Origin: Candidatus Pacearchaeota archaeon
GTDB lineage: Archaea; Nanobdellota; Nanobdellia; Pacearchaeales; GW2011-AR1
Direction of reading: 5' to 3'
NCBI GenBank assembly: GCA_023133415.1
Contig: JAGLWM010000004.1
Coordinates: 3,574-67,573 of the forward strand
Length of the DNA stretch: 64,000 nt
Shown here in pieces: positions 1 to 64,000 of the stretch (positions are counted from its first letter, which is position 1; every line of letters starts with the position of its first letter). The position numbers and the translations under genes are program-made. The notes under the pieces are model-generated. The model searched no databases and was not told the origin of the DNA. It worked only from the letters and a program-made list of their open reading frames with translations.

Positions 1-704
1 TCGTAATTACATGAGCCATCTCCGAAACATTTTGATTTTATTTCTAACTCTATTGAGCCGAATGCTGGTGAGGATTCGGTTCCCTCTAGGACGTAGATTA
101 TTGGTGAATTTTTATTTCTGTAGATTAAATTTGCCATAAAGTCTTTGTTACATTCTATTATGAATTTTTTGTCATAACAGTTTTCGTTTACTTGTAGCCA
201 GAAGTTTGACTGGGCTCGAGTTAGGCAGGAGCCGGCGTCTTCATCAATTTTTTTGTCTGTGCCTATATTTATTGTGAAGTCTTTGCCGTCGTATCCGATG
301 TGGCATTCCGTTTCCTCATTGGAGTCTTGCTGAAGATACCATGTTAAATCTGTTGGTGTTTGGTTCTGTTTGATTAGCCATTCTTCTGCTCCCTCGGTAT
401 TTTTGCCCGCGTGTTTTAGTGCTAAGATTGCTAGTGCAGTATCACGAACGTTTCCCCAGTTATCTGAAGATTCTCTGTTTTGTAATTCGTCTACGCAGTC
501 GTCGAAAATGTTGTCTGGAGTTGCTAGGATTGTTAGGGCGACTTCTTGTGTTGTTAATCCAGAGCAGTCTTTGGCTTTTTCTTCTAGGCAATCGAATGCT
601 TGTTCAATTTTGGCTTGGTCTGTTGTTTCGTTGTCGGTAGCTAGAACTAGTGTTGATGCGAATAGTAGAAAGAATAATATTATTATTGTATACCTCTTTT
701 TCAT
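1..704 (-). CDS. secreted protein, partial (3' end beyond window), with prenyltransferase/terpene-cyclase-like alpha/alpha repeat motif
   Basis: Not in the ORF track because it runs off the edge. Reverse translation from ATG (rc of cat at 702-704) gives MKKRYTIIILFFLLFASTLVLATDNETT (signal peptide), then NWGNVRDTALAILALKHAG. The plus-strand ORFs 370..714 and 419..640 are shadows. Confidence 0.55.
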   Translation of the reverse strand, partial: MKKRYTIIILFFLLFASTLVLATDNETTDQAKIEQAFDCLEEKAKDCSGLTTQEVALTILATPDNIFDDCVDELQNRESSDNWGNVRDTALAILALKHAGKNTEGAEEWLIKQNQTPTDLTWYLQQDSNEETECHIGYDGKDFTINIGTDKKIDEDAGSCLTRAQSNFWLQVNENCYDKKFIIECNKDFMANLIYRNKNSPIIYVLEGTESSPAFGSIELEIKSKCFGDGSCNY

Positions 705-789
705 GTTAAGATGAGGAGTGGGATGTTTATAAAAGTTTAGAAAGATTTGGATTTTCTAGTTTACGGTTGGTAGGAGAGATAGGAGTGGG

Positions 790-2430
790 TTAAATTTCGT
801 TTTTGTTCTTTTGTTTTATGTGGAACTTTTCTGATGATTTAGTTTTAATTTGGAATGCTTTTCTTATTGTGTAGTTGATTGGATTTTTGATGCCTGAGGC
901 TGGGGGTGAGGTGATTCCAAATTCTTTGTAGATCGGTTTATCATAATTTGGTGGGAGGCGTTTGTTTTTGATTGACCATGCGATTTGGGATTTGATGTAG
1001 CCTTGTTTTAGTGGGGCGTAGTTTTTGCTGTTCCATATTTCTATTTTTTCTTCTATATAATCTTGGGGAAATTCGAGAGAGGTGAAAAATGCGAGCGATA
1101 GAGATAGGGCTCGTTTCCGGCCGTCGTTTGGGATTCCTTTGAGGAGTTTTTTGATGATTGGTGGGAACATGTCTTCTGTGATTGTTAGGCCTTTCAGATC
1201 AACTCCTTTACCGTCGTATTTTTTTGGGGCTTGCTCTGGTTTGTTTTGCTGGGCTTCTTCTAGTGCTTGGGTTAGAAGTTGGGATGCTTCGCCTTCGATT
1301 GAGTTTGGCATAAATGATTTGATTTTTGTTATTTTGAGTGGGTCTGCATCTGATGGTTTGAAGTCTTGGACTTGGGATTTGTCTAGGGGAATTGAAGCAT
1401 ATGCGGTTTTTTCGTGGAGGGAGTATGGAGCTCGGAATAGGTGACGTGGGGAAACTAGGACTATATCTACTGCATCTTGAGTTGATTTGATTGTGATTTC
1501 TTCTTTGAATTTTTGCTTGGTGTTTTCTTGTTGGATGCCTCCGAATGAACTCGTGGCTTCGAGTTTTGCGGTGTTGATTTTGCAGGTTTTGCAGTATTGG
1601 ATTTCTCTTTGGGAAGCTCTTTGCATTTTGCCGTTGCACGATGGGCAGAGCATTTCTTTTCTGTTTGATTTCATGGATTCTACTTCTGTCTTGCATTTGA
1701 TGTCGGGACAAATGTATTTGCCGATTGTTTTGGTTTTTGTTGGTTGGTTACATTTTGGGCAGAGATGTTCAGAGACTAGTTCACCTTGTTCTTTGAGTTT
1801 TTCTTTGCTTGAGAGTTTTAGGATTTCGTTATTCATTTTGTCTTTGATTTTTTTGAAAAGGTACTCGGCGATTGCTCGGGGCCAATCTGGAAATTGATCT
1901 TTTGTCAATTTGTCGCCAATTTTTTTAGGGAAGGCTTTGAATGGGACGATTATGTGGAATCCCTTTGAGCCTGAGAATTTGATGCCGACATTTTTTATAC
2001 CGTGGCGTTCGAATTGTTCGATGAGGAGTTTTGCTGCGATTTTTCCGTAGTCAAGGAAGGGGGAATCTATGTCGATTAGGAGATCCCAGCCTGTTTTGAT
2101 TTGGTTGTATTGTTCTGGTGTCATGTCTGTATTGATGTCAAGTGGGTTTTGCCAGATTTCTTCGGAGGTGTGGAAGGATGTTGCGCCTTGTTTTGCTTGG
2201 TTTAGGATGTCGGATGGGTAGTCGAATGTGTCAGGACGTTTGGCGAAGAAGCGGTTGTTGAAGTTGGCGACTGTTTCGCGGTCTTTGCAGAAGTCGAACA
2301 TGGCTTGTTGGATGTCGGCGCGAGCGTAATATGAAACTGCTATGTTTTCTGTTCGCGAGGGATTCGTATTTTGTGGGTTGGTGGTAGTTTTTGCGCTCTT
2401 CTTTCGCGCTTGTGGGTTGGCTTTATCCAT
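790..2430 (-). CDS. priS: archaeo-eukaryotic DNA primase catalytic subunit (PriS-like) with Zn-ribbon inserts and a C-terminal helical domain
   Basis: AEP motifs DLLIDIDS, FSGSKGFHIIVPF and RAPYSLHEKT. CxxC pairs CPKC..CPDIKC and CPSC..CKTC. TATA-like tttattaataaaa just upstream on the minus strand. Confidence 0.75.
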   Translation of the reverse strand: MDKANPQARKKSAKTTTNPQNTNPSRTENIAVSYYARADIQQAMFDFCKDRETVANFNNRFFAKRPDTFDYPSDILNQAKQGATSFHTSEEIWQNPLDINTDMTPEQYNQIKTGWDLLIDIDSPFLDYGKIAAKLLIEQFERHGIKNVGIKFSGSKGFHIIVPFKAFPKKIGDKLTKDQFPDWPRAIAEYLFKKIKDKMNNEILKLSSKEKLKEQGELVSEHLCPKCNQPTKTKTIGKYICPDIKCKTEVESMKSNRKEMLCPSCNGKMQRASQREIQYCKTCKINTAKLEATSSFGGIQQENTKQKFKEEITIKSTQDAVDIVLVSPRHLFRAPYSLHEKTAYASIPLDKSQVQDFKPSDADPLKITKIKSFMPNSIEGEASQLLTQALEEAQQNKPEQAPKKYDGKGVDLKGLTITEDMFPPIIKKLLKGIPNDGRKRALSLSLAFFTSLEFPQDYIEEKIEIWNSKNYAPLKQGYIKSQIAWSIKNKRLPPNYDKPIYKEFGITSPPASGIKNPINYTIRKAFQIKTKSSEKFHIKQKNKNEI

Positions 2431-2484
2431 GATGAAAATAGGGGTTTTTTATTAATAAATGATGTGTTACTCTGGTGCAATAAT

Positions 2485-2494
2485 GTTTAAATAA
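2485..2494 (+). promoter_or_regulatory. TATA box for pcn, centre about 26 nt upstream of ATG 2515
   Basis: gtttaaataa. The spacing matches the pattern seen at many other genes in the window. Confidence 0.45.
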
Positions 2495-2514
2495 GAAGTT
2501 GGGGTTTTTTGAAT

Positions 2515-3237
2515 ATGATATTAAAGTTGGATGAGCCGAAGTTATTAGGGGGTGCTATCGATATTATTTCAAATGTTGTTGTGGAGGTTCGGATTAAGTT
2601 GTTGGAAGATGGGTTGAGTATTATTGCGGTCGATCCGGCGAATGTTGCGTTGGTGATTTTTAGGTTGCCGAAGGAGAGTTTTGTTGAGTATGATGCTGGA
2701 AATGAGGTTTGGGGTGTGAATCTTGGGGATTTGAAGAAGATTTTGAAGAGAGCTAGTGGGGCTGCTAGTGTGACATTGGAGGAGGTTGAGGGGAAGCTGA
2801 AGATTAGCGTTTTTGATAAGGTGAAGCGGACTTTTAGTTTGGCGTTAATTGAGATAAGGAGTGAGGATAAGGATATTCCGGAGTTGAATTTTGGGGCGCG
2901 GGTTGAAATGGGATCTAGGGATTTTGCACAGGCTGTTGAGGATGCTAGTATTGTTGCTGACTCTTGCACGTTTGTTTTGAAGGATGATGTTTTTACGATT
3001 GAAGGAAACGGGAGCTTGAATTCGGCTAGGGCTGAGTTTGAAGGTGGAGAGCTTGAAATTTTTGGAAAGGGCAAGAGTAAGTACTCTCTTGATTATTTGA
3101 TGAAGTTTGTGAAGGGTGTGAATATCTCTGCGAATGTTGTTGTGAGTTTTTCTGACGATTATCCGTTGAGGTTGGATTTTCCTGGGGAAAGAATGGGGAT
3201 TGGTTTTGTGTTAGCACCGCGGGTTGAAAACGATTAA
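2515..3237 (+). CDS. pcn: DNA polymerase sliding clamp PCNA
   Basis: MILKLDEPKLLGGAIDIISNVVVEVRIKLLEDGLSIIAVDPANVALV.. has typical archaeal PCNA length and N-terminus. The track start 2509 is TTG; the ATG at 2515 fits the TATA spacing. Confidence 0.85.
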   Translation: MILKLDEPKLLGGAIDIISNVVVEVRIKLLEDGLSIIAVDPANVALVIFRLPKESFVEYDAGNEVWGVNLGDLKKILKRASGAASVTLEEVEGKLKISVFDKVKRTFSLALIEIRSEDKDIPELNFGARVEMGSRDFAQAVEDASIVADSCTFVLKDDVFTIEGNGSLNSARAEFEGGELEIFGKGKSKYSLDYLMKFVKGVNISANVVVSFSDDYPLRLDFPGERMGIGFVLAPRVEND

Positions 3238-3370
3238 TTGCTTGATGATTAGCTTCGTCTGTGGTAAAGTTGTATGTTTCTGCGTATGAGACGCAAAGTT
3301 TAGGTTTTAGCAACTTTTATATATGTGTATTCATAGTTGATTTTGTAGTGATATTAAACATTGTATTGTT

Positions 3371-3580
3371 ATGAATATCACTATTGGTATTGTTATGAAT
3401 ATTCATAGTAAAAAAATAATCGGGTTGATAAAAAAAGAGAAAGTGGTAACGAGTTCTGAGGTTGCGGATGTGCTTGGGTTGTCGTGGAATACGGCAGATA
3501 AATATTTGATGGAACTCCTTATTGAAGGAAAAATCGATAGAATAAAAAAAGCAGGAGTGAATTTATGGGCGCTGAAATGA
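3371..3580 (+). CDS. small winged-helix DNA-binding protein
   Basis: VTSSEVADVLGLSWNTADKYLMELLIEGKIDRIKK is a wHTH-like pattern. It is the first gene of the surface island. Confidence 0.5.
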   Translation: MNITIGIVMNIHSKKIIGLIKKEKVVTSSEVADVLGLSWNTADKYLMELLIEGKIDRIKKAGVNLWALK

Positions 3581-4395
3581 GTGCTTCGCACAGTAATGGG
3601 CAATGGGCAATGGGCAATGGGCATGTTGCGCTCTGTAGAGCGCTTGGAAGAAAGAGAGGACAGGTAACGATTTTTATTATTGTGGGGATTGTGATTGTTG
3701 TGGGGATTATTGCTTTTGCTTTTCTAATGCGGGATGTTGATATTGGACCAAAGCCTGATATTGATCCAAAGAATATTGTTCGAAGTTGTGTTAATGATTT
3801 GGTTAAAGATTCTATTGATAAGATGCTTATGAATGGTGGGGAAATTTTGCCGACGAGGGCTATTTCTTATGAGGGAGCTGAATGGAATTATTTATGTTAT
3901 CAGGCAGATTTTTATCAAGGATGTTATAATATTCATCCTATGTTAGAGATACAGATTGAGAAGGAAATTGAAAAGGATAGTTTGAGTGGAGTGCAGAATT
4001 GTTTTGATGTTATGAGGCAGGATCTTGAAAATCGTGGATTTAGTGTTGGGGGTGGAGCGACTGATTATTCCATTGATTTGCTGCCTGGATATGTTGATGT
4101 CAAGCTAGAAAAAAGGGTTGAAATTTCTAAGGAGGGGAGTTCGCAGGTTTTTGATGATTTTGGGTTTGAGGTGGTTTCGCCGATTTATGATTTGGTTCGG
4201 GTGGCTCGGCTTATTGTGAATGATGAGTCGCAGTTTTGTAATTTTGAGTATAATGGTTATATGCTTTTATATCCGAAATATGATATTAGGAGAATTGATT
4301 ATCGAGATAGTAAGATTTATCGGTTGATTGATCGGAGGAGTGGGGATGAGTTTCGATTTGCTATAAGGAGCTGTGCATTTGCGCCTGGAATATGA
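3565..4395 (+). CDS. pilin-like protein with class III signal peptide (RKRGQ + hydrophobic helix)
   Basis: ..GRKRGQVTIFIIVGIVIVVGIIAFAFL. Paralog of 8687..9430. The real start may be ATG 3610. The 5' end overlaps hairpin and aatgggc x3 repeat modules. Confidence 0.65.
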   Translation: MGAEMSASHSNGQWAMGNGHVALCRALGRKRGQVTIFIIVGIVIVVGIIAFAFLMRDVDIGPKPDIDPKNIVRSCVNDLVKDSIDKMLMNGGEILPTRAISYEGAEWNYLCYQADFYQGCYNIHPMLEIQIEKEIEKDSLSGVQNCFDVMRQDLENRGFSVGGGATDYSIDLLPGYVDVKLEKRVEISKEGSSQVFDDFGFEVVSPIYDLVRVARLIVNDESQFCNFEYNGYMLLYPKYDIRRIDYRDSKIYRLIDRRSGDEFRFAIRSCAFAPGI

Positions 4396-7300
4396 TGAGA
4401 GAAAAAATAGTTGCGAGTTTTGAATTGATTTTGATGGTTATGTCATTGTTTGCGTTTGCACATGGGGTTTATTTGAGTGATGAGGTATTTGAAAAACTTG
4501 ATGAAAAATATAAGGAAGCAAGGGATTCCAGACTTACTGAGATTGTTGAACTGAGTGAAAGAATTCAGCCTGAAAAATCGAAAATTGGACTCATTGGTGC
4601 TATTTTTAGGAGGTTGAGGGAGCCAATGATTCAGGTTGTTTCAGCGGCGGAAACTTCGTCTGGTATTGATGAACTGGGATGTTGTTTCATGGCTAAAGAT
4701 GGGTCGAAGTGTGGAACTTCGGAGCCTGGAAATTGTGTTGCGGATTCGCCTTTTGCTGAAGGAGTTTTGTGCGCTTATGCCTCATTTTGCCAAAAGGGTT
4801 GCTGTTTTGATGAGAAGTTGGGGATTTATGATAAAAATGTTTTGGAGGCGGATTGTTCGGCGAGTTGGGTGGGGGATCCTAATTGCAATATGCCCGAGGC
4901 GAAGCTTGGATGTTGTATTTTGGGAACAAGTTCGATTTTTGAGACATTGGGGCAATGTGAGATTGATACTTTAGCGAGGGCAATGGGAGATAGTCCAATT
5001 GTTGATTGGAGGAGTGATTTGGATGAAGGACAGTGTTTTTTAATGTCGGCGACACAGGATGAAGGGGCTTGCATTCTCGATGGAGGAGTTTGCACGTTTG
5101 GGAGTGGGGTTGATTGTTATGATTATGGGGGACAGTTTAGCGAAGGTTTTCTTTGCACTTCTTCTTTGTTGAATAGTAATTGTGAGATGACTGAACAAAC
5201 AACCTGTGTTGATGGTAAGGATGGTGTTTATTTTGTGGATTCTTGTGGGAATTATGCGAATATTTATGATTCGGCGAGGGTGAATGACCAGAGTTATTGG
5301 GAGAGAGTTATCGATCCGGAAAATGCCTGCGGAAATGACGATATTGAGGGAAATGCAGATTCTAAAGATTGTGGGAATTGTAATAGATTTTTTGGTGGAA
5401 TTTGTGGTTCGGCAACGGAGGATAATTTTGATGTTGATATTGGGAGTTTCTATTGTAAAGGGACGTCGTGCATGTTTGATGGAGTGAGTTATAAAAATGG
5501 AGAATCGTGGTGTGTTTATGATGGGGCGATTGGCAATGGGGATGATGTTGTAGGATCGAGGCATTGGAAATATGTGTGTTCACAAGGAGTGGTGCAAATA
5601 GAGCCTTGCGCGGATTATCGTAATCAGATTTGCATTCAGACGAATACTTTTGATGTTGAAGGGGAAGAGGTTGAGTTTCGAAATGCTGCTTGTATTGCTA
5701 ATAATTGGAGGGAGTGTATTGATTTGAATGGTGAGGAAGATGGGATAGACCAGTGTGTTGATGCTTTGAATTGTCGAGTTGAAAATGTTGATATTGCGGA
5801 CAAATTTAAGTTTGATGTGTGTCTTCCAAGGTATCCGGGGGGATTTAGTTTAATAGATGAGAGATATATGGTGACGGCGGAGAGCATTTGTGGGATGGCT
5901 GACCAGATATGTACGGTTGTGCGAGAACCGAAGACATGGGGAGGGTGTAAATATGTTGCGAATAAGGCGTGTCTGAGCGAGGGTTTTGCGCAAGAGATGA
6001 ATGATTTTTGCAGGGGACTTGGAGATTGTGGGGGGTCGGTTAATATTTTGGGGGAGTATTCTGAAAATTATAAAGTTACAAAATCTCCCATGTTGAGTCA
6101 GAGTTGGATTAATAAACTGAAAGCATTGGCTGAACCTGTGCCAGGGCAGTTTGCAGAGGTTGAGGATTATTCGGAGTATTTGGAAGCAGCTGGAGTCTGG
6201 GCGAATCCAGAAGAGGCGGCTGAGAGTGGGGATGCTAGGGGAATGGCTGACTTTCAGAATATAGGAATGGGACTTGCGGGAATTGGATATACCGCTGGGC
6301 TTTGGGCTACTGGTGGAAAACTTGCTCTTACTGGACTTATGGAAATAGCGGGGGGATCGTGGTCGGCGACTGTAGCAAGTTTCGCAGGTGTTGCGATTGG
6401 TGCGGGAATTGGTATGATTGCTGGAGCATATCTTGCTGAATATCTTGAATTGAGTCCGGGCGGAAGTATGTTGATGGCGGTAGGTGGGGCGATGGTCGGC
6501 GGGGCTGTTGTATATTTTAGTTTAACTCCAGCACTTTTAGCAAGTCCTTTCTTTTGGGTTGGTATTGCTCTTATTGTTGTATCTCTTTTTTTTGGTGGCG
6601 ATGATTGTCCTCCGATAGAAGTTATTTTTGAGTGTAAACCGTGGAAAGCTCCTTTGGGTGGGAGTGATTGTGAAAAGTGTAATGAAGATTTGTTGAAACC
6701 GTGCTCGGAGTATCGTTGCAATAGTTTGGGATCGGCATGCGAGTTGGTGAATAAGGGAACTGTCCAAGAGATGTGCGCGTCCTCAAGTGATGATGGAATT
6801 CCTCCTGTTTTAAGTCCGCAGTTTGGGACTATTTCCGCGGATGAAATTTATGGTGACATTAGTGATAGTAGATTTAGTTTGACATCCATAGATGGGGGAT
6901 GCATTGATGCTTATACCCCTTTAATGTTTGGCATTGTTACAAACGAGTTGGCATATTGTAGATTTGATATGGAGACAAAAGAGTTTGAGGAGATGGATTT
7001 CGATTTTGGGGGGAATTCTTATTTATATAATCATACGACTGTATTTAGTCTGCCAGACCCGAGTCATGGGCAGAGTCAAGGAGCGGATTGGAATGGAGAC
7101 TTGACTTTGTATATTAAGTGTGTTGATGTTCACGGGCATGAAAGTCCAGGTTTTTACACGATTGATATGTGTGTGAATCAGGGACCAGATAAAACAGCTC
7201 CGCGGATTGTTGCGACTGATCCTGTGAATAATGCGATTGTTGGATTTGATGTTTCGGAGAAGAGTGTTAGTATTTTCACGAATGAGCTTTCGACTTGTAG

Positions 7301-8621
7301 GTGGGACTTGTCTGATGTTGATTATTCTTCTATGTCTGATAATATGATTTGTGATGACATTTTTGGATCGCCTTCTTCGTCTCAGGGATATCTATGTGAA
7401 ACTGTTGTTCCTCTGGCGGGTGGAGATAGCGTTTATTATATTAAGTGTATGGATCAACCGTGGCTTGATAACATGTATGACCGGAATGTAGTGAGCATGA
7501 TTTACAAACTGCGGAAGCCGGAGAAGAAGATTGAGATTGACTGGATTGAGCCAAGTCAAGATTTTGAGAGTGTGACTGATATGACGACGATTGAGTTGCA
7601 GGTTCAGACTTCGGGTGGGGGAGGATTGCATTATTGTTCGTTTTCGTTTTCGGGATATGATAAAATGATTAAGATGTTTGAAACTGGAGCGGATAGAATA
7701 CATGTTCAACCATTAGAGCGACCTATCGGGACTAGTAAGATTTATGTTGAGTGTACTGATGAGACTGGAGATAGTGTTCAATCATGGACTGAGTTTGAGA
7801 TTATTAAAAGGGGAATTGAAATGGAAATTGAGCCGATTGAGGATTCCGTGAGTGCATTTGAAGAGGTGATTGTTGATTTATTGGTTCGAACTTCGGGTGG
7901 AGGTAACGAGCATAATTGTTCTTATTCGCTTAGTGAGGATGGTGTGGGTATTGAGTTTGAGAAGCAGGGAAATGTTGGTGTTCATGAGCAGGGGGTTACC
8001 GTGGCTGTTGGTAGTCGAACGATTTATGTCGAATGTTGGGACGAGGCAGGAAATTCGGCAAAGGATGATGTTTCGTTTGAGATTATTAGAAAAGGGATGG
8101 AGATTGAGATTGAGCCGATTGAGGATTTCGTGAGTGGATTCAAAGAGGTGGTTGTTTATTTACTGGTTCGAACTTCGGGTGGAGGTAACGAGCATAATTG
8201 TTCTTATTCGCTTAGTGAGGATGGTGTGGGTATTGAGTTTGAGAAGCAGGGAAATGTCGGTGTTCATGAGCAGGGGGTTACCGTGGCTGTTGGTAGTCGA
8301 ACGATTTATGTCGAATGTTGGGACGAGGCAGGAAATTCGGCAAAGGATGATGTTTCGTTTGAGATTGCTTATGATACTTCGGTGCCACAGGTTGCCAGAG
8401 TTTGGCAATCTGACAAAAGGCTTTATGTTGTTACAATCGGGGAAACTAATTGTGAGTATTCGACAGTAAGCTGTAAGTTTAATTGGGGTGATGGTGAGTC
8501 TGCTGGAAGTGGACAGGAGCATGTCATTAATGTTATTCGTGGTAAGACATATTATATCAAGTGTGAGGATGAATTCGGGAATGTGCCTTCGGGGTGTTCG
8601 ATAATAGCGCATACGTTATAA
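4392..8621 (+). CDS. giant cysteine-rich membrane/surface protein (N-terminal Cys-rich ectodomain, Gly-rich multi-TM segment, Cys knot, Ig-like repeats)
   Basis: 1409-aa ORF whose ATGA overlaps the upstream stop. Signal/TM at the N-terminus, dozens of Cys (CGNC, GESWCV, EPCADYRNQIC). TM block GMGLAGIGYTAGLWATGG..FFWVGIALIVVSLFFGG. C-terminal repeated beta-rich modules begin D-x-T-A-P. Confidence 0.85.
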   Translation: MMREKIVASFELILMVMSLFAFAHGVYLSDEVFEKLDEKYKEARDSRLTEIVELSERIQPEKSKIGLIGAIFRRLREPMIQVVSAAETSSGIDELGCCFMAKDGSKCGTSEPGNCVADSPFAEGVLCAYASFCQKGCCFDEKLGIYDKNVLEADCSASWVGDPNCNMPEAKLGCCILGTSSIFETLGQCEIDTLARAMGDSPIVDWRSDLDEGQCFLMSATQDEGACILDGGVCTFGSGVDCYDYGGQFSEGFLCTSSLLNSNCEMTEQTTCVDGKDGVYFVDSCGNYANIYDSARVNDQSYWERVIDPENACGNDDIEGNADSKDCGNCNRFFGGICGSATEDNFDVDIGSFYCKGTSCMFDGVSYKNGESWCVYDGAIGNGDDVVGSRHWKYVCSQGVVQIEPCADYRNQICIQTNTFDVEGEEVEFRNAACIANNWRECIDLNGEEDGIDQCVDALNCRVENVDIADKFKFDVCLPRYPGGFSLIDERYMVTAESICGMADQICTVVREPKTWGGCKYVANKACLSEGFAQEMNDFCRGLGDCGGSVNILGEYSENYKVTKSPMLSQSWINKLKALAEPVPGQFAEVEDYSEYLEAAGVWANPEEAAESGDARGMADFQNIGMGLAGIGYTAGLWATGGKLALTGLMEIAGGSWSATVASFAGVAIGAGIGMIAGAYLAEYLELSPGGSMLMAVGGAMVGGAVVYFSLTPALLASPFFWVGIALIVVSLFFGGDDCPPIEVIFECKPWKAPLGGSDCEKCNEDLLKPCSEYRCNSLGSACELVNKGTVQEMCASSSDDGIPPVLSPQFGTISADEIYGDISDSRFSLTSIDGGCIDAYTPLMFGIVTNELAYCRFDMETKEFEEMDFDFGGNSYLYNHTTVFSLPDPSHGQSQGADWNGDLTLYIKCVDVHGHESPGFYTIDMCVNQGPDKTAPRIVATDPVNNAIVGFDVSEKSVSIFTNELSTCRWDLSDVDYSSMSDNMICDDIFGSPSSSQGYLCETVVPLAGGDSVYYIKCMDQPWLDNMYDRNVVSMIYKLRKPEKKIEIDWIEPSQDFESVTDMTTIELQVQTSGGGGLHYCSFSFSGYDKMIKMFETGADRIHVQPLERPIGTSKIYVECTDETGDSVQSWTEFEIIKRGIEMEIEPIEDSVSAFEEVIVDLLVRTSGGGNEHNCSYSLSEDGVGIEFEKQGNVGVHEQGVTVAVGSRTIYVECWDEAGNSAKDDVSFEIIRKGMEIEIEPIEDFVSGFKEVVVYLLVRTSGGGNEHNCSYSLSEDGVGIEFEKQGNVGVHEQGVTVAVGSRTIYVECWDEAGNSAKDDVSFEIAYDTSVPQVARVWQSDKRLYVVTIGETNCEYSTVSCKFNWGDGESAGSGQEHVINVIRGKTYYIKCEDEFGNVPSGCSIIAHTL
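7797..8360 (+). repeat. in-frame tandem duplication, 2 x 282 bp (94 aa module) inside the giant protein
   Basis: EII(K/R)..IEPIED..LLVRTSGGGNEHNCSYSLSEDGVGIEFEKQGNVGVHEQGVTVAVGSRTIYVECWDEAGNSAKDDVSF occurs twice. The 3' roughly 195 nt of each copy differ at one position by eye. An older diverged copy lies just upstream. Confidence 0.9.
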
Positions 8622-8686
8622 GTTAAAGATACTATAATTTATAAATAAAAGATGATTAAAATACGCATGAAAAAGGTTGTGAAAAA

Positions 8687-9430
8687 ATGAATAAAAAAAA
8701 AGGGCAGGTAGCGATTTTTATTATTGTTGCGATAGTTGTGGTTTCGGCGATTTTAGTTTTTTTTCTGTGGGCACGACCGATTTATCTTGAAGAGAGAGAT
8801 GTGAGGTTTGGATTCGAGGGTTGTGTTGGAGATGCGTTGGAGCAGGGGATTGGAGAACTTGAGAAAAATGCTGGATTTGTAAACACTGATTTTAGTTACC
8901 CCTATGATGGTGAGGATTTTGTTTATCTTTGTTATACGAATGAATATTATAAGACTTGCACTGTGCAGGTTCCGTTCTTGAAGAATAATTTTGACGAGGA
9001 GTTGGAGATTTTTATGAGGGATAAAATTGATAGTTGTTATGATAATTCTCTTGAGAATTTGAGGGAACAGGGTTATGATGTGATTGCGGGAGAGGTTGAT
9101 TATAATGTTGAGATTGAGCCTGGTGTTGTTAGGATTGAGATTGAGGCGCCAACTAGCATTGGTGCGCAGAGATTTGTGAGGTTTAATGTCGAGGTGAATA
9201 GTCCGGTTTATGAAATGGTTATGATTGCGACTTCGCTTTTGCAGTTTGAGTCTAAGTATGGTGATTCGGATATTTCTGCGATTAATTTGCTTTATCCTGA
9301 TTATTATATTGATAAGATTAAAAGGGGAGATGGAACGACAGTTTATATTCTGGAACACAAGACTATGGGGAATAGATTTCTGTTTGCTAGTCGGAGTTTG
9401 GTCTGGCCGGCTGGATACGTGTTTGAATAG
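8687..9430 (+). CDS. pilin-like protein with class III signal peptide (KKKGQ)
   Basis: MNKKKGQVAIFIIVAIVVVSAILVFF. Alignable along its length with 3565..4395 (LCY..C, YP.Y motifs). Confidence 0.7.
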   Translation: MNKKKGQVAIFIIVAIVVVSAILVFFLWARPIYLEERDVRFGFEGCVGDALEQGIGELEKNAGFVNTDFSYPYDGEDFVYLCYTNEYYKTCTVQVPFLKNNFDEELEIFMRDKIDSCYDNSLENLREQGYDVIAGEVDYNVEIEPGVVRIEIEAPTSIGAQRFVRFNVEVNSPVYEMVMIATSLLQFESKYGDSDISAINLLYPDYYIDKIKRGDGTTVYILEHKTMGNRFLFASRSLVWPAGYVFE

Positions 9431-9621
9431 ATTGGGCGAGCGTAGAGCCTGAGTAGTATTTGCCGTGCCTGTTTTTTGATTGGGATAATTCTGTTGTTGC
9501 TTTGGAATGGTGACAAAGGAAAGTTTTTTAAAGTATTATGTGTGAGATTTTGTATAATATAATATACAAACCTAAATTGAACATTGACTACTCGCGTTTC
9601 TTGCGTGGTGACTACCAGAAA

Positions 9622-9903
9622 TTTGTATTAGAAAGATGATTTAGACATTGTTGTTTGTACCCGGAATATCTGGAAAGATGTTTTGAAGGTGGACGGAATA
9701 TGTTTGAAATTGGATTGTTTATGTAGTGGAATTTGTGTGTTTTTGTTTTTTAACTTTTTTAGAGGAGGAAAACGTTATGAAGATTGTTGTTTGTATTAGA
9801 AAACTGATTTAGACATTGTTGTTTGTGGACGGAATATGTTTGAAATTGGATTGTTTATGTAGTGGTGTGTTTTTGTTTTTTAACTTTTTTAGAGGAGGTT
9901 TTT
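9622..9903 (+). repeat. tandem duplicated non-coding block ending in a T-rich/Shine-Dalgarno leader cassette
   Basis: tttgtattagaaa..tgatttagacattgttgtttgt..ggacggaatatgtttgaaattggattgtttatgtagtgg + gtgtgtttttgttttttaacttttttagaggagg occurs twice. The first copy precedes only an 11-codon remnant (ATG 9777). Confidence 0.7.
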
Positions 9904-10173
9904 ATGTTTGGATTTGGAAATGAAATATTTATTCTTGTAATGGTTTTGGTTTCTGCGGGTTTGATAATTGGAATCGCGGACAATATTCCTAAATTAGGAA
10001 TAATCTTTTTTACCATCCTCGCTTTGGCTGCTTGTCCTATTGTGACCATTCTTGTTGAGATTTATAGTGATCTCAGTATGGCGTTACTCTTTTTGCCATA
10101 TGTTCTTATGGTATCAACAGTGGGAATTGTGAAATGTGCAGGTAACTTGTTGGGCAAGAAGAAAGATTACTAG
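9904..10173 (+). CDS. small integral membrane protein
   Basis: MFGFGNEIFILVMVLVSAGLIIG.. has 3 predicted TM helices. GGAGG lies 6 nt upstream of the ATG. Confidence 0.55.
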   Translation: MFGFGNEIFILVMVLVSAGLIIGIADNIPKLGIIFFTILALAACPIVTILVEIYSDLSMALLFLPYVLMVSTVGIVKCAGNLLGKKKDY

Positions 10174-10228
10174 GAGGAGGGTTTGTGTGTGTTTTTGTTT
10201 TTTTAACTTTTTTAGAGGAGGAAATATT

Positions 10229-11131
10229 ATGAAGAAGATGATTGTTGTTGGGATAGTTATTATGATGTTTGGAATGGCTGAGATTGTTTTTGCTGGAGGG
10301 ATTACTGGAGGTACAACTCGGAATACCACAAATCGGCAGAGGCAGCAGGCACAGCAAAGAATGGATAACCAGCAGTGCAAGGATCCTGGTGTTTCTCAGG
10401 AGACTCTTAACATGGGAAAGAAGATTCTTAATAAGGTTTATCCTGTAACTGAAACTATGGAGAGGTTGATTAGGGGAATGAAGTGGGCGGCTGATAAACA
10501 GAGAGATGGTGGAGGCGTTCCGCCTACTGGTTCTACGGTGAAGGGGAATCCTGAGCTTGTTGGGATAAAAAGCTCGAATTTTTATAACGAAACTAAAAGA
10601 TATGTGGAATCTGGGGCGCTATTTCGGGCCATGTGGAACAACTTAAATAAAGTTATTGGAGTAAAGGACATTTGCCCGGGCGGTTTTCTTGTAGCTGTGG
10701 ATTTTAATAGAGGCGGGAGACAATATTATGAAATCCGCTCTTTTGAATTTCCTCTTCCTGAAGAAGTTATTTCTAAAATTGAAGAAGTTAATAATACATA
10801 TTGGAATGTTAGAACGATTAGGGATAACAATCTTCAATCGCTTGGCTTTATTACCGTTAATCAGCTCCGTAAGCATGGAAGGCGGGGTCGTGACTTCAGG
10901 ACTGGTGCTCTTTATAAATGGGATCTGTGGAAATTTTCTTATAAAAGAAATAGTGGATACTGGTTTCTGGCTATAGATATAGCTAGTAAAATTTATATTC
11001 CATCTGCTGATTTTCAGGAAAAATTTCTTCGAGAAGAAACAATAGAATTTTTAAAGGATACCCAGCGATTTTCTGGATCTGAACATAAAGCTATCATGTA
11101 TAAAAAAATTCCAGATACTTGGAAAAAATAG
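10229..11131 (+). CDS. secreted hypothetical protein
   Basis: MKKMIVVGIVIMMFGMAEIVFAGG signal peptide. A third copy of the leader cassette with GGAGG precedes ATG 10229. The track start 10136 runs through the cassette. Confidence 0.6.
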   Translation: MKKMIVVGIVIMMFGMAEIVFAGGITGGTTRNTTNRQRQQAQQRMDNQQCKDPGVSQETLNMGKKILNKVYPVTETMERLIRGMKWAADKQRDGGGVPPTGSTVKGNPELVGIKSSNFYNETKRYVESGALFRAMWNNLNKVIGVKDICPGGFLVAVDFNRGGRQYYEIRSFEFPLPEEVISKIEEVNNTYWNVRTIRDNNLQSLGFITVNQLRKHGRRGRDFRTGALYKWDLWKFSYKRNSGYWFLAIDIASKIYIPSADFQEKFLREETIEFLKDTQRFSGSEHKAIMYKKIPDTWKK

Positions 11132-11340
11132 TAGCTTGCGTAAAGTTCCTGACATTGTTCTATTGTGAAGATTAAAATCCTTAATTCAAAAATAATCCTA
11201 TAAAATTTATGTGTGGAATATTAATACATTCCACACATAAATTTTTTTTGCTTATGTGGTTACCATTGATTACCACTAAAAGTTTTGCTTTCAGAGAAAC
11301 TAGAAAATAGATAGTGAGGGTGGATGATGGGAATAATAGA

Positions 11341-11350
11341 ATTTATAAAT
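11341..11350 (+). promoter_or_regulatory. TATA box, part of a roughly 40-nt block conserved with 14121-14160
   Basis: atagaatttataaataagggaatgctgtattgtttATG. TATA centre is about 26 nt from ATG 11371. Confidence 0.55.
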
Positions 11351-11370
11351 AAGGGAATGCTGTATTGTTT

Positions 11371-13182
11371 ATGGAGACTATTAGAGGTGTTGGGTTATTG
11401 CGGATTTGGTTGTTGGTTTTTGGAGTGTTTGGGTTTATGTTTGTGCTTACGGGGATGACGTCTGTTGTTGCGCAATCTGCAGTGTCGGAACCAAGTTTTT
11501 GTTGTGAGAAGACGGTAGATGGGGCTTGGTGTGTAAATGAGAAGGAAAGTGTTTGTGATGCTTCTTATAATGCTGCGCCTACCTCGTGTGAGACGACTTC
11601 ATATTGTAGGCTTGGGACTTGTTATGATTCGGTTGAGGGAATTTGTATGGAGAATACGCCGCAGAGAGTTTGTAACGATAATGGTGGGACTTGGGATGCT
11701 CGGGAGATTGAGGAGGTGGCACAGTGTCAGCTTGGATGTTGTGTGATTGCGGATCAGGCAGCATTTGTTTCGCTGGTTCGATGTAAGAGGTTGTCGACTT
11801 TGTATGGGGTTGAAAGTGATTATAGGACGGATGTTTTTAATGAGATTGATTGTATCGCTGAAGCACAGGCGCAAGATATTGGGGCGTGTGTTTATGAAAA
11901 GGAGTTTGAGAGAATTTGTGAGTTCACGACTCGGGGAGAATGTGGAGCTGGAGAGAGGGTTGAGACTTTGGATCAGACGAATATTAGTTTGGGTAGTGAG
12001 AGGACTTTTTATGAGGATTTTCTTTGTTCGGCGGAGGAGTTGAATACGGCTTGTGCGCGGCAGACTGGGACGACTTGTTATCAGGGGGATGTTTATTGGT
12101 TGGATTCTTGTGGGAATCGGGAGAATGTTTATTCGAGTGATAGAGTGAGGAGTTGGAATAATGGTCGAGTTGCGGAGGCGGATAAGGTTTGTAATAGGAA
12201 TGACGGGACGAATATGAATTGTGGGAATTGTGATTATTTGCTTGGGAGTCGGTGTGCGGAGTTTGAGGGCATAATTGGTGGACCTGCTGGGAGTGATCAT
12301 TATTGCCAGAAAACTGAGTGTGTGGATCGGGATGGAAACAAAAGGATGAATGGGGAGTCGTGGTGTGTGAGGGGCGCTTCGTTGATGGGTGACGGGTTGG
12401 ATGCTGTTGGATCAAGATATTTTAAGGAAGTTTGTATTGATGGCAATGTAAGGGTTGAACCATGCGCTGATTTTAGAAATGAGATCTGTTTAGAAGGGAG
12501 TATAGAAACAAGTGATGGTGATTTTGGGACGGCGGCTTGTCGTGTGAATAGATGGCAGGATTGTGTTTTGCAGGAAGAAGAGGAGGATTGTTTAAATATT
12601 GATCAGAGAGATTGTTTGTGGTTGCCTAGTGTTATGGGAATGATTTTGGGAGGTGGGCAGAGTGGAGAGGGGGTTAGTTATAGTAATCCGACAGCCAGTG
12701 AGCCGGCGTTTAGTAATCCTACGGCAACTGGGAGTGTTATTGCTTCGATAACTGGGTATTCGATTTTTGGGGATGATGAGGAAGAAGGGGAAGAGGGGAC
12801 TACGACGAATAGACCGGATGGAGTTTGTGTTGCGAATTTTCCTCCGGGTTTAGAGTTTTGGGAAGAGAGTAGTGCGCGGCAGATTTGTGGGCAGGCGAAT
12901 GCTAGGTGTGTTGTTGTTTATGAGAAAGGTTTGATTGGAGGGAGTAAAATTGTTGAGGGGAGAGAATGTTTGGAGGAGGTTTGGGCTTTGGGTGCGAATC
13001 GGGTTTGTGCTGGACTTGGGGATTGTGGCGGTTATGTGAATTATGGGGGTGTTTATAGCGATGACGGATATAAGTGGGTTGTTGATGGAGAAGATAAGGA
13101 GTTTAGTCCGAATGCAGTGAATATTGTGAGTGGTGGGTTTACGGGTCGGGTTATTAGTTTGGTCAGTGGATGGTTGGAATAG
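11371..13182 (+). CDS. secreted cysteine-rich protein, paralog of the N-terminal half of 4392..8621
   Basis: Shared blocks: Y(F/W)(V/L)DSCGN..N(I/V)Y, CGNC, NGESWCV, VGSR(H/Y)(W/F)K(Y/E)VC, EPCAD(Y/F)RN(Q/E)IC, GLGDCGG(S/Y)VN. Ends before any TM block. Confidence 0.8.
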   Translation: METIRGVGLLRIWLLVFGVFGFMFVLTGMTSVVAQSAVSEPSFCCEKTVDGAWCVNEKESVCDASYNAAPTSCETTSYCRLGTCYDSVEGICMENTPQRVCNDNGGTWDAREIEEVAQCQLGCCVIADQAAFVSLVRCKRLSTLYGVESDYRTDVFNEIDCIAEAQAQDIGACVYEKEFERICEFTTRGECGAGERVETLDQTNISLGSERTFYEDFLCSAEELNTACARQTGTTCYQGDVYWLDSCGNRENVYSSDRVRSWNNGRVAEADKVCNRNDGTNMNCGNCDYLLGSRCAEFEGIIGGPAGSDHYCQKTECVDRDGNKRMNGESWCVRGASLMGDGLDAVGSRYFKEVCIDGNVRVEPCADFRNEICLEGSIETSDGDFGTAACRVNRWQDCVLQEEEEDCLNIDQRDCLWLPSVMGMILGGGQSGEGVSYSNPTASEPAFSNPTATGSVIASITGYSIFGDDEEEGEEGTTTNRPDGVCVANFPPGLEFWEESSARQICGQANARCVVVYEKGLIGGSKIVEGRECLEEVWALGANRVCAGLGDCGGYVNYGGVYSDDGYKWVVDGEDKEFSPNAVNIVSGGFTGRVISLVSGWLE

Positions 13183-13289
13183 GGGATTTTTGTTTCTTTG
13201 GGTTGGGTAGATAATGTGAATGACCTTGTTGTTGCTTTGGAATGACAACTTATGGAAAGATTTATAAAATATTTTATCTTGGATATTGT

Positions 13290-14120
13290 ATGAGTCTTGT
13301 GGATTATGTCTCGAAAACTGGAGAAAAGGTTGGGGAATTTGGTAGTCGAATTTATGATGTTGCTTCTGCTTCAAAGAAGGCGGTGAATACGGGATTGGTT
13401 GGGTTGGCTATGTGTGGACTTGTTGCGACTTCTGGATGCTTGAGCACTTATGGGAAAATGGCTGCCAGGGATTTGGCTTATACTGGAATGCAACAGGCAG
13501 TTGTGAGTGGAGTTCGGAGTGAGCTTGAAGGAAGAAGGGATGGTCAGAGGGTGGTGGAGAGGAGTAGCAATACAAGAAGAAGGGATAACCAGAGGGAAGT
13601 GGGGAATAATCGTGGAGATGTGGCGAATGGGAATAGGGGGGTGCAATATGTGAGAGAGCGAGAATTAGTTGTGCAATATTATAAAGATTTTAATGGAAAT
13701 AGAATATTAGATACTGGGGAAATTTTAGGGGATGTTGAAGAATCAGTTAATTTGGATAGGTATGGATTGTTGGTTGGATTAGGGACGTCGTCTCCTTTAC
13801 CAATAATTTATTTTGTTTTGGATTCTAATGAAAACAAAGTTTCACAGGGAAGGAGTGAAGGAGAGAGAGTTGGGTGGGGATATATTACTTCTTCAAATGT
13901 TTTTGCAGGAGATTGGATAGATAACTTGAATGGAGCAAGTAAAGAAAGGCCTGGGGAATATACTATTTATGTTCAGCAAGATGGATGTTCTAAAATTTTT
14001 AAGAAAAAAATTAATATCACGAGGGATTCGATGGGGTCTTCTTCTGAGCAATCTTTTAATGAGTCTTTTATTAGGGATAATCCTGTTGAATCTTTTATTA
14101 ATGAATCTTCTATTTGGTGA
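13290..14120 (+). CDS. membrane-anchored hypothetical protein
   Basis: TATA gatttataaaat at 13259-13270 lies about 27 nt upstream of ATG 13290. Single hydrophobic segment GLVGLAMCGLVATSGC. Sits between the two halves of the split paralog. Confidence 0.55.
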   Translation: MSLVDYVSKTGEKVGEFGSRIYDVASASKKAVNTGLVGLAMCGLVATSGCLSTYGKMAARDLAYTGMQQAVVSGVRSELEGRRDGQRVVERSSNTRRRDNQREVGNNRGDVANGNRGVQYVRERELVVQYYKDFNGNRILDTGEILGDVEESVNLDRYGLLVGLGTSSPLPIIYFVLDSNENKVSQGRSEGERVGWGYITSSNVFAGDWIDNLNGASKERPGEYTIYVQQDGCSKIFKKKINITRDSMGSSSEQSFNESFIRDNPVESFINESSIW

Positions 14121-14127
14121 TGATAGA

Positions 14128-14137
14128 ATTTATAAAT
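14128..14137 (+). promoter_or_regulatory. TATA box, duplicate of the 11341 promoter block
   Basis: atagaatttataaataagggaatgttgtattgtttATG. Confidence 0.55.
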
Positions 14138-14157
14138 AAGGGAATGTTGTATTGTTT

Positions 14158-16242
14158 ATGAAGATTGGCATTAGAGGTATTGCATTGTTGCAAGTTTGGT
14201 TGTTGGTTTTTGGAGTTGTTGGATTTGTATTTATGATGGGGAGTGTGAGTGGGGTTAAGCATGGTCCATATATTGGGACTGTTGATATTACTCCTTATGA
14301 CATAATTGATTATTCCTCTGACCCTAAACCCTCTTCTCTTAATACCCCTGTTCCAGGGGAGACTGTTGTAAAGGAGACTGTTATAGAGGAGACTGTTGTA
14401 GAGGGGGCTGTTTCTGGTTCTGATTCTTATCTTTCTAAATTATTCGGATTACAAAAAGGTGGTGGACCGAGTGCTCTTGCTACTGGTTTGCAGTGGGCGG
14501 TAGTTGCTTATTTTGCTGGGACGATGATTGGAGATCTTGTCGGGTTGAATGAGGATAACAGTAAGGCTTTGGGTGCGGCGATGGCGGCTGGTGTTGGGAC
14601 TTATGTTTTTTTAGATACTTATACGAGTAGTGCTTTGCTTGGGGAAGGTGGTCAGCTTGCGTTTTTGGGAGCTAATCCTCCTTTGGTTGGCTTGGGTGTT
14701 GGAGTTGTTGTTTTTGCTTTGATGTATAAGGATGTTGATACGGAGGTTGTGACATTTAATTGTATGCCGTGGCAGGCGCCGATTGGTGGGGATGATTGTG
14801 AGATTTGTAATGATGAGGAGTTGCCTTGTAGTGAGTATAGATGTAGATCTTTAGGGCAGAATTGTGAGATTGTGAATGTGGGAACTACCGACGAGAAATG
14901 TGTGAATGTGAATCCTGGGGATGTTAATCCTCCGGTGATTGCGCCTAAGTATGATGCTTTGACTGCTGGATATGAATATCGGAATGTGAAGCTTTCGCCA
15001 CCGGGGCCTGGTTTTGAAATTGTGAATGTTGCATCCGCAGATGGTTGCTTGAAGGCTTTTACTCCGTTGGAATTTGGTTTGACTTTGAATGAGCCGGGAC
15101 AGTGTAAGATTGATTTTAATCATACGGAAAAGTTTGACGATATGGTTGCGTTTGTTGGGGGGAGTAATTTGTTTTCTTATAATCATAGTGAGGCATTTAG
15201 TTTGCCTGGGGCGAAGGATTTGAGTGATAATGGTTTTGTTTTGGAGAATGGGAAGGATTTGACTTTCTTTGTGAGGTGTCGAGATAAGAATGGGAATGAG
15301 AATTCGGCTGAGTATGCTATTAATTTTTGTATTGACCCTAGTCCTGATAATACGGCTCCAAAGATTGAGGCGACTTCGATTGTGAATGGTGGGTGTGTTG
15401 CGGAGGAGCAAGATACCGCGAATGTTGTGTTTTATACTAACGAGCCGGCGAATTGTAGATGGGATTTTCAGGATCAGGATTATGATTTGATGGCTAATGG
15501 CATGGATTGTGAGAATCAGTTTTGGCAGGCTAATGCGGCGCAGTTGTTTGGGTGTTCTGCGGAGTTGACTGGGATTGCGAGAGATGGCACGACTTTTTAT
15601 GTGAGATGTAAGGATCAGCCTGGGAAAGATGAGGCGGATAGGAATGAAAATAGGGAAAGTTTTGAGTTTAATTTGAGAGGAAGTGTGGGCTTGGTTTTGA
15701 GGAACTTGAAGCCGAATGAGACTATTTTTAGTGGGGTGAGTCCTAGTCCGATTGAGCTTTATGCCGAGACATTGTTTGGTTGTAATAATGGGAGAGCTAT
15801 TTGTGCGTGGTCTGATGATGGAACGAATTATATTCAGTTTTTTGATACGGATAATGAGGATGGGATTCATACTCAGAGATTAGATTTGGTGGGTGGTGAG
15901 CATAAATATTTTGTGAGATGTGTTGACGCTGGAGGAAATTTGGTTGAGGATGTTGCAAGTTTTAGGTTGGATATTGATGTGGATGCTCCGGTGATTGCGA
16001 GAGTTTATGAGGAAGGGCAGATGTTGAAGATTGTGACTGTTCGGAATAGTGAGTGTTCTTATAGTCATGATAATTGTGACTTTATGTTTGGTGAGGGGAT
16101 AGAGATGCCTTATGGGAATACGACTGTTCATGTTGCGGAGTGGGATGAGAAGAAGACTTATTATATCAAATGTCGAGATGAGTTTAGGAATGAGGACGCT
16201 GATTGTTCTATAGTGGTGCGGCCTACTAGTGATTTTATTTGA
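14158..16242 (+). CDS. membrane/surface protein, paralog of the C-terminal half of 4392..8621
   Basis: Gly-rich TM block, then F(N/E)C(M/K)PW(Q/K)AP(I/L)GG(D/S)DCE.CN..(L)PCSEYRC.SLG..CE(I/L)VN, and Ig-like modules with the ..CRWD.. motif. The signal peptide is almost identical to that of 11371..13182. Confidence 0.8.
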   Translation: MKIGIRGIALLQVWLLVFGVVGFVFMMGSVSGVKHGPYIGTVDITPYDIIDYSSDPKPSSLNTPVPGETVVKETVIEETVVEGAVSGSDSYLSKLFGLQKGGGPSALATGLQWAVVAYFAGTMIGDLVGLNEDNSKALGAAMAAGVGTYVFLDTYTSSALLGEGGQLAFLGANPPLVGLGVGVVVFALMYKDVDTEVVTFNCMPWQAPIGGDDCEICNDEELPCSEYRCRSLGQNCEIVNVGTTDEKCVNVNPGDVNPPVIAPKYDALTAGYEYRNVKLSPPGPGFEIVNVASADGCLKAFTPLEFGLTLNEPGQCKIDFNHTEKFDDMVAFVGGSNLFSYNHSEAFSLPGAKDLSDNGFVLENGKDLTFFVRCRDKNGNENSAEYAINFCIDPSPDNTAPKIEATSIVNGGCVAEEQDTANVVFYTNEPANCRWDFQDQDYDLMANGMDCENQFWQANAAQLFGCSAELTGIARDGTTFYVRCKDQPGKDEADRNENRESFEFNLRGSVGLVLRNLKPNETIFSGVSPSPIELYAETLFGCNNGRAICAWSDDGTNYIQFFDTDNEDGIHTQRLDLVGGEHKYFVRCVDAGGNLVEDVASFRLDIDVDAPVIARVYEEGQMLKIVTVRNSECSYSHDNCDFMFGEGIEMPYGNTTVHVAEWDEKKTYYIKCRDEFRNEDADCSIVVRPTSDFI

Positions 16243-16246
16243 AAAT

Positions 16247-16346
16247 CACTGGGGGTTCATAAAAGCTTTGCTTTTATGGAGGGGTTCAGCTTTGCTGGAG
16301 GGGTTCAATCACTTCGTGATTGGGGAGTTCATGCTTCGCATGGAGA
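16247..16346 (+). repeat. array of four GGTTCA-[variable stem]-CTT(T/C)G-[stem']-TGGAG hairpin units
   Basis: ttcataaaagctttgcttttatgga, ttcagctttgctgga, ttcaatcacttcgtgattgg, ttcatgcttcgcatgga. Confidence 0.8.
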
Positions 16347-16388
16347 TTTGGCGGAGGGTTTTTAACTTTGTGAGTTTTTTGTTTTCTT

Positions 16389-16751
16389 ATGTGGAATATT
16401 GAGGGGTTAGATGTTTATAGAAAAATTTGTGATTTAATAAAGAAAGTTTATGGGTTAATTGGGATGCTGCCTAGCGAGGAGAAGTTTGCACTTGGTGATC
16501 AGATGCGGCGAGCTGTTACGAGTGTTAAATTGAATATTATTGAGGGGTCGGGGAAGAGGACGAGCAAAGAATTTATTTCTTATTTGAATAATGCAATGGG
16601 GAGTTTGCGTGAGGTTCGTGGGTGCGTTGAAGTTGGGGTTGATTTGGGATATTTTGTAAAGAGTGGGAGAAAAGAGACTAATGAGATTAAACGGATTGAA
16701 AGATTGTTGGCTGGATACATCAAATATGTTGAAAAGAAAAATGTTAAGTGA
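16389..16751 (+). CDS. four-helix-bundle protein (23S rRNA intervening-sequence protein / Avd-like family)
   Basis: DVYRKICDLIKKVYGLIGMLPSEEKFALGDQMRRAVTSVKLNIIEGSGKRTSKEFISYLNNAMGSLREV is the family hallmark pattern. Confidence 0.8.
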   Translation: MWNIEGLDVYRKICDLIKKVYGLIGMLPSEEKFALGDQMRRAVTSVKLNIIEGSGKRTSKEFISYLNNAMGSLREVRGCVEVGVDLGYFVKSGRKETNEIKRIERLLAGYIKYVEKKNVK

Positions 16752-16868
16752 GTTACAAAAGCTTTGCTTTTGTGGAGGGGTTCAATCACTTCGTGATTGG
16801 AGAGGTTCAGCTTTGCTGGAGGGGTTCAATCACTTCGTGATTGGGAAGGTTCATGCTTCGCATGGAGA
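16752..16868 (+). repeat. second array (five units) of the same hairpin family, flanking the four-helix-bundle gene
   Basis: Units as at 16247-16346 in a different order. ORF 16663..16881 is an artefact of it. Confidence 0.8.
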
Positions 16869-16886
16869 CTTGGTGGATTAAGTAGT

Positions 16887-16896
16887 TTTATAAAAT
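16887..16896 (+). promoter_or_regulatory. TATA box about 25 nt upstream of ATG 16916
   Basis: ttttataaaa. Confidence 0.5.
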
Positions 16897-16915
16897 GTGT
16901 GTGCTTTTGTTTTAG

Positions 16916-17413
16916 ATGGAGATGATAAATAAGAGGGGACAGCAGACTATGGGGATGCCGTTTGGGATGATTTTTGCGATTTTTTTGATTGTGGTTTTTG
17001 TTGTTATTGCTTTTGTTGCGGTTGGGTATTTTTTGGATATTGGGAGGAGTGCGAGTGTTGGGTTGTTTTATGATGAGTTGCAGACGGCGGTTGATGATGC
17101 AGTGAGGGGACAATCAAGTGAGAGAAGCTTTGATGTGGATTTGCCTTCGGGAATTGAGAAGGTTTGTTTTGCGAATTTGAGTGGGATGATTACGAATCCC
17201 GGGGCTGATTATGATGCGATTCGGAATTATGATGTTTATGATGCGAATGTTTTTTTGGTGCCGCCGGAGTATGCTCAGAATATGCAGTGGAAAAGGATTG
17301 ACCGGATTAATGTAACGCGGATTACACAGGTTGAGAATCCTTATTGTGTTGAGGTCGAGGATGGGTTGAAGATTAAGAAGGGGTTTTATGATCGATTGGT
17401 TTTTATTGAATAA
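16916..17413 (+). CDS. pilin-like protein with class III signal peptide (NKRGQQ)
   Basis: MEMINKRGQQTMGMPFGMIFAIFLIVVFVVIAFVAVGYF. Confidence 0.7.
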   Translation: MEMINKRGQQTMGMPFGMIFAIFLIVVFVVIAFVAVGYFLDIGRSASVGLFYDELQTAVDDAVRGQSSERSFDVDLPSGIEKVCFANLSGMITNPGADYDAIRNYDVYDANVFLVPPEYAQNMQWKRIDRINVTRITQVENPYCVEVEDGLKIKKGFYDRLVFIE

Positions 17414-17422
17414 AACTAATGT

Positions 17423-17530
17423 TGGCGAGAAGCGAGACTTCTCGGGGATTTGGGATTAGGTATTTGGTATTTGCGGGAAGGGGAATTGTTGCGCTCTGTG
17501 TTCGCGCTTTTGGAGACATTTTGGAAACTG
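17423..17530 (+). repeat. intergenic hairpin/GT-rich modular repeat
   Basis: gcgagaagcgagacttctcg hairpin, gatttgggattaggtatttggtatttg and ttgcgctctgtgttcgcgc modules. The last two are shared with 26590-26650. Confidence 0.65.
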
Positions 17531-17579
17531 GGAAGTAGAAAGATTTAAAATAACTATTATTGTGGTTATTATAACCTTT

Positions 17580-18098
17580 ATGGTGATTATTATGGAATTT
17601 AAGATTTTTATTGAGAAGAGCCCATTGGCTCGAAAAGTTTTTGGGAAACGGGAGATTGTGATTATTCGTAAACAGATTGCTGGGATTAATTTGACGCAGT
17701 CGGAGAAAAATAGGCTTTCCAGGGATATTCGACCGAAGTTAAGATTTATTCTGGAGGCTTCAAAATTTAGAGATGAGTTTGATTTGAAGAAGGGAAGTGA
17801 GAATAGAAAAATTGTTGAGAACGTTTTGGAGGTAATTAGGAAAGATGAGGATTTTGGGAAAATTTTGGAGATTTGGTTGTTTGGCTCGATGGTAGAGAAC
17901 AAGATGACGATTCGTTCTGATGTCGATGTTTGTGTTTTATTTGATAGGATTGGTCAAGTTGGTGCTGATAAGTTTAGATTGAGGATTTTGGGATGGCTTA
18001 GTGATAAGGCTGATGTTCAAGTGTTTAATATTTTGCCTAATAAGATTAAAAAGTCAATATTAAAAAGTCATAGGGTATTGTATAAGAGAAATGGGTGA
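17580..18098 (+). CDS. mntA: nucleotidyltransferase-domain protein (MNT-type antitoxin candidate) with N-terminal extension
   Basis: LFGSMVENKMTIRSDVDVCVLF (GS..SDxD) motif. Start uncertain (17562, 17580 or 17592). Confidence 0.7.
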   Translation: MVIIMEFKIFIEKSPLARKVFGKREIVIIRKQIAGINLTQSEKNRLSRDIRPKLRFILEASKFRDEFDLKKGSENRKIVENVLEVIRKDEDFGKILEIWLFGSMVENKMTIRSDVDVCVLFDRIGQVGADKFRLRILGWLSDKADVQVFNILPNKIKKSILKSHRVLYKRNG

Positions 18099-18492
18099 TA
18101 GAAAAGGTGATAAGATTGTTGAGATAGAAGAGTATTCGGATAAGTTGACTGAATTTTTTCCTTCTGATTTTAAAAATTATACTTCTGACGAGAAAACCAA
18201 AGCGGCATGTGAGAGATATTTTGAGAAGATTGTCGAGAGTGTTGTTGATTTGGCATTCTTTACTATTAAAGAAGAAAATTTTAGGGCGCCAGAATTTGAT
18301 AGGGAGGCATTTGAAATTTTAGCTGGGAAAAATCTAATTTCTGAGAAACTTTCTTTGAATCTTGGCAATGCGAAATCTATGCGAAATTGGTTGGCACACA
18401 GATATGGGAAAGTTGACGATAAAAAGGTGTTTGAGGCTATTCGTGATAAGTTGTTTTATGATGTTAGAGATTTTTTGGAGGCAATAAAATGA
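18091..18492 (+). CDS. hepT: HEPN/DUF86-domain protein (HepT-type toxin candidate)
   Basis: RNWLAHRYG (R-x4-H-x-Y) motif. Overlaps the MNT gene by 8 nt. Confidence 0.75.
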   Translation: MGDRKGDKIVEIEEYSDKLTEFFPSDFKNYTSDEKTKAACERYFEKIVESVVDLAFFTIKEENFRAPEFDREAFEILAGKNLISEKLSLNLGNAKSMRNWLAHRYGKVDDKKVFEAIRDKLFYDVRDFLEAIK

Positions 18493-19424
18493 AAAGGGGG
18501 CAGTTTAGTTTTGTCTGGTTGTTTGCGATTTTGGCGGGTGGGGCGATTTTGGCTTTGGCGATTTGGGGTGCGATGCAAGCTGGAGGCACATTGAGATTTC
18601 AAAGTGAGACCGAGGCTGCCAAGAGTATTTCGATTTTGACTGATCCTTTGCAGACTGGTTTTGCCGAAGGGTCTTTTGGGAAGATTTCTTTTCGGCAGAA
18701 AGCTCGATTAAATAATATTTGTTTGGATTCTGGATTTGGGAAGAATGATATTTCGGTCGCAATACGAAGCAGTGTTGGGAAAGAATGGAATTTGGCTGGA
18801 GGTGCGACATCTGTTCACAATAAATATATCTTTTCTGAAGAGGTGAATGAGGGTTTTGATTTTTTTGTTTTTTCTAAGTCTTTTAATTTTCCGTATGAGG
18901 TTAGTGATTTGATTTTTTTGAGTTCTGGAAATTATTGTTTTTTGAATTCGCCCGAAAGTGTTGAGGAGGATGTTTTGGGATTGGGAATTGATAATGTTGT
19001 TCTTGATAATTGCAGTATTGGGGATATTCGAGTTTGTTTTGGAGGCGGTGTTGATTGTGATATTTTTGTTTATGGGTCGTGTTCGGGAAATTGTGATTCA
19101 ATTTATGATGAGGGGACTGTTGCGAAGGAGGGTGGGGATTCTGATTATGTTGGGAATTTGATGTATGCTGCGATTTTTTCTGATAAGGAAGTTTATGATT
19201 GTAATGTTAGACGGTTGTTGTACCGAGCGAAAAGTATTGCAGATATTTTTGTGGAGAAGAGTGATTTGATGAATGCTCGGAATTGTAATACTAATTTGAA
19301 GGGTGATTTGATTGTTTGGAGTGCGATGCTGGAGGGTGCTGGTTCTGAGGATTTGGTTTTGTTGAAGGGGTTTGCTAAGAATTTAGGAAGGAAGGAAGAC
19401 AGGGAGTTGTGTAGGGTATGGTAA
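18489..19424 (+). CDS. pilin-like protein with class III signal peptide (MKRGQF)
   Basis: MKRGQFSFVWLFAILAGGAILALAIWG. ATGA overlap with hepT. Confidence 0.7.
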   Translation: MKRGQFSFVWLFAILAGGAILALAIWGAMQAGGTLRFQSETEAAKSISILTDPLQTGFAEGSFGKISFRQKARLNNICLDSGFGKNDISVAIRSSVGKEWNLAGGATSVHNKYIFSEEVNEGFDFFVFSKSFNFPYEVSDLIFLSSGNYCFLNSPESVEEDVLGLGIDNVVLDNCSIGDIRVCFGGGVDCDIFVYGSCSGNCDSIYDEGTVAKEGGDSDYVGNLMYAAIFSDKEVYDCNVRRLLYRAKSIADIFVEKSDLMNARNCNTNLKGDLIVWSAMLEGAGSEDLVLLKGFAKNLGRKEDRELCRVW

Positions 19425-19588
19425 AAAAGCTTTGCTTTTTTACCGGTGGTCGGGGGTCGGTGGTCGGTAGTCGGGATGACTTGGGCAACTTGCGGGGGTC
19501 GGGAGTTGGGGGTCGTGAGTCGTGGGTCGTGAGTCGTGGGTTGGGGGTCGTGAGTCGTGGGTTGGGGGTCGGGGGGAAGGGGGGGCAG
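19425..19588 (+). repeat. G-rich GGTCGG-type modular repeat (hairpin aaaaagctttgcttttt, 26-nt core, gacttgggcaacttg module, gtcgtgagtcgtgg subrepeats, G runs)
   Basis: Core ggtcgggggtcggtggtcggtagtcgg at 19448-19473 is identical to 57612-57637. Open in frame with the downstream CDS (track ORF 19418..20074). Confidence 0.85.
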
Positions 19589-20074
19589 ATGAAGATTATG
19601 CAGATGTCGTTTATGATTATTGCTGTGTTTTTCTTTTTTATTTTGGTTGGTTTGTTTTTTTTGGGAATTGCATTTAAAGATATTCGGAGTGGGGCTGAGC
19701 AGCTGCAAAGGGAGCAGGCTATTTCTTCTTTGGAGGTTATTGCTGGGATGAATGAGCTTGCTTATTATTCGGGTGAGTCGATGAGTGTTGATGAGGATAA
19801 GTTGCGGATTATGTCGGGGAGCTTGAGCGTGGATTATGGAGAATTTTGGCCGATTGCTTCGTTGGAATTTCATAAGGTTTATCCGGCTTTTGATGAAGTT
19901 GTGAAATGTCCTGCTGTGGGGTGTAATTATTACGAGATTTTTGATTCTGGGCAGAGGGATGTTGAGAAGTTTTCTTCTTATGTTTCTATTTGTAAAAGGG
20001 TTAGGGAGTTTGATAGTGTTTATAATCGGTGTGAGATTGGGAAAATTGTTGTGGGCATGAGGATTTTAGAATGA
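19589..20074 (+). CDS. membrane-anchored pilin-like protein; possibly translated from 19418 with a repeat-encoded leader ending KGGQ
   Basis: MKIMQMSFMIIAVFFFFILVGLFFLGIAF. The alternative ATG 19418 overlaps the upstream stop by 7 nt. Confidence 0.6.
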   Translation: MKIMQMSFMIIAVFFFFILVGLFFLGIAFKDIRSGAEQLQREQAISSLEVIAGMNELAYYSGESMSVDEDKLRIMSGSLSVDYGEFWPIASLEFHKVYPAFDEVVKCPAVGCNYYEIFDSGQRDVEKFSSYVSICKRVREFDSVYNRCEIGKIVVGMRILE

Positions 20075-20604
20075 AATTGAGAAATGAAATAAATAATATG
20101 AAAAATAAAATAAATAGAAAGGGGCAGCAGGAGATTGTGGGGTTTGTTTTGATTGTGGTCTTGGTGATGGTTGGGCTGATGGTTTTTTTGGTGATTTCGG
20201 TTCGGGATGTTACGGAGACGGAAGATAGTCTTGAGGTTTTGAATATGATTGGTGTTTTGATGAGGACGACTAGTGAGTGCGCGATTGTTTATGAGCCGGA
20301 TTATGATGATTTTGAGGATTTGTTTAAGAGTTGTCATAAAAATGATCGGTGTAGTAATTTGGATAGGTCTGCTTGTGATTATTTGAACGAGAGTTTTGGT
20401 GATGTTGTTGATGCTCTGATGAGAAGTGAGGCGGATGTTGAGGCTTGGGATGTTGAGTTTTTTGTTAAGGATGGAGGTGAGATGCTTGGTTTTTGGGATT
20501 CGGAATCTGGTAATTGCACGGGACGAGTTGAGGGGGCGCAGAGGAGTATAGTTTCTGGAGGAGAGAGTTTGGTTGTTAGAATGAGGGTCTGTCGTGGGAG
20601 TTAG
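20071..20604 (+). CDS. pilin-like protein with class III signal peptide (NRKGQQ)
   Basis: ..KINRKGQQEIVGFVLIVVLVMVGLMVFLVI. ATGA overlap with the upstream gene. Confidence 0.7.
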   Translation: MKLRNEINNMKNKINRKGQQEIVGFVLIVVLVMVGLMVFLVISVRDVTETEDSLEVLNMIGVLMRTTSECAIVYEPDYDDFEDLFKSCHKNDRCSNLDRSACDYLNESFGDVVDALMRSEADVEAWDVEFFVKDGGEMLGFWDSESGNCTGRVEGAQRSIVSGGESLVVRMRVCRGS

Positions 20605-20658
20605 GGGTCGGTAGTTGGGGGTGGGTAGTCGGTAGTCGGTGACTTGTTCGGCTTTGCT
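20604..20658 (+). repeat. G-rich GGTCGG repeat + gacttgttcggctttgct module
   Basis: aggggtcggtagttgggggtgggtagtcggtagtcggtgacttgttcggctttgct. Confidence 0.75.
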
Positions 20659-21013
20659 ATATTTCTATTATGATTTGTAGTTTATCAATTATTAGGACTG
20701 GTTTTAGGGATTCTCGTTTGCCTGTTTTTTCTGCGTGGAATTCTATGAATCCGAATCTTTCCAGTACTTTGATATCTTCTCTAACTGACTTAAAATCTCT
20801 TCCTAGGATTTTGGCTAAGGCGTATATTGACTTGGGGTTTTTGTGTTTTAGGGCGTAGAGGATTCTGGATTTTTCGTTTGTCAGGAGATTACGAAGGAGT
20901 TTGACATCTGAGAAGTCGTGAGGTTTTTTTTCTCCGATTAGTTTTGAGACGAAGTTTTCTTTGCTTACATTCACATCGACATATCGTGTTTTGGTTCGTT
21001 TTTTATTTGCCAT
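20657..21013 (-). CDS. winged-helix transcriptional regulator
   Basis: LLTNEKSRILYALKHKNPKSIYALAKILGRDFKSVREDIKVLERFGFIEF is an ArsR/MarR-like wHTH. Confidence 0.6.
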   Translation of the reverse strand: MANKKRTKTRYVDVNVSKENFVSKLIGEKKPHDFSDVKLLRNLLTNEKSRILYALKHKNPKSIYALAKILGRDFKSVREDIKVLERFGFIEFHAEKTGKRESLKPVLIIDKLQIIIEI

Positions 21014-21160
21014 GGGGGAGGGAGCGAAGCTTATGCTTCGCGTTTTTGGTTTTTGGTTGTTGGTTTTTGGTGGGGGGGAGCGAAGCTTTGCTTCGCGTTT
21101 TTGGTGGTAATTGTTGCGCGCTGTGGCGCGCTGTGGGCAGGGGAGGTCTTGGGATTTGGA
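21014..21160 (+). repeat. hairpin + T/GGT-tract modular repeat (two gcgaagc-ttt-gcttcgc units, ttgcgcgctgtggcgcgc module)
   Basis: Same modules as at 24788, 26514, 27226 and 30801. Plus-strand orientation although it lies upstream of a minus-strand gene. Confidence 0.75.
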
Positions 21161-21373
21161 TATTTCATATGTATGGTAAGTTTACTTAGATATATAAATC
21201 TTATGTTTTATTGATATATGTTATTTTGTGCCATATATATCGGTTTTAGAAAATCTGTTAACAATACTCATCTTGAAAATTTGTTGTGTTTTTTTGTGAT
21301 AACGGAAGCTTTATAAGTAAACTATTAAAAATGGGTTATTTTTGGGAATTATCGCCGTTGGGTGGATGGCAAG

Positions 21374-21383
21374 CTTTATATAG
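21374..21383 (+). promoter_or_regulatory. TATA box of the S-layer gene (second similar box at 21309-21318), implying a roughly 180-nt 5' UTR; GGAGG at 21574-21578
   Basis: aagctttatataga and aagctttataagta duplicated boxes. aaaggaggtttaaaaaataATG. Confidence 0.45.
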
Positions 21384-21589
21384 AGAAAATGGATAGTATG
21401 TTTAGCGTTGTTGTTAATCAATAATGTTGACTAGTCAGTGTTCATATAGGGACCCCTAGTGATGACACTTATAACGCTCCCTAAGTTATAAGACCTGCCA
21501 GACTGTTAGAAACGTTGAACTCGGGTTGATTCTCGAGGCCTTGAATAAGGCGGCTAAACTAATAGTGCTGAAAGGAGGTTTAAAAAATA

Positions 21590-23878
21590 ATGAAAAAAAT
21601 ATTTAGAAAAGCTGTTACAGTTTTGGGAAGCACTGCTTTGATTGGTGCTACAGTTGGTATGGCTGCTGCTGCATCCTACCCTGAGCCTTTCACAAGTAAT
21701 ACTGCTATCGTTGTTGGTGCTAATGCTGCTCCTTCCGATAACATTGCTGCTGCTTCCATTGCTTCTAACCTAGACGCTAGTGCGGTAGGCGTAGGAGTTA
21801 TAACTGTTACAGATGGCGATTCTTACAAGTTTGAGAAGACATCCACTAAGTATCACTTAGGTGATGCTATTACTACGGTTGTTTCTTCAGATTTAGACGA
21901 AGACCAGATGCCTGTTCTTTTGAACGATGGAACTTTTACTGATGATGATAATGATGAATTTGATTACACTCAGAAAATTAACTTATCTTCTGGTTTAACA
22001 TTATCTATGTTTGATGATAATGACTATAGGACAGATGATCCTAGTATTGGTTTTAAGATTAATTCAGGTGCTGATGTTTTAACATATACACTTGAATTTA
22101 GCGATGAGCCTTTATTTACTGATTTGCCTACTGCAGATATGACTATCATGGGTAAGACATACTATGTTCTTGCTTCTACTGCTACCAAGTTAACTTTGCT
22201 TGACTCTGCTGCTGACGCAATTGTTGCGGAAGGAGAGACTGCAACTATTACTGCCGGCGGAAAGACATATACTGTTAGTATTGAATTTGTAGATTCTGAT
22301 TCGGCTAAATTGAATGTTAATGGTGAAATTACTAATGACATTGCATCTACTGAAACATACAAGCTTGATGACGGATCTTATTTGGGTATGAAAGAAATTT
22401 TATATTCGGCTAAGGATACTGGAATCAGTAAGGTTGAATTTAGTATTGGTAGTGGAAAGTTGGTTTTGGAGAATGGAAATGAGATCAAGATGAATGAAGA
22501 TTCTATTGATGGAATGACATCTACTATTACTAACACAACTGATGCTACACATCTAACTAGTGTAATTATCGATTGGGCTGCTGACGATGAACTTTTCATC
22601 GCAGAAGATTCTGTTGTTACTATGCCTGGATTTGAGGCTGTTTCTTTAGTTTTCGGAGGATTAGATTATCCTGCTGAAGAGGCTATTGAAGTTGGTTACG
22701 ATGGATCCGATAGTGCTGTTTTAAACAACTTCCCATTAAAAGATTCTGTAGAAGATATTAATCTTCTATATAGCGACGGAACTAGCTTTACGCTTCTTGG
22801 AAAAGATAGTGATGAGAGATTAGTTACGCATGCTACAAATCTTACTTTCGATGGTGATACAGATAGTTACTTTGTAGCTTCTTGGACTGACGGAAGAGAT
22901 GCTGAATCTTACTTAATGAGAGCGACTAACTTTAAGGTTGATAATAATGTTAACAAGACTACTTTCCAATATAGGAAAGATGGTTCTTGGACTGACGCTA
23001 AAGTAGACCGAAAAGATACAGATACATTCTCTGTTGGAAATGTTGAATTAGATATTGGCTATATTGATAAGTTAGGAAAGTCCGTTGTTGTTCAAAACAA
23101 TAGCGCACAGACTAGCTTCAATACTCTTTACTCTAATGAGGGCATGAAGGTGTTTCTGCCTGTTGTTAGTGCTACTGAAACCGGTAATGGTTATATCAAT
23201 TCAACTGATGGTACACCATCCAGTTGGAACTTAACTATGGTTGAGGAAGACAAAGATGGCGATATTGCACAAGGTGATACTATCTATACAACTCTTGGAT
23301 TAAATAGTCAAACTCCTGCGGAGGTTACTGTTACGACTATTACAACTTCGAATGCAGATGCAACTAGCTCTGAAATCGGAGATACTGATGTATACAGAGA
23401 TTTCACATATTCTGCTCTTGCTACTGAGATCTTATTCGATCAAGGTGGAGATCAGGACTTTGTGACTTTAGTTTATCATGGTGATGAAGTTGCTGCTGAT
23501 GTGTATATCACATCCGCTGAAGCTGTTATTACAACTACAGACGCTGGTGTTATGACAGTTATGGACGATGCTGTGTCGACTGTTGCTGGAAAGAACTTGA
23601 TTGTTGTTGGTGGTTCTGCTATCAACTCTGTTGCTGCTGATTTACTAGGTGGTGCTTTCAGTGAAGGTGCATTTACATCCGCTACGGGTGTTGGCGCTGG
23701 TGAGTTTTTGATCCAATCCTTTGATAGGGCTGGAAAGACTGCTCTATTGGTTGCTGGTTACAATGCTGCTGATACTGAAAAGGCTGCTACTTACTTGTTG
23801 AATTACGATGTTGATACAACTATCGGAAATAAGTACAAGGGTACATCTGCCAGTGAAGCTAGTTTAGTTGTTGCTTAA
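21590..23878 (+). CDS. S-layer protein (Methanococcales-type N- and C-terminal signatures)
   Basis: Signal peptide MKKIFRKAVTVLGSTALIGATVGMAAAASYPEPF. Also IVVGANAAPSDNIAAASIASNL and C-terminal GKNLIVVGGSAINSVAADLLGG..LLVAGYNAADTEKAA. Codon usage is distinct from its neighbours. Confidence 0.7.
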   Translation: MKKIFRKAVTVLGSTALIGATVGMAAAASYPEPFTSNTAIVVGANAAPSDNIAAASIASNLDASAVGVGVITVTDGDSYKFEKTSTKYHLGDAITTVVSSDLDEDQMPVLLNDGTFTDDDNDEFDYTQKINLSSGLTLSMFDDNDYRTDDPSIGFKINSGADVLTYTLEFSDEPLFTDLPTADMTIMGKTYYVLASTATKLTLLDSAADAIVAEGETATITAGGKTYTVSIEFVDSDSAKLNVNGEITNDIASTETYKLDDGSYLGMKEILYSAKDTGISKVEFSIGSGKLVLENGNEIKMNEDSIDGMTSTITNTTDATHLTSVIIDWAADDELFIAEDSVVTMPGFEAVSLVFGGLDYPAEEAIEVGYDGSDSAVLNNFPLKDSVEDINLLYSDGTSFTLLGKDSDERLVTHATNLTFDGDTDSYFVASWTDGRDAESYLMRATNFKVDNNVNKTTFQYRKDGSWTDAKVDRKDTDTFSVGNVELDIGYIDKLGKSVVVQNNSAQTSFNTLYSNEGMKVFLPVVSATETGNGYINSTDGTPSSWNLTMVEEDKDGDIAQGDTIYTTLGLNSQTPAEVTVTTITTSNADATSSEIGDTDVYRDFTYSALATEILFDQGGDQDFVTLVYHGDEVAADVYITSAEAVITTTDAGVMTVMDDAVSTVAGKNLIVVGGSAINSVAADLLGGAFSEGAFTSATGVGAGEFLIQSFDRAGKTALLVAGYNAADTEKAATYLLNYDVDTTIGNKYKGTSASEASLVVA

Positions 23879-23998
23879 GATACAAAAATTATGGGGATTT
23901 TCCCCTTTTTTCTTTTTTTCTTTTTTTCTTTTCTTAAAATGGAACGAGAGTTTCGAATTTTTAGAAATGTTTTTTAATTGGTCTGTTTTGTTGTAATT

Positions 23999-24787
23999 AT
24001 GACTATTAAGAAAAGCCCTAAGGTACTCGTCGCTGGTCCTACATTCGATGGGATGGAATACTGTCATGAGAAATTTATTAATAGGCTAAAAAATTTATCT
24101 TATGATAATTACGATGTTCTCTTGGTTGATAATTCGGAAAGTAATGAATTTTTTAAGAAGTTGAAGAAGGAGTCTGGGATTAAGGCTATTAGATTGCAGT
24201 TGGAAAATATTTCGAATATTAATAGAATTGTTAGAAGTCGGAATAGGATTTTGAATTATGCTATTATGAATTTTTATGATTATGTTTTAATGATGGATGT
24301 TGATGTTATTCCTCCTGTGGATGTTGTCGAGAGGCTTTTGGCTCATAAAAAAGATATTGTGAGTGGGATTTATTACAACGTTTTTATGGTTGACCGAAAA
24401 AAGAAAATTTGTCCGGTGGCATGGAAGGGTTTTAGTGATGAGGAGTTTGAGGAGATTCGGTCTCAGGTGTCTTCGGAGTTTGTGACTTCGCCTGATCATC
24501 TTAGGCGTCATTTAAGTCCTGAGGAGGCTAATGGAGGAGAGTTGCAAGAAGTCCTTATCCCTTCGTGTGGGTGCATGTTGCTTAATCGGGATGTTTTCAA
24601 GAAAATTCAGTATGGTGTGTTGGATGTACCTGATGGGTTTAGTACGACGGATGATATTTATTTTTGCAGGAAGGCTCGTGAGGCTGGGTTTAAACTGTAT
24701 TGTGATACTGGTTTACAGTGTGAGCATTTGTTGAATGGTAAGTTTCAGAGGAATGGTGATGAGTGGGTGCATCCGTTGCATCGGTAG
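23999..24787 (+). CDS. family 2 glycosyltransferase (GT-A fold)
   Basis: VLVAGPTFDGMEYC..YDVLLVDNSESNEF..MMDVDVIPP (DxD). TATA gttttttaattgg lies about 24 nt upstream of ATG 23999. Confidence 0.7.
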   Translation: MTIKKSPKVLVAGPTFDGMEYCHEKFINRLKNLSYDNYDVLLVDNSESNEFFKKLKKESGIKAIRLQLENISNINRIVRSRNRILNYAIMNFYDYVLMMDVDVIPPVDVVERLLAHKKDIVSGIYYNVFMVDRKKKICPVAWKGFSDEEFEEIRSQVSSEFVTSPDHLRRHLSPEEANGGELQEVLIPSCGCMLLNRDVFKKIQYGVLDVPDGFSTTDDIYFCRKAREAGFKLYCDTGLQCEHLLNGKFQRNGDEWVHPLHR

Positions 24788-24790
24788 GGA

Positions 24791-24830
24791 GTGAAGCTTT
24801 GCTTCGCGTTTTTGGTTTTTGGTTTTTGGT
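24791..24830 (+). terminator. hairpin + T-tract terminator-like module
   Basis: gtgaagc-ttt-gcttcgc followed by gtttttggtttttggtttttgg, directly after the GT2 stop. Confidence 0.45.
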
Positions 24831-25075
24831 TAAGGCATCAAAGATGCCCAACTTGTTCGGCTTTGTTATTTTGTGACTTGTAAAAATATTATGTTTATGG
24901 AAATTGTTTTAAAATTTGATTTTGGGAATTGGGTAATTTTTAGCCATGGATTTCACGGACGAGCACGGATTTTTTGTGGGACATGCGACTTTTATTAATA
25001 AATCTATTAGACTATTTTCGCTTAGGCATTTTAATTTGAATCCGTCAGTTATGGTCTTTTTGTTTTAGGGTAAGG

Positions 25076-25083
25076 TTTATATT
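25076..25083 (+). promoter_or_regulatory. TATA box 26 nt upstream of the first (ancestral) ATG copy at 25106
   Basis: tttatatt. Confidence 0.45.
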
Positions 25084-25098
25084 CAGTGGATTGTTTTT

Positions 25099-25189
25099 TT
25101 TTAGGATGAGAAGGATAGAATCGGGGGTCGGTGCTCGGTAGTCGGAGGTCGGGAGACTTGGGCAACTAATTTTTAGGATGAGAAGGATA
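25099..25189 (+). mobile_element. 53-bp G-rich GGTCGG element flanked by a 19-bp direct duplication that contains the start codon
   Basis: ttttaggatgagaaggata at 25099-25117 and 25171-25189. Between them: gaatcgggggtcggtgctcggtagtcggaggtcgggagacttgggcaactaat. Confidence 0.7.
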
Positions 25190-25807
25190 AAGAGTGTTGT
25201 GGATAAGGAAAGCGTTCAGCGGCGGAATAGTATGATTATGGGAGTTGTGATGGTTGGTATTTTGGTTTTTGCGAGTTTGGGATATTCTTTGATGAGTGCG
25301 GATGGGGAGGATGAGAATGTTGTTAGGGAGTTGGGTTTTGATTTTGTTCGGGATGGTGGACTTTGGAAGGTTGAGATTGCTGGGGGAATTTTTGGTTTTC
25401 AGTATTTGCCTTCGGAGGTTGATGATATTGATGTTAATTTGACGAAAGAGTTGGGTGAATATTCTGGGGAAGTTTTGTATTTTGTGAATCCGAATGAGGG
25501 CGTGGGTGAGGTTTTGAACAATCTTGGACGCTATATTTTGAGGTACCAGGAATCTTGCTTGCAGCAAGATTCTGGGGAGTCGAGGGTCGGGGGTCGGGGG
25601 TCGGATGACTTGGGCAACTTGACTAGTAAGGGGAGTGAATATGTTTGTGAGGGGGATTTGCCGGTGAAAGATTGTAGTAGTAATTTGATTATTTTTGAAA
25701 GTGGGAATGAGACGAGGGTTTATGGAGATGGGGGTTGTGTTCATATTGTTGGGGATAGTATTCGGGGCGTCGATGCTTTTTTATATGAGGTTTTGAATGT
25801 AAAGTGA
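25178..25807 (+). CDS. membrane-anchored hypothetical protein carrying an in-frame G-rich repeat insertion
   Basis: N-terminal TM MIMGVVMVGILVFASLGY. Nucleotides 25575-25625 (ESRVGGRGSDDLGNLT) are a copy of the GGTCGG/gacttgggcaacttg element. Confidence 0.6.
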   Translation: MRRIKSVVDKESVQRRNSMIMGVVMVGILVFASLGYSLMSADGEDENVVRELGFDFVRDGGLWKVEIAGGIFGFQYLPSEVDDIDVNLTKELGEYSGEVLYFVNPNEGVGEVLNNLGRYILRYQESCLQQDSGESRVGGRGSDDLGNLTSKGSEYVCEGDLPVKDCSSNLIIFESGNETRVYGDGGCVHIVGDSIRGVDAFLYEVLNVK

Positions 25808-25811
25808 GAAG

Positions 25812-26513
25812 ATGGCTAAGAGAAAAAATAAAATAGAAAAGAATAAAATAGTGAAGGAAAAAGAGGGGGAGGTTGAGAAAGAAGTTGGGGTTGGGAAGGT
25901 GACGATTGAGAGAGAGAATCGACAGATGGGTTGGTTTATTTTTACTGTCATTGCTGTCTTTGCTTTGGTTTTGATTCCGTATTTTTGGGTTGAGAGCTCT
26001 AAGAGTTTTGAATTTGGTAATATTGATTGGGTGATCGAGGATTATGAGAATCTGAGAATTTTTCATGGAAGGTTCTTGTCTTTTACTAATTCGAACTTGT
26101 ATTACAATGTTTTTTTAAGAGGGGATCCGAGGAAGAATGATATTTATACGGAGGGGAATTTTGATAGTTTTAAGTATGGTGGGATTATCTCGGTAAGTCC
26201 TGAGGTTGATTCTTGTCGTGGAGAATTATCGAGAGTTATGCTTGATTTGGGAGCTTTCTTGAAACGAGGGGCTGGGGTTGGTGTTTTGGAAAGTGGTTCG
26301 ACTGACGAGGGTGTTGCTAATGAGAGTGGTCGGAGATTTGTGACTTGTGGGAATGTTTTTGATAGGACTGTTGTTATTGTTGAGATTGGAGAGGCTAGAG
26401 TTTTGCAGGACGATGATAATTCTTTTTGTTATACTGTTTATGCTGAAGATTGTAATGATGTTCGTGGTGTTGAGAGGTTTATGGTGAAGGCTGTTGAGGA
26501 TTTCAGGGATTAG
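25812..26513 (+). CDS. membrane-anchored hypothetical protein
   Basis: Lys/Glu-rich N-terminus, then TM GWFIFTVIAVFALVLIPYFWV. Confidence 0.6.
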   Translation: MAKRKNKIEKNKIVKEKEGEVEKEVGVGKVTIERENRQMGWFIFTVIAVFALVLIPYFWVESSKSFEFGNIDWVIEDYENLRIFHGRFLSFTNSNLYYNVFLRGDPRKNDIYTEGNFDSFKYGGIISVSPEVDSCRGELSRVMLDLGAFLKRGAGVGVLESGSTDEGVANESGRRFVTCGNVFDRTVVIVEIGEARVLQDDDNSFCYTVYAEDCNDVRGVERFMVKAVEDFRD

Positions 26514-26655
26514 GGGGAGAGCGAGGTTTTGCTTCGCGTTGTTGGTTTTTAGTTTTTGGTTTTTGGTAGAATGTTGCGCTCTTGGTTCGTGCTTGGTATT
26601 TGGTATTTGTGGGAATAGAATTGCTACGCTCTGTGTTCGCGTTTGGGATTAGAAA
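26514..26655 (+). repeat. hairpin + T-tract + ttgcgctc..gttcg(t/c)gc + tatttggtatttg modular repeat
   Basis: Sits in the convergent intergenic spacer. Modules are shared with 17423-17530 and 27226-27375. Confidence 0.7.
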
Positions 26656-26675
26656 ATGTTGTACTGTCTGTGTTT

Positions 26676-27194
26676 TTATTTGGTTAGAGATCTGAGATAT
26701 TTTAGGTCTGAATGTATTGGGATTGATTTTATTTTGTGAATTTTCATTGTTGCGAACCAGGTTGCTAGGACGAATATTGTTGATACTAGGTGCCAGAATA
26801 TCCAGTGTACTGTGGTGAAATAGGGTGTTGTAGCGATGGGAATTAGGATTAGAATTCTTGTTATGTTTAAGACGAAGAATATTGCGACGGCTGTGAGTGT
26901 TGCGTTGAGTCTGGTTTTGGGTTTTATGTTTGAAGTTGAAAAGATGAGGAAGAGGAGGAGGTAGAATGCTGATGTGGCGACGCAAGATGGGACGATTTGA
27001 ATTGTGAGGAAACTTGTGTAGATTGTGTCTATTACTAGGATTGTGTTTGTGAAGATTTTGAGGATTATGTTTGTCGTATGAATTGTTAATGGGTTTAAGA
27101 TTTTTTGTAGAATGTAAAAGTTTCCTAAGCCTAGTATTAGAATTGATAGATATCTTATACCAAGTCCTATGAGTCTTTTGTGCTGTTTGTTCAT
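26676..27194 (-). CDS. exosortase/archaeosortase-family protein, short form
   Basis: Polytopic 172-aa protein with IVPSCVATSAF (Cys), NITRILILI (Arg) and VHWIFWH (His) in the order expected for the family. Confidence 0.55.
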   Translation of the reverse strand: MNKQHKRLIGLGIRYLSILILGLGNFYILQKILNPLTIHTTNIILKIFTNTILVIDTIYTSFLTIQIVPSCVATSAFYLLLFLIFSTSNIKPKTRLNATLTAVAIFFVLNITRILILIPIATTPYFTTVHWIFWHLVSTIFVLATWFATMKIHKIKSIPIHSDLKYLRSLTK

Positions 27195-27225
27195 ATTGTA
27201 TTGTGATTTCTGAATTTAAAAAGCT

Positions 27226-27375
27226 TGGGGGAGCGAAGCTTTGTGTTGTTGGTTTTTGGTTAGGGGGAGCGAAGCTTTGCTTCGCGTTTTTGGTTGTTGG
27301 TTGTTGGTTTTTGGTTTTTGGTTTTTGGTAGTGTGTTGCGCTCTTAGTTCGCGCGATTTGTTCGGCTTTGCTATT
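27226..27375 (+). repeat. hairpin + (tggtt)n + gttgcgctcttagttcgcgc + gatttgttcggctttgct modular repeat
   Basis: Plus-strand orientation between two minus-strand genes. Nearly identical 3' modules at 30850-30891. Confidence 0.75.
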
Positions 27376-27416
27376 TTTTATTATTATTTGATTATTGGGA
27401 CTGAATGATTTTAGAA

Positions 27417-29072
27417 TTATGCGGATGGCGTTCTTTTGGAAATTTTTACTATTAACACCAGGAAGATTAAAACCAGAAGTGCCACTATTCCGATGACTGT
27501 GTAGAATATCACATTGTTCATTTCTGAGGCAAATCCGAAGATTCCTGGTTTCTCTGTGATGTTTACGGAGATTGTTTGCTCATGCGAGGAGCCGTCTACT
27601 ATTGTGTTAATTTTGAATGATTGTGATCCTGCTTCCATAGGAGATAGTGTGATTAAGACTTCTTGAAATTCTCCTTTTTCAATCGAAGTAGTTTGCGGGT
27701 TGATGCTTACCATGCTTGCCCATGAGTCGAAATCAGAAGCCGATATTATGAAGTCATTGGTTTTTCCGTTGTTCGTTATCTTGGCTTTTACTACTAAGTC
27801 TTGACCTACTTGAGCCGAGGATTCTAAGTTTGCTGTAATTGTCGGGGTTGGAGCTTTGCATCCTAATATATTTAGTCTGATTGATGTGTCGGAAGTTTCT
27901 TCGTCGTATGACAATGGGTCTTCGTCGTCTTCGTCGTCATCCCAGTCAAAACTTACTATTACATCTAGAGTGTATTTTTCTTTGCTTAGTTCTGATGGAA
28001 TATTTATGAAGAATGTTATCACTTCTCTGTCGCCGTTATCTAGGTCGTCGATTATTATGTATTCATCAATTCCCATTTCTGAATCATAAAGATTTACTAG
28101 GATTTTTTCTTCGTCATCTTCTCCTAGATTGTAGACTGGTATTACAATTTCTAGGTTTTGTTGACCGCAGTATGTGTTGATTATGTTTTCGAATTCCGAG
28201 CCTCTTACTACTATTGATTCTTCGTAATCTACTGATTCAACTGTGAACTCAAAGTAGTAGTCTCCGCTGTCTATTTCAGATGCGCATTGGTTTGCTTCAT
28301 TACCATCTTCATAGGCCATTATGTACATATAGTATGTTCCGTCGTCTAGGTCTGAAGGTAATTCATCAATTATGAATGTTACTGTTTCTTGATCTCCGTC
28401 TTTTAATTTTCCTATGTCATCTAGCACTTCGTCGTCTATATCGAAGTCATTTGTTATATCGTTTCCGTCGTCTTCTATTTTATTGTCTAGTATCATTATC
28501 ATCACTTCTACATCTTCGATGTCGTCATCATTGTCTGTATTTTCTACTTCTACTTGGATTTCGATTTGGTCTAGGTATTGCCATTCGTCGTCTTTGCCTT
28601 CTCCGTTATTGTTTACATCGAAGTCTGTGATTTCTAGTTTGCCTTTTTCAGTATAGCCTTCTAGTTCGCAGAGGGTGTCGGATGTTGGAGTTACCTGAAA
28701 GTTAACCTGTTCTGATATGACATACAGTTCAGTTAAAGTTGAGGCATCATATACATGTGCTTTTATTGTGACAGAAGTCCCACTTGTGGGAATTGTAAGG
28801 TTGAATCCTGAAACTGTATGACTATTCCCTGCGGTATAATTATTCGCCTCGGCAAGACTTGTGATTCTTTCGGGATTTGTAGTAGTCCAGTTAACATAAA
28901 CTTCATTAGTTTCGTTAGATGTAAGATTAACTGTAAATGGAATAATGTCTCCAGCTTCACCAATTAATGTTCCTCCAATAATATCGAGTTGGAACTCTGT
29001 TGCACTTGTAATTCCAAAGCTTAATAATAAAACTACAAGAATTCCTAAGGATGCAAACATCTTTTTTGCCAT
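27417..29072 (-). CDS. acidic cell-surface protein with signal peptide and C-terminal TM + basic tail (candidate archaeosortase substrate)
   Basis: MAKKMFASLGILVVLLLSFGITSA. D/E-rich beta-rich modules and many N-x-T/S sites. C-terminus KPGIFGFASEMNNVIFYTVIGIVALLVLIFLVLIVKISKR. Confidence 0.7.
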   Translation of the reverse strand: MAKKMFASLGILVVLLLSFGITSATEFQLDIIGGTLIGEAGDIIPFTVNLTSNETNEVYVNWTTTNPERITSLAEANNYTAGNSHTVSGFNLTIPTSGTSVTIKAHVYDASTLTELYVISEQVNFQVTPTSDTLCELEGYTEKGKLEITDFDVNNNGEGKDDEWQYLDQIEIQVEVENTDNDDDIEDVEVMIMILDNKIEDDGNDITNDFDIDDEVLDDIGKLKDGDQETVTFIIDELPSDLDDGTYYMYIMAYEDGNEANQCASEIDSGDYYFEFTVESVDYEESIVVRGSEFENIINTYCGQQNLEIVIPVYNLGEDDEEKILVNLYDSEMGIDEYIIIDDLDNGDREVITFFINIPSELSKEKYTLDVIVSFDWDDDEDDEDPLSYDEETSDTSIRLNILGCKAPTPTITANLESSAQVGQDLVVKAKITNNGKTNDFIISASDFDSWASMVSINPQTTSIEKGEFQEVLITLSPMEAGSQSFKINTIVDGSSHEQTISVNITEKPGIFGFASEMNNVIFYTVIGIVALLVLIFLVLIVKISKRTPSA

Positions 29073-29140
29073 GTTGTAATTTTAGGATTACTACACTTTA
29101 TAAAGATTTCTATGATTGTTAGATAATTGGGCTTTTGTAA

Positions 29141-29786
29141 TTAAAGAGTTGCATTCCTGTTTCCCAATAAGACTTGGCCAGAATAGTTGTTCCAAAGAAT
29201 TTCTGCAATTGCTTGAGAATCTTTGTCTCCTCGAATTAATGCCTTTTTGATGCCTTTTAATATAGCTCTTTTGGAATTATCGTTTGCTTGCTTGGCGGTA
29301 TGACCTTTTATTATTCCTATGGGTAGCTGATTTGAAGTCTTAAAGAAAATTTCTGCGATTTTATCTTTTATTGGATTCGTCGCTCTTGTTGTGTCCATTA
29401 AGAACATGAATGGAATATTGTATCCTATGAAGCAACTTTTTTCGTCTTCATTATAGCAATTTCCCAGTCCTGCAGCAGCCCAGCAAGACCTTGCATAAGT
29501 TATTCTATTATTTAAGATACTGTCATTTTCTCCTTTTTTTTATTATTGTTTTATTTTGATGTCCTGTAACACGATTTTCTTCGCCATGTCCATTGAGGAT
29601 AATAAAATTATAATCATAACTTTTTATCGAGGATTCAAATTCTGTTTTATTAGCTTTTTCTTTTTTTAGTTCGTGAAAATTTATAGACCTTTTCTTGCAT
29701 TCATTGATTATAGGTTTGGAAAAAACTGCAAGATATTCTGTGACATCATCAGATTGTGGGAGAGTTATGATTAGACCTTTTTTCAT
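29141..29786 (-). pseudogene. clan CD (caspase/gingipain-like) cysteine peptidase-like gene interrupted by a frameshift at an A8 run
   Basis: ORF 29523..29786 ends ..ILNGHGEENRVTGHQNKTIIKKRRK*. The next frame continues KKGENDSILNNRITYARSCWAAAGLG.. into ORF 29141..29407. Deleting one A in the run at 29534-29541 joins them. Confidence 0.5.
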
Positions 29787-30040
29787 TATACTGTATTTAG
29801 GGCGGTTGTTAATTGACCTGTTGCTTGGGCTCTCATGAAATTAAGATGAGTTTGGATAATCCTTTTACCTATATTATCTCCTCCCATAACGTGTTCTATC
29901 ATTTGATTCTTGGTTAGGCTTCCATCTGAACCGATAGAGAGTTTTAGTGTTGATGACATACTTGCCTCAATTCTAGCAACAACTAATTTTTTCAATGTTT
30001 CATTTAGCTCTTTTTCTTTAGAAATAATATTTTTGTTCAT
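29786..30040 (-). CDS. hypothetical small protein
   Basis: 84-aa ORF overlapping both neighbours by 1-4 nt. AT-rich cassette. Confidence 0.45.
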   Translation of the reverse strand: MNKNIISKEKELNETLKKLVVARIEASMSSTLKLSIGSDGSLTKNQMIEHVMGGDNIGKRIIQTHLNFMRAQATGQLTTALNTV

Positions 30041-30222
30041 ATTATTTTTAGTTCTGAAAGAGTATTTAAAAGTTTTTCTGAGAGTTTGGTATTATTTTTA
30101 ACTTCAAAATAGGTTGAGTCCCATGTGTAAGTCTTTTCGTCTGCAATAATAATGATTTCTTTTCGCAATGAGTTTGGAATATCTGCGTAGGCACTAAGAA
30201 ATTTTTCCCTTAATTGTTCCAT
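30037..30222 (-). CDS. hypothetical small protein
   Basis: 61-aa ORF, first gene of the 3-gene cassette. Confidence 0.4.
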   Translation of the reverse strand: MEQLREKFLSAYADIPNSLRKEIIIIADEKTYTWDSTYFEVKNNTKLSEKLLNTLSELKII

Positions 30223-30345
30223 GTAATACGGATGCTATCAATCTTTAAAACTCTTCGCATATTTGTTTTTTTAGATTTTATGAAGATTTAATAATTGGGC
30301 TTTTGTTATCGTTAAGTTTAAATATTATATTCTCGTCGGAAAATT

Positions 30346-30432
30346 ATGGTAAATAAAATTTTGGAGGCAGGTTTTTTAGATTATGCAATGACATCCATTC
30401 TTGCGGATCAAAAAACTAAAGTTTTTTGCTAA
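30346..30432 (+). CDS. 28-codon leaderless small ORF/uORF ending in TAATG overlap with the next gene
   Basis: TATA gtttaaatatta at 30316-30327 lies about 25 nt upstream of ATG 30346. MVNKILEAGFLDYAMTSILADQKTKVFC*. Confidence 0.35.
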   Translation: MVNKILEAGFLDYAMTSILADQKTKVFC

Positions 30433-30800
30433 TGGTAAGGTCGAAGGAGAATCTGGTTGGGGCGTATGCGTTTTTGATTGGTGTGGTTTTGGCTGTTATA
30501 TTTGGGTTGTTCAATGAGTCATTGGAGCAAGCTGGAGGGTTATTTTATTCGGCACTTGTTTTGATTGGTTTGGTTGTTGGTTTTATGAATACTAGTGATC
30601 GTGACTCGGGGACTTTTTTGTTGGCAAGTGTTTCTTTGGTAATTGTTGCTGCACTTGGGATGGAGCCTTTGAAATATATTGCTTTGAATAATCTTGTTGT
30701 TGATTCGTTGCGGAATGTTTTGGGTAGTCTATTGTTGTTGTTTGTTCCGGCGACGATTATTGTTGCATTGAAAAGTGTTTTTGCTATGGCGAAGATTTAG
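30432..30800 (+). CDS. small integral membrane protein
   Basis: MVRSKENLVGAYAFLIGVVLAVIFGLF.. has 4 hydrophobic helices. Confidence 0.65.
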   Translation: MVRSKENLVGAYAFLIGVVLAVIFGLFNESLEQAGGLFYSALVLIGLVVGFMNTSDRDSGTFLLASVSLVIVAALGMEPLKYIALNNLVVDSLRNVLGSLLLLFVPATIIVALKSVFAMAKI

Positions 30801-30804
30801 GGGA

Positions 30805-30835
30805 GCGAAGCAAAGCTTCGCGTTGTCGGTTTTTA
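30805..30835 (+). terminator. hairpin + T-tract terminator-like module
   Basis: gcgaagc-aaa-gcttcgc, then gttgtcggttttt. The loop differs from other copies but the stem is kept. Confidence 0.45.
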
Positions 30836-30846
30836 GTAGTTGGTTT

Positions 30847-31095
30847 TTAGTAGTGTGTTGCACTCTTAGTTCGCGCGATTTGTTCGGCTTTTTGAGTTAT
30901 TGAGAATGAGGATGTTTCTAAGGAGGATGTTTCTAAAAGATGGAGGGAAGTTTTGAGAGGATCTGGTATAAATCTTATTGATGTCCATTCTCCTCTTTGG
31001 TTTTGGAGTCGTAATGGATTCTTGTTTGAGTTATAAAAATAGAGCATACTGATTCCATAATAGACCGTAGTTTTTTCAATACCACATCTTCTCAT
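30847..31095 (-). CDS. doubtful small ORF
   Basis: 82-aa ORF whose C-terminal third is encoded by repeat modules. Confidence 0.2.
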   Translation of the reverse strand: MRRCGIEKTTVYYGISMLYFYNSNKNPLRLQNQRGEWTSIRFIPDPLKTSLHLLETSSLETSSFSITQKAEQIARTKSATHY

Positions 31096-31125
31096 GGATG
31101 TTTAGATTAATTATAGGTGTTATAT

Positions 31126-31779
31126 TTATTTTAGAAATTGTTGGATGTCTGCCAAATTTATGATTCGCATATCATCCCTTGCTAGGCCGAAACAGGCCGT
31201 ATTCACCCAGATTTGGATTTGTGGGAAGTTTTCAAATTCTGATATGTTGATATTATTGGATTCGAAGACGTAGACCTTTTTATTTAGTGCTTCGATTTTC
31301 TTTTTTATTTTGTGAGCTTGTTTATAGTGTTGGCCGTATTTTGTTGAGAGGATGATTCCTACGGTGTCTGCCATGAGAAATTTTTTTTGTTTGGTGAGGG
31401 TTTTTTTATTGTGGATGTCGATTTCTTTTTGAGTGATTTTGCCTAGGGTTTTGCCCGAGAAGATGTAGATTGGTTTTTGGATTTGGATTGCGTTGTTGAT
31501 TGCGTGGAATTTTCCATCGGTTATTATTAGGATGGTGTCTGCTGTTTTGTCTAGGGCGGAGGAGTTGCAGCCTAGGATGTGGGCTTTGTAATAAGCGCCT
31601 TGTTTGATGATGACTTTTTTATTTTTGGATTCTAGATAAGATTTGATTTTTGGGATGAGGTCGATGTATTGGATTGTTGCGGCAAGGGAGACTGTTCTGC
31701 CTGAAAGAGAATTTAAGAGGGAAAGGTCTATATCGGAATTTTTGAATTTGCGTTTTGCTTCTATAAATAGTCTTTTCAT
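31126..31779 (-). CDS. dph2: diphthamide synthesis protein Dph2-like (short form)
   Basis: AATIQYIDL.., HILGCNS, ITDGKFHA and IWVNTACFGLA resemble Dph2 motifs. At 217 aa it is shorter than typical archaeal Dph2. Confidence 0.5.
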   Translation of the reverse strand: MKRLFIEAKRKFKNSDIDLSLLNSLSGRTVSLAATIQYIDLIPKIKSYLESKNKKVIIKQGAYYKAHILGCNSSALDKTADTILIITDGKFHAINNAIQIQKPIYIFSGKTLGKITQKEIDIHNKKTLTKQKKFLMADTVGIILSTKYGQHYKQAHKIKKKIEALNKKVYVFESNNINISEFENFPQIQIWVNTACFGLARDDMRIINLADIQQFLK

Positions 31780-31822
31780 AAAATAATATAGGGGAAGTGG
31801 TTTTTAAGTTTTTAAGAATTTG

Positions 31823-32062
31823 GAATCGTTCGATTTCGTCAGGCTCTTTCTTTTTTAGAAAAAAAGAAATTCCCTGGAAGTAGAAAAAACTATAATTCCA
31901 ATGCTTCGCATTGGTTTTGACGAAATCTTTTTAGAATCGTTCGATTTCGTCAGGCTTTTTCTTTTTTAGAAAAAAAGAAATTCCCTGGAAGTAGAAAAAA
32001 CTATAATTCCAATGCTTCGCATTGGTTTTGACGAAATCTTTTTAGAATCGTTCGATTTCGTC
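31823..32062 (-). repeat. 111-bp tandem repeat (2 full copies + partial) that includes the last about 20 nt and stop codon of sepF
   Basis: gaatcgttcgatttcgtc recurs at 31823, 31934 and 32045. The unit contains tttctttttt-aga-aaaaaagaaa and ccaatgc-ttc-gcattgg hairpins, closed by tttcgtca/tgacgaaa. Confidence 0.9.
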
Positions 32063-32434
32063 GGATCTGGGTTTTGGGACTTCTGTTACGCCTTTTTGGA
32101 TGTCGAAAACCTTTGATGGTGTAGCGATGATGGTATTCTCTCCGAAGCCTGCGATTTTTCCTTCTAACGCTTCGACTGTTTTCTTGATTTTGGAGATTGC
32201 TCTTTTTAATTCGATTACGTCTTTAGATTTTAGGGTTCTGATGTCTATTACTGCGATTGTGTAGCCTTCTCGCAAAGAGTTTAAGATTGGGTTGATGTCT
32301 TCGTAAACTTTTAGGGTGAATGTTTTGATTAGGATTTTGGAATCGGATTTTTCTTGCTCTAAGTCAATTTCGATGAAATCTGGGGAGATTTCTTCGTTGT
32401 TTCCCATCATTTTTTTGAATATGTCGAAAGCCAT
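32042..32434 (-). CDS. sepF: cell division protein SepF
   Basis: ..LIKTFTLKVYEDINPILNSLREGYTIAVIDIRTLKSKDVIELKRAISKIKKTVEALEGKIAGFGENTIIATP is a DUF552/SepF pattern. Confidence 0.75.
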   Translation of the reverse strand: MAFDIFKKMMGNNEEISPDFIEIDLEQEKSDSKILIKTFTLKVYEDINPILNSLREGYTIAVIDIRTLKSKDVIELKRAISKIKKTVEALEGKIAGFGENTIIATPSKVFDIQKGVTEVPKPRSDEIERF

Positions 32435-32529
32435 AATGTAGTTTCATAATTTCAGTATTTAAATATTTATGTGACGGAGTATATTCTGAGATAAATATTG
32501 AATATTTTTTATCATATTTATAATGGAAA

Positions 32530-33084
32530 CTATTTCCAAACTTCGTAGATTTTACCCTGATATATTTTATGAATCGCTTTGTCTAATCTTTCTGAGCTAA
32601 TATCTGAAATTAAAATTTTGTCTTGTGATAATTTGTCTGATTGAAATGGACCGGCCCAAAATGGATTATAATTCTTTGTGAGATGTTCTATTATAGCATC
32701 TTTTTCTGCCCCATTTCCTTGGTGGGACATTTCTAAGGTGTATAGTGTTTCTTTATTAGAAAGAATGGATATTGGTTCATTATAATTAAATCTGGCAAAC
32801 CATTGACTCTTCAGCAGTAAATCATTAAAAGGATCAGGAAAGTTATTGAATCTTAATCCCTTATGAAATTTTCCTTGTTGTATTATTCTGCACATATTCT
32901 CAAGAGATAAATTGTAAGATAATTCTCTGCCGGTTATGTCTTTATTACAAACAATAAGAAAAGACTTATTATGATTTTCAATTTTTCCTCGAAGGAGATA
33001 GTTCTCCATCATTGTTTCGGGAACAAAGGTTTGTTCTTTAAAATCAAAAAGATATTCTTTCTGATTATTTTCTTTTCTAGCCAT
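32530..33084 (-). CDS. hypothetical protein
   Basis: 184-aa ORF, AT-rich, no recognisable motif. Confidence 0.5.
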   Translation of the reverse strand: MARKENNQKEYLFDFKEQTFVPETMMENYLLRGKIENHNKSFLIVCNKDITGRELSYNLSLENMCRIIQQGKFHKGLRFNNFPDPFNDLLLKSQWFARFNYNEPISILSNKETLYTLEMSHQGNGAEKDAIIEHLTKNYNPFWAGPFQSDKLSQDKILISDISSERLDKAIHKIYQGKIYEVWK

Positions 33085-33143
33085 TAGATAAAAAATAATA
33101 GAATATTTATAAATTTATATAATAAATAAATTTCAACTCAAAT

Positions 33144-33509
33144 TTATCCCTGAATCTTCTTCATTACTTCTTCTCGGATGGATTCTATTTTTGTGGAGAA
33201 TTCTTTTTCTTGTTCATCGATTGTCTTCATTCTCGTATCGATTAATTTCTTTTTCTTTTCCATGTCTTCAAGAATTGCTTCTTTTGTCGTTTTGATTACG
33301 ACTTGGTTTCCGATGATTCTGGAGACTTCGCCTGAAGTTTTTTCGACTTCTTTGATTATGAGGCTTGTTTCATTGGCTTCCATTGAAAAGGCATTTTTTT
33401 GCATTAGGAGTTGCTGAAAACTCTGCTCCATCATTTGAAGTTCCTGGATTTTCCTCTGAGTTTCTTCGTCCAAATTCGCTAGTGGGTTTAGTGGTGCTTC
33501 TTCTGTCAT
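33144..33509 (-). CDS. pfdB: prefoldin beta subunit
   Basis: Coiled coil - beta hairpin - coiled coil: QELQMMEQSFQQLLMQKN..IIGNQVVIKTTKEAILEDMEKKKKLIDTRMKTIDEQEK. Confidence 0.75.
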   Translation of the reverse strand: MTEEAPLNPLANLDEETQRKIQELQMMEQSFQQLLMQKNAFSMEANETSLIIKEVEKTSGEVSRIIGNQVVIKTTKEAILEDMEKKKKLIDTRMKTIDEQEKEFSTKIESIREEVMKKIQG

Positions 33510-33510
33510 T

Positions 33511-33648
33511 TTAATCTGAGCTTACGGTTTTCATTTTAGTTCGTGGTTTGTAAAAAATTCTTGAGCCACATTCTGGACAGACAAATCGTTTTTTTAAGTC
33601 TTTCGACTTTAGTTTATTCCCACAGTGAAAACATTTGTATTCTGCCAT
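33511..33648 (-). CDS. rpoP: DNA-directed RNA polymerase subunit P (Rpo12)
   Basis: Below the track cut-off. MAEYKCFHCGNKLKSKDLKKRFVCPECGSRIFYKPRTKMKTVSSD with CxxC..CxxC..IFYK. Confidence 0.7.
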   Translation of the reverse strand: MAEYKCFHCGNKLKSKDLKKRFVCPECGSRIFYKPRTKMKTVSSD

Positions 33649-33649
33649 T

Positions 33650-33880
33650 TTATTTCTTAGTTTTTTGGTTTTTTAAATGATACGCTCCGGATGCGAATTC
33701 TCTTTTGCATTTTACGCAGTTCCAGATGGATTTGACTTTTCGTTTTACATGACCTTTGCAGAATGGACATTCCTGTTTGACTCGCTGCTTTCTTTCTACG
33801 GCTATGAGTTTTTGCTTTATCTTACCATAACCTGCGCCTAATCTTCCTGCGCTTCCGATTTTTTTTCTTTTTACTGCCAT
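33650..33880 (-). CDS. rpl37ae: 50S ribosomal protein L37Ae (eL43)
   Basis: KKIGSAGRLGAGYG..CPFCKG..WNCVKCKREFASGAY. Confidence 0.85.
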   Translation of the reverse strand: MAVKRKKIGSAGRLGAGYGKIKQKLIAVERKQRVKQECPFCKGHVKRKVKSIWNCVKCKREFASGAYHLKNQKTKK

Positions 33881-33892
33881 TTTATTTTTGTT

Positions 33893-34014
33893 TTTGAATG
33901 GGGCTTATCTCATAATTTGCATCTCGAAACGGTATTTAACCTTTTGTGTTTCTCGAAGCGAATTACTCGCCACAGACTTGAACTCCGTTCAAATCTCCGT
34001 GTCCTTTTGAATTT
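33893..34014 (-). repeat. 110-bp element downstream of tRNA-Pro, bounded by a 12-bp direct repeat of the tRNA 3' end
   Basis: tttgaatggggc at 33893-33904 and 34003-34014. The interior has a tRNA 3'-half-like segment (ACGGAGTTCAAGTCTGTGGCGAGTA) and aattcgcttcgag..gcaaatt motifs shared with the tRNA-Ser elements. Confidence 0.6.
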
Positions 34015-34081
34015 GAATGGGGCCACGCAGATTTGAACTGCGGTCGCGAAGTCCCAAACCTCGAATCATACCAGGCTAGAC
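34009..34081 (-). tRNA. tRNA-Pro (anticodon UGG)
   Basis: GGGGCCA/TGGCCCC acceptor stem, CGAGG-TTTGGGA-CTTCG anticodon arm, CGCAG-TTCAAAT-CTGCG T arm. 73 nt, no encoded CCA. Confidence 0.85.
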
Positions 34082-34122
34082 CATGGCCCCATGAGTTTGA
34101 GGTGATTTGTTGATTAATAAAG

Positions 34123-34755
34123 TTATTTCTTTTCTGTTTCTACTTCGGCTTCGACTTTCTTTTCTTCTTCGGCTGCCTTTTCTGCGTCTTCAGCCTTCTT
34201 GATTTCTTCTTGTTTTGCGGTAATCGTTGCAAAGTAATCGTCTAATATTTTTCGTTTTTCTGGATCAATTTCTGTTTTTTTGGCTGAAATTTCTTCTGCA
34301 AATTTTCCTTCGTTAATCTCTTGCATAATTTCTCTTGTTTCCTTGTTCTCGATTAATATGCCTAAAGCTTGACATGTTCCAATTACGGATTTTAGCGTTG
34401 CCATAAAATCGTTTGAAAGCATTGAATCGTGTTTCGCTTTTGCTACTGCAATTACTTGTTCAATTGCAAAGTTTCCGACTCGTTGTTTTAATCTTGCGCT
34501 GGATGCTTTTTCTATTCCGAGTTCTTTTTTGATTAATTCTGAAGTTGGTGGGGACAATACCTTGATTGAAACTTCTTTTGTGTCAGGGTCAATTGTTAGA
34601 TGAACCGGAAGTGTTACGCCTTTGAATTCTTGTGTTGCCGCATTTATGTCGGAGATTACCTGTCCTATGTTGATTCCCATTGGTCCGAGTTGTTGTGCCA
34701 CGGCTGGACCTGGTGTCATGTTTCCGCCTTCGACTAATAATTTAATAATTGCCAT
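34123..34755 (-). CDS. rpl11: 50S ribosomal protein L11 (uL11) with Lys/Glu/Ala-rich C-terminal extension
   Basis: KLLVEGGNMTPGPAVAQQLGPMGINIGQVISDINAAT..; tail ..KKAEDAEKAAEEEKKVEAEVETEKK. Confidence 0.85.
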   Translation of the reverse strand: MAIIKLLVEGGNMTPGPAVAQQLGPMGINIGQVISDINAATQEFKGVTLPVHLTIDPDTKEVSIKVLSPPTSELIKKELGIEKASSARLKQRVGNFAIEQVIAVAKAKHDSMLSNDFMATLKSVIGTCQALGILIENKETREIMQEINEGKFAEEISAKKTEIDPEKRKILDDYFATITAKQEEIKKAEDAEKAAEEEKKVEAEVETEKK

Positions 34756-34756
34756 G

Positions 34757-34838
34757 ATTTCTTTCTTTTTAGAAAAAATAAATTTCTCGCAAGTAGAAAA
34801 ACTTTTCTTCCAAAACTTCGTTTTGATTTAATTCCATG
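34757..34838 (-). mobile_element. 82-bp hairpin element between duplicated CATG sites at the rpl11 start; encodes a 22-codon uORF
   Basis: CATG at 34753-34756 and 34835-34838. TATA (rc of gtttaaaaga, 34858-34867) lies about 25 nt upstream of the distal ATG. uORF MELNQNEVLEEKFFYLREIYFF*, with its stop 13 nt before the rpl11 ATG. Confidence 0.7.
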
Positions 34839-34871
34839 CTAAATTTTTGAGGAGTTAGTTTAAAAGATTAA

Positions 34872-35546
34872 CTACTCTTCGTCTTCGAGTTCCTCCCTTC
34901 TGATTACTCTGATGTTATCTAATTTTACTGTAACTGGAATTGGTACTGCTGCTCCCAAAAGAGATACAACACATTCGTTCTTTGGCTTGTCGACTCGAAC
35001 GACCTTTGCCTTTTCGTTTTTGAATGGTTCGGAAATAATTTCTATGATGTCATTCTTTTCAATTTTGATATCGGCTGCCACTGGCTCTAGCATTTGTTTG
35101 ACTTTGTCATATGTTACAGTTTCGCCGATGATTCCTTTAACATATGGTAGATTGAATACTGCGTCTTCTGCACATTTGTGATCTGGGGATTCTAGGAAAA
35201 TGTAGCCTCGTAGTCCGTGAGGTCGTGCGATTGCGTAGATTTCGATATTCTTTTTCTTAACTTTGTCTGCAATCATTTCTATGGCCTTGTCTTCTTTATT
35301 TGTTGTAACTTTTACGATGTAGATTTGTGAGTCGAATTTTCTTTTTGGTTTTTCTTCTATTCCAGCTTCTTTTTCAATCTCTTTTTCTTCTTCTTCTAGT
35401 TCTACTGCTGGTTCTGTATCGACTTTTTCTTCAGGGATTAGAGATGGTGAAATTGCTCCTTTGATTTTTGGAGCGAAGGTTTCTTCGGTTGCGAGGCTAT
35501 CGTCCTCTTCGAGGTAGTCGAATTCATCGTCATATCCAATTGCCAT
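34872..35546 (-). CDS. spt5: transcription elongation factor Spt5 (NusG) with acidic N-terminal extension
   Basis: NGN + KOW: IYIVKVTTNKEDKAIEMIADK..LRGYIFLES..KNDIIEIISEPFKNEKAKVVRVD. The first roughly 70 aa are D/E-rich. Confidence 0.8.
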   Translation of the reverse strand: MAIGYDDEFDYLEEDDSLATEETFAPKIKGAISPSLIPEEKVDTEPAVELEEEEKEIEKEAGIEEKPKRKFDSQIYIVKVTTNKEDKAIEMIADKVKKKNIEIYAIARPHGLRGYIFLESPDHKCAEDAVFNLPYVKGIIGETVTYDKVKQMLEPVAADIKIEKNDIIEIISEPFKNEKAKVVRVDKPKNECVVSLLGAAVPIPVTVKLDNIRVIRREELEDEE

Positions 35547-35547
35547 G

Positions 35548-35629
35548 ATTTCTTTCTTTTTAGAAAAAAGAAATTTCTCGCAAGTAGAAAAACTTTTCTT
35601 CCAAAACTTCGTTTTGATTTAATTCCATG
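35548..35629 (-). mobile_element. second copy of the start-codon element (spt5)
   Basis: CATG at 35544-35547 and 35626-35629. TATA-like tcataaaaat at 35646-35655. uORF MELNQNEVLEEKFFYLREISFF*. Confidence 0.7.
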
Positions 35630-35716
35630 ATTTGTTTGCACTAGTTCATAAAAATCTAAGAACTAGATATAATTTATTGAAAGTTTGGGTTTAAAAAAGT
35701 TTTGGTGTTCGAAATT

Positions 35717-35899
35717 TTAGAAGGCTAGTTTCATTACAATGGAAATTGCGAAGCCGACTGCGCCTATCACGAGGAGTCCGATAGCAGAGACTTTTGAGAT
35801 TGTTTTGAATTCTTCCATTGTCGGTTTTTTTAGAAGACGCCAGACTCGGAGATACTTGTGATATTGGGACGAGATTTTTCGGGATAGTTTTTTTATCAT
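35717..35899 (-). CDS. secE: protein translocase subunit SecE (Sec61 gamma)
   Basis: 60 aa, LKKPTMEEFKTISKVSAIGLLVIGAVGFAISIVMKL. Conserved ftsZ-secE-spt5-rpl11 order. Confidence 0.75.
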   Translation of the reverse strand: MIKKLSRKISSQYHKYLRVWRLLKKPTMEEFKTISKVSAIGLLVIGAVGFAISIVMKLAF

Positions 35900-35928
35900 A
35901 TAATTAGATAAATTGTTGGTTTTTAAAA

Positions 35929-37041
35929 TTATTCCTCGAAGAATTCGATTCCGAGTTCTCCTTCTATGTCTTTTCTTCGGGCTTCTTCGATTGGGAGTCT
36001 CTCGCCTGAAATTTGCGGGGATTTTACTCCTGTTATTATAACCATTACTTTTAGAGATTTTTCTAGATCTTTTGAAATTTGTGCTCCTGAGATTAGCTTT
36101 GCGTCTGGGGAAAGTTGTTCGCCTATTTTTTGGATGACCTGTTTGTATTCGTCGAGAGCCAGGTCTGTTCCGCCGATTACGTTTACTAGAGCGCCTTGAG
36201 CATTTTTTATATCGACGTCTAAAAGTGGGTTGTTTAGCGCCTTGTCGACTGCTTCTGCGGCTCGGTCGTTTGAATCGGATTCGCCCATGCCGATTAGTGA
36301 GACTCCACCATTTGCCATGATTGCTTTGATGTCTGCAAAGTCTAGGTTGACTAGTCCCGAGGATGTTACTAATTCGGTGATTCCTTTGACTGCATTTGTT
36401 AGGATTTCGTCAGCGACTTTGAATGCTGTTGGTAGAGGTAGATCTGGTGCGAGGTCTAGGAGTTTGTCGTTTGGGATTACGATTAGTGTGTCGACGATTC
36501 CTTCCATTCTTTCGAGTCCTTCCATCGCGTTTTCAATTCGTTTTGCGCCTTCAACGGTGAAGGGTAGGGTTACGACTCCGATTACTAGGGATCCTTGTTT
36601 TTTTGCCATTTCGGCTACTACTGGGGCTGCTCCTGTTCCGGTTCCGCCTCCGAGTCCACATGTTACAAAGATTAAATCTGAATTGGAAAGTTTTTTCTTG
36701 ATGTCTTGTGCCTGTTCTTTTGCGGCTTCGGCTCCGATTCGTGGATTTGATCCAGCACCTAGACCTTTTGAGATTTCTCGTCCGATTAGAATTTTTTGGT
36801 CAGCATTTGCATATAGAAGATCTTGTGCGTCGGTGTTTATTGCGATTATTTCTCCTCCCTTAATTCCAATTTCGCGCATTCGGGATGTTGTGTTTCCGCC
36901 TCCTCCGCCGACTCCGATGACTTTGATTCTTGCGGATTGTTTTTTGAGAATTTGCTCCAGTTCTTTGTCTATCTCGGCGTTTGTATTGGGCTGTGAGATT
37001 GATTGCATCTCTGGGATATCATCTCTTAGTATGTCTTCCAT
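35929..37041 (-). CDS. ftsZ: cell division GTPase FtsZ
   Basis: VIGVGGGGGNTTSRM and GLGGGTGTGAAPVVA tubulin signature. Confidence 0.95.
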   Translation of the reverse strand: MEDILRDDIPEMQSISQPNTNAEIDKELEQILKKQSARIKVIGVGGGGGNTTSRMREIGIKGGEIIAINTDAQDLLYANADQKILIGREISKGLGAGSNPRIGAEAAKEQAQDIKKKLSNSDLIFVTCGLGGGTGTGAAPVVAEMAKKQGSLVIGVVTLPFTVEGAKRIENAMEGLERMEGIVDTLIVIPNDKLLDLAPDLPLPTAFKVADEILTNAVKGITELVTSSGLVNLDFADIKAIMANGGVSLIGMGESDSNDRAAEAVDKALNNPLLDVDIKNAQGALVNVIGGTDLALDEYKQVIQKIGEQLSPDAKLISGAQISKDLEKSLKVMVIITGVKSPQISGERLPIEEARRKDIEGELGIEFFEE

Positions 37042-37042
37042 G

Positions 37043-37125
37043 GATTTCTTTCTCTTTAGAAAAGAGAAATTTCTCGCAAGTAGAGAAACTTAAATTCCAA
37101 AACTGCGTTTTGATTTAATTCCATG
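37043..37125 (-). mobile_element. third copy of the start-codon element (ftsZ), with compensatory change in the TAGA-loop hairpin
   Basis: CATG at 37039-37042 and 37122-37125. TATA tttataatta at 37146-37155 lies 26 nt upstream of the distal ATG. uORF MELNQNAVLEFKFLYLREISLF*. Confidence 0.7.
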
Positions 37126-37175
37126 AGATAAAAGGTGGATTTGGGTTTATAATTATTTGTGGGATTGGGTGGATA

Positions 37176-38096
37176 TTAAAGGTGTTTTGCAATGTCCTCT
37201 AATATTTCATGACCAGCCCTAACTCTTGCCTCTGACGTTTTTTGCCCTGTAATTGTTCTTCCTATAACTTCTATATCCGAACCATCTTGGGCAGCATTTC
37301 CTGGAGTAAAGACTCTTTTTTGATCTTCTCCTGCGGGGGTATTCGGTCCTTTTATTCCTGGAGTTACAAACATAAAATTACTAGGCATTTTGTCTTTTAC
37401 TGCGTATAAATCTGCTGCAGAACAAACAATCCCATCGAGACCTGCGTTGTGAGCCATTTTTGCATAATTTAAAACGGAGTCAGGAACTATATCGTCTAAA
37501 TTCAATCTCTTTAGCAGGGAGTCGAACGGGTTTCCATATACTTCCAAAAAAAGTTTTTGAAGTTTAAGTTTTTCATATTCATTTTTTTCTTCTCTAATTC
37601 TTATATCGGCATTAATCGCTTGTGAAAATGGGAAATTGCATAATTCCGTTCTTGTCTTTTCATATAGTGACCCTACCGGCAATTTTTCTATTATTGGAAG
37701 TGTATTTTGTATGTATCTTAGATTATCAAGACTAGTAAGAATAGTAACTGCTGTTATTTTTGGAGTCACTGTTCCATATTGTTTTGTTCCTTCCATTGCA
37801 CCTTTAACTGCTGCCTGCATCATCTCTTGACCTCCCGAGGCATGAACATTAAACATATAGACTCCTAATTGAGCTGCGGCATTTGCAGCCCCCCTTACAG
37901 TATTTGGGATATCGTGATATTTTAAGTCCAAAAAAACATCCGCCCCATATTCTTGAACCATTTTTATTGCATCTGGTCCAAATCTAGTATAAGTTTCTTT
38001 GCCAACTTTAAATAATCCAACTACCGGACTTAATTCCTTAACTCTATTTTCTGCGGCATTCATAGTTGACAAACCATCAAGTGGCATGCAAACCAT
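37176..38096 (-). CDS. pyrF: orotidine 5'-phosphate decarboxylase
   Basis: FLDLKYHDIPNT, FNVHASGG. Start uncertain (38096, 38132 or 38159). Confidence 0.8.
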   Translation of the reverse strand: MVCMPLDGLSTMNAAENRVKELSPVVGLFKVGKETYTRFGPDAIKMVQEYGADVFLDLKYHDIPNTVRGAANAAAQLGVYMFNVHASGGQEMMQAAVKGAMEGTKQYGTVTPKITAVTILTSLDNLRYIQNTLPIIEKLPVGSLYEKTRTELCNFPFSQAINADIRIREEKNEYEKLKLQKLFLEVYGNPFDSLLKRLNLDDIVPDSVLNYAKMAHNAGLDGIVCSAADLYAVKDKMPSNFMFVTPGIKGPNTPAGEDQKRVFTPGNAAQDGSDIEVIGRTITGQKTSEARVRAGHEILEDIAKHL

Positions 38097-38100
38097 TTTT

Positions 38101-38949
38101 CTAGCTTGTTGTTGTTTTGCTGTTAATTTCATTTTGAGATAGAAGCTCTTTGGGTACATTTAATTTTTGTAATCTATCCGTAAGCTCTTCTTTTAAATAG
38201 GGATAGCCTACTCTTAAAATCTTTTGACCCTTTCTTAAAGTTTTTTTATCCATTAATATTTTTTTTAGTTTTTGGACTCCCGCGTCACTTCTTAACATTT
38301 TTTCTGCCCAAGAATCTTTATCTTCCATTCTCGCTTTAAGATTCCAATAACAATCATTATTAACCGCACCCTTGGCGTATAAGTAATCCCATGCATGTCC
38401 ATCCAATTTGACAACTGCATGACCTTTGAGACCAAGATTTTCTACCACTTGAACTCCATTTTCCATTCTTTCTACATAAAAGAAAACATCTGATATTTCG
38501 CCTCCAGCTTTTTTTATTATTGGTATCCAATAATCTCTAACGGATGACCCTTCATTATTTAAATCTGCAACATGCAAAATTCTTTTTCCAGCCATAGAAG
38601 CCCCTACAGTCTTTTCGTTTTTATATAACATAACATGAGCTTTTGAAATGTCGTGGTCTCTTACAAGATTATTGACCACTAAATTTGAAAATATCCAATC
38701 CCTCGTTTCGCCTCCAGATATAATATCTATTTTATCCAAGGAAACTGTATCATGAATTAAGTCTGTCATATCTCTTGCAGCTGATGCATAATTTCTTCCG
38801 TTATTCATAACCGCTCCACTTTGAACAAAATATGGACCTATTTTCCCGGAAGTGTATGGAAAAAAAGTATCCGTAAAGTCGAATCCGTCATTCGTTACGA
38901 GAATATTAAGATTTTTCTCTTGTAATTTTTTTTTATTGGCCATAGGCAA
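38101..38949 (-). CDS. phosphoribosyltransferase-fold protein, PyrE-like paralog
   Basis: FPYTSGKIGPYFVQSG.., ISGGETRDW, RILHVADLNNEGSS (PRPP-loop-like). Confidence 0.55.
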   Translation of the reverse strand: MPMANKKKLQEKNLNILVTNDGFDFTDTFFPYTSGKIGPYFVQSGAVMNNGRNYASAARDMTDLIHDTVSLDKIDIISGGETRDWIFSNLVVNNLVRDHDISKAHVMLYKNEKTVGASMAGKRILHVADLNNEGSSVRDYWIPIIKKAGGEISDVFFYVERMENGVQVVENLGLKGHAVVKLDGHAWDYLYAKGAVNNDCYWNLKARMEDKDSWAEKMLRSDAGVQKLKKILMDKKTLRKGQKILRVGYPYLKEELTDRLQKLNVPKELLSQNEINSKTTTS

Positions 38950-39004
38950 ATTTTAGGAAATCAAGTTTTTAAGAATTTATATATTAAATTAATAGAGTTA
39001 TTTT

Positions 39005-39251
39005 TTCTTTTCTTCAACAACTTCGCTCTCTACTTTCAATCCTAATATTTCCTCGAATTTTGGTGAGAACATTTTTATGAATTGCTCGGCTTCTTTTGGT
39101 ACTTTGAATGTGATTGTTTTTTCTTTGACTTCGTAGTCAAATATCTGTTGGAATAAAAAATCTTGAAGTGCGTTGATTTTTTCTTTTTGGTCGGTTATGA
39201 TTTTATTGATTTTGAATGAACATGCATATGGAGATAATCTTTGTGACCACT
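39005..39251 (-). pseudogene. chimeric gene fragment: FKBP C-terminal tail fused to a pyrF N-terminal scrap
   Basis: 39005-39214 is identical by eye to 43805-44014 (3' end of the FKBP gene). 39215-39251 matches 42755-42791. Confidence 0.8.
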
Positions 39252-39413
39252 AAGCTAAAACTTTGTTTGAAAGGTGTGCAAGTTTACGCAAGAATTATTC
39301 TTCACAATAATTAAGTTATTTTGAGAGACTAAAGAATTAATTTATGCACAATGTCTATCACATAACAATCTTTATAAACTATTGACGATATAAACCATTA
39401 TTAAAATTAAAAA

Positions 39414-42362
39414 ATGGTGAGTAAAAAAAGATTTTTTGTTTTAGGCATAATGTTTTTGTTTGCTTTGAGTTTTATTTCTTCTTCATCAACAGGTCTTAAA
39501 ATCCTCCCGCCTGATAATGGTATTTATTTAGGGTCTTATGATTTTGATAATGGTCTTGATGTATTTGAACAGGCAATTGGAAAAAAAGTGGCGATTGCTC
39601 CAAATGTCTGTTTTAATGCAGAAGCTACTATTCCTAAATTTGATATCAATTGCTATGAAAAATTATATCAGAAGGGCTATGTAAGTGTCTTTGGTTTTGA
39701 GGGTACTCCAGATCCTAAAAATCCAAATCCAAACAAGGGAGACTTTACTTCTCAACAAATAATTGATGGGGATGCAGATTATATTTTTCAAGATATGGCA
39801 AAAGATATTAAACAATTTGGCAAACCAATTTTTTGGGATTATCCAAGGGAGCCAAGGGTTCAACCAGGTTTTGGTTATGATGGTGGGGGTTATGGACATA
39901 AAGCTGATGAAACTTATAGTGAAGTTTTAGAAAGAGGGGGCAATCCTAAAGCAGAATACGGTAATACTAATGCACTTGATGGACCAGAACGCTACAGAGA
40001 TATGTGTAGGCATATTCATGATGTGGTTGAAGCAGAATGTTCTGGCTGTGTAACTTGGATTATGGGAGCCATAATAAACGACGTGCAGGTATTTGGAGTA
40101 AATAGCAAGTCTCAACTTCCTCCTCCACTTAATGAATTGACTTATATTGATTTTTATCCTGGTGATAATTATGTAGACTGGCATGCTATTGATATCTACA
40201 GTTCGAGTCTGGAAACAGGTGTTAATATGGATTTTGATTCATCTGCTGGTGAATCATTTCAGGAAATTATTGCTGTAAGTTCCAATAAGCCAATTATGAT
40301 ACTGGAGTTTGGAGTATTTGATTCAGTTAATGATAGATCAAATTGGTTTAAAGATTTTTTTAATCATGTGAAAAATGATCCTAAAAAGAAAGGTTATGAC
40401 AAAATAGGTGCATTTAATTATTGGCAAATGGGTGTAAATGTATTTGATGATATGATATTCAATATGTATACTAGAATTAATTCAACATACCCCTCCGCCC
40501 AAGCATGGCAAACGGAAATTCAGGCAAATTCTAATTTTTGGATTTCAAATGTGAATACTGGAACGCCACCAACAAAAACCTGCTCCCAACAAAACGGCTA
40601 CATCTGTTCGGCTTCTGAAACTTGTTCCGGAAATTGGCTGACAGCTTCGGATACAAGTAGGTGTTGTGATGTGGAGTGCAGTTCTTCGTCGAGCATAACC
40701 AAAACTTCAGGAACATACACCTGTCTCACTTGCGCCAAAGCGCATCACTGGGAGATTGATGAAAATCATATGCTTTGGTGGGACAACCAGCCATATATCC
40801 CTTATGGAGGATTTGGAGTGCAGAGCATTAATAATCAATTTGGTATCACTGATTTCAACAATTGGATTGATAGGGAGAATAACAATGATCCAGCATATAT
40901 CCAGCAACATATTAAAGATTTTGATAAATGGACTACAGAGATTTCTGATGGTGGTGGGACTTATATTATTCAGTGGTCTATAAATAGCCCTCCAAATAAT
41001 GATGCTTCAAAACTTGCAGACCCAAGTGTTAAGCAGCAGATAGTTGATGAATGGAAACTTTATGTTCCAGCAGTGGCAAAAGAGGGGCTTAGAGGAATGG
41101 TAATCTGGAACGAAATTGATGTTGATTTTAGCTGGCCAAATACTTTTACTAATGATGAATATGGAAACATTTTGGGGGAATACGCCAAAGAATTAAAAAA
41201 TATGGTTGGTGATGTGCCAATTTCGCTTAAGGCGACAGGGAGTTTTATTTACGGATACGGGAAAGTGAATCCGGTTGTTGCAGGAGCAACAAATGAATAT
41301 GCCGGAGGGTTGGGATTTGATATATTCCCAACAACATGTAGTAGTTCAAATTTTGATTCAGTAAGTCAAATCAAAACAAAAATAGAACAAAATCAGAAAA
41401 AAACAACATGGTTTTGGATTGCTGAATTTGGAGTTGGAAGAGAGGAAGGTGAAATAGAGGGAGAATTAGGGTGTTATTGGGATAGTTTCCCACCGTTTCA
41501 GTCTAAACAGGATATGAAGTGTTATTTGGAAAATTTAGTTAATGCTGGTGCCAAAGGATTTATTTACAATGGTCCAAATAGTGTTCAAAACCCTGCTGGT
41601 TGCGAGCAAAGTTATTATCAAAGTTATGTCTGGTATTCAGAATTAAAGAATGAGATTATTCAAAAAACGATCTCAACGAATAATAAAGAGACCTGCAACA
41701 ACAACGGAATTTGCGAAGCTCATCTGGGAGAAACTCAACAGAATTGCCAGAGTGATTGCGAAGAAATAAATGAACACGAAGGAGAAACGGGAGAGATAAC
41801 AAGTTCTCAATGCTACACTGATTGTATGGCAGAAGCAGGAAATACAGATGCTGGTTGCAAGAGTTGGTGTAGTGGTCAAGGCACAGAAGAACAAGAAGGA
41901 GAAGTTAGCAATAGTGAAAGTGAGAATGGAGAAAAAGATAAAAGTTTTTTTGGAAAAATTATTGATTGGATAAAAAGAATTTTATTTGGAGAAAGTAATA
42001 AAGATGTTGAGAAAATAGAATACGAAATTCAAGAAAACGAAGATCAAACAGGTGAGAATGAAGATCAGCTTAATGGAATAAGAGAAAGTGATGAGTTAGT
42101 TTCTGAAAGCGGTAGAGTAATTTCTAATCAATGCTACACTGATTGTATGGCAGAAGCAGGAAATACAGCAGATTCATGTCGTGCTTGGTGTGATAGAGAA
42201 GAAGTTAGTGAAGAAGGCGAAGAAGAACCTGGCAAGGAAGAAGATATTACTCAAACACAATGCTACACTGGTTGTATGGCAGAAGTAGGAAATACCGATG
42301 CTGGATGCAGAAACTGGTGCAATAGTCAAAGTGATGAAGATTTTGCTGAAGAGATAGGATAA
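39414..42362 (+). CDS. secreted two-domain glycoside-hydrolase-like (TIM-barrel) protein with three C-terminal 4-Cys repeats
   Basis: Signal peptide MVSKKRFFVLGIMFLFALSFISSSS. PIMILEFGV and WFWIAEFGV nucleophile-like motifs. (S/N/T)QCYT(D/G)CMAE(A/V)GNT..(G/S)C(K/R).WC occurs three times. Base composition differs from the flanks. Confidence 0.6.
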   Translation: MVSKKRFFVLGIMFLFALSFISSSSTGLKILPPDNGIYLGSYDFDNGLDVFEQAIGKKVAIAPNVCFNAEATIPKFDINCYEKLYQKGYVSVFGFEGTPDPKNPNPNKGDFTSQQIIDGDADYIFQDMAKDIKQFGKPIFWDYPREPRVQPGFGYDGGGYGHKADETYSEVLERGGNPKAEYGNTNALDGPERYRDMCRHIHDVVEAECSGCVTWIMGAIINDVQVFGVNSKSQLPPPLNELTYIDFYPGDNYVDWHAIDIYSSSLETGVNMDFDSSAGESFQEIIAVSSNKPIMILEFGVFDSVNDRSNWFKDFFNHVKNDPKKKGYDKIGAFNYWQMGVNVFDDMIFNMYTRINSTYPSAQAWQTEIQANSNFWISNVNTGTPPTKTCSQQNGYICSASETCSGNWLTASDTSRCCDVECSSSSSITKTSGTYTCLTCAKAHHWEIDENHMLWWDNQPYIPYGGFGVQSINNQFGITDFNNWIDRENNNDPAYIQQHIKDFDKWTTEISDGGGTYIIQWSINSPPNNDASKLADPSVKQQIVDEWKLYVPAVAKEGLRGMVIWNEIDVDFSWPNTFTNDEYGNILGEYAKELKNMVGDVPISLKATGSFIYGYGKVNPVVAGATNEYAGGLGFDIFPTTCSSSNFDSVSQIKTKIEQNQKKTTWFWIAEFGVGREEGEIEGELGCYWDSFPPFQSKQDMKCYLENLVNAGAKGFIYNGPNSVQNPAGCEQSYYQSYVWYSELKNEIIQKTISTNNKETCNNNGICEAHLGETQQNCQSDCEEINEHEGETGEITSSQCYTDCMAEAGNTDAGCKSWCSGQGTEEQEGEVSNSESENGEKDKSFFGKIIDWIKRILFGESNKDVEKIEYEIQENEDQTGENEDQLNGIRESDELVSESGRVISNQCYTDCMAEAGNTADSCRAWCDREEVSEEGEEEPGKEEDITQTQCYTGCMAEVGNTDAGCRNWCNSQSDEDFAEEIG

Positions 42363-42514
42363 AAATAAAAAATAATTTTTTTAGAGAAATAACAACTAAC
42401 AAAAAACTTGACAAGGAGTTTTTAAGAGAAACATCGAGAAGGCAATTTGAACATATGAATAAAAATTTAAAACAAAATAAAAAAATTTAATTTCTGAAAC
42501 TTGCCAAAAAACAT

Positions 42515-42883
42515 TTGATTTTGCGATATTACTTTTTTGGCTTTTTCTTTTATTCGACTGCTTTTGTTTCGATTTTTAGATTAAGTATTTCTTCGAATTT
42601 TGGCGAGAACATTTTTATGAATTGCTCGGCTTCTTTTGGTACTTTGAATGTGATTGTCTTTTTTTCTATCTCGAAATTGAAAACTTGTTGGAATAAGAAA
42701 TCTTGGAGTGCGTTAATTTTTTCTTTTTGGTCGGTTACGATTTTATTAATTTTGAATGAACCTGTATATGGAGATAATCTTTGTGACCACTCTAGTGCTT
42801 GTTCTACACTATCGGTATCTAATGCTATACAGACCCTTTCTCTTGCTAGTTTTTCTTGTGGTGTTAGTCATCTTAGGTTAAAA
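42515..42883 (-). pseudogene. frameshifted pyrF-N-terminus / FKBP-C-terminus chimeric remnant
   Basis: ATG at 42883 gives MTNTTRKTSKRKGLYSIRYR*. The +1 frame reads ..VCIALDTDSVEQALEWSQRLSPYTGSFKINKIVTDQKEKINALQDFLFQQVF..FIKMFSPKFEEIL... The plus-strand track ORF 42515..42973 is a shadow. Confidence 0.7.
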
Positions 42884-42929
42884 GTGCAATTTTTTTCAAT
42901 TACTTCTAATGATTTATTTCTGAAATCCC

Positions 42930-43727
42930 TTATTTACTTTTCTCTCTTCCGTATAATTTCATATACTTATTAAATTCATTATATATTTTAGAGTTTAGTG
43001 GTTGTTTTTTATCATTAATCATTAAAGGATGTTTTAAATTAAAAAGATAGTCAATCACTTCTCTTATCCCTACTATTGAATCAACCGGGATTCCTGTTTT
43101 TTTAACAAAGTTGCCAATTGCATCTTCTCCCTTTACCCCGTGAATAACTCTTTCCTTATTTGATAATTCTTTTGACTTGGATTCATCATAGACGGGACCC
43201 ACTTGTTCTCTATCAACAGCTATTCCTACTTCTACTACTTTGGTTTTTATACCTAAGGATTTACTTTCATGTGCTATTTTTTCAAGACCTTCAAATTTTG
43301 TAGCCATTGATGTGCCAACATCATCAATTAGATAGATGTTGCAGCCGTCATAGAATTTTGCTCCTACAAACATACTATCCTTTAGAGAAGACTCTCCATG
43401 TGTTTTTGCCTCTTTCCTATCATAACAACATCCAATATCAATATTGTAATTTTTTAAAAGAGCGAGTGTTGTATCTCCTGCAATTAAACTTGCTTTATAT
43501 GATGGACCAAAAATAATATCTATCTTCATGCCATTATCCATTTTCTGTTTAATCATTCCTGCATAAGCATTTGCAAGCTCCCATCTAAGACTAGCTTTAT
43601 CCGCAAAATTGCCTATATTCACAAAGTAAGGTGTATTTCTTCCGTCTTTCAGAAAAAGGTTGTCTTTCAGAAAAAGCGCGCCTGAATCTGCTAAAATTTT
43701 TGAGAAATTTTCTTTATATTTTTCCAT
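42930..43727 (-). CDS. pyrE: orotate phosphoribosyltransferase
   Basis: FLKDGRNTPYFVNIGNF, IIFGPSYKASLIA, IYLIDDVGTSMATK. Confidence 0.75.
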   Translation of the reverse strand: MEKYKENFSKILADSGALFLKDNLFLKDGRNTPYFVNIGNFADKASLRWELANAYAGMIKQKMDNGMKIDIIFGPSYKASLIAGDTTLALLKNYNIDIGCCYDRKEAKTHGESSLKDSMFVGAKFYDGCNIYLIDDVGTSMATKFEGLEKIAHESKSLGIKTKVVEVGIAVDREQVGPVYDESKSKELSNKERVIHGVKGEDAIGNFVKKTGIPVDSIVGIREVIDYLFNLKHPLMINDKKQPLNSKIYNEFNKYMKLYGREKSK

Positions 43728-43788
43728 ATTCTATTAGTTTATCAGAAAAATTGGGTTTATAATAATTATTGGGATTGAGTTTGCGATA

Positions 43789-44442
43789 TCATTCTTCCGG
43801 CTTCTTCTTTTCTTCAACAACTTCGCTCTCTACTTTCAATCCTAATATTTCCTCGAATTTTGGTGAGAACATTTTTATGAATTGCTCGGCTTCTTTTGGT
43901 ACTTTGAATGTGATTGTTTTTTCTTTGACTTCGTAGTCAAATATCTGTTGGAATAAAAAATCTTGAAGTGCGTTGATTTTTTCTTTTTGGTCGGTTATGA
44001 TTTTATTGATTTTGTAGGTGTAGGTTATGGGTTTTCCGGCTAGTGGGTTATTGAAGTCGACAAGTGTTCGGCCTCTGTCTGATGATAGGATTTTTACGAT
44101 TTGCCCGTCGAGGTTTAGCTGCATGCCTCTAACTGGGTTGATTTTTTGTTCGTGGAAATGTTTTGTTGGGATCATTCTGACTAATTGGGGGTTTCTTTTT
44201 CCGAAGGCTTCTTCTGATTTTAGATTGACCTCATAATCTTTTCCGACTTCTTTTCCAGTTAGATTGTTGTCGAAACCTTTTGGGAGCATTTTGTGTCCGA
44301 CTGATAGAATGAGTGGTTTGATTCCTTCTGTTTTGAAGTTGGCGGATTTTGCGTCGGCTTTTATATTTGTGTCAAAGATTTCATTTGTATCTGTGATTTT
44401 TCCGGTGAATTCAATTTCTATGAAATCGTTTTTGTTTATCAT
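43789..44442 (-). CDS. FKBP-type peptidyl-prolyl cis-trans isomerase (long archaeal/SlyD-like type)
   Basis: DFIEIEFTGKITDTNEIFDTN.., LPKGFDNNLTGKEVGKDYEVNL..AFGKRNPQLV. Confidence 0.8.
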   Translation of the reverse strand: MINKNDFIEIEFTGKITDTNEIFDTNIKADAKSANFKTEGIKPLILSVGHKMLPKGFDNNLTGKEVGKDYEVNLKSEEAFGKRNPQLVRMIPTKHFHEQKINPVRGMQLNLDGQIVKILSSDRGRTLVDFNNPLAGKPITYTYKINKIITDQKEKINALQDFLFQQIFDYEVKEKTITFKVPKEAEQFIKMFSPKFEEILGLKVESEVVEEKKKPEE

Positions 44443-44501
44443 AGTTTAGGAAAATTGTTTGGGTTTTTAAAATTGGTGGTTTGGCTGAAATAGTAGCAAA
44501 G

Positions 44502-44511
44502 TTTTATAAAA
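44502..44511 (+). promoter_or_regulatory. TATA box about 25 nt upstream of the aIF5A ATG
   Basis: ttttataaaa. Confidence 0.5.
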
Positions 44512-44531
44512 GGATTGAATTTTAGTTGAAT

Positions 44532-44918
44532 ATGGTCGCTAGAGTTATTGACGCTACGGAGATGAGGGTTGGAACATTTTTATTGCTTGATGGTGTTGCG
44601 CATCAGGTGAAAAAGATGGATATTTCTAAGACAGGGAAGCATGGGCATGCGAAAGTTCGGTTTGAAGCGATTAATGTTTTTAGTGGAAAGAAAAAAGTTT
44701 CGGTTATTCCTGGACATGATAAGTTTGAGGTTCCTATGATTGATAAGAGGACTGCACAGGTTTTGTCGGTTTCTGGGAATACAGCAAGTTTGATGGATAG
44801 TGAGAATTTTGAGAATTTTGATTTGGAGATTGGAGAGGGAGTTGAAGGGGTTGTTGAGGGTGGAAATGTTGAGTATTGGGATATTGAGGGAGAGAAATTA
44901 TTAAAGCGTTCGCTTTAG
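44532..44918 (+). CDS. eif5a: translation initiation factor 5A
   Basis: ISKTGKHGHAKVRFEA hypusination loop. Confidence 0.9.
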   Translation: MVARVIDATEMRVGTFLLLDGVAHQVKKMDISKTGKHGHAKVRFEAINVFSGKKKVSVIPGHDKFEVPMIDKRTAQVLSVSGNTASLMDSENFENFDLEIGEGVEGVVEGGNVEYWDIEGEKLLKRSL

Positions 44919-44958
44919 TTATCGGTAACTTTTTAAAGTAAATTTTTTATGGTTGATT

Positions 44959-45123
44959 ATGGCGACTAAAATTCCGGCTGCACAGAATCGGTTATATAAG
45001 AATGCGTTTGTTTGCAAGGTTTGTAAACATAAGATGAAAGTTGAACCGTTGAAGATTGCGGACGGGAAGGTTAGATGTCGGAAATGTAAGGGGCAGGATT
45101 TTCGACCGGTTAGGAAGAAGTAG
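44959..45123 (+). CDS. rpl40e: 50S ribosomal protein L40e
   Basis: Below the track cut-off. MATKIPAAQNRLYKNAFVCKVCKHKMKVEPLKIADGKVRCRKCKGQDFRPVRKK. The minus-strand ORF 44919..45146 is a shadow. Confidence 0.75.
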   Translation: MATKIPAAQNRLYKNAFVCKVCKHKMKVEPLKIADGKVRCRKCKGQDFRPVRKK

Positions 45124-45206
45124 ATATTTTTGTAATAATTAGACATAAGTAGAATTTTGTTGAAAGGAGTGAATAGTTTTTTAAAGAGAATTTGTATTAT
45201 GTTTAG

Positions 45207-46589
45207 ATGGTGAGCTTTTGGGTTTATGACGTCGCGTTTTTGATTTTATTTAGCTTAGGTGTGTTTTGGTTTTTGCGGAATCGTCGGGAGGAGTTGTCGA
45301 GGGAAGGGATTATTTTTATGTGGCGGACGCGATTTGGAATAAATGCCATTAAATGGTTTGCTAAAAAATTTGCTAGGATTCTGAGGAAAATGAAGTGGGT
45401 TGTTATTGGGATTGGAGGTATCTTGATGGTGGGTATGATTTGGATGTTAGGGCAGACTGTTGCGATTTATTTGTTGCATCCTGAGATTACAAAAATAATA
45501 AAGGCGCCACCGATTGCTCCGTTGATTCCGTATTTTCCGAAGCTGTTTGGGATGGAGAGTTTTTTTCCGCCGTTTTATTTTACGTATTTTATTGTGGCGT
45601 TGGCGATTGTTGCAATTGTTCATGAGTTTTCGCACGGGATTTTTATGAGATTGTTTCGGATAAAAATTAAGTCGACGGGACTTGTTTTTTTGGGGCCGAT
45701 TTTGGGAGCGTTTGTTGAGGAGAAGAAGAGCACGTTTCATAAGAAGAAAAAGTCGGAGCAGATGACGGTTTTAGGAGCTGGTGTTTTCGCGAATATTTTG
45801 ATGGCGTTATTATTTTATGGGCTTTATGTTGGATTCTTTTTTAGTTCGTTTACGGCGTCAGGATATGAGTTTAATTCGTATGGAATTGCAGTAATTCCGT
45901 TAGAAAATATAACTGGGTTTTCTAATAATACTCAAGGATTGGTGAAGGTGACGACGACGAATGGAAATTATTATTTGGATGAGGTACTGGCTGTTCAGCA
46001 AACTCAAAATAATGGTGAGTATTTGATTGCCTATTCTGAGGCACCGGCGGTTTTGGCTGGGATGCGTGGGGCGATTATTCAGGCTGATGATGTGAAGATT
46101 ACTGGGCAAGATAGTTTGAGGGAATTTATGGAGAGTAAGGATCCTGGAGATGAGGCTAGGTTTGTTACTGAAGATAGTGAGGGGATAAATGAATACGATA
46201 TTGTTTTGGGTGAGCATCCTGAGATTGCGGGTCGCGCATATTTAGGAGTTGGGCATAATGTTATGGAACCAAGAGGTTTGATTCAGAAATTTTTGACGAA
46301 GTTTATGGGATTCAAAGAATCGTCGAGTTATTATAAACCGACGTGGGATGGGGATTTTGTTTATTTTGTTTATCATTTGCTCTGGTGGATTATGGTTATT
46401 AATTTGCTTGTGGCGTTGTTTAATATGATGCCGCTTGGTATGCTCGACGGTGGGAGGTTTTTTTACTTGGCTGTTTTAGGAATTTTTGGTTCGGAAAAAG
46501 TTGCGAAGGGTGCATATAAGGTCGCGACTTATTTGATTTTGTTAATGTTTGCTTTGATGATGTTTTTTTGGTTTGTTCGAATTATGTAA
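45207..46589 (+). CDS. site-2 protease family (M50) membrane metalloprotease with PDZ-like insert
   Basis: HEFSHG and NLLVALFNMMPLGMLDGG motifs. TATA ttttttaaag lies 26 nt upstream. Confidence 0.85.
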   Translation: MVSFWVYDVAFLILFSLGVFWFLRNRREELSREGIIFMWRTRFGINAIKWFAKKFARILRKMKWVVIGIGGILMVGMIWMLGQTVAIYLLHPEITKIIKAPPIAPLIPYFPKLFGMESFFPPFYFTYFIVALAIVAIVHEFSHGIFMRLFRIKIKSTGLVFLGPILGAFVEEKKSTFHKKKKSEQMTVLGAGVFANILMALLFYGLYVGFFFSSFTASGYEFNSYGIAVIPLENITGFSNNTQGLVKVTTTNGNYYLDEVLAVQQTQNNGEYLIAYSEAPAVLAGMRGAIIQADDVKITGQDSLREFMESKDPGDEARFVTEDSEGINEYDIVLGEHPEIAGRAYLGVGHNVMEPRGLIQKFLTKFMGFKESSSYYKPTWDGDFVYFVYHLLWWIMVINLLVALFNMMPLGMLDGGRFFYLAVLGIFGSEKVAKGAYKVATYLILLMFALMMFFWFVRIM

Positions 46590-46656
46590 TAAGATATTTA
46601 AAGGAAAGTGTCGTTATATTTTTGAGTTTCGGCTCTAACTAAATGAGGTGTATAAT

Positions 46657-46812
46657 ATGGTTTTACCAAAAACTCCAAAGCAATGTGACATTAAGATTAA
46701 GTCTCTTAAGAAGCAAGTAATTGTAATGGAACAAAGGAAAAAGAAACTTACTGAGGCAGCTAAGAAGAAGACAGTTGTTAAGAAGAAAGTTTCTCGAAAA
46801 AAGAAGAGATAA
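46657..46812 (+). CDS. small lysine-rich protein
   Basis: GAGGTG lies 8 nt upstream. MVLPKTPKQCDIKIKSLKKQVIVMEQRKKKLTEAAKKKTVVKKKVSRKKKR. Confidence 0.4.
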   Translation: MVLPKTPKQCDIKIKSLKKQVIVMEQRKKKLTEAAKKKTVVKKKVSRKKKR

Positions 46813-46907
46813 TCTTCTGAATTTTTATTTTATTTTTTGATTAATTAATTAAATCTACTGATGAGATTATTGGTTAATTTTATAAGTGACTGTTTGATTT
46901 CGTTTTT

Positions 46908-47936
46908 ATGGATAAGTGTAATTTAGAAAAGGTTCGTGAGAAACTGACGAAGATGAATTATGGGCTTGTTGGGGAAACGAGTGCGGTGCAGATTTGTCGG
47001 TGGACGAAGAATTCTTTACGTGGGGATAGTGGATGTTGGAAGGAGAAGTTTTATGGGATTTCGAGTGCAGGATGTTGTCAAATGACGCCGAGTGTGATGT
47101 GGTGTGAGAACAAATGTATTCATTGCTGGAGGCCAATTGAAATGAATCTTGGGACGGATTTACCGATGGTGGATGATCCGGTTGAGATTTTGGATGGGAT
47201 TATTGAGAAGAGGAAGGATATGCTGATGGGGATGAAAGGGAATAAGAAAGTTGATTTGGAGAAATTTGAGGAAGCGTTGACGCCGAAGCTTTTTACGATG
47301 AGCCTTAGTGGGGAGCCGACGCTTTATCCTCGGATTGGTGAGATGTTTAAAGAGATTCGTCGACGGGGAGCTGTAAGTTTTTTGGTGACGAATGGATTGA
47401 ATCCGGAGGTTTTGAGAAATTTGGATAAGAATGGCGGTGAGTTTCCGACGCAACTTGTTATTTCTACTAATGCTCCGAATGAGGAATTGTTTTTGAAGTG
47501 GCATCGGTCGAGTAGGAAGAATGCTTGGAAAACTTTTTTGGAGAGTTTGGATGTGATGCGGGAGTTGAGAGATCGAACTAGGAGGGTGGTACGTTTGACG
47601 GTTGCGAAGAGCGGTGAGGAGGGTGAGTTTGCGGCGATGACGAATATGAATGATGAAAATGTCGGGGAGTATTGTAATTTGATTAAGAGGGCTGAGCCTG
47701 ATTTTGTTCATGTTAAAGGGTATAAGGCTGTTGGATATGCGAAGGATAGGATGGGTTATGATAATCAGGTTTGGCATGATGAAGTTAGGAGTTATGCGGA
47801 GAGGATTTGTGAGGGGTTGTCCTCGAAGGATGACTCTGGTGACCCCGATGGGTATTCGATTAAGGCTGAAGATGAGAGGAGTTGTGTTGTGATGATTGCG
47901 AGAGATGGGGTTGAGATGAAGATTAAGAAAGTTTGA
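46908..47936 (+). CDS. taw1: tRNA 4-demethylwyosine synthase Taw1 (radical SAM)
   Basis: CQMTPSVMWCENKCIHCWR, SGEPTLYP. TATA attttataag lies 26 nt upstream. Confidence 0.8.
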   Translation: MDKCNLEKVREKLTKMNYGLVGETSAVQICRWTKNSLRGDSGCWKEKFYGISSAGCCQMTPSVMWCENKCIHCWRPIEMNLGTDLPMVDDPVEILDGIIEKRKDMLMGMKGNKKVDLEKFEEALTPKLFTMSLSGEPTLYPRIGEMFKEIRRRGAVSFLVTNGLNPEVLRNLDKNGGEFPTQLVISTNAPNEELFLKWHRSSRKNAWKTFLESLDVMRELRDRTRRVVRLTVAKSGEEGEFAAMTNMNDENVGEYCNLIKRAEPDFVHVKGYKAVGYAKDRMGYDNQVWHDEVRSYAERICEGLSSKDDSGDPDGYSIKAEDERSCVVMIARDGVEMKIKKV

Positions 47937-48213
47937 ACTCGAGACCATTTATCTTGCACAATGTTTCCTTGCACAATGTTAAATATTCAAAAGCATTTTC
48001 AAGTTCCCTCTTATTGTTACTATTATGATATCTCACCTTAATCTGGGTTTCGTATAAATGTTCTCCTGAAGGAATTTCTACAGAATGTCCCCAAATTGGA
48101 TGCCAGTGGAGTTTGTATCCCTCCTTTCTTAGTTCCTTTCCTCTGCTATTAATTTCGGCATCATTTGCGAATTTAATCATTACTTTTGATTTTAATATAG
48201 GGTGATTTGTCAT
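47923..48213 (-). CDS. hypothetical protein
   Basis: 96-aa ORF, AT-rich. Confidence 0.4.
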   Translation of the reverse strand: MTNHPILKSKVMIKFANDAEINSRGKELRKEGYKLHWHPIWGHSVEIPSGEHLYETQIKVRYHNSNNKRELENAFEYLTLCKETLCKINGLEFKLS

Positions 48214-48214
48214 C

Positions 48215-48568
48215 TTATAAAAATATTATTCCGTCTTTTGTCAAGGCGGTGAATCTGACTCCGACTGGGAGGTTTAGTAGTGCGGATTGGAGCGCCATAT
48301 GTTCTTTGCCGTTGCCTGATGCGATTGATAGTGCGACTTCTAGCCCATCGAATTTGCCTTTAAGTTTTGTTGAAAATTCTTTTTTGAGTTGAACTAGGGA
48401 TTTGTTGGGATCGAATTCTATGAAGTCGAAGGGTTCGTCGTGGACTGTGAATTCTTTTGCGAAGGGTGGACCGACTACGATGACTTTTTCCCATTCGCCT
48501 TTTTGGATTAGGCCGGAGATTTGTCCCCATGTTCCTTTGCCGGTCGATAGGAGTGCGATTAGTTCCAT
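48215..48568 (-). CDS. conserved hypothetical protein
   Basis: 117-aa ORF, MELIALLSTGKGTWGQISGL... TATA-like atttaataatt lies about 27 nt upstream. Confidence 0.55.
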   Translation of the reverse strand: MELIALLSTGKGTWGQISGLIQKGEWEKVIVVGPPFAKEFTVHDEPFDFIEFDPNKSLVQLKKEFSTKLKGKFDGLEVALSIASGNGKEHMALQSALLNLPVGVRFTALTKDGIIFL

Positions 48569-48680
48569 TATGGAAAATGATGAAGTGGGTATTTAATAAT
48601 TTGTGTGATAGGCTTGAATTTTTGAAGTAGTAAGTTTTATAAAGTAAAATTTTGATTGGTTAGTACTACTGTTAGTAGAA

Positions 48681-48768
48681 GGCAGGCTCCCTTTCTTTAG
48701 AAAAGAAAGGTTCCCTGGAATCAAAGAAACTAAGTTTCTGGAACTCCGTTCCAACATTGGAGCGCCGA
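48681..48768 (+). repeat. divergent copy of the TAGA-loop hairpin element (candidate small structured RNA)
   Basis: cctttcttt-aga-aaagaaagg, agaaac-taa-gtttct and ggaac-tcc-gttcc hairpins between complementary ggctcc / ggagc(g)cc. TATA gttttataaag lies at 48634-48644. Confidence 0.4.
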
Positions 48769-48794
48769 AAAATAATTCTAACAGTTTGATATAT

Positions 48795-49412
48795 ATGGAA
48801 ACGATAAAGGCTATACAAGAGTTAAGGAAAGAGAGGAAGCGGAAGTTTGACCAATCGGTGGACTTGATTGTGAATCTGAAGAATTTTGATGTTCGTCGTG
48901 AGGCTTTGAATACTTTTATTTTTGTTCCACATAAGTTGGAGAAGAAGTTTGCTGCGTTTTTTGCGAAGAGGAGTAAGTTTGTTGATACGATTACTCAGGA
49001 GGATTTTGTGAAGTATAAGGATTTGAAGGATTTTAAGAAGTTAGCGAAGAAATATGATGCGTTTTTGGCTGCTGCGCCGATGATGGGTAAGGTTGCGACT
49101 AAGTTTGGTCGAGTCTTCGGTCCGATGAATAAGATGCCGTCGCCTTTGGCTGGGATTGTTCCGAAGGAGGATGATGAAGTTGTTGAGGCTATGCTTGAGA
49201 AGATGGGCAAGGCTATTAGGGTGAAGAATAAGGAGATGTCGATTAAGATTTCGGTTGGGAAGGAGAACATGGATGATGATAGGTTGGTTGCGAATGTTGA
49301 GGCTGCAATTAAAGAGATTGAGAAGAAGTTGCCGAAGGGTCGGGATAATGTGAAGGATGTTTTGGTTAAATTTACGATGACCAAGCCGGTCGTTGTTGTG
49401 GAGAGAAAGTAA
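48795..49412 (+). CDS. rpl1: 50S ribosomal protein L1 (uL1)
   Basis: FDQSVDLIVNLKNFD.., VATKFGRVFGPMNKMPSP. Confidence 0.9.
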   Translation: METIKAIQELRKERKRKFDQSVDLIVNLKNFDVRREALNTFIFVPHKLEKKFAAFFAKRSKFVDTITQEDFVKYKDLKDFKKLAKKYDAFLAAAPMMGKVATKFGRVFGPMNKMPSPLAGIVPKEDDEVVEAMLEKMGKAIRVKNKEMSIKISVGKENMDDDRLVANVEAAIKEIEKKLPKGRDNVKDVLVKFTMTKPVVVVERK

Positions 49413-49413
49413 A

Positions 49414-50301
49414 ATGGTCGGTGGACAAAAGGTCGAAGCGCATGTCAGTGAAGTGAAGAAGTCGAAGGTTAAAGAGTTGGTGGAGTTAATGAAGAGGAAG
49501 ACTGTTATGGTTATTTCGATTAAGGGTTTGCCGTCTGCGCAGTTTCAGGACATTAAGAAAAAACTGAGGGATAAGGCTGGGGTTCAGGTTACGAAGAAGA
49601 ACTTGGTGAATCTTGCTTTTGAGGAATCTGGGATTGGCGGGTTGAAAGAGTTGGGATCTTATGTTGATGATTCGACTGCTATGTTATTTAGTGATGAGGA
49701 TGCTTTTGTTATTTCTGGAATTCTGGCTGATGAGAAGAGTCCGGCGAAGGCGAAGGCTGGGCAAATTGCTCCGTTTGATATTGAAGTTAAGGCTGGTCCA
49801 ACTGAGCTATTACCGGGTCCTGATATTTCGGCTTTGAGTGCCGTCGGTTTGGCGCCTAAGGTTGAGAGTGGGAAAATTGCAATTATGAAGGATAAAGTTA
49901 TTTTGGGAGGGGGAAAGGAAGTTACAGAAGCGATTGCTTCAATTATGGCTAAGTTGGATATCATTCCGTTTGAAGTTGGCGTTGAGCCTGTTGCTGCTTA
50001 TATGGATGGGAAGGTTTATGTTGATATTAAGATTGATAGGGAAAAGGCTATTTCGGATTTGGAGTATGATTTTGGGAGAGCTTTTGCTTTTGCTGTTGAT
50101 TTGGGGATTGTCAATTCAGAGACACTTAATTCTATATTAGGGAAGGCTTCTGTGCATGAAGGTGTGGTTAGCAGGATTATAAGCGGGGAGCCAGAGCCGG
50201 TAGTGGAAGTTGTTCAGCAAAAAAAGGTTGAAGTTAAGGAAGAAACTAAAAAGGAGAAGCCAGTAGAGGCCGCAGCGGGTCTTGCTAGTTTGTTTGGATA
50301 A
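49414..50301 (+). CDS. rpl10: 50S ribosomal protein L10 (uL10/P0)
   Basis: KSKVKELVELMKRKTVMVISIKGLPSAQFQDIKKKLR.. with C-terminal GLASLFG. Confidence 0.9.
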   Translation: MVGGQKVEAHVSEVKKSKVKELVELMKRKTVMVISIKGLPSAQFQDIKKKLRDKAGVQVTKKNLVNLAFEESGIGGLKELGSYVDDSTAMLFSDEDAFVISGILADEKSPAKAKAGQIAPFDIEVKAGPTELLPGPDISALSAVGLAPKVESGKIAIMKDKVILGGGKEVTEAIASIMAKLDIIPFEVGVEPVAAYMDGKVYVDIKIDREKAISDLEYDFGRAFAFAVDLGIVNSETLNSILGKASVHEGVVSRIISGEPEPVVEVVQQKKVEVKEETKKEKPVEAAAGLASLFG

Positions 50302-50352
50302 TGAAAATGTTTAATGCTGAAGGAATAAATACTTCGGAGGAAATGGAATAAA

Positions 50353-50643
50353 ATGGAATACACATATGCGGCTCTTTTGTTGCACAAGGTTGGCAAGGAT
50401 ATCAACGAAGATAACTTGAAGGCTGTTATTTCCGCGACTGGCGCTGAGGTTGACGAGGCGAAGGTTAAGGTTATGGTTGCGTCTTTGAGTGGTGTTGATA
50501 TCGCTGATAAGTTGGCGAATGCGTCTGTTGCTGCGGCTCCGGCTGCTGGAAGCACACCTGCTGAGGAAGCACCAAAAGAAGAGAAGAAGAAAGAAGAACC
50601 AAAAGCTGAAGCGGCTGAAGGTTTGGCTTCGTTGTTCGGATAA
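50353..50643 (+). CDS. rpl12: 50S ribosomal stalk protein P1 (L12)
   Basis: [26 protein letters not shown].. with C-terminal EGLASLFG. Confidence 0.9.
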
Positions 50644-50795
50644 AGTCTTAACTGATTTTTGAGGAGTGGTGGAGTCGGATGGCTTGGCTACTCTGTTAGG
50701 AAGGCGAGGTCGGTTTGGCTTGGCTTTTTGGGATGATGGGGTTAGTTTGGTTTGGAGTAGGAAATTTTATAAAAAGGATTTTATTAGTGAATTCA

Positions 50796-51299
50796 ATGAA
50801 AGGAAAAATTATTTTAGTTATTTCCATTATTGTCTTGGCAGTTTTGGCTACATTTGTTGTTTTGTATAAAGACACATTGGAAGAAACCCGTAGTGAAGAG
50901 TATTACAACACCCTTTCAGAAATTCAAAAAGGTAATAATTATATTTTAGAAAAGGGACTTTCTGATAATTGTTTTCCTTATCGCTACTTTCATAGGGGAT
51001 GTTATTATGGGGGAAAAGTACATTATGAGGGACTGGTAATTAGTCATCTTTTAGATAGAAACCTTACTCATGAGGAAAGAATTAATCTGTGTTATGAGTT
51101 TGCTTTTAATGGCTCTGTTGCTTATTGTTTGCAACAGAATAAGGAGATTGGGAAGTGTAATGAGTTTGCAAAAGATGATGAATATCTTGAAAGAATTTGC
51201 GGACTAAAAGAAAATGAAACAATTCCTACTGAAGGATTCTATAGTTCGGAATATAAAGACAATCCCATTCCTATAAAGACGGTTGCACCTCAACTTTAA
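50796..51299 (+). CDS. membrane-anchored Cys-containing hypothetical protein
   Basis: TATA ttttataaaa at 50765-50774 lies 26 nt upstream of ATG 50796. MKGKIILVISIIVLAVLATFVVLY. Confidence 0.55.
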   Translation: MKGKIILVISIIVLAVLATFVVLYKDTLEETRSEEYYNTLSEIQKGNNYILEKGLSDNCFPYRYFHRGCYYGGKVHYEGLVISHLLDRNLTHEERINLCYEFAFNGSVAYCLQQNKEIGKCNEFAKDDEYLERICGLKENETIPTEGFYSSEYKDNPIPIKTVAPQL

Positions 51300-51304
51300 T
51301 ATTA

Positions 51305-51581
51305 CGCTCACACCCTATTCGCACTTTGCATTTCGCAAAAATATTTATCTGAATTTTTATTTTTATTTTACTCAAAGCGAAGATCCTCAGAATCGAATTT
51401 CTGTCCCATTATTGATGAAAAATAAATGGTGTCTATGACACCATGAACGTTCACACCTTGCTCACACTTCACTCTAAAATTTTGTCAATTTTATTTTTTC
51501 TTTAGGCAAAATTCGAGCAAAGATGTTCGGAATCGAATTTCGGTTCTAATAAGAATTTATGGGATTTATAATCCCATTAAA
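51305..51581 (-). repeat. two tandem 134-143 bp elements downstream of tRNA-Ser(UGA), each ending in a copy of the tRNA 3' end
   Basis: cgctcacacc at 51582, cgttcacacc at 51448 and cgctcacacc at 51305. Internal ggaatcgaatttc(g/t)g and ttgcatttcgcaaa motifs. Confidence 0.6.
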
Positions 51582-51662
51582 CGCTCACACCAGGAATCGA
51601 ACCTGGAAGCCCCGAAGGGCCTGGTTTTCAAGACCAGTGCACTACCATTATGCGATGTGAGC
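51582..51662 (-). tRNA. tRNA-Ser (anticodon UGA)
   Basis: GCTCACA/TGTGAGC acceptor, CTGGT-CTTGAAA-ACCAG anticodon arm, long variable arm GCCCTTCGGGGCTT, CCAGG-TTCGATT-CCTGG T arm. Confidence 0.9.
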
Positions 51663-51784
51663 ATATCCTAATAATAGGACGCCCATACCCTAGCTCGCAA
51701 TTTGCATTTCGCAAACTATTTTTAATTTTCGTTTGCTCGAAGCGAATTGTTCGGAATCGAAACTTCGATTAGTGGTCTAGGCTA
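51663..51784 (-). repeat. 105-bp element downstream of tRNA-Ser(CGA), ending in an 11-bp copy of that tRNA's 3' end
   Basis: cgcccataccc at 51785-51795 and 51680-51690. The interior aligns with the tRNA-Pro element (aattcgcttcgag..aaa..gtttgcgaaatgcaaattgcgag). Confidence 0.6.
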
Positions 51785-51865
51785 CGCCCATACCCCGAAT
51801 CGAACGGGGATGCCCCGGGGGGCCGCGGGTTCGAGCCGCGTGCAATACCATTATGCGATATGGGC
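51785..51865 (-). tRNA. tRNA-Ser (anticodon CGA)
   Basis: GCCCATA/TATGGGC acceptor, CGCGG-CTCGAAC-CCGCG anticodon arm, variable arm GCCCCCCGGGGCAT, CCCCG-TTCGATT-CGGGG T arm. Confidence 0.9.
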
Positions 51866-51888
51866 TTGGTATTTTTGAGCAGGGAAGG

Positions 51889-51898
51889 TTTTTAAATT
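51889..51898. promoter_or_regulatory. shared A/T box about 25 nt from both the tRNA-Ser(CGA) 5' end and ATG 51918
   Basis: gtttttaaat. Confidence 0.35.
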
Positions 51899-51917
51899 TT
51901 GACAGTGTTGTGTTTTG

Positions 51918-52487
51918 ATGAATAAAGAGTTGATTCCTTCGGTGATTGTTGGTCTTGTGTCTTTAATGTCTTTGATTCGTTTCGCTTTAACAAAAAATTG
52001 GGAATTTATTTTTTATGTCCTTGCTGTTATGATTTTCTTTTATTCAGTAATTCGTAGCGATAAAATCTTTAATTATCCTAGAATTGCAATTTGGGGATTG
52101 GCTGCTTGGGTTGTTATGCATATGGCTGGTGGAGTTGTTTATATCAAGGGAATAAGGCTTTATGATTTTATACTAATTTCGTTAGTTGGAGAGCCTTATA
52201 ATATTTTGAAATATGATCAACTTGTTCACTTCTTTTGTTATATTGTGATTGGGTTGTTGGTTTGTTCGATAACTAAAAAATATTTTGGGAAAATGGATGG
52301 GGTGAAAATAATTATATTAATATTGATAGTTTTGGGAACTGGTACTTTTTACGAATTGCTTGAATTTGGTACGGTTGTGATGCTCGCGTCGACTGGCGTT
52401 GGCGGATATTATAATCTGATTTTGGATCTCTTTTTTGATTTAATAGGTGCAACTATTGGGGTGTTGATTGGGAAGAGGATTTCTTAG
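51918..52487 (+). CDS. integral membrane protein (5-6 TM)
   Basis: Hydrophobic 189-aa ORF. Confidence 0.6.
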   Translation: MNKELIPSVIVGLVSLMSLIRFALTKNWEFIFYVLAVMIFFYSVIRSDKIFNYPRIAIWGLAAWVVMHMAGGVVYIKGIRLYDFILISLVGEPYNILKYDQLVHFFCYIVIGLLVCSITKKYFGKMDGVKIIILILIVLGTGTFYELLEFGTVVMLASTGVGGYYNLILDLFFDLIGATIGVLIGKRIS

Positions 52488-52561
52488 AGATGTAATATTC
52501 GTGAGTTCTGTATTGTGGGAGGTTGGAATAATTTTATAAAGTTCCTGTGGTTTTGTTTCGG

Positions 52562-53149
52562 ATGAAGAGGAGAAGTATTTTGAAGAATAAGGTTGTCGCA
52601 ATCTTTTTAATAGTGGTTTTGTTGGTTTTGTTTACGCTGTTTGTGATGAAGATGGTTGATAATATTGATGGAAAGACGAGGGTGAAGTTGGAGACGAATC
52701 ATGGGGATATTGTGATTGAGTTGTATCGGGATATGCCGGTGACTGCTGGGAATTTTGAGAGGTTGGTTCGTGAGGGTATTTATGATGGTGTGATTTTTCA
52801 TCGGGTGATTTCTGGTTTTATGATTCAGGGTGGGGATCCGACTGGAACTGGGATGGGAGATCCAAAGATCCCTAAGATTAAGGATGAGTTTGTTGCTGGA
52901 CATTCTAATGTTCGTGGGACGATTTCGATGGCTAATGCTGGACCGAATACCGGGTCGAGTCAGTTTTTTATTAATTTGGCTGATAATAGTTTTTTGGATT
53001 ACGATAAGCAGCCTTTGGGCAGTAAGCATCCGGTGTTTGGTGAGGTTGTTAAGGGGATGGATGTTGTGGATGTGATTGCTGGTGTTGCAACGGGGGCTGG
53101 GGATCGGCCGATTGAGGATGTTGTGATTTTAAAGGCTGTAATTATTTAA
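52562..53149 (+). CDS. ppiB: cyclophilin-type peptidyl-prolyl isomerase with N-terminal membrane anchor
   Basis: TNHGDIVIELYRDMPVTAGNFERLVREGIYDGVIFHRVISGFMIQGGDP. TATA attttataaa lies 26 nt upstream of ATG 52562. Confidence 0.85.
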   Translation: MKRRSILKNKVVAIFLIVVLLVLFTLFVMKMVDNIDGKTRVKLETNHGDIVIELYRDMPVTAGNFERLVREGIYDGVIFHRVISGFMIQGGDPTGTGMGDPKIPKIKDEFVAGHSNVRGTISMANAGPNTGSSQFFINLADNSFLDYDKQPLGSKHPVFGEVVKGMDVVDVIAGVATGAGDRPIEDVVILKAVII

Positions 53150-54614
53150 TTTCAATCGGCTTGAATTCTTCTAGAAATCTTAGGGCGTCTTTCATTTTTG
53201 TTTTGGATTCTGTATAAAGCGTTAGGAGCGGTTCGCCTTTTTTGACTTTGCTAAGGTGTCTATGCAGATAAACTCCAGCGGAAATTGTTTCTGGAGTTCC
53301 GAGGATTCGACAAAGTGAATTGATTCCTTTATTGCTTATGTAAATTATCTCTCCTGATTTTTTTGCGGGAATGATTTTTTCGAATTTTGCTAGTTTCAAT
53401 TTTGATACTTTTTTGTCGAAGTTCTTTTTCCCGTTTTGCGCATTGATTATTTCTTTGAATTTTTCGTATGCTTTTCCTGAAAAAAAAGCATCCTCAACTT
53501 TTTTCTTTGCGTTTTTTATTCCGCAAAGTTTTGTTAGTTCTGTTGCAAGATAGAGTGATTTTTGTTTTAAGTCTTCGGGACCGTTTCCCTGTAAGACTGC
53601 TAAGACATCTAGCATTTCTAGAACTGGGCCGATTCCGTTTCCGACGGGTTGGTCTCCAGAGGTGTAAACAACTTTCATTTTAAGTTTGAAGCGTTTTGCT
53701 ATTTTGTAGAATTTTCTTCCTAATCGTTGCGCGCGCGCCAGATCTCTTACTTTTGCGCCATGTCCATATGGGATGTCGATTAAGATATGCTTTGCGCCAG
53801 TTGCTATTTTTTTGGACATAATTGAGGCTAGAAGTTGTGGTTCAATGTCGAGATTTAGGAGTCGTTCGACTTGGATAATCTTGTCGTCTGAGGGAGCCAG
53901 TCCTAGAGAGCCACCCCATGCTAAACAGGCGTTTTGTTTTTCAACCATTTTGGTTATTTTTTTTAGGGAGAGTTTTACGTCTGCAATTGTTTCTATTACG
54001 TCGGCTGTTCCGGAGGCTGAGGTTATTGCTCTCGAAGAGGTTTTTGGAAGTTTGATTCCGATACTTGCGCATATCGCTATTATGATTGGAGTGGTTCTGT
54101 TTCCGGCGACACCTCCAATACAATGTTTGTTTGCCACATATTTTCCTTTGAATTTTAGCTTCGATCCTGTTTTGACCATTGCTTTTGTTAGATTGATTGT
54201 TTCTTCGAATTCCATCCCGTTTAGTTTTTGTGCCGCTGTGAAGAATGCGATTTCGGCTTCAGTTAAATTATTGTGGACGATTTCCGAGATGAGGAAGTTT
54301 AGATCTTTTTGAGAGAGCGTCTTGCCATTTAGTTTTTTCTTGATTAGAAAGGATGCATCAGATATCTCGGAAGATGAGACTTCAACTAATGATCCACTTT
54401 TTAGTTTTATAATTCGGTTCAATTCGTGAGAAACCCCGATTTCGTTTTGTTTTACCATTTTTGAAAATATATCAACGATTGCATAGATTTTTTTACTATT
54501 TGTTATAGCTACTCTGTCGTCCACAAAAACATTCATCTTTATTGCAGTTTTTTCGTTTAGAAAGACTACAGGTTTGCCTGCATGCCAGTTAAAGTTTTTT
54601 ATTTTTAGTTTCAT
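53142..54614 (-). CDS. deoA: AMP phosphorylase / thymidine phosphorylase family (archaeal long form)
   Basis: N-terminal extra domain MKLKIKNFNWHAGKPVVFLNEKTA.., HCIGGVAGNRTTPII, GGSLGLAPSDD. Confidence 0.8.
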   Translation of the reverse strand: MKLKIKNFNWHAGKPVVFLNEKTAIKMNVFVDDRVAITNSKKIYAIVDIFSKMVKQNEIGVSHELNRIIKLKSGSLVEVSSSEISDASFLIKKKLNGKTLSQKDLNFLISEIVHNNLTEAEIAFFTAAQKLNGMEFEETINLTKAMVKTGSKLKFKGKYVANKHCIGGVAGNRTTPIIIAICASIGIKLPKTSSRAITSASGTADVIETIADVKLSLKKITKMVEKQNACLAWGGSLGLAPSDDKIIQVERLLNLDIEPQLLASIMSKKIATGAKHILIDIPYGHGAKVRDLARAQRLGRKFYKIAKRFKLKMKVVYTSGDQPVGNGIGPVLEMLDVLAVLQGNGPEDLKQKSLYLATELTKLCGIKNAKKKVEDAFFSGKAYEKFKEIINAQNGKKNFDKKVSKLKLAKFEKIIPAKKSGEIIYISNKGINSLCRILGTPETISAGVYLHRHLSKVKKGEPLLTLYTESKTKMKDALRFLEEFKPIEIK

Positions 54615-54615
54615 T

Positions 54616-54834
54616 GATTTCTTTCTTTTTTAGGCAGTTCTGCACACCTCAAATTGTTTGGCAGTTCTGCACACCTCAAATTGCGGAATGCTGGGGCGAG
54701 TATTGGGGCGAATTTTGGGGCGAATTTTGGGGCCAAAAAAGAAATTTCTCGCCGCCGCTCGACACACCCCTCTTGCTGGGGCGAGTAGAAAAAACTTCTT
54801 TTCCAAAACTATGTTTTGATTTAATTCTATCATT
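54616..54834 (-). mobile_element. expanded copy of the start-codon element with nested insertions (27-nt direct repeat x2, T4G4-like 12-mer repeats); flanked by CATT duplication
   Basis: CATT at 54612-54615 and 54831-54834. Element ends gatttctttcttttttag.. and ..ccaaaactatgttttgatttaattc. Track ORF 54630..54845 (MKKRMIELNQNIVLEKKFF..) stays open through the inserts and stops 15 nt before the deoA ATG. Confidence 0.65.
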
Positions 54835-54841
54835 CTTTTTT

Positions 54842-55861
54842 TCACTGTCTATTGAATAGATCTTTTAGTTTACCGTGTCGATAAAATTCTATTATGATTA
54901 ATGTATATGCAATAACAAGTGGACCTAGGACTATACCTGCGATTCCGAAGAAAAAGAGTCCTCCTATTGTTCCGATTAGACTTAGAGCGATTGGGAGAGT
55001 GGATTTTTTCGAGAGAATGTATGGTCGTAAAAGATTATCAATTGACGAAACGAATAGCATCCCGTAAAGTAAAAGAAATATCCCTGCGAATATTTGGTTT
55101 GTAATTAAGAGAAAGATGCTTATTGGAAGCCAGATGAGCCACGAGCCTAGAACTGGAATTATTGATATGATTGCTGCTATAAATGTTAGGACTAGTGCAT
55201 TTGGTATGCCTAGTAAAAATAGTCCTAGCCCTAAGGCTAAACCTTGGATTATTCCAATGAGGACTTGTCCAATGACGATTGCATCTGTTATTCTTCGGAA
55301 CTCTTGTAGAAATCTTGTTTCTGTTGCTTTGGAGAATGGTGAGAGGGATCTTATATAGGATGCTAGATCGTTGGCGTCCCGTGTCGCAAAATAGAATGTA
55401 AAGAGAAATACTACGAACTGGAAGGCTAGGGATGGGATATCTAGTAGAAGTTTTTTGAATTGATTTAGGAATATTAAAAAAGATTGTCCGATGATGTTAT
55501 CTATGTTTATTGCTAGGGTTGAAGCTATGTCAGTTTTGATGAAGTTGTTGATTATTTCTGTGAGATTTAGATTTTGAATTATGACGTAAATTTTGAATGC
55601 TTGATTGACTATGATTGGGACGAAATATATTATTGGAATTGCGACTATTAAGATAAGACCTAAGACTAGGATGAAGACTGCGAGATTTTTATTTTTGACG
55701 ATTTTTTGAATTGATTTGTAGACTGGAATGAAAACGTAGGCAAAAAGAAGACCTAAGATGATTGGCATAATAATCGGTTTTAGGATGAAGAATGTTAGAG
55801 TGAATATTCCAAGGATTAGAAATATTACTATCACTCTCTTTATGTCTTTTGACTCTATCAT
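54842..55861 (-). CDS. AI-2E family transporter (PerM/UPF0118)
   Basis: 339-aa polytopic protein with a typical AI-2E pattern: ..FLQEFRRITDAIVIGQVLIGIIQGLALGLGL.. Confidence 0.7.
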   Translation of the reverse strand: MIESKDIKRVIVIFLILGIFTLTFFILKPIIMPIILGLLFAYVFIPVYKSIQKIVKNKNLAVFILVLGLILIVAIPIIYFVPIIVNQAFKIYVIIQNLNLTEIINNFIKTDIASTLAINIDNIIGQSFLIFLNQFKKLLLDIPSLAFQFVVFLFTFYFATRDANDLASYIRSLSPFSKATETRFLQEFRRITDAIVIGQVLIGIIQGLALGLGLFLLGIPNALVLTFIAAIISIIPVLGSWLIWLPISIFLLITNQIFAGIFLLLYGMLFVSSIDNLLRPYILSKKSTLPIALSLIGTIGGLFFFGIAGIVLGPLVIAYTLIIIEFYRHGKLKDLFNRQ

Positions 55862-55931
55862 GGTATTATATGTTTAACTAGCTTATAAATTTAGTGGGAA
55901 ATTTTATAAAGAGAATTTGTTTAGCAAGGGA

Positions 55932-56636
55932 ATGATTATAAAAAAGATTTTTAATGGGGTGTTTGATGAGGAGGTGCATATTGCCTTTTTGAAGTTTGGT
56001 CGAGGGAGTTATAAGAACAAGTATTTAATTGAAGGGAAGAGGCAGGCTAAGAATTGGGCAGTGAAGACTGGGGCTGAGTACGCGAATTCTTTGGTGAGAT
56101 GGTGTTTAGGCACTTCGGAAAAGAGAGTGAAGATGAGTGGAGTGATTGTTTCGACATTGGATTTGAGGGATGATATTAATTTTGAATTGAAGAAAGTTGG
56201 TAATTTTCAGGGAGTTAGGAAGCATGTCGTTGATTGTGAAGTTGAAGGAAAGGAGATATTTAGGTTGATGGATAAATATCCGAAGGCTTTTTTTGCTCTT
56301 TCGTTTAAGGGGAATGATTTTGTTTTGAAGATTAAGCCCAAGACGCCGACGAGCGGGAAACCAGGAAAAGAGAAAGGTGCTGGACCTCTCGCTGATTTTT
56401 GTTCTTTGAAAACTTCAGATAAGACGATTATTGATGAATTGTTTTTTGATATTTCGAGTTTTGAGAGAGTGAGAGTTTCGCATGAGATTGAGATTAGTGA
56501 TATTGTTTATCCTTCTGATATGGAGAATTTGAAACCGGCGAAGATTCGGGAGTTGGCGAAGAGAAGAGGTGTTTTGAAGAGGGTGGCGGATGTTGACGGA
56601 GAAGAAAGGGCGAGTCAGGCAGAGTTTGTGGCGTGA
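55932..56636 (+). CDS. hypothetical protein
   Basis: TATA attttataaa at 55901-55910 lies 26 nt upstream of ATG 55932. Confidence 0.6.
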   Translation: MIIKKIFNGVFDEEVHIAFLKFGRGSYKNKYLIEGKRQAKNWAVKTGAEYANSLVRWCLGTSEKRVKMSGVIVSTLDLRDDINFELKKVGNFQGVRKHVVDCEVEGKEIFRLMDKYPKAFFALSFKGNDFVLKIKPKTPTSGKPGKEKGAGPLADFCSLKTSDKTIIDELFFDISSFERVRVSHEIEISDIVYPSDMENLKPAKIRELAKRRGVLKRVADVDGEERASQAEFVA

Positions 56637-56671
56637 ATAAGATTTATATAGTTTAGATATTTGGGTTTATT

Positions 56672-57043
56672 ATGAGAGTTGATTGGCTGGTTGTTCTTGG
56701 AATTTTTGTTGCGTTGCTTTTGCTTGGCGGTATTCTTTGGGCGATTCCGAATTATAAGGTTTATACTCGAGAGATGAATGGAAAGGCGCAGTTGAGGGAG
56801 GCTGAATGGAATAGGCAGATTGCGGTTGAGGAAGCTGCGGCAATGAAGGAGTCAGCGAAGTTGAAGGCGGATGCTGAGATTTTGAGAGCTGAGGGGATTG
56901 CTAAAGCGAATGAGATTATTGCGGGAAGTATTACGGATGAGTATATTAGATATAAGTTTGTCGAGGGATTGAATGATGGGAATACTGAAGTGATTTATGT
57001 GCCGACCGAGGCGAATTTGCCGATTTTAGAGGCTCGGGGATAA
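56672..57043 (+). CDS. membrane-anchored coiled-coil protein (band-7/SPFH-associated-like tail)
   Basis: N-terminal TM, then AEILRAEGIAKANEIIAGSIT... TATA gatttatata lies 26 nt upstream. Confidence 0.5.
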   Translation: MRVDWLVVLGIFVALLLLGGILWAIPNYKVYTREMNGKAQLREAEWNRQIAVEEAAAMKESAKLKADAEILRAEGIAKANEIIAGSITDEYIRYKFVEGLNDGNTEVIYVPTEANLPILEARG

Positions 57044-57253
57044 AGAGTAAAAACTTAATTCTAATTTATTGGTACTAACCTGAGAAAGTACTTCTTCTGA
57101 TTTTTTTTGACTGCAATATGGCACACACTGATTTCTCATTTTGTACGCATTCTCAATAACGGATTCTGGGTTTATTTCATTTAAGGAATCGTCTTTCCAT
57201 GATGGTCCAGAAAATACACATAAACCCATGTTATTATTTATATTAGAAACTAA

Positions 57254-57706
57254 TTAAAGTTTTGCTTTAGAATTAAACCAGTTTAATTTATCCCATTTGT
57301 ATAATGTTTTGATATGGCATTCTGCTTTTTGTGCGTCGGATTTTGATTCGCATTGTTTTGTTCGGAGTAGTTTTTTGAATTTTTTGTTTCGGACATATTT
57401 ACTACCTTTACCTTCGGCGTGTATTTTCATTCGTCTGTCTAGGTCGTTTGTGACGCCGGTATAGAAAGAGCCGTCTTGGCATTCAAGGATGTAGACGAAC
57501 CAAGGAGTTGGTGCTTGGTGGTTGGGAATTGGGACCGCTCGGCACACCCCAAATACTCTTGGTAGTTCTGCACACCCCAAATTGCAGGGTATTGGGGCGA
57601 GTTCTGGGGCGGGTCGGGGGTCGGTGGTCGGTAGTCGGTGATTTGTTCGGCACTTGTTAGTTTTAAAAATCATTAATTTCCTTTCTGATGTTGGAACTTC
57701 TACCAT
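57254..57706 (-). CDS. GIY-YIG nuclease-family protein whose N-terminal roughly 65 aa are encoded by repeat modules
   Basis: WFVYILECQDGSFYTGVTNDLDRRMKIHAEGKGSKYV. There is no ATG/GTG/TTG between the repeats and the domain. ATG 57706 overlaps the upstream stop (TAATG). Confidence 0.65.
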   Translation of the reverse strand: MVEVPTSERKLMIFKTNKCRTNHRLPTTDPRPAPELAPIPCNLGCAELPRVFGVCRAVPIPNHQAPTPWFVYILECQDGSFYTGVTNDLDRRMKIHAEGKGSKYVRNKKFKKLLRTKQCESKSDAQKAECHIKTLYKWDKLNWFNSKAKL

Positions 57707-58344
57707 TAGAGATTTAGATTTTTTTGTTTAGCGCAGGCGGCGCAGAGGAGGGCGGTGTCTTTTAGGGACATATAATATCGGTTGCCTTCTTCGAGGATGT
57801 TGTTGAATTTTTCCCATCCTTTTTCTATTGTTAGTTTTCCTGCAATGACTTCTTCTGGGACTTTTGCTGCTTTTTCTAGAAGATCTGTTCTGAATTTGAA
57901 CATGTTATAGTGATAGAGATTTGGTTTTGCGGATTTGGAAATTTTTTTTAAACAGAGGTAACATTGTTTTTGAGTCATTAGGAGCTCTTGTTCACGGATT
58001 GCCCATTGTAGTTGGAAATCGGCATCTTGGATTAAATGTTTAAAGTTTCCGATTCCTCCAAGACGTTTAAATGTAAGTGTGATTTTGTTTTCTGGAGTTA
58101 TTATGATTTCTCCTATTCTTTTTGAATATCTCCAGATTGGGTATTTTTGTTCTTTTCGTGGAGTTAGTGTTAATTTGCCTATTCGATAGCCTTTTGCGCC
58201 TGTTTTAATTTTGCCGATTATTTTGTCTTTTTTTCTTTGAATAGCTTTTTCTTTTTTTTCAGACTTTTTTTTGAGTGCGGTTTTTTCTTTTTTTGAGACA
58301 TAGCCTTTTTCGCCAGGGAGGAGTTGGGGAGTTTTTATGGTCAT
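57706..58344 (-). CDS. hypothetical basic protein with CxxC..CxxC (possible Zn-binding/HNH-like) C-terminal region
   Basis: CYLC..NLYHYN..CAAC. Confidence 0.5.
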   Translation of the reverse strand: MTIKTPQLLPGEKGYVSKKEKTALKKKSEKKEKAIQRKKDKIIGKIKTGAKGYRIGKLTLTPRKEQKYPIWRYSKRIGEIIITPENKITLTFKRLGGIGNFKHLIQDADFQLQWAIREQELLMTQKQCYLCLKKISKSAKPNLYHYNMFKFRTDLLEKAAKVPEEVIAGKLTIEKGWEKFNNILEEGNRYYMSLKDTALLCAACAKQKNLNL

Positions 58345-58509
58345 TATGTTATTGGAACGGAAAGAGGGTTTTTAAAATTTAGTGAAGATTTTTATAGATA
58401 GATATCGTCGATGTTGTATGGAAAAGAAAGTGTGGTTGCGTGAGATGGCTAGGGATATTGTTTCGTTGGGAGGCTTTCCGTTTTTTTTTTGGTTTTGGTT
58501 AGGGTTTGG

Positions 58510-58818
58510 ATGCTTGATAACCTTGTATATTTTTCGCAGTTTGTTGTTGCTGGGATTGTTGTTGGTTTGGTGTTTTTGATTTTGCGACAAAATATTTATT
58601 CTGGTTTGGGTTTGATTGTTTTGGTTTTTACTTCGCTTTATTATGATGATTTTAATTTTACCATATTTGGAATAGTTGCCTATGTCTTGCTTTTGGTGTC
58701 TCTTTTTTATTTAAAAGAAGATAAAAAGAAAATCTTGCTTGGAGTTGTTCTGGGAGCTCTTGGAGTTGCTGTTAGTTATGTGATTTTGGGCATAAGCTTT
58801 AAATACCCTAATTTCTGA
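58510..58818 (+). CDS. small membrane protein; possibly the 3' part of a gene split at a T10 run
   Basis: ORF 58418.. (MEKKVWLREMARDIVSLGGFPFFF) would join this frame if the T10 run at 58481-58490 were T11. Confidence 0.45.
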   Translation: MLDNLVYFSQFVVAGIVVGLVFLILRQNIYSGLGLIVLVFTSLYYDDFNFTIFGIVAYVLLLVSLFYLKEDKKKILLGVVLGALGVAVSYVILGISFKYPNF

Positions 58819-58950
58819 TAATTTCTAATGGTTCCATCCAAAACTTGACTGTTTGGATGAGGAGAATTTTGTGATTGGTTGGTCACGATAACGAACTCGA
58901 GTGCTATCGAGAAAATTATCAGATAGTTAGAGCTATCAGGAAAAACAAGC

Positions 58951-59895
58951 ATGACAGATAACAACGGAATACACAGTGGAAGTTTGCAGTTTTACCCGAG
59001 GGTTCGTGCAAAGAAGGTTGTGCCTAGTGTGAATTGGAAACCAGTAGATAAAGATGGCGTTGGATTTTTGGGTTTTGTTGGATATAAGGTTGGGATGGTT
59101 TCCGTTTGGACTAAGGATAATAGCGAGCATTCAATGACTAAGGGAAAGAGAATTGTGGTTCCTGCGACTTTGATTGAATGTCCTGCTATGAAGATTTATT
59201 CGGTTAGATTTTACAAGAATGGGAAGGCTTCTAAGGATGTTGTTGTTTCGAATGATAAGATTTTGAAGAAGTCTGTTGGGATTTCTAAAAAGATTGGTGA
59301 ACTGGGAGAGGATATTGATTTTGATGATGTAAGAGTGATTATGTATTCGGGTGTTGGGAAAACTGGTGTTGGGAAGAAGAAATGTGATTTGATTGAGATT
59401 GGTGTTTCGGGGGACAAGGATGAAAAGTTAGCTTTTATTAGGGATAATTTGGGTAAGGAGATTTCGGTTACAGATGTTTTTAGTGATGGGCTGGTTGATG
59501 TTCGTGGTGTGACTAAAGGATTTGGTACGCAGGGTCCTGTGAAGCGATTTGGGATTGCATTGAAGGATCATAAGAGTGAGAAGGGGCAGAGAAGGCCTGG
59601 TTCGTTGGCTCCATGGCATCCGGCGAGGGTAACTTTTAGGGCTCCGCAGGCTGGGCAGACTGGTTATCATAATAGGATTGGTTATAATAATTTGATTTTG
59701 GAAGTTGGGAAGGTGGCTGATAAGGATATTAATAGGAAGGGTGGATTTAAGCATTATGGAGTTGTGAAGACGGATTATTTGATTTTGAAGGGTTCGGTTC
59801 CTGGTCCTGCGAAGAGGGGTATTGTTGTTACATATGCCTTGAGACCGACTAAATATACTGCGAAGAAGAAGTTTGAGGTGCTTGAGTTGAGATGA
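58951..59895 (+). CDS. rpl3: 50S ribosomal protein L3 (uL3)
   Basis: GSLQFYPRVRAKK.., GVTKGFGTQGPVKRFG. Confidence 0.95.
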   Translation: MTDNNGIHSGSLQFYPRVRAKKVVPSVNWKPVDKDGVGFLGFVGYKVGMVSVWTKDNSEHSMTKGKRIVVPATLIECPAMKIYSVRFYKNGKASKDVVVSNDKILKKSVGISKKIGELGEDIDFDDVRVIMYSGVGKTGVGKKKCDLIEIGVSGDKDEKLAFIRDNLGKEISVTDVFSDGLVDVRGVTKGFGTQGPVKRFGIALKDHKSEKGQRRPGSLAPWHPARVTFRAPQAGQTGYHNRIGYNNLILEVGKVADKDINRKGGFKHYGVVKTDYLILKGSVPGPAKRGIVVTYALRPTKYTAKKKFEVLELR

Positions 59896-60677
59896 AGGTT
59901 AAATTTTATGATAAAAATGGGAAAGTGAAGGGGGACGTTAATTTGCCTAAGTGTTTTTCTGCTAAGATTCGAGCGGATATTCTGTTGAAGGTTTTTGAAG
60001 CACAAAAGAGTGTTTTTGCTCAGCCTTATGGTTCGATGGATGGAGCTGGTGCACAGTATTCGGCTTCGGGTATTTCGAAGAAGAAAAGGCATGATTGGAA
60101 GGGAACTTATGGGAAGGGAATTTCTAGGGTTCCTAGGAAGATTATGTCGAGGCATGGTGCGAGTTTTAATTGGATTGGTGCGACTGTTGCGTCGACTAGG
60201 GGCGGTAGAAGACCGCATGCTCCGAGAAGTGAGAAGAATTTATTTAAGAAAATTAATAAGAAGGAATTGTTGATTGCTTTGAAGTCGGCTTTGATTGGGA
60301 CGCTTGATGCTAATAGTTTGGAGAAGAAATTTGAAAGGAAGATGAATGTGGGCGGGGTTTTTGATTCTGGTATTTTGAATGTTAAGACGAAAGATTTTGT
60401 TTTGGCAATGAAGGCTATTTTTGGAGATTCGTTTGAGAGCGTTTTGAAGAAAAAATCAATTCGAGCCGGGATTGGGAAGATGAGGGGTCGAAAGTATAAG
60501 TCGAATGCTGGGTTATTGTTTGTTGTTGGGAGCGATGAGGAGATGAAGAGAAAGGGTGTTGAGATTGTGAAGGTTTCGGATTTGGCTATTAAGGATTTGG
60601 CGCCGAATGGGGTTGTGGGTCGATTGACTTGTTATAGTGAGAAAGCTATTGAGGAAATTGGAGGAAGGTTCGCATGA
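59892..60677 (+). CDS. rpl4: 50S ribosomal protein L4 (uL4)
   Basis: Operon position; ..QPYGSMDGAGAQYSASGISKKKRH.. Confidence 0.9.
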   Translation: MKVKFYDKNGKVKGDVNLPKCFSAKIRADILLKVFEAQKSVFAQPYGSMDGAGAQYSASGISKKKRHDWKGTYGKGISRVPRKIMSRHGASFNWIGATVASTRGGRRPHAPRSEKNLFKKINKKELLIALKSALIGTLDANSLEKKFERKMNVGGVFDSGILNVKTKDFVLAMKAIFGDSFESVLKKKSIRAGIGKMRGRKYKSNAGLLFVVGSDEEMKRKGVEIVKVSDLAIKDLAPNGVVGRLTCYSEKAIEEIGGRFA

Positions 60678-60928
60678 AGACGATAATTTTGGAGAAGGTG
60701 AAGTCGACGGAGAAGGTTGTTCGGCAGATTGAAATTGAGAATATTTTGGTTTTTGTTGTTGATAGGGCTGTGAACAAGTTTGAGATAAAGGCTGAGGTTG
60801 AGGACTTATTTGATGTTAAGGTTGAAAAGGTGAGGACACATACATTGAAGAATAAGAAGTTGGCTTATGTTAAATTGAAGTCGGAGTTTCCAGCTATGGA
60901 TCTTGCGACTAAGTTGGGGATGATGTAA
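60674..60928 (+). CDS. rpl23: 50S ribosomal protein L23 (uL23)
   Basis: Operon position; ILVFVVDRAVNKFEIKAEVEDLFDVKVEKV. Confidence 0.9.
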   Translation: MKTIILEKVKSTEKVVRQIEIENILVFVVDRAVNKFEIKAEVEDLFDVKVEKVRTHTLKNKKLAYVKLKSEFPAMDLATKLGMM

Positions 60929-61626
60929 TGGGAAAGAGAATTATTCAGCAGCGACGTGGAAGAGGCGGACATACTTACAAGGTTAGAGAGAAGGCGAGTG
61001 AGGTTCGACCTGGGTATTTGGTTGATTTGAGTGGGGATTTTGAATGTGTGAAATTGGTTTCGAGTATTGGGCATTCGGTTCCGATTGCAAAGTTTGTAAA
61101 CAATGAAGGGAAGGTTTTTTCTAATTTTGCGGTTGACTTGCTTTATGTTGGACAGAAGATTTCGGTTGGTGGTAATAGTAATGGGGATATTTCGAAACTT
61201 GGGGATTTGAAAAATGGGACGGAAATTTTTAACATTGAACATAATCCTGGGGACGGTGGGAAGTTTGTTCGGAGTGGTGGGAATGCTGCGACTATTATGG
61301 CGAAAGAGGGCGATATTGTTAAGGTTATGATGCCGTCGAAGAGGATCAAGAAGTTTAAGGTAAATTGTAGGGCAACAATTGGTAGGGCTGCTGGGGATGG
61401 TCGTGTTAGTAAGCCGATTTTGAAGGCAGGTAAGAAGTTTTATATAATGAAGATGAAATCTAAATTGTGGCCGAGAACTTCTGCTGTTAAGATGAATGCC
61501 ATTGACCATCCGTTTGGATCTGGACGAGGGAAGCGTATTAAGAGTAAGATTGCTAAGCGAAATGCTTCGCCTGGTAAGAAGGTTGGATTGTTGAGGCCGA
61601 GTCGGACTGGGAGGAAGAAAAGATAA
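60928..61626 (+). CDS. rpl2: 50S ribosomal protein L2 (uL2)
   Basis: MGKRIIQQRRGRGGHTYK.., DHPFGSGRGKRI. Confidence 0.95.
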   Translation: MGKRIIQQRRGRGGHTYKVREKASEVRPGYLVDLSGDFECVKLVSSIGHSVPIAKFVNNEGKVFSNFAVDLLYVGQKISVGGNSNGDISKLGDLKNGTEIFNIEHNPGDGGKFVRSGGNAATIMAKEGDIVKVMMPSKRIKKFKVNCRATIGRAAGDGRVSKPILKAGKKFYIMKMKSKLWPRTSAVKMNAIDHPFGSGRGKRIKSKIAKRNASPGKKVGLLRPSRTGRKKR

Positions 61627-61627
61627 G

Positions 61628-62014
61628 ATGGCAGAAGAATTAGTTAAGAAAAGTAAGGAAAAGTTTTTTCGAGGAAAGAATGTTGAGGACTTGAAAGCTG
61701 TTAATACGAGGGAGTTTGCCAAGTTGGTTAAATCTCGGGCTCGTAGGACGATTTTGAGGAATTATGATGTAATTGAAGCATTTGTTAGAAAGCTTGAGGA
61801 GAGGACTGCGAATGGGAAGATGGCGAAGACGCATGATAGGTCGCTTGTGATTGTTCCACGAATGGTCGGGAAAATAGTTGGAGTTCATAATGGGAAGGAA
61901 TTTGTGAAGGTTGCGATTACACACGATATGCTTGGTCATAGATTAGGAGAGTTTTCGATGACGAGGAAAATAGCTAAACATACATCTTTAGGGAAGAAGA
62001 AAGAAGTAAAATAA
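61628..62014 (+). CDS. rps19: 30S ribosomal protein S19 (uS19)
   Basis: VGVHNGKEFVKVAITHDMLGHRLGEFSMTRK. Confidence 0.95.
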   Translation: MAEELVKKSKEKFFRGKNVEDLKAVNTREFAKLVKSRARRTILRNYDVIEAFVRKLEERTANGKMAKTHDRSLVIVPRMVGKIVGVHNGKEFVKVAITHDMLGHRLGEFSMTRKIAKHTSLGKKKEVK

Positions 62015-62530
62015 ATGGTAGAGGAAAAGAAAATGGAAACTGAGAAAAAAATGAAGACTGAAGAGAAAGTGGAAGAGAAAGTGGAGAAGAAAGTTAAGAC
62101 TAAGAAGAAGGAAGTTGTCAAGAAAGATGTAGCGGTTGCTAATGGATTTAGTTTGAAGATTTCGCCGAGGCAGTCCAAATATACTTGTAGGGTAATTCGA
62201 GGAAAGAGTCCTGAGGGTGCAGTTGCGAGATTGCAGGCTGTGATTGATGAGAAGAGGCCGGTGCCTATGGCTGCGATGGAAGTTGGGCACAGGAAAGGAA
62301 AAGGTTTGGCTGGGGGTAGGTTTCCGAAAAATGCATGTATGGCGATTATGGAGATTGTAAAGCAGGCTGGTGCGAATGCAGTTGTTGCTGGAATTGAGAA
62401 TCCGGTGATTTCGATTGCTAGGAGCGATAGGGCTTCTGCTCCGTATAGAAAGGCAGGACGGAAAGCGAAGAGAGCGCACATTCATATTGAGATTCGAGAT
62501 AAAACTAAATTAATTGGGAAGGTAAAATAA
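62015..62530 (+). CDS. rpl22: 50S ribosomal protein L22 (uL22) with Lys/Glu-rich N-terminal extension
   Basis: ISPRQSKYTCRVIRGKSPEGAVARLQAVI..GHRKGKGLAGGRFPKNA. Confidence 0.9.
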   Translation: MVEEKKMETEKKMKTEEKVEEKVEKKVKTKKKEVVKKDVAVANGFSLKISPRQSKYTCRVIRGKSPEGAVARLQAVIDEKRPVPMAAMEVGHRKGKGLAGGRFPKNACMAIMEIVKQAGANAVVAGIENPVISIARSDRASAPYRKAGRKAKRAHIHIEIRDKTKLIGKVK

Positions 62531-63255
62531 TGGAAGAGAAGCAGTTTGTTGGTGTTAGGAAGGATGAGTATAATGTGAAGCAGTTTGTAAAGGGAATGTT
62601 CGGGAAAGGGAAGGTTTCGAGTGTGACGATTGAATATACGCCCGTTGGAGAGCGAATTGTTGTTGCGACACATAGACCTGGTTGGATTATTGGGCGGAAG
62701 GGTGAAAAGATTGCTGAGTTAACTGAGATTTTGAAGAGACGGTTTAAGATGGAGAATCCGCATGTTGATATTGAAGAGATTAGCCGACCTGAGTTTGATG
62801 CACAATTGGTTGCTGATGATATTGCTTTGACTCTTGAAAGGTTCGGTTCGCAGAAGTATAAGGCTTCAAGTTATCGGGCACTTGGAAGGATTAAGAATGG
62901 TGGAGCTTTGGGAGCTGAGATTAGGGTTGCTGGGAAGTTGCCTAGTGATAGGGCTCGTGTTTGGAGATTTGCATTTGGTTATTTGAAGAAGACTGGAGAT
63001 GCGGCGAAGCTGGTTGATAGGGCGGAGACTGTTGCTCAGACGAAACAGGGTATTGTTGGAATCAAGGTTGCGATTTTGGCGCCTGGTGTTAAAATGTGTG
63101 ATCAGATTAGTGTGGATGAAGAGTTGCTTGAGGCTGTTAGAAAGAATGCGACTTTTGAGAAAGTTGAGGAGACTGTGAAGAAGGTTAAGAAGAAGCGCAA
63201 GTCGGGAGTCAAGGCTAAACCAACTAAGAAGAAGGCTAAGGAGGAAGGGAAGTAA
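62530..63255 (+). CDS. rps3: 30S ribosomal protein S3 (uS3)
   Basis: KH domain PGWIIGRKGEKIAELTEILKRRF. Confidence 0.95.
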   Translation: MEEKQFVGVRKDEYNVKQFVKGMFGKGKVSSVTIEYTPVGERIVVATHRPGWIIGRKGEKIAELTEILKRRFKMENPHVDIEEISRPEFDAQLVADDIALTLERFGSQKYKASSYRALGRIKNGGALGAEIRVAGKLPSDRARVWRFAFGYLKKTGDAAKLVDRAETVAQTKQGIVGIKVAILAPGVKMCDQISVDEELLEAVRKNATFEKVEETVKKVKKKRKSGVKAKPTKKKAKEEGK

Positions 63256-63449
63256 TGGCAGAGAAAAAATTAACAGAGAAGGAAGTTAAGAAGAAGATTC
63301 GAGATTTGAAGATTGAGTTGTTGAGGAGTCCAACGAAGAAGGGAAGGGTTAAAAAGGAAATTGCGCGACTTTTAACTGTGAGAAATGAAGAGTCAAGAGT
63401 CAGTGGAAAAAAGCAAACTGAGACTAAATTAGCGGAGGATAAGGAGTAA
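63255..63449 (+). CDS. rpl29: 50S ribosomal protein L29 (uL29)
   Basis: LTEKEVKKKIRDLKIELLR; operon position. Confidence 0.85.
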   Translation: MAEKKLTEKEVKKKIRDLKIELLRSPTKKGRVKKEIARLLTVRNEESRVSGKKQTETKLAEDKE

Positions 63450-63749
63450 GTGGAAATTTGTCCAAAGTGTGGTTTACCCGAGGCTGCTTGTGTTTGTGGC
63501 GAGATTGCTAAGACGCAGCAGAATATCGAGGTTAAAACTGAGAAAAGGCGCTTTGGAAAAGTTAACACGATAATTTCGGGATTTGACGACGGAGTTGACA
63601 TCAAGGCTATCGCGAAGAAGCTCAAAGCAAAACGGGCTTGTGGTGGTACGATTAAAAACAAAGTAGTTGAATTGCAAGGAAATCATAAGGGCTTCATTAA
63701 ACCAATCTTGGTGAGCGAGGGTTTTAGCGAGGATCAAATTAAAGATTAA
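63450..63749 (+). CDS. sui1: translation initiation factor SUI1 (aIF1)
   Basis: GTG start; KRRFGKVNTIISGFDD..IKAIAKKLKAKRACGGTIKNKVVELQGNH. Confidence 0.85.
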   Translation: MEICPKCGLPEAACVCGEIAKTQQNIEVKTEKRRFGKVNTIISGFDDGVDIKAIAKKLKAKRACGGTIKNKVVELQGNHKGFIKPILVSEGFSEDQIKD

Positions 63750-63750
63750 A

Positions 63751-64000
63751 ATGGAAGAAAAGAAAAAAATGGAAAATAGTATTGAATGTAAGGACAGGTT
63801 TTGCCCTGTGCATGGAGATAAGAAATTAAAGATGCGTGGGCGGACATTTCAAGGAAAGGTTATAAAGAAGTTGGCTGGACGTGTGACGATTCAGTTTGAT
63901 CGGATGTTGAAGCTACCTAAATATGAGCGGTACGAGAAAAGGCGGACGAAGATTCATGCGAGATTACCTGATTGTATGAGTGGGGATGTCAGTGTTGGGG
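63751..64000 (+). CDS. rps17: 30S ribosomal protein S17 (uS17), partial (runs off window)
   Basis: CKDRFCPVHGDKKLKMRGRTFQGKVIKKLAGRVTIQFDRMLKLPKYERYEKRRTKIHA. Confidence 0.85.
   Translation, partial: MEEKKKMENSIECKDRFCPVHGDKKLKMRGRTFQGKVIKKLAGRVTIQFDRMLKLPKYERYEKRRTKIHARLPDCMSGDVSVG

Follow-up and report, generated by a model that had tools for sequence, protein, structure and literature searches.

Three Copies of an FKBP26 Gene End

How did the pyr region of a Candidatus Pacearchaeota archaeon come to hold pieces of an FKBP isomerase gene, fused to pieces of pyrF, on both sides of a gene for a large secreted or membrane-anchored protein? The features of the locus within the window, i.e., the whole 64,000-nt stretch of DNA that was analyzed, are collected in Table 1.

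Table 1 Features of the FKBP26-ftsZ interval and its borders (window coordinates).
Feature	Position	Strand	Remarks
ftsZ, conserved right border of the island	35929..37170	-	promoter 37118-37170
Dispersed element, ~88 nt	37042-37129		inserted at the ftsZ ATG
pyrF2, intact OMP decarboxylase, long form, 327 aa	37176..38159	-	PF00215 3.1e-41
pyrE2, OPRT-like, 280 aa, cassette Y	38101..38943	-	83% aa identity to L066, 65% to L067
Common FKBP gene end (EEKKK, stop) + spacer + cassette Y promoter	38944..39004	-	precedes pyrE2
FKBP' copy A	39005..39214	-	no difference from copy C (live gene) over 210 nt
pyrF1' scrap of chimera A	39215..39251	-	codons ~28-42 only; in-frame TAG precedes
GH982, intact 982-aa secreted or membrane-anchored protein	39414..42362	+	N-terminal GH26-like domain, second undefined domain, three 4-Cys C-terminal modules
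Radical-SAM-type gene scrap, 3' end, ~32 codons	42401..42497	+	matches the end of a 380-aa gene at C11:4387-5529 with 86% nt identity
FKBP' copy B	42515..42754	-	~70 C-terminal codons + stop region + ~14 nt of G000-type FKBP 3' flank; premature TAA
pyrF1' scrap of chimera B	42748..42871	-	ATG + 42 codons of the second OMP decarboxylase gene; 2-nt deletion in codon 2 giving a frameshift
pyrE1, orotate phosphoribosyltransferase-like, 265 aa, cassette X	42930..43727	-	its L062 counterpart, located between FKBP and pyrF1, shows 76% aa identity
FKBP 3' flank + consensus promoter cccaataattattataaaccc	43728..43788	-	where relatives have the ftsZ promoter; here in front of pyrE1
FKBP26-type peptidyl-prolyl isomerase, intact, 217 aa	43789..44442	-	Pfam FKBP_C + FKBP26_IF; last ~70 codons include copy C

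The source gene of the repeat is of the FKBP26 type. Residues 3-134 of its product match PF00254 (FKBP_C, 2.1e-8) and PF22199 (FKBP26_IF, 1.4e-12), i.e., an FKBP catalytic domain and an IF (insert-in-flap) domain, which are followed by a C-terminal domain, and orthologs in 20 congeners show 57-76% aa identity. The repeat covers residues ~145-215, the portion after the IF domain, which, by analogy with the M. jannaschii FKBP26, is presumably the dimerization domain.

The exact 210-nt run between copy A and the 3' end of the intact FKBP gene (copy C, 43805-44014), reported in a preliminary description of this DNA, was confirmed to the base; when 39002-39214 is aligned with 43802-44014, 1 mismatch is found in 213 nt. 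A third copy had been placed at about 42580-42754 with 85-90% similarity. The copy exists, but its identity to copies A/C over the FKBP part (42542-42754) is 83%. The homology between A and B extends over 39002-39251 and 42542-42791 (85.3% over 252 nt), and that between B and C reaches ~14 nt beyond the FKBP stop (42515-42754 and 43775-44014). BLAST of the whole genome (836 kb) detected no copy of the FKBP repeat beyond A, B, and C.

The ends of the copies differ in their affinities. The tail and flank of copy B (atatcgcaaa) are common to copy C only, and copies B and C fall in the same FKBP-C clade (support 100/98). Since tail, 3' flank, and clade are all shared with copy C, copy B derives from the FKBP gene of this very lineage. 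The tail after copy A (EEKKK and stop, taaCTCTAT) matches the FKBP ends of the relatives L067, L062, and L066; it diverges from copy C three bases short of the derived KKKPEE end and from there on is DNA of cassette Y.

Chimeric Joins of pyrF1 and FKBP

In copy B, codons 1-42 of a second pyrF gene (pyrF1) run into the FKBP26 C-terminus, and the two parts meet in a microhomology of 6 nt, CAAAAT. The join preserves the frame; the genes that it links are unrelated and have the same orientation. Read on the minus strand, chimera B gives (M)LTPQEKLARERVCIALDTDSVEQALEWSQRLSPYTGSFKI followed by NKIVTDQKE... and then a stop, and chimera A gives, directly after a stop, WSQRLSPYACSFKI followed by NKIITDQ.... 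The crossover base differs between them, att in B (pyrF1 type) and atc in A (FKBP type). The FKBP tail had been described as joined in both copies to the N-terminus of a second, frameshifted pyrF. This is correct for B, where a 2-nt deletion shifts the frame, but A keeps only 13 pyrF codons (codons ~28-42) and not the whole N-terminus; the A-to-B homology stops abruptly at 39251.

The pyrF1' part of chimera B matches the start of pyrF1 of L067, a 252-aa OMPdecase, in 38 of 41 residues and at 86.7% nt identity. The chimera pyrF1' and the pyrF1 of L062, which sits 24 nt downstream of the pyrE1 ortholog, share 74% aa identity. This homology to PF00215 proteins and the pyrE-pyrF context indicate that the N-terminal scrap originates from an OMP decarboxylase gene (pyrF). 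Neither chimera holds a complete pyrF reading frame with the catalytic residues: 42 or 13 codons are left, with a frameshift and stops. The ORF list has no entry on the minus strand at the chimeras, and since neither A nor B has an in-frame start before an internal Met, both are pseudogenes. The scraps are scars without function.

The FKBP26-ftsZ Interval in Relatives

FKBP26 adjoins ftsZ in 19 of 20 congeners, at a spacing of 55-630 nt, which makes all 6.7 kb from 37042 to 43788 a lineage-specific island. A site that is empty in 19 of the 20 genomes, together with the deviating composition of what fills it here, is what characterizes horizontally acquired or flexible DNA. Filled states of the same site are FKBP-pyrF2-ftsZ in G054, FKBP-pyrE2like-pyrF1-ftsZ in L067, and the single cassettes FKBP-pyrE1-pyrF1-ftsZ in L062 and FKBP(3' end)-pyrE2-pyrF2 in L066. 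Among the relatives, none was found in an intermediate state, with one chimera only or with GH982 by itself.

The window is colinear with L062 from 44481 to 42748 at 75% nt identity, and this colinearity ends at the B junction; it is colinear with L066 from 39218 to 37139 at 86.5%, and this colinearity begins at the A junction. The FKBP 3' flank in front of pyrE1, which was aligned with the FKBP-ftsZ spacers of relatives, is a 72% repeat of 37118-37170. The segment preceding pyrE2 is colinear with the FKBP end and spacer of L066, with the shared core ttaatatataaat. A search of Rfam over 34-45 kb detected nothing except the tRNA at 34018-34090.

Cassettes X (pyrE1-pyrF1) and Y (pyrE2-pyrF2) are two anciently diverged cassettes, stacked here and single in relatives. 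BLASTP gave no similarity between pyrE1 and pyrE2 (E = 1), and Pfam gave no match for either; homologs of pyrE1 bear PF00156 and the JGI name OPRT. A pyrE1 homolog was found in 0 of 48 congeners and pyrF in 6 of 48. The counterparts of pyrE2 in L066 and L067 both lie between FKBP and pyrF. The pyrF2 gene is 89.7% identical (nt) to that of L066, 77% identical (aa) to the gene between FKBP and ftsZ in G054, and 29% identical (aa) to pyrF1 of L067. Simple tandem duplication of one cassette was rejected on the missing similarity of pyrE1 to pyrE2 and the 29% identity of pyrF1 to pyrF2. The pyrE1, pyrE2, pyrF2, GH982, and FKBP genes are all intact.

Base Composition of the Island

The GH gene had been described as compositionally foreign. 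Among 602 ORFs, GH982 is typical in base content, GC3, and synonymous-codon likelihood (40th-77th percentiles). Since gene orientations are mixed, this percentile test is too blunt, and a strand-referenced GC3 skew test was used instead. In the four island genes (pyrE1, pyrE2, pyrF2, and GH982), the GC3 skew of the + strand lies between -0.12 and +0.16, compared with +0.5 to +0.97 in most other genes of the contig (contig median +0.73) and +0.6 in the neighbors FKBP and ftsZ; the GC3 of the island is 0.23-0.25. GH982 is thus no outlier in bases or codons, but, as pyrE1, pyrE2, and pyrF2, it is free of the strand-locked third-position skew of the chromosome, and to this extent the description holds. 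The G/T richness formerly ascribed to coding strands is a property of the + strand, and the foreign unit extends beyond the GH gene to all 6.7 kb that separate FKBP from ftsZ. The pyr cassettes lack the skew in each of three genomes, for which a recent arrival in this genome alone is no simple explanation.

Proposed History and Alternatives

The best explanation, which we consider probable, is a variable FKBP26-ftsZ island with stacked cassettes X and Y, an illegitimate join of pyrF1 to FKBP, a doubling of the resulting chimera, and a later conversion. Of this, we observed the repeats and junctions, the relatives with an empty site or one cassette, the points where colinearity breaks, and the pseudogene state. 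As a variable island of the genus, the interval is empty or holds one pyrE-pyrF cassette in relatives, and it holds two in tandem here. Illegitimate recombination at CAAAAT may have fused pyrF1 of cassette X (codon 42, ..SFKI) to the C-terminal third of FKBP (..YKI/NKI..), which would have killed pyrF1 and left a non-coding pyrF1'::FKBP' chimera. The two copies of this chimera carry complementary truncations: B is complete towards pyrE1 and cut ~14 nt past the FKBP stop, and A is cut at pyrF1 codon 28 and complete towards pyrE2. Such a layout would be expected if a single homologous crossover (Campbell-type) had taken place or if two haplotypes of the locus had exchanged DNA unequally. Gene conversion may later have homogenized the FKBP part of copy A with copy C, giving the 210-nt identity. 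What we infer is the sequence in which these events took place, the mechanism of the crossover, and the gene conversion.

The assembly bears directly on this history. Three independent Logan k=31 contigs (run SRR13892600), found via predicted partial gene products, match 42628-43834, 37062-39034, and 39185-41836 at 100%; they confirm three repeat-flank junctions, and the last of them (L073) contains the chimera A junction. Each ends 30 nt into a repeat, none spans the 210-nt repeat, and an exact direct repeat of this length gives the same assembly graph for integrated and excised forms. Moreover, since the tail of copy A is the common FKBP end of L067, L062, and L066, the N-terminal part of FKBP, the repeat, and this tail would together form an ordinary gene with cassette Y behind it, the arrangement of L066. 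With all four repeat-flank junctions real, the true chromosome could then read FKBP-pyrE2-pyrF2-ftsZ, with the repeat misresolved or strains mixed, and the 4.8 kb that hold pyrE1, chimera B, GH982, and the scrap could be circular or tandem or belong to a co-existing strain. We regard this as unlikely. The MAG contig and a 119,868-nt ENA scaffold from the same sample both carry the integrated order, and a different copy number of a 111-nt repeat elsewhere shows that they are separate files. No replication or mobility gene lies on the 4.8-kb piece, the live FKBP gene is intact as assembled too, and the chimeras and scraps would stay real even so.

The perfect identity of copies A and C is consistent with gene conversion, and the earlier proposal to this effect is a reasonable reading of the alignments: the FKBP part of copy A is 79.1% identical to L066, a value below that of every 210-nt window of the adjacent cassette (156 windows, all at least 81.0%, median 88.6%). 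The perfect-identity tract is bounded by the ends of homology on both sides, and its flanks are 8-20% diverged from their counterparts. Faster evolution of the FKBP domain or assembly smoothing may contribute. Conversion would be unneeded if A and B were two independent illegitimate pyrF1-FKBP joins at the same microhomology, B being old and A very recent. The one-base difference at the crossover makes a second independent event possible, and the perfect A-C identity begins exactly at the microhomology. However, the same 6-nt site would have to serve twice, in frame, and a 5'-truncated copy of pyrF1 must have adjoined GH982. The departure of the copy A tail before KKKPEE into cassette Y fits homologous exchange or conversion between FKBP-C copies better, and we consider two separate joins improbable.

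It is similarly doubtful that the 3.5-4.8-kb GH982 segment, with or without pyrE1, is an integrase-free mobilizable circle that would move via host homologous recombination at the captured pyrF1'::FKBP'. If this is true, DPANN archaea, which have no known mobile-element machinery at the site, would possess a simple mechanism of cargo shuttling. The island or the GH segment might also be taken for a site-specific integrative element at the FKBP 3' end that brings a replacement copy, as tRNA-targeting elements do; inserted DNA is flanked by direct repeats of the gene 3' end, and the site is repeatedly occupied in the genus. This is very improbable, with repeats of 210-250 nt that are far above att-core length, single-cassette relatives that have no repeats, and a pyrF1' piece in both repeats that is unexpected for an att duplication, and it was rejected on the ORFs of 37042-43788, among which no integrase, transposase, or other mobility gene was found. 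That the chimeric frames (~70 FKBP' codons, open throughout in A and almost so in B) encode functional small proteins, free FKBP26 C-terminal (dimerization) domains that modulate the chaperone, is scarcely credible given the lack of an in-frame start ahead of the internal Met, the frameshift after the ATG and the premature TAA in B, the in-frame TAG preceding A, and the outcome of an exact-pattern search with the junction 21-mer, in which collections of metagenomes and species genomes gave 19 matches, all of them seed-only chance matches in unrelated organisms.

Comparison with Known Recombination Systems

The locus clearly exemplifies ordinary genome shuffling and is no new kind of system. 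As in flexible genomic islands of the replacement or additive type, the borders (FKBP26 and ftsZ) are conserved in the genus, the content is empty or consists of alternative cassettes, and the island differs in composition from the core. Unlike islands with clean swaps, two cassettes are stacked here via an illegitimate junction inside genes, and unlike the usual cases, the host is a DPANN archaeon known solely from metagenome assemblies.

The in-frame CAAAAT join of unrelated genes resembles the microhomology junctions of tandem duplications and unequal crossovers (illegitimate recombination, MMEJ, and template switching), and a chimera of the head of the downstream gene and the tail of the upstream gene is as expected for the order FKBP...pyrF. 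On the other hand, the sides of this junction are two different cassettes and no self-duplicate, and the partners were therefore probably two haplotypes, not sister copies. As in Campbell-type single-crossover integration, two ~250-nt homology copies flank a cargo, with complete outer and truncated inner sides; unlike in that system, no circular donor was observed, the cargo is without replicon functions, and the mechanism is read from the layout alone. The perfect-identity tract in a copy with diverged flanks is like intrachromosomal gene-pseudogene conversion, although de Bruijn-graph bubble popping could mask a few real differences here.

The locus traces base by base how accessory metabolic genes are reshuffled in an ultra-small archaeon known from metagenomes: a variable site that keeps its place between two core genes, alternative versions of a pyrE-pyrF cassette, a single join at a microhomology, and short paralogous pieces that underwent homologous exchange or conversion. 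It provides useful evidence that homologous and illegitimate recombination both operate in DPANN genomes. Since the chimeras could be mis-called as genes, caution is needed in annotation and binning.

The Cargo Between the Chimeras

The cargo of ~3.3 kb consists of an orphan GH26-like gene and the radical-SAM scrap. Chimeras A and B do bracket the 982-aa GH-like gene, as the preliminary description stated. It further suggested that short-homology recombination inserted or mobilized this gene; the join links pyrF1 to FKBP, i.e., two alternative cassettes, and leaves the arrival of the GH gene unexplained. In tblastx of the gaps around GH982, only the radical-SAM scrap was detected, and no remains of pyrE1 or pyrF1.

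A full-length GH982 homolog was found in 0 of 48 congeners, the gene is absent from all searched relatives, and Pfam gave no match even at E = 10. Only 6 distant homologs were found, two of them with PF02156. Residues 199-322 match the CtLic26A structures in the PDB (phmmer, 1.5e-9), and IMILEF of the nucleophile motif IMILEFG is aligned to the IIIAEF nucleophile strand of CtLic26A. The candidate acid/base, possibly in an REP motif at ~residue 146, lies within a weak 4.7-bit stretch only. Internal repeats were detected in GH982, and a host-type TATA box is located ~40 nt upstream of the gene.

Three FKBP repeats and their junctions

A repeat search, and a BLAST search covering all 21 contigs of the 836-kb genome, revealed three direct copies of the FKBP 3′ end (A, B and C) and no others. 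Copy C is the final third of the intact gene for a 217-aa isomerase of FKBP26 type, with Pfam matches to FKBP_C and FKBP26_IF. The 210-bp identity between copy A and this live gene, noted in the preliminary description, was recovered as an exact run. The third copy, described there as 85-90% similar at about 42580-42754, is real but less similar (83%).

Features of the locus (window coordinates unless a contig is named).
Feature	Coordinates	Strand	Remarks
Copy A	39002-39214	minus	213 nt, one mismatch to copy C
Copy B	42542-42754	minus	83% identity to A and C
Copy C	43802-44014		within live FKBP gene
Exact A/C run	39005-39214 = 43805-44014		210 nt
Limit of A-B homology	39251/42791		85.3% over 252 nt
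Limit of B-C homology	42515/43775		about 14 nt past FKBP stop
Island, FKBP stop to ftsZ ATG	37042-43788		6.7 kb
GH982, GH26-like ORF	39414-42362	plus	982 aa
Radical-SAM scrap	42401-42497	plus	97 nt; 86% to G000:C11:4394-4491
Colinear with L062	44481 down to 42748		ends at B junction
Aligned to L066	39218 down to 37139		86.5%; starts at A junction
Logan contigs (k=31, SRR13892600)	42628-43834; 37062-39034; 39185-41836		100% identity
Dispersed element, about 88 nt	37042-37129; 35543-35630; 34752-34838
pyrF2 insertion, about 70 residues	37600-37830		residues about 147-217
Tandem repeat	about 31819-32062		ENA scaffold 111 nt shorter
Insert in L014 (G019:C8)	3187-3819		630 nt; small ORF, Nudix-like by eye
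Insert in L032 (G023:C31)	757-1082		325 nt

On the minus strand, chimera B reads ATG, a frameshift, LTPQEKLARERVCIALDTDSVEQALEWSQRLSPYTGSFKI joined to NKIVTDQKE..., and a premature TAA; chimera A reads TAG-WSQRLSPYACSFKI joined to NKIITDQ.... Relative to pyrF1 of L067, a 35-kb contig from a relative, scrap B lacks 2 nt of codon 2 (atgaATcta to atgacta), and the L067 pyrF1 start matches it at 38/41 residues (86.7% nt). The earlier claim that the FKBP tail is fused at KINKI to the N-terminus of a second, frameshifted pyrF is thus confirmed in B, from the ATG onward, but A retains pyrF1 only from codon 28. Since neither chimera has an in-frame start ahead of its internal Met and the ORF listing of the window contains none at either site, both are pseudogene scraps.

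Throughout the locus, the window agrees base for base with an ENA scaffold from its own sample; elsewhere, the two assemblies differ in tandem-repeat copy number. Three independent Logan contigs match perfectly, each with the expected end 30 nt inside a repeat; that covering 39185-41836 was located via a predicted truncated 807-aa product. Given these contigs, real molecules carry the chimeric junctions and the joins to the flanks. An alternative pairing of the flanks across the 210-nt repeat would give a chromosome with only cassette Y (pyrE2-pyrF2), the 4.8-kb piece being separate or strain-specific. The repeats themselves exist, and the locus can be read as a variable island in which two alternative pyrE-pyrF cassettes are stacked and recombination has left scars. 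It is a well-resolved case of ordinary genome plasticity from an archaeal group about which little is known.

Two alternative cassettes at a variable site

Protein searches and contig look-ups yielded three informative assemblies from other samples, each with a single cassette. L062 (5.8 kb) has the order eIF5A (divergent), FKBP, pyrE1 (76% aa identity), pyrF1 (250 aa), promoter, ftsZ; L066 (2.1 kb) carries the FKBP 3′ end, pyrE2 (83% aa) and pyrF2 (318 aa); and L067 has FKBP, a pyrE2-like gene, pyrF1 and ftsZ. Where the window carries the pyrF1 scrap, upstream of KIN(K/R)I, the L066 sequence is genuine FKBP. Duplication of one cassette from the other is ruled out: pyrE1 and pyrE2 share no BLASTP similarity, and pyrF1 and pyrF2 are only 29% identical. 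Since the window is colinear with L062 and L066 and the cassettes are not duplicates, it consists, as assembled, of cassette X (pyrE1-pyrF1) interrupted at pyrF1 codon 42, followed by the cargo and by cassette Y from mid-FKBP. The chimeric junction was not found in other assemblies.

By tblastn synteny, FKBP is followed directly by ftsZ-secE-spt5 in 19 of 20 congeners, with a spacer of 55-120 nt in most, 325 nt in one (L032) and 630 nt in another (L014). Since FKBP adjoins ftsZ in these 19, the whole island, which contains pyrF2, pyrE2, scrap A, GH982, scrap B and pyrE1, is lineage-specific. Among 48 congeners, pyrE1 and full-length GH982 have no homologue and six have pyrF homologues; G054 has the order FKBP-pyrF2-ftsZ. 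The L014 and L032 inserts likewise point to the spacer as a hot spot for insertions.

One copy of the dispersed element is inserted precisely at the ATG of ftsZ and is flanked by ATGGAA on either side. It has at least 20 copies on C1, C3, C4, C5, C8, C12, C15, C18 and C20 and also occurs in congeners; in relatives without it, the ftsZ promoter lies about 25 nt from the ATG.

Origin of the chimeras and the identical tract

At the junction, pyrF1 (..tca ttc aaa att gg.) and FKBP (..acc tac aaa atc aat aaa atc) share the microhomology CAAAAT, and the crossover base differs: att in B (pyrF1 type) versus atc in A (FKBP type). With the order FKBP...pyrF, a misaligned exchange at CAAAAT would yield precisely this product, a pyrF-head::FKBP-tail chimera lying between two cassettes. 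The 5′ side of B runs unbroken into pyrE1, and its tail and flank (KKKP..*, atatcgcaaa) are common only to B and C. Since B groups with C, L067, G003 and G015 in the tree of FKBP C-terminal segments (100/98 support), it derives from its own lineage's FKBP. A starts abruptly within pyrF1, and its 3′ side has the common FKBP end (EEKKK*), then the Y spacer, pyrE2 and pyrF2. The truncations of A and B are complementary, and between them lie the radical-SAM scrap and GH982, the latter preceded by a TATA box of host type. This layout would result from a single homologous crossover if a chimera already present recombined with DNA that bore the cargo and about 250 nt of that chimera; unequal exchange between two haplotypes would give an identical one. 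We infer such an origin from the layout, which is also compatible with events in a different order.

The radical-SAM scrap, just downstream of GH982, encodes the last ~32 residues of a radical-SAM/SPASM-like protein, matching the end of an intact 380-aa gene; it adds a third type of gene fragment to the island.

The FKBP part of A is 79.1% identical to L066, while pyrE2 and pyrF2 are 86.5% and 89.7% identical; all 156 sliding 210-nt windows across these two genes reach at least 81.0%. The FKBP C-terminal sequence type of L066 also differs (IEKQFEPFIKMFAP versus VPKEAEQFIKMFSP). The 210-nt identity probably arose when the live gene overwrote A, in a conversion bounded by the homology ends; the recent gene conversion suggested earlier fits this contrast, which is not proof of it.

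Composition of the island

The genome has an extreme, orientation-independent third-position skew: most genes on the contig have a plus-strand GC3 skew between +0.5 and +0.97, whereas the four island genes have -0.12, -0.09, +0.16 and -0.03, with GC3 of 0.23-0.25. The preliminary description had attributed a compositional contrast to the GH gene. Such a contrast exists, but as a property of the whole island and of the plus strand rather than of this gene or of coding strands; GH982 itself is typical of the genome in base content and codon use. The unskewed low-GC3 state occurs in ~20% of genes genome-wide, clustered in islands (GC3 0.24 versus 0.38 in the skewed ~80%, median |GC3 skew| ~0.7). 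These observations span window 37176-43727, contigs C1, C3, C12, C15, C17, C18, C20 and C21, and L062, L066 and L067, three different species in which the pyr cassettes are also unskewed and their core neighbours skewed. The pyrF1 scrap has apparently been in its own lineage since the split from L067, yet the resident pyr cassettes lack skew.

Public ENA gene calls for the scaffold (L059/L061) miss FKBP and ftsZ and place antisense ORFs there (e.g. 268 aa antisense to ftsZ), probably owing to the extreme strand composition, a caution for automated annotation of such genomes.

Gene functions

GH982 has a GH26-like N-terminal domain, which matches CtLic26A at 1.5e-9 with the nucleophile strand aligned, and only six distant homologues of the protein were found among 5.8 billion proteins. 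pyrF2 is a clear OMP decarboxylase (Pfam), and pyrE1 and pyrE2 belong to two families named orotate phosphoribosyltransferase by JGI, some members having PF00156. Since pyrD and a pyrB-type gene are also present in the genome, the cassettes probably make its de novo UMP synthesis complete. The pyrF2 insertion is common to this genome, G054 and L066 and is missing from the 250-285-aa pyrF of other congeners (loci L055-L058; G051, G008, G050, G058). In G058, pyrE and pyrF are fused in one ORF (476 aa).

Follow-up and report, generated by a model that had tools for sequence, protein, structure and literature searches.

Short non-coding units stand behind the 3' ends of tRNA genes in a Candidatus Pacearchaeota archaeon, and in these units a hairpin core of 55-75 nt splits a partial copy of the tail of the local tRNA gene. 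The units are fairly probably insertions of clade-specific, non-autonomous mobile hairpin elements, the target being duplicated on insertion and the gene rebuilt. The element itself would be the core, with interchangeable type-1 or type-2 interiors between shared ends. It would recognise T-arm-like DNA carrying a G|TTC|R motif, and it is found only within a partial duplicate of the gene that it would have struck. With the local gene as the source of all target-derived parts, the tRNA would be rebuilt upstream of the element, which could thus settle in essential single-copy genes.

Two serine tRNA genes and the units behind them

The window is a stretch of 64,000 nucleotides from contig JAGLWM010000004.1 of assembly GCA_023133415.1. 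It carries two intact serine tRNA genes on the minus strand, both detected by ARAGORN: tRNA-Ser(CGA), without an encoded CCA (51785..51865; Rfam tRNA, 49.1 bits), and tRNA-Ser(UGA) (51582..51662; Rfam tRNA, 60.4 bits). The units described here lie on the same strand and are read in tRNA sense. Unit A (51679..51784), which has homologues at the same tRNA in the relatives L014, L016 and L019, follows tRNA-Ser(CGA) and consists of a linker, segment a, segment b, a type-2 core and segment d. Segment a (51764..51770), AATCGAA, is an inverted copy of the T-loop TTCGATT, and segment b (51754..51762), TTTCGATTC, is a direct copy of the T-loop together with C61. The type-2 hairpin core (51691..51753; nhmmer E = 1.5e-15) begins with CGAACA and ends with CGAGCTA. 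Segment d (51679..51690) is an exact copy of the 3' end of tRNA-Ser(CGA) plus 1 nt.

Behind tRNA-Ser(UGA), two units stand in a row. Unit B (51447..51581) is made of an ATGG..CCAT hairpin (51559-51577), a degenerate a, a segment b (51530-51537), a type-1 core (51458-51529; nhmmer E = 3e-14) and a segment d (51447-51457); its RNA fold has a z score of -3.67. Unit C (51304..51446; nhmmer E = 3.8e-12) has the same kind of hairpin (51426-51444), a segment b (51390-51397), a type-2 core (51315-51389) and a segment d (51304-51314). In the three units the core measures 63-75 nt and d corresponds to the last 11-12 nt of the tRNA. No integrase-type ORF is found inside units A-C (105-143 bp), and the matches of this genome to the integrase domain PF00589 are located elsewhere.

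The first-pass annotation of this locus had reported that the 3' end of each serine tRNA recurs downstream, at spacings of 105 for the first gene and of 134 and then 143 for the second. These spacings, taken start-to-start, are recovered. The 12-nt copy GGGTATGGGCGT that closes unit A is exact, unit B ends in GGTGTGAaCGT with one mismatch, and the end of unit C, GGTGTGAGCGT, is again exact. The shared motifs ggaatcgaa(a/t)tt and ttgcatttcgcaaa are likewise present, as are the two short hairpins, at 51559-51577 and 51426-51444. What had been missed is that 'ggaatcgaa' is itself tRNA-derived, the T-loop being present in one inverted and one direct copy. The 'terminal duplicate' of that annotation is segment d, the displaced right half of the target.

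The ATGG..CCAT hairpins of units B and C, each accompanied by a T-run, form a third small module, for which the preceding sequence is either a tRNA end or a tail copy, without anything in between. Modules of this type are also observed elsewhere in the genome, after tRNA-Leu (ATGGTTTCAAAGAAACCAT) and after tRNA-Lys(CUU) (ATGCCATCGAAGATGGCAT). It may be a terminator.

A sister unit (33893..34016, minus strand; nhmmer E = 3.4e-13) is found in the window after tRNA-Pro (34017-34091). It contains a T-arm palindrome, a type-2 core and the copy GCCCCATTCAAA. The archaeal ribosomal protein L37ae is encoded directly behind tRNA-Pro.

Terminal copies belong to the adjoining tRNA

The genome searched amounts to 836 kb (0.84 Mb) in 21 contigs and is 85.6% complete. 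An exact copy of the last 10 nt is found within 300 nt downstream of 11 of its 37 tRNAs. The same search gave 0 copies upstream, 0 in reverse complement and 0 with the reversed string, and the naive chance expectation is about 0.0003 per tRNA. With 11 of 37 tRNAs positive and none in any control, the terminal copies are real and far above chance. When one mismatch in 9 nt is allowed, about 16 of the 37 tRNAs have one or two units.

The copies had been proposed to be specific to the tRNA that they follow, rather than a generic motif. This is borne out by 73 type-1 cores from about 20 genomes: in 36 of them the right flank is an exact 8-22 nt copy of the tail of the co-oriented upstream tRNA, the others being mostly near-matches, contig ends or reversed copies. 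The view that the units are small elements attached to tRNA 3' ends is likewise supported.

Anatomy and break registers of the units

In tRNA sense, the order of the parts is a linker of 1-70 nt, a, b, the hairpin core of 55-75 nt, and d. Segment a is an inverted copy of part of the T-arm and b is a direct copy of that same part. Segment d is a direct copy running from the break point to 1-3 nt beyond the tRNA end; its length is 10-12, 17-19 or 22 nt, reaching about 28-30 nt where the target is a protein gene. In the tRNA, the sequences of b and d adjoin each other except for 2-4 lost bases. Therefore, b|core|d is a partial copy of the tRNA tail that is split by the core.

Two main break registers were distinguished, counted on the type-1 cores with an identified tRNA. 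The first class has a break at G53|R57 in the T-loop, with d beginning at position 57 (28 of 40 units), b running up to G53 (24 of 36) and T54-C56 lost. In the second class, b ends at 60-62 and d begins at 64-65 (8 of 40 units). This register, at the junction of T-stem and acceptor, comprises the Glu and Gln units and the Ser units of the window. The extent of d in the second class equals that of the 11-12 nt repeats that bound integrase islands at tRNA-Glu(UUC) and tRNA-Asp in this genome.

Uninterrupted copies of a tail are virtually absent, with 1 (27 nt) near 161 tRNAs in all the sequence examined. The tail copy and the core thus arise together, the core not being a later guest in pre-existing att scars. 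Within one and the same a/b|d frame, the core is found in either orientation. Reversed cores occur in the tRNA-Met units of this genome and of several relatives. They also interrupt pseudo-copies of tRNA-Phe and tRNA-Tyr, each with its own copy of the promoter and adjoining the intact gene. In these tandem arrangements of tRNA-Met, tRNA-Phe and tRNA-Tyr (C4:23209-23476 and C10:2560-2796 in this genome; L043:7100-7500 in a relative), an upstream pseudo-copy with a reversed core is followed by the intact gene. Mirror-image units carrying a copy of the tRNA 5' end are found upstream of tRNA-Leu(UAA).

The several tRNA-derived segments of the units (a, b and d), as well as whole-gene tandem copies with promoters at tRNA-Met and tRNA-Tyr, might suggest that tRNA genes were duplicated locally in tandem and then decayed, no mobile element taking part. 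The first-pass annotation had named such a history as one that would overturn its reading. The further tRNA-derived pieces do speak for a duplication; against it, the copy is always split by a dispersed hairpin. The copies also lack the 5' two-thirds of the tRNA, their break points are discrete, the part not derived from tRNA is one conserved hairpin at more than 15 tRNA species in more than 20 genomes, and the same element is present at the ends of protein genes. Duplication and decay without an element is extremely improbable and is already contradicted by the dispersed, conserved core.

Two other origins of the copies were considered and rejected. In a tRNA intron spliced at a BHB motif, joining b to d should restore the T-loop, and the joined product lacks T54-C56; the copy also lacks the 5' part of the tRNA. 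Derivation from mature tRNA, or from a tRF through cDNA, does not fit copies that have no CCA and run on into the genomic +1 T.

The hairpin core

Type-1 and type-2 cores have 10-12 outer nucleotides per side in common and differ in their interiors. The core ends are CGAACAATT on the left and AATTGTGAGTA on the right, the right-hand end motif being GTGAG. Between the ends CGAACAATT and AATTGTGAG, 7 of 9 positions are identical in inverted orientation.

Covariation was examined in 62 distinct aligned type-1 cores. As the search pattern prescribed the inner anchors of the type-1 core, evidence of covariation is taken from the free positions only. In the core helix, 92.4% of the cells are paired, versus 82.6% after shuffling and at most 56.5% with the partners slid. 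The covariation score is 0.238 versus 0.074 for shuffled alignments, and none of 500 shuffles reached it. Pair 13-79 is AU in 32 cores and CG in 27; pair 28-62 is UA in 36, GC in 13 and CG in 10. Pair 19-73, a free position, is UA in 49 and GU in 13, with no unpaired case. Three G·U pairs are invariant in the set, but they stand in columns fixed by the search pattern. Since G·U pairs are mismatches on the other strand, the folded form belongs to one particular strand, as RNA or as single-stranded DNA. The helix is closed by 5'-YGAR-3' opposite 5'-YGAR-3', which gives tandem G·A pairs. The pairs flanking them covary: the pair on one side is C-G in 54 cases and T-A in 19, and its counterpart across the motif is A-T in 49 and G-C in 17. 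A K-turn was rejected as a reading of the tandem G·A pairs, because the flanking positions covary as paired and a 3-nt bulge is missing.

A strand-specific hairpin may be read in favour of an RNA with a function for the host. A precedent would be the RtT repeats (Rfam RF00391), 178-bp units behind the E. coli tyrT and tyrV genes in which the 3' end of tRNA-Tyr is repeated at the close of every unit. Like the units described here, RtT repeats are tandem units right behind a tRNA, closed by a copy of its 3' end and probably co-transcribed with it. In contrast with the present units, which follow a third to half of the tRNA genes across the genus, RtT is a single enterobacterial locus, and it is not known to have a dispersed hairpin core, an inverted copy or protein-gene sites. 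By analogy, the units would be spacers or trailers transcribed together with the tRNA and cut out by RNase P and tRNase Z. They would act as a portable promoter or terminator, as a processing signal, or as a decoy for integrases that target tRNA tails, and the tail copy would be held identical to the tRNA through gene conversion or selection. The alternation of U-A and G·U in one pair, seen on the strand that in most units runs in the direction of the tRNA, agrees with this, as do the three invariant G·U pairs, with the reservation that their columns were fixed by the search pattern. On the other side, cores in reversed orientation would be mis-sense if read from the tRNA promoter, and pseudo-tRNA copies are disrupted by cores. 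Furthermore, no Rfam family, RtT included, was matched: in a cmscan of 51000-52100 (E <= 5), RF00391 was not found and the matches were the two tRNAs and chance matches. Overall, host-functional RNA modules appear a rather unlikely explanation, which the comparison between species and the promoter of tRNA-Ser(UGA) further qualify.

Distribution in the genome, the genus and beyond

With nhmmer profiles, 31 cores were found in the 0.84 Mb genome, 18 of type 1 and 13 of type 2. All of them are in a tRNA-derived context except at two loci, located at the 3' ends of protein genes, and none is in plain intergenic DNA. The first of these loci is the 3' end of an AlaX-like gene (...AGVRRIKAILE*; contig C2, about 5200-5330), with the target GGAG|TTCGAAGG; at the second (contig C20, 41100-41320) the element is present twice at a gene end. 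At both, the last 28-30 nt or so of the gene, including the stop codon, are duplicated in the a/b|core|d layout. Because the same element with the same layout is found at protein-gene 3' ends, target recognition seems to occur at the level of DNA and to require a motif resembling the T-loop.

There are other small core types as well, for example in units of 77-81 nt at tRNA-Ile(UAU) and tRNA-Cys. The type-1 core is present in 25 of 49 genomes of the genus, and its pattern is absent from the 16 genomes searched of other families in the order. In the GTDB species set, the type-1 pattern was found in 55 stretches, all from the same DPANN group. Genomes with the same repeat are exclusively MAGs labelled Woesearchaeota, Pacearchaeota or Nanoarchaeota, and the host studied here is a small DPANN archaeon. 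No match to the type-1 core was obtained in the viral contigs of IMG/VR.

Two type-1 cores stand head to tail at the start of contig C4 (C4:1-120), with no tRNA-derived sequence between them; at the junction, GTGAGCA|GAACATC, the right end of one core directly adjoins the left end of the other. Seven contigs (C3, C4, C5, C8, C11, C13 and C17) start or end within tRNA-linked units. The repeats thus break the assembly. No tRNA-Ala was found in this genome (85.6% complete), and assembly breaks at the units may hide tRNA genes.

Turnover between species

The first-pass annotation had proposed to look for variation in unit number between strains. Between species, 0-2 units are found at the same tRNA. 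Behind tRNA-Ser(CGA), there is no unit in L029, L032, L033, L034, L040 and L041, one unit in L014, L016, L019, L022, L023 and L026, and two in L024. At tRNA-Ser(UGA), most relatives have no unit. At the same tRNA in different species, the interior of the core differs, and in every case the terminal copy is identical to the tail of the tRNA at that locus. Relatives carrying the unit without the terminal duplicate were not encountered, homologous units always ending in the copy of their own tRNA. For instance, the terminal copy is GGGTACGAGCG in L014 and L016, where this genome has GGGTATGGGCG. Unit A is homologous in these three genomes and its d follows two substitutions in the acceptor stem.

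Perfect blocks are found within arrays. At tRNA-Arg(UCG), a 44-nt repeat made of d, linker, a and b flanks the core, and triple units in L084 are further perfect tandem blocks. Decayed or truncated units also exist, for example in L015 and on contig C15. Cores are near-identical across species, versus about 43% identity for the one flanking protein that was compared. Such strong conservation of sequence across species could equally be a sign of host function. A metagenome scan for close relatives that would give a filled and empty pair of strains returned protein identities of at most 49%, and all site comparisons are species-level, between distant relatives.

These data bear in both directions on the RNA modules considered above. 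The way in which the d of unit A tracks the acceptor-stem substitutions is what maintenance by selection or gene conversion would produce. Against such modules, the presence and number of units differ among species at the same tRNA, and some units are decayed or truncated. Turnover of this kind speaks for insertion of a mobile hairpin element.

The promoter of tRNA-Ser(UGA)

In this genome, TTTAAAA boxes are found about 30 nt upstream of tRNA genes. However, tRNA-Ser(UGA) lacks such a TATA box at -26 to -35, this position being taken by the copy of unit A and a 16-nt spacer, CCTATTATTAGGATAT (51663..51678, minus strand; compared with L018, L021 and L042). In these three relatives, which are without unit A, a TATA box, ACCACTAAT-TTTAAAAAC, is present between the two Ser genes; TTTTAAAAAC stands at the tRNA-Ser(UGA) promoter position in relatives without unit A. 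Unit A in this genome comes after ACCACTAATC. Its type-2 core contains a BRE/TATA-like sequence, ACGAAAATTAAAAATA (51718-51733). As tRNA-Ser(UGA) has no TATA box at the usual distance, its promoter sequences suggest that it is probably transcribed through unit A from tRNA-Ser(CGA), or else from the box in the type-2 core. Loss of its own TATA box, with transcription by one of these two routes, also counts in favour of the RNA modules considered above.

Integrase islands and tRNA genes

Duplication of att sites by islands that tyrosine integrases insert in tRNA genes is established (Reiter 1989; Williams 2002; both as cited in PMC9897764). The crossover subsites of tRNA-island integrases are the anticodon loop, the T-loop and the T/acceptor junction (PMC4383910). 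The two main break registers observed here coincide with two of these three, the T-loop and the T-stem/acceptor junction (PMC4383910). Other similarities are the intact regenerated tRNA with a displaced, directly oriented 3' fragment behind it, the stacking of units in tandem at one tRNA, and the presence of such integrases in the genome. In terms of the Islander criteria, a displaced 3' fragment of the same tRNA and a start at a crossover subsite are found, and an integrase in the interval is not. Unlike integrase islands, the units form 'islands' of 60-130 bp without any gene, a hairpin separates the displaced fragment from its left continuation b, and an additional inverted copy a is present. 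Moreover, one and the same core is found at more than 15 tRNA species, and the parts derived from the target match perfectly each time.

In spite of these differences, the units might be scars of kb-sized islands brought in by integrases, from which almost all DNA would have been lost, remnants of attL and attR being kept and the core with a and b representing old attP arms. The genome does contain integrases that target tRNA genes, as well as islands with 11-12 nt copies of tRNA tails at their borders. The d of the second register class is as long as those island repeats, and integration leaves a displaced 3' fragment as its standard footprint (PMC4383910; PMC9897764). However, at the ends of the large islands (tRNA-Glu, tRNA-Asp), neither the core nor the GTGAG motif stands beside the repeat, so that the units are not simply big islands that have shrunk. 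In addition, the dispersed cores, 55-75 nt long, form a uniform family in which compensatory changes are seen, unlike remnants of random deletion. They are found in both orientations, and intermediate sizes are seen at no locus. Finally, a canonical attR is an uninterrupted tail copy, the very arrangement that is virtually absent here. Decay of large islands is quite improbable.

Comparison with short mobile elements and casposons

Like MITEs, REP/BIME sequences and attC sites, the units are short and non-coding, occur in multiple copies and form imperfect palindromes in which the ends are conserved and the interior varies. They differ from all of these in that the target is the T-arm of tRNA, rebuilt with direct and inverted copies. 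As in MITEs, terminal inverted repeats and many dispersed copies (31 here) are observed; unlike in MITEs, a target-site duplication of fixed length is not.

The resemblance with the attC sites of integrons extends to a strand-specific fold with conserved mismatches, conserved ends and a variable terminal structure. Furthermore, three XerA-type proteins of this genome match the NCBIfam family 'tyrosine recombinase/integron integrase'. The core sites of attC, R'' and R', are RYYYAAC and GTTRRRY, with the crossover at G|TT. In contrast, the ends here are YGAAC on the left and YGAGYA on the right; the GTTRRRY and RYYYAAC core sites are absent, the left junction is G53|YGAAC and the right junction is without TTC.

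Casposons, the transposons that use Cas1, insert at the 3' ends of tRNA genes or of the aEF-2 gene, the gene end being duplicated. Their length is about 8-20 kb; they encode Cas1 and PolB, are bounded by long terminal inverted repeats and produce a duplication of 14-15 bp. The insertion at tRNA tails and at the 3' ends of protein genes, the gene being kept intact through the duplication, is similar to what is described here, but the duplication lengths do not fit 14-15 bp.

No published description of such elements was found in a full-text literature search. Similar elements in Geobacter were not confirmed by PMC2700814.

A possible route of insertion and candidate enzymes

The units show a dispersed hairpin that always stands within closely matching copies of its target, with discrete break positions, both orientations and turnover among species. 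The simplest account would be a non-autonomous mobile element that copies target DNA as it inserts and thereby rebuilds the gene. Read along the unit, the copies come as sense(1..73), linker, antisense(58..44), sense(44..53), core, sense(57..73). Such an outcome would be expected from two fold-back (snap-back) template switches, and it may be likened to the junctions of duplications with inverted triplications. The duplication would be made by the insertion itself, for instance if staggered breaks arose at subsites of the integrase type and were then processed by fill-in and fold-back synthesis. Alternatively, a folded single-stranded or circular intermediate could be integrated; excised as a circle, unit A would join d to its own linker (...GCGAGCTAGGGTATGGGCGT|AGCCTAGACCAC...). 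A tyrosine recombinase acting in trans may be imagined as the agent.

An attP carried by the element cannot account for the perfect matches, which extend to more than 15 tRNA species and to two protein genes. A more specific scheme may be put forward tentatively, and we hold it to be possible though doubtful. The hairpin, folded as single-stranded DNA and perhaps handled by recombinases of the XerA/integron type, would break the T-arm at G53|T54, and fold-back copying of the target, in direct and inverted form, would then rebuild any tRNA or any gene end that has a T-loop-like GTTCGAA. We know of no chemistry that gives an inverted copy a together with the loss of T54-C56. It also counts against insertion that the duplicated length is variable (10-22 nt, up to about 30), whereas it is fixed in ordinary target-site duplications.

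Archaea usually have one XerA. Here, three XerA-type paralogues are encoded (C20:32908-33819, C21:39579-40415 and C21:27272-28144), scoring 240, 223 and 203 bits against NF040815, the 'tyrosine recombinase/integron integrase' family, whose cut-off is 220; no core adjoins any of the three genes. These recombinases and the two large tRNA integrases of the genome (396-430 aa) are candidate enzymes. In this genome (85.6% complete), the transposase searches, which covered IS110, TnpB and Y1, gave no match and no related transposase or RAYT, and an autonomous copy of the element was not found. An orphan left end at C5:22294 runs into an antisense gene, with no transposase, and a loose scan with the end motifs for autonomous copies was too noisy to be used.

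Concluding remarks

The units fill much of the scarce non-coding DNA at the tRNA loci of tiny DPANN genomes. They break assemblies at tRNA genes, and the resulting tRNA fragments can mislead annotation. With one unit standing in place of the tRNA-Ser(UGA) promoter, the elements would also rewire tRNA expression.

Classic integrative elements at tRNA genes restore the gene through a tail copy that they carry themselves. In the units studied here, the same outcome would be reached by a different route, an element without target information standing at more than 15 tRNA species with perfectly rebuilt tails, which implies that target sequence is copied during insertion. If the scheme of breakage at the T-arm and fold-back copying were true, it would represent a new way for selfish DNA to inhabit essential genes, by means of an element that carries no information on its target.

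Follow-up and report, generated by a model that had tools for sequence, protein, structure and literature searches.

Why does the start codon of a phosphorylase gene in a Candidatus Pacearchaeota genome adjoin a 212-nt version of an element that otherwise measures 78-82 nt, and how could a repeat persist at such a place? The window considered here, that is the whole 64,000-nt stretch of DNA that was analysed, harbors this expanded copy at the perM-deoA junction (54615-54833, minus strand). The reading favored here, with moderate confidence, is that of a mobile start-codon element of DPANN archaea resembling the mycobacterial MIRUs and relying on termination-reinitiation; we infer translation of its frame, reinitiation and the means of its mobility from sequence comparison. 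Such an element is probably harmless through a mini reading frame that passes ribosomes on to the gene. The features needed to follow the argument are listed below in window coordinates.

54842-55861, minus strand: perM, the upstream gene for an AI-2E-family transporter (ORF list; Pfam PF01594, E = 2e-40), with its stop codon TGA at 54842-54844
54831-54833, minus strand: ATG of the upstream reading frame (uORF), starting 9 nt past the perM stop codon
54615-54826, minus strand: the 212 nt of the expanded element's body, AATTAAATC through GAAAGAAATCA (nhmmer, covariance model, alignment to the base element)
54804-54818, minus strand: hairpin H1, CAAAAC-ATA-GTTTTG (helix 1 of the covariation analysis)
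54784-54795, minus strand: 5' arm and loop start of hairpin H2, GTTTTTTCTACT, with the T6 run that marks the 81/82-nt subfamily
54753-54783, minus strand: insertion 1 in the H2 loop, a 31-nt GC-rich double-hairpin module, sense CGCCCCAGCAAGAGGGGTGTGTCGAGCGGCG (alignment; fold)
54735-54752, minus strand: 3' arm of H2, then 5' arm of hairpin H3, GCGAGAAATTTCTTTTTT, an exact 18-mer common to the Spt5 copy (helices 2 and 3)
54633-54734, minus strand: insertion 2 in the H3 loop, 102 nt (alignment, Tandem Repeats Finder)
54699-54734, minus strand: 12-mer array, part of insertion 2 (alignment)
54660-54698, minus strand: 39-nt module, part of insertion 2 (alignment)
54633-54659, minus strand: 27-nt tandem duplicate of the 3' part of the 39-nt module, part of insertion 2 (alignment)
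54630-54632, minus strand: uORF stop TAA, formed by the conserved H3 loop (ORF list)
54615-54629, minus strand: purine-rich spacer of 15 nt, AAAAAGAAAGAAATCA, that separates the uORF stop from the deoA ATG and forms the 3' arm of H3 (sequence)
53142-54614, minus strand: deoA, AMP/thymidine phosphorylase, 490 aa (fully covered by homologues of 490-492 aa; empty orthologous junctions)
34756-34837, minus strand: short copy, 78 nt plus a 5' ATGG, adjoining the ribosomal protein L11 start, with a TATA-like box ending 20 nt before the uORF ATG
35547-35628, minus strand: short copy next to the start of Spt5, with an empty orthologous site in L009
37042-37124, minus strand: short copy, 79 nt, next to the start of FtsZ, with empty orthologous sites in L073 and L053
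57535-57611, minus strand: the same GC-rich modules outside the element, in an in-frame N-terminal extension of a GIY-YIG protein (repeat and protein comparison)

One of the first points to settle is whether the long copy belongs with the short ones. A sequence-only reading of the window had described it as an expanded start-codon element upstream of deoA with the same ends as the short copies, and its anatomy was right: the 25-mer CCAAAACTATGTTTTGATTTAATTC has 4 matches in the window (0.00 expected), the 18-mer at the 3' end has 4 (0.92 expected), the 5' part is recovered by nhmmer (E = 4.7e-11), and the covariance model scores 44 bits (E about 2e-6). The conserved 5' end (AATTAAATC followed by H1) and 3' end (the H3 3' arm GAAAGAAATC, followed by the deoA ATG) are both present, as are the three hairpins, and the added GC-rich sequence is confined to the loops of H2 and H3. 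This addition amounts to about 131-134 nt (212 nt against 78-82 nt), slightly less than the 140 nt or so first estimated; the insert placed 'after ttctcgc' corresponds to the 31 nt of the H2 loop (54753-54783), and that placed in the 'TAGA loop' to the 102 nt of the H3 loop (54633-54734). The repeats reported within it are real: Tandem Repeats Finder returns the 12-mers as 3.5 copies with 93% matches (54692-54733), and the 27-nt period of the direct repeat is present with identical cores of 24-25 nt. Insertion 2 can thus be described as one 39-nt module plus tandem duplications with periods of 12 and 27, both multiples of three. Its module has homologues in the H2 loop of another copy (L082) and at window positions 57559-57611, and the module of insertion 1 is also found in the H3 loop of that L082 copy. 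Related modules had been signaled at about 57.5 kb, and are indeed present there on the same strand (57535-57611).

At its borders, the deoA copy carries the CATT flanks read on the plus strand, or AATG in gene sense, and the deoA start codon itself (ATG 54612-54614) is the right-hand copy of a duplicated ATGA. The open reading frame announced at 54630-54845 exists, comprises 67 codons from the ATG at 54831-54833, and closes with a TAA 15 nt ahead of the deoA ATG; the spacer between the two (54615-54629) contains no GGAGG-type Shine-Dalgarno motif. A GTG at 54843-54845, overlapping the perM stop codon, is a possible alternative start of the uORF. A second assembly (Logan contig) is 100% identical over its overlap, from the H1 loop into deoA, so a single assembler cannot have created the expansion. 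Added stability of the expanded copy was considered and rejected (z = -0.01 relative to shuffles). The stretch CCGAGCGG presumably resembles the D-arm of tRNA-Ser/Leu, and no claim is based on this resemblance.

With a length of 78-82 nt and an AT-rich composition, the base element forms the three hairpins H1 to H3. Two scans of viral contigs gave no copies; DPANN MAGs and metagenome contigs (Pacearchaeota/Woesearchaeota assemblies) yielded more than 50 distinct ones. Nearly all of them adjoin an ATG, as single or tandem repeats, and the gene-adjoining copies always lie in gene sense, bracketed by ATGR copies as after insertion at a start codon with its duplication. The helices are conserved as pairs, 98.4% of cells being paired versus 49-73% with slid partners, and 12 of 21 pairs show a compensatory change (0 of 500 shuffles match the observed values), though conservation is overstated, and H1 bound to look invariant in that set, because the copies were collected by means of an exact 5' pattern. 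Compensatory variants of H1 do occur in other copies (CAGAGC/GCTCTG, CAATC/GATTG, AAATTC/GAATTT), and all large inserts aligned by the covariance model lie within the H2 or H3 loop. At gathering score, Rfam reports tRNAs only in the whole window, and a permissive scan of 54560-54900 yields best matches of E = 2.8-8. A tRNA-like cloverleaf closed by two paired CAUGG appears in the folds of two copies; it was dismissed as a property of the family, since the TATGA/AATGA flanks of many copies are unable to pair.

Is the element mobile? The sites examined are variously filled or empty among genomes, which indicates that it is. The perM-deoA junction is empty in all five relatives compared, with 1-17 nt between the genes and deoA genes 79-85% identical, and no intermediate, unexpanded deoA copy occurs among these five; the deoA copy is, by this comparison of junctions, a recent, lineage-specific insertion of a mobile repeat. 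Similarly, the L11 site is empty in L073, L059 and L098, and the gene at 48215-48568 has an empty site in the window and a filled one in L010, L062 and L100. ATGR is present on both flanks in 5 of 5 filled/empty comparisons. The fourth flank base, judged by eye, is not the same on the two sides in roughly one copy in four, and the ATG may be carried by the element itself rather than duplicated from the target; a target duplication of at least 5 nt was rejected, the fifth base being inconsistent between sides (again by eye). Tandem arrays of two or three units occur, and the L11 and Spt5 copies of the window are 99% identical to each other versus 94-95% to orthologous copies elsewhere. Copies are 89-98% identical versus 65-86% for the adjoining coding DNA, a difference that could also mean host function. 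No transposase was found by Pfam among 20 window proteins, nor any terminal inverted repeats, the internal hairpin H3 being the only one found.

In ordinary genes of the window, TTTAWAAA ends mostly 20-24 nt before the ATG, and this genome uses leaderless promoters. Where an element copy has a strong TATA box, the distance from the end of the box to the uORF ATG is 21-22 nt in 9 of 10 cases, and the spacing from TATA box to first ATG is equal in filled and empty sites. In promoter-proximal copies the uORF ATG occupies the place of the original start codon, and in mid-operon copies such as that of deoA it comes after the stop of the upstream gene. An internal promoter serving the gene's own ATG was rejected, no consistent TATA-like box being seen by eye about 21 nt before it.

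Does the frame through the element then matter to the gene, or is it a by-product of the insertion? In the simpler of these two accounts, which appears unlikely on balance, the element is mobile and the uORF incidental: the left ATG would be a duplicated target, stops would be few by chance, and ribosomes would initiate directly and internally at the gene ATG. Composition goes some way in this direction, since 34% of dinucleotide shuffles give a uORF as good as that of the base element, whose depletion in stop codons was accordingly discarded as coding evidence (P = 0.06). The deoA copy alone proves little, because two of its three frames would close no further than 15 nt from the ATG, either with the TAA or with an ATGA that overlaps it, and its GC-rich inserts are open in almost every frame (ORF list). 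The initial argument that translation through the element is under selection is hence weak for this copy taken alone, and finds its support in the copies of other genomes. Likewise, the idea of a stop kept fixed holds in so far as the TAA is built into the conserved H3 loop, which means that only the frame can vary, and not the position. A conserved distance from stop to ATG did not emerge when the copies were compared (+13 to +15, +8, -4, and -10 to -17), and neither did the pattern that would speak against the proposal, namely stops randomly scattered in expanded copies.

Across the family, the uORF ends between +15 and -17 nt of the gene ATG in 42 of 47 pattern-found gene-adjoining copies, and its stop falls at one of the distances given above in about 90% of copies. 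Against an incidental frame, 11 of 16 expanded copies have a uORF ending at most 20 nt from the gene ATG, versus 6.0 expected (P about 0.005, a value that ignores that the 16 copies share modules and are not independent). An AT-rich expanded copy of 190 nt in L043, with inserts that are AT-rich as well, stays open for 58 codons, and stops 13 nt before the next ATG. In-frame 3-nt indels (codon insertions) follow the 5' ATG, and a frameshift in L022 is compensated by a 1-nt deletion at this boundary. Loss of the frame also goes with loss of the start codon: the frame is broken in 3 of 3 copies without a 5' start codon versus 6 of 51 with one (Fisher P = 0.003). Finally, the gene ATG lacks a Shine-Dalgarno motif, while other genes of this genome use GGAGG. 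Exceptions nevertheless exist on the side of the incidental account. Where a start codon is present, the frame stops prematurely in about 10% of copies, and such stops lie 42-115 nt upstream (second units in L043 and L069, and copies L085, L095 and L005-1916), and the 5' ATG is absent in L071 and L077-9719; the genes behind the latter two are intact, and so, it seems, is that of L085. The relay is therefore dispensable in such cases.

The sequence of events proposed for the MIRU-like mobile element would run as follows. The left ATG would remain where translation arrives, either at the beginning of a leaderless mRNA, 20-22 nt past the TATA box, or shortly past an upstream stop, the deoA copy being of the second kind with an ATG beginning 9 nt past the perM stop codon. 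This ATG would open a short frame through the element, ending in the H3 loop 13-15 nt before the gene ATG or overlapping it as ATGA, and terminating ribosomes would reinitiate on the gene ATG without a Shine-Dalgarno motif of its own. Ribosomes translating the uORF would, in addition, unfold H3, the hairpin with its 3' arm next to the gene ATG. As for the growth of the deoA copy, GC-rich double-hairpin modules found elsewhere in these genomes may have entered the H2 and H3 loops, the H3 module being then partly duplicated in 12- and 27-nt steps, and such additions would survive mainly where the relay frame stays open.

A further possibility, tentative and rather improbable, is that the element goes beyond a tolerated parasite and represents a portable translational control cassette kept on core genes (Spt5, L11, S3Ae, FtsZ). 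A leaderless 5' AUG would load the uORF, whose translation would open H3 and license reinitiation; a factor tuning the relay might bind to the conserved H2 loop and to the GC-rich modules, whose G-U pair is invariant, and near-identity across genera would reflect function rather than recent spread.

More doubtful still is a host cis-regulatory RNA leader, that is a structured uORF attenuator or sensor of core information genes, inherited vertically or domesticated long ago, and not mobile at present. Such a leader would fit an element far more conserved than its flanks, hairpin covariation with a G-U pair that recurs on the sense strand alone, half-sites (TTTCTC / GAGAAA / TTTCTC / GAGAAA) that permit alternative pairings, many host genes in translation, transcription and division (L11, Spt5, S3Ae, FtsZ), and occupation of the same gene in several genera. 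It is, however, difficult to reconcile with the patchy presence or absence among close relatives at every site examined, the existence of tandem arrays, a copy (L081) beside a tRNA-like sequence and without a gene ATG, the occupation of unrelated genes such as deoA, paralogous copies within a genome that are more alike than orthologous ones, and the lack of an Rfam match. It is very improbable that the element is a gene for a small non-coding RNA, that it terminates transcription or insulates, or that its uORF encodes a functional peptide: three stable hairpins, T5-T7 runs of 't' variants that could terminate archaeal RNA polymerase, and a peptide that starts M(E/K)LNQN in most copies would suit one or the other, but nucleotide-exact fixation against start codons is needed by neither an RNA gene nor a terminator, 'c' variants lack T runs, inserts replace the peptide wholesale past codon 15 with two frames used (for example in L022 and L077), and Rfam gives no hit.

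How does the mobile element with a relay frame compare with known systems? Mycobacterial interspersed repetitive units (MIRUs) have start codons as their insertion sites and carry an internal ORF that is coupled (Supply et al. 1997, in the summary of PMC12548453). As far as that summary goes, the two share a short length (tens of bases), apparent mobility, a location at start codons in gene orientation and frequent tandem arrangement, and the 81/82-nt subfamily described here has the same -4 (ATGA) overlap. Filled and empty orthologous sites likewise point to MIRU-like mobility. In contrast, no sequence relationship to MIRUs is known, the host is a Candidatus Pacearchaeota and not an actinobacterium, and most archaeal copies end their ORF 13-15 nt before the gene ATG, without overlap. 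Many archaeal copies also lie on leaderless genes, where the element ATG becomes the 5'-terminal AUG, and the archaeal element has three covarying hairpins with loops that accept nested GC-rich modules.

Termination-reinitiation works in Haloferax and fades at a spacing of 30-40 nt (Huber et al. 2019 and 2023, in the form cited in PMC12548453 and PMC7531240). The step proposed from uORF stop to ATG, with distances of -17 to +15 nt, would fall inside this coupling range of up to about 30-40 nt as those citations give it. The coupled genes they describe are normal pairs, the second often with a Shine-Dalgarno motif, whereas here a 22-codon repeat-borne frame precedes a gene without one. Leaders that lacked a Shine-Dalgarno motif went untranslated in a cell-free system from Sulfolobus (PMC7531240).

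As a small, non-autonomous, multi-copy element with insertion polymorphism and hairpins near its ends, the repeat also recalls MITEs and derivatives of IS200/IS605, and ATGR as a 4-nt target would be compatible with a short duplication as well as with a single-strand transposase guided by a tetranucleotide. The archaeal element differs from these groups in that it has no terminal inverted repeats and that no transposase was found nearby among 20 window proteins, and its sense-only orientation and restriction to start codons are atypical for both. Searches of the literature by topic and by literal sequence retrieved no description of the element.

The inserted modules deserve to be considered separately. 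They are short GC-rich hairpin pairs scattered in an AT-rich genome, can sit in reading frames without closing them, as in the uORF and in the GIY-YIG N-terminus at 57.5 kb, and may be mobile as well, since they turn up in different loops and at different sites. AT-rich fungal mitochondrial genomes contain GC-rich clusters and double-hairpin elements, and the palindromic elements of Rickettsia are comparable; these too are short GC-rich hairpin pairs able to lie in open frames. No sequence relationship between them and the modules described here is known.

Taken together, the element has consequences both for annotation and for biology. Gene callers will mis-set starts or overlook such uORFs, and GC-rich modules lead to spurious N-terminal extensions, as in the GIY-YIG gene. 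The presence or absence of the element is a possible strain marker in Pacearchaeota populations. If the favored reading is true, the MIRU strategy would have its first counterpart in archaea, none being described in the literature searched, and the element would be a compact natural cassette to study reinitiation there. A selfish repeat would then survive at the most sensitive spot of a gene via its own relay frame, and uncultivated DPANN archaea would combine leaderless initiation, followed by termination-reinitiation, on essential and highly expressed genes.

The expanded start-codon element in front of deoA is made up, together with its two flanking genes, of the following parts.

Parts of the perM-deoA junction
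54842..55861, minus: perM (AI-2E-family transporter; PF01594), stop TGA at 54842-54844
54831-54833, minus: uORF ATG, beginning 9 nt past the perM stop codon and opening a 67-codon frame
54615-54826, minus: expanded element body, 212 nt, between the uORF ATG and the deoA ATG
54753-54783, minus: first insert, GC-rich, 31 nt, from alignment to the base element
54633-54734, minus: second insert, 102 nt, from the same alignment
54699-54734: second insert, 12-nt array, 3.5 copies (TRF)
54660-54698: second insert, single 39-nt module
54633-54659: second insert, 27-nt tandem duplicate of the 3' part of the 39-nt module
54630-54632, minus: uORF stop TAA, with the deoA ATG 15 nt further on
53142..54614, minus: deoA (AMP/thymidine phosphorylase)

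Both ends of this copy are the ends of the short element abutting the L11, Spt5 and FtsZ starts (34.8, 35.6 and 37.1 kb): the 25-mer element end has four matches against 0.00 expected by chance, nhmmer gives E = 4.7e-11 for the 5' part, and the covariance model scores the copy at 44 bits. The deoA product (490 aa) agrees in length and N-terminus with hundreds of homologues, and over the part present in a second assembly of this organism, which extends from the H1 loop into deoA, identity is 100%. The sequence-only reading is borne out for the element ends, inserts, repeats, the uORF ending 15 nt before the deoA ATG, and the recurrence of related modules near 57.5 kb (at 57535-57611). The extra sequence is present, but amounts to about 131-134 nt rather than 140, and the nesting it had described stands insofar as this sequence falls at two points, while the second block is no deep nest and has three parts only.

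Judged by sequence comparison, the base element belongs to a widespread family whose members form three hairpins (H1, H2 and H3). Genome contigs and metagenome contigs were each scanned once with a 5'-part pattern, and element copies came solely from DPANN archaea, in records labelled Pacearchaeota, Woesearchaeota, Nanoarchaeota or 'archaeon', the bacterial matches being chance; a covariance model recovered additional copies overlooked by the exact pattern. The window is itself part of a Candidatus Pacearchaeota assembly. The gene-sense consensus runs ATG R AATTAAAT [CAAAAC NNN GTTTTG] GAA NNN AAG in its 5' half and, from H2 onwards, [TTTYTC TACTTGC GAGAAA] [TTTCTYTTT TCT AAARAGAAA] GAAATC (A) ATG. 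In an alignment of 55 copies, pairing holds in 98.4% of the cells of the three helices, against 49-73% in a control on the same alignment with partners slid by 1-3 columns, figures to be read with an alignment fitted to the model and an H1 invariance forced in pattern-found copies. Changes on both sides occur in 12 of the 21 pairs, and the observed values are reached by none of 500 shuffles (also RNAalifold). Model-found or diverged copies carry wholly different H1 stems (CAGAGC/GCTCTG, CAATC/GATTG, AAATTC/GAATTT), as do diverged relatives in the window (CCAATGC/GCATTGG, GGAAC/GTTCC), and at one H2 position the pair is U-G in 32 copies but C-G in 22, a mix in keeping with pairing confined to the sense strand. 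The element has no match in Rfam.

At several sites, copies are present in some genomes and absent from others.

Occupancy of element sites (L-numbers denote loci from other genome assemblies or metagenome contigs)
deoA: filled in the window; empty in L101, L102/L103, L104, L105, L108
Spt5: filled in the window, L017, L053, L059, L073, L098; empty in L009, with the same promoter region there
L11: filled in the window, L009; empty in L073, L059, L098; remnant in L017
FtsZ: filled in the window; empty in L073, L053
Gene 48215..48568: filled in L010, L062, L100; empty in the window

The perM-deoA gene order is kept in five relatives (deoA identity 79-85%), in all of which the gap, 1-17 nt long and in one case carrying a GGAGG motif, lacks the element; the deoA copy is therefore lineage-specific. 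ATGR stands on both sides of the element in 5/5 filled/empty comparisons (ATGA at deoA, ATGG elsewhere), and where two or three units stand in tandem, neighbours have one ATGR in common. On these comparisons, the element is best read as an insertion and its family as mobile. A transposase was sought in 20 window proteins, and copies of the element in viral contigs, with none found in either. The element lacks the terminal inverted repeats expected of a MITE. In L017 (1392-1437), all that remains of the element between the TATA box and ATG of the L11 gene is its final 21 nt (TTTTCTAAAAAGAAAGAAATC), which look like a deletion remnant restoring near-leaderless spacing. A reverse transcriptase gene (RVT_1) lies at L108 3928-4250, about 1.2 kb downstream of deoA, in a relative whose deoA site is empty.

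Orthologous copies are 89-98% identical, compared with 65-86% for the next 150 nt of coding DNA, the 60 nt upstream showing 73-88% identity. The likeness of copies within a genome points to turnover or gene conversion, since the L11 and Spt5 copies of the window are 99% identical and all four copies seen from assembly SMBSF31 have the H1 loop GCA in common, in a loop that varies between genomes. Alternatively, a host function could preserve the element sequence.

Where does the left ATG stand relative to promoters? The TTTAWAAA box of operon-first genes in the window (for example 27417..29072, 32042..32434, 43789..44442, 54842..55861 and 57706..58344) usually ends 20-24 nt upstream of the ATG, 21 nt being the commonest distance, which is the geometry of leaderless archaeal transcripts and indicates that such transcripts would be the rule for these genes. 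Four ORF-list starts (TTG/GTG at 11365, 14152, 38949 and 52547) are probably wrong, the true ATG lying a few codons downstream. In element copies, box distance is held relative to the uORF ATG and not the gene ATG: nine of the ten strongest boxes end 21-22 nt upstream of the former, those of the window's L11 and FtsZ copies 20 and 21 nt upstream, and the weaker best box of the Spt5 copy about 16-19 nt upstream. TATA-to-first-ATG spacing is equal in filled and empty Spt5, L11 and FtsZ promoters. Other copies, including that of deoA, are intra-operon, with a uORF ATG that follows or overlaps the upstream stop codon. GGAGG, used by other genes of the genome, is absent from the stretch before the gene ATG (AAAGAGAAAGAAATC); in a Sulfolobus extract, leaders without a GGAGG-type motif are untranslated and leaderless mRNAs translated (PMC7531240).

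Is the uORF frame itself kept? Among pattern-found copies abutting a gene ATG, 42 of 47 uORFs end close to it. The fixed stop-to-ATG distance proposed earlier holds for most, at +13 to +15 nt in the H3-loop TAA, but ends also occur at +8 (one copy), at -10 to -17 (a few), and at -4 (ATGA overlap) in the 81/82-nt subfamily, because single-base insertions put the H3-loop TAA out of frame. The base uORF by itself is unremarkable: 34% of dinucleotide shuffles do equally well, and stop depletion has P = 0.06. For each expanded copy, all three frames leading into its first insert were followed, and those with an end no more than 20 nt from the gene ATG were counted; the actual frame qualifies in 11 of 16 copies against 6.0 expected (Poisson-binomial P = 0.005; 10/13 and P = 8e-4 for the first 13 alone). 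These P values are optimistic, since the copies have modules in common and do not count as independent. A twelfth, L083-1128, joins the following unit in frame and closes 14 nt ahead of the real gene.

Further support for selection on the frame comes from the L043 copy, open for 58 codons despite AT-rich inserts, whole-codon insertions after the 5' ATG (ATG-AAA-AAA-TTA in L049, ATG-ATA-GAA in the window copy), a start displaced by one base and offset by a downstream 1-nt deletion in L022, periods of 12 and 27 in the window copy's tandem duplications, and the association with start loss: the frame is broken in 3/3 copies without a 5' start codon, and the relay (the proposed handover of ribosomes from uORF stop to gene ATG) disrupted in 6/51 copies retaining one, model-found copies included (Fisher P = 0.003). 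Against it, premature stops lie 42-115 nt upstream in five copies that possess a start codon, and in a sixth, L084-682, the frame runs on to a stop about 40 nt ahead of the gene ATG. Two start-less copies precede apparently intact genes, so that the relay is not indispensable. The idea of selection for an open uORF, which had been argued from the deoA copy, is partly supported: it holds for the family and is weak for that copy alone, where two of three frames would qualify (TAA at +15, ATGA at -4) and the inserts are open in nearly every frame.

The inserted GC-rich modules are shared between loops and genomes. In H2, the window copy carries an insert almost identical to the one in H3 of the L082 copy, whose H2 insert matches the window's 39-nt H3 module, and related modules (e.g. 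TGCCTCAACAGAGGTACGCCATTTGGGTGG) occupy the same two loops in other genomes. Seven of eight fold as two adjacent hairpins; judged by eye, the first stem is always YGCC...GGUR with a G-U second pair, and the second shows compensatory variants (CGCC/GGUG, CGCU/AGCG, CACU/AGUG). Modules also lie outside the element, at 57535-57611 and as similar hairpins in intergenic DNA of other loci: TGCCCCAAcc...gtgaGGGTA modules, some adjoining CTGAG(A/T)T repeats, are seen at L005 4144-5733, L017 7026-7260, L082 748 and L092 3501. At 57.5 kb, about 190 nt of module material, in frame with a GIY-YIG domain, separates that domain from an ATG which overlaps the upstream stop. The 68-residue N-terminal extension of this gene (57490-57706, minus) is built from GC-rich modules plus a (GGTCGGT)n array; its L010 orthologue (1342..1590; 82 aa) lacks the insert and starts 3 nt after the upstream stop, and the true start of the window gene could be an in-frame GTG within the modules.

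Other repeats and diverged relatives occur nearby. Two tandem 111-nt units at 31819-32040 (minus), with H1 replaced by CCAATGC-GAA-GCATTGG, each repeat the last seven codons and TAA of gene 32042..32434; they are placed after a stop codon, not at a start codon, and an ATG within H1 opens an 18-codon frame again closing at the H3-loop TAA. Another relative (48683-48759, minus) reads GGAAC-GGA-GTTCC, AGAAAC-TTA-GTTTCT, then CTTTCTTT-TCTA-AAGAAAG; it precedes gene 48215..48568 by about 115 nt, and the orthologues of that gene in L010, L062 and L100 have a canonical element at the ATG. The only full copy without an ATG after it, L081 2085-2173, has no 5' ATG, an in-frame TAG, and a tRNA-like sequence (by eye) following on the opposite strand. 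Intergenic arrays of G-rich heptamers (GGTCGGT/GGTCGTG) occur at 19445-19580 (after a hairpin and T-run, inside a probably spurious ORF), 20596-20640, 25123-25167, 25575-25619 and 57612-57640. The hairpin GCGAAGC-TTT-GCTTCGC followed by (GGTTTTT)n (21020-21111, 24786-24874, 26516-26607, 27264-27369, 30800-30891) is another intergenic repeat family in this AT-rich genome, and a 213-nt direct repeat has three copies (39002-39214, 42542-42754, 43802-44014), two 100% identical and one 83%.

Beyond the observed family membership, hairpins, insertion polymorphism at sites with ATGR on either side of the element, promoter geometry and excess of preserved frames, a relay would require the left AUG to be used, as a 5'-terminal AUG or via coupling to perM; the ribosome would then translate through H2 and the 5' arm of H3, terminate in the H3 loop or at ATGA, and reinitiate on the gene's AUG. 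The observed spacings are compatible with reinitiation, since coupling measured in Haloferax persists, with falling efficiency, up to about 30-40 nt (PMC12548453). No description of the element was found in literature searched by topic and literal sequence, which is not proof of absence. Among known systems, the nearest is the mycobacterial MIRU (Supply et al. 1997, summarised in PMC12548453), a short repeat that inserts at start codons and carries an internal ORF coupled to the gene. The element would resemble a MIRU in its working without being one: there is no sequence relationship, the hosts are archaeal, most copies leave a 13-15-nt gap instead of an overlap, many exploit leaderless promoters, and the covarying hairpins accept nested modules. 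The main value of these observations lies in the element family, rather than in the single expanded copy at deoA.
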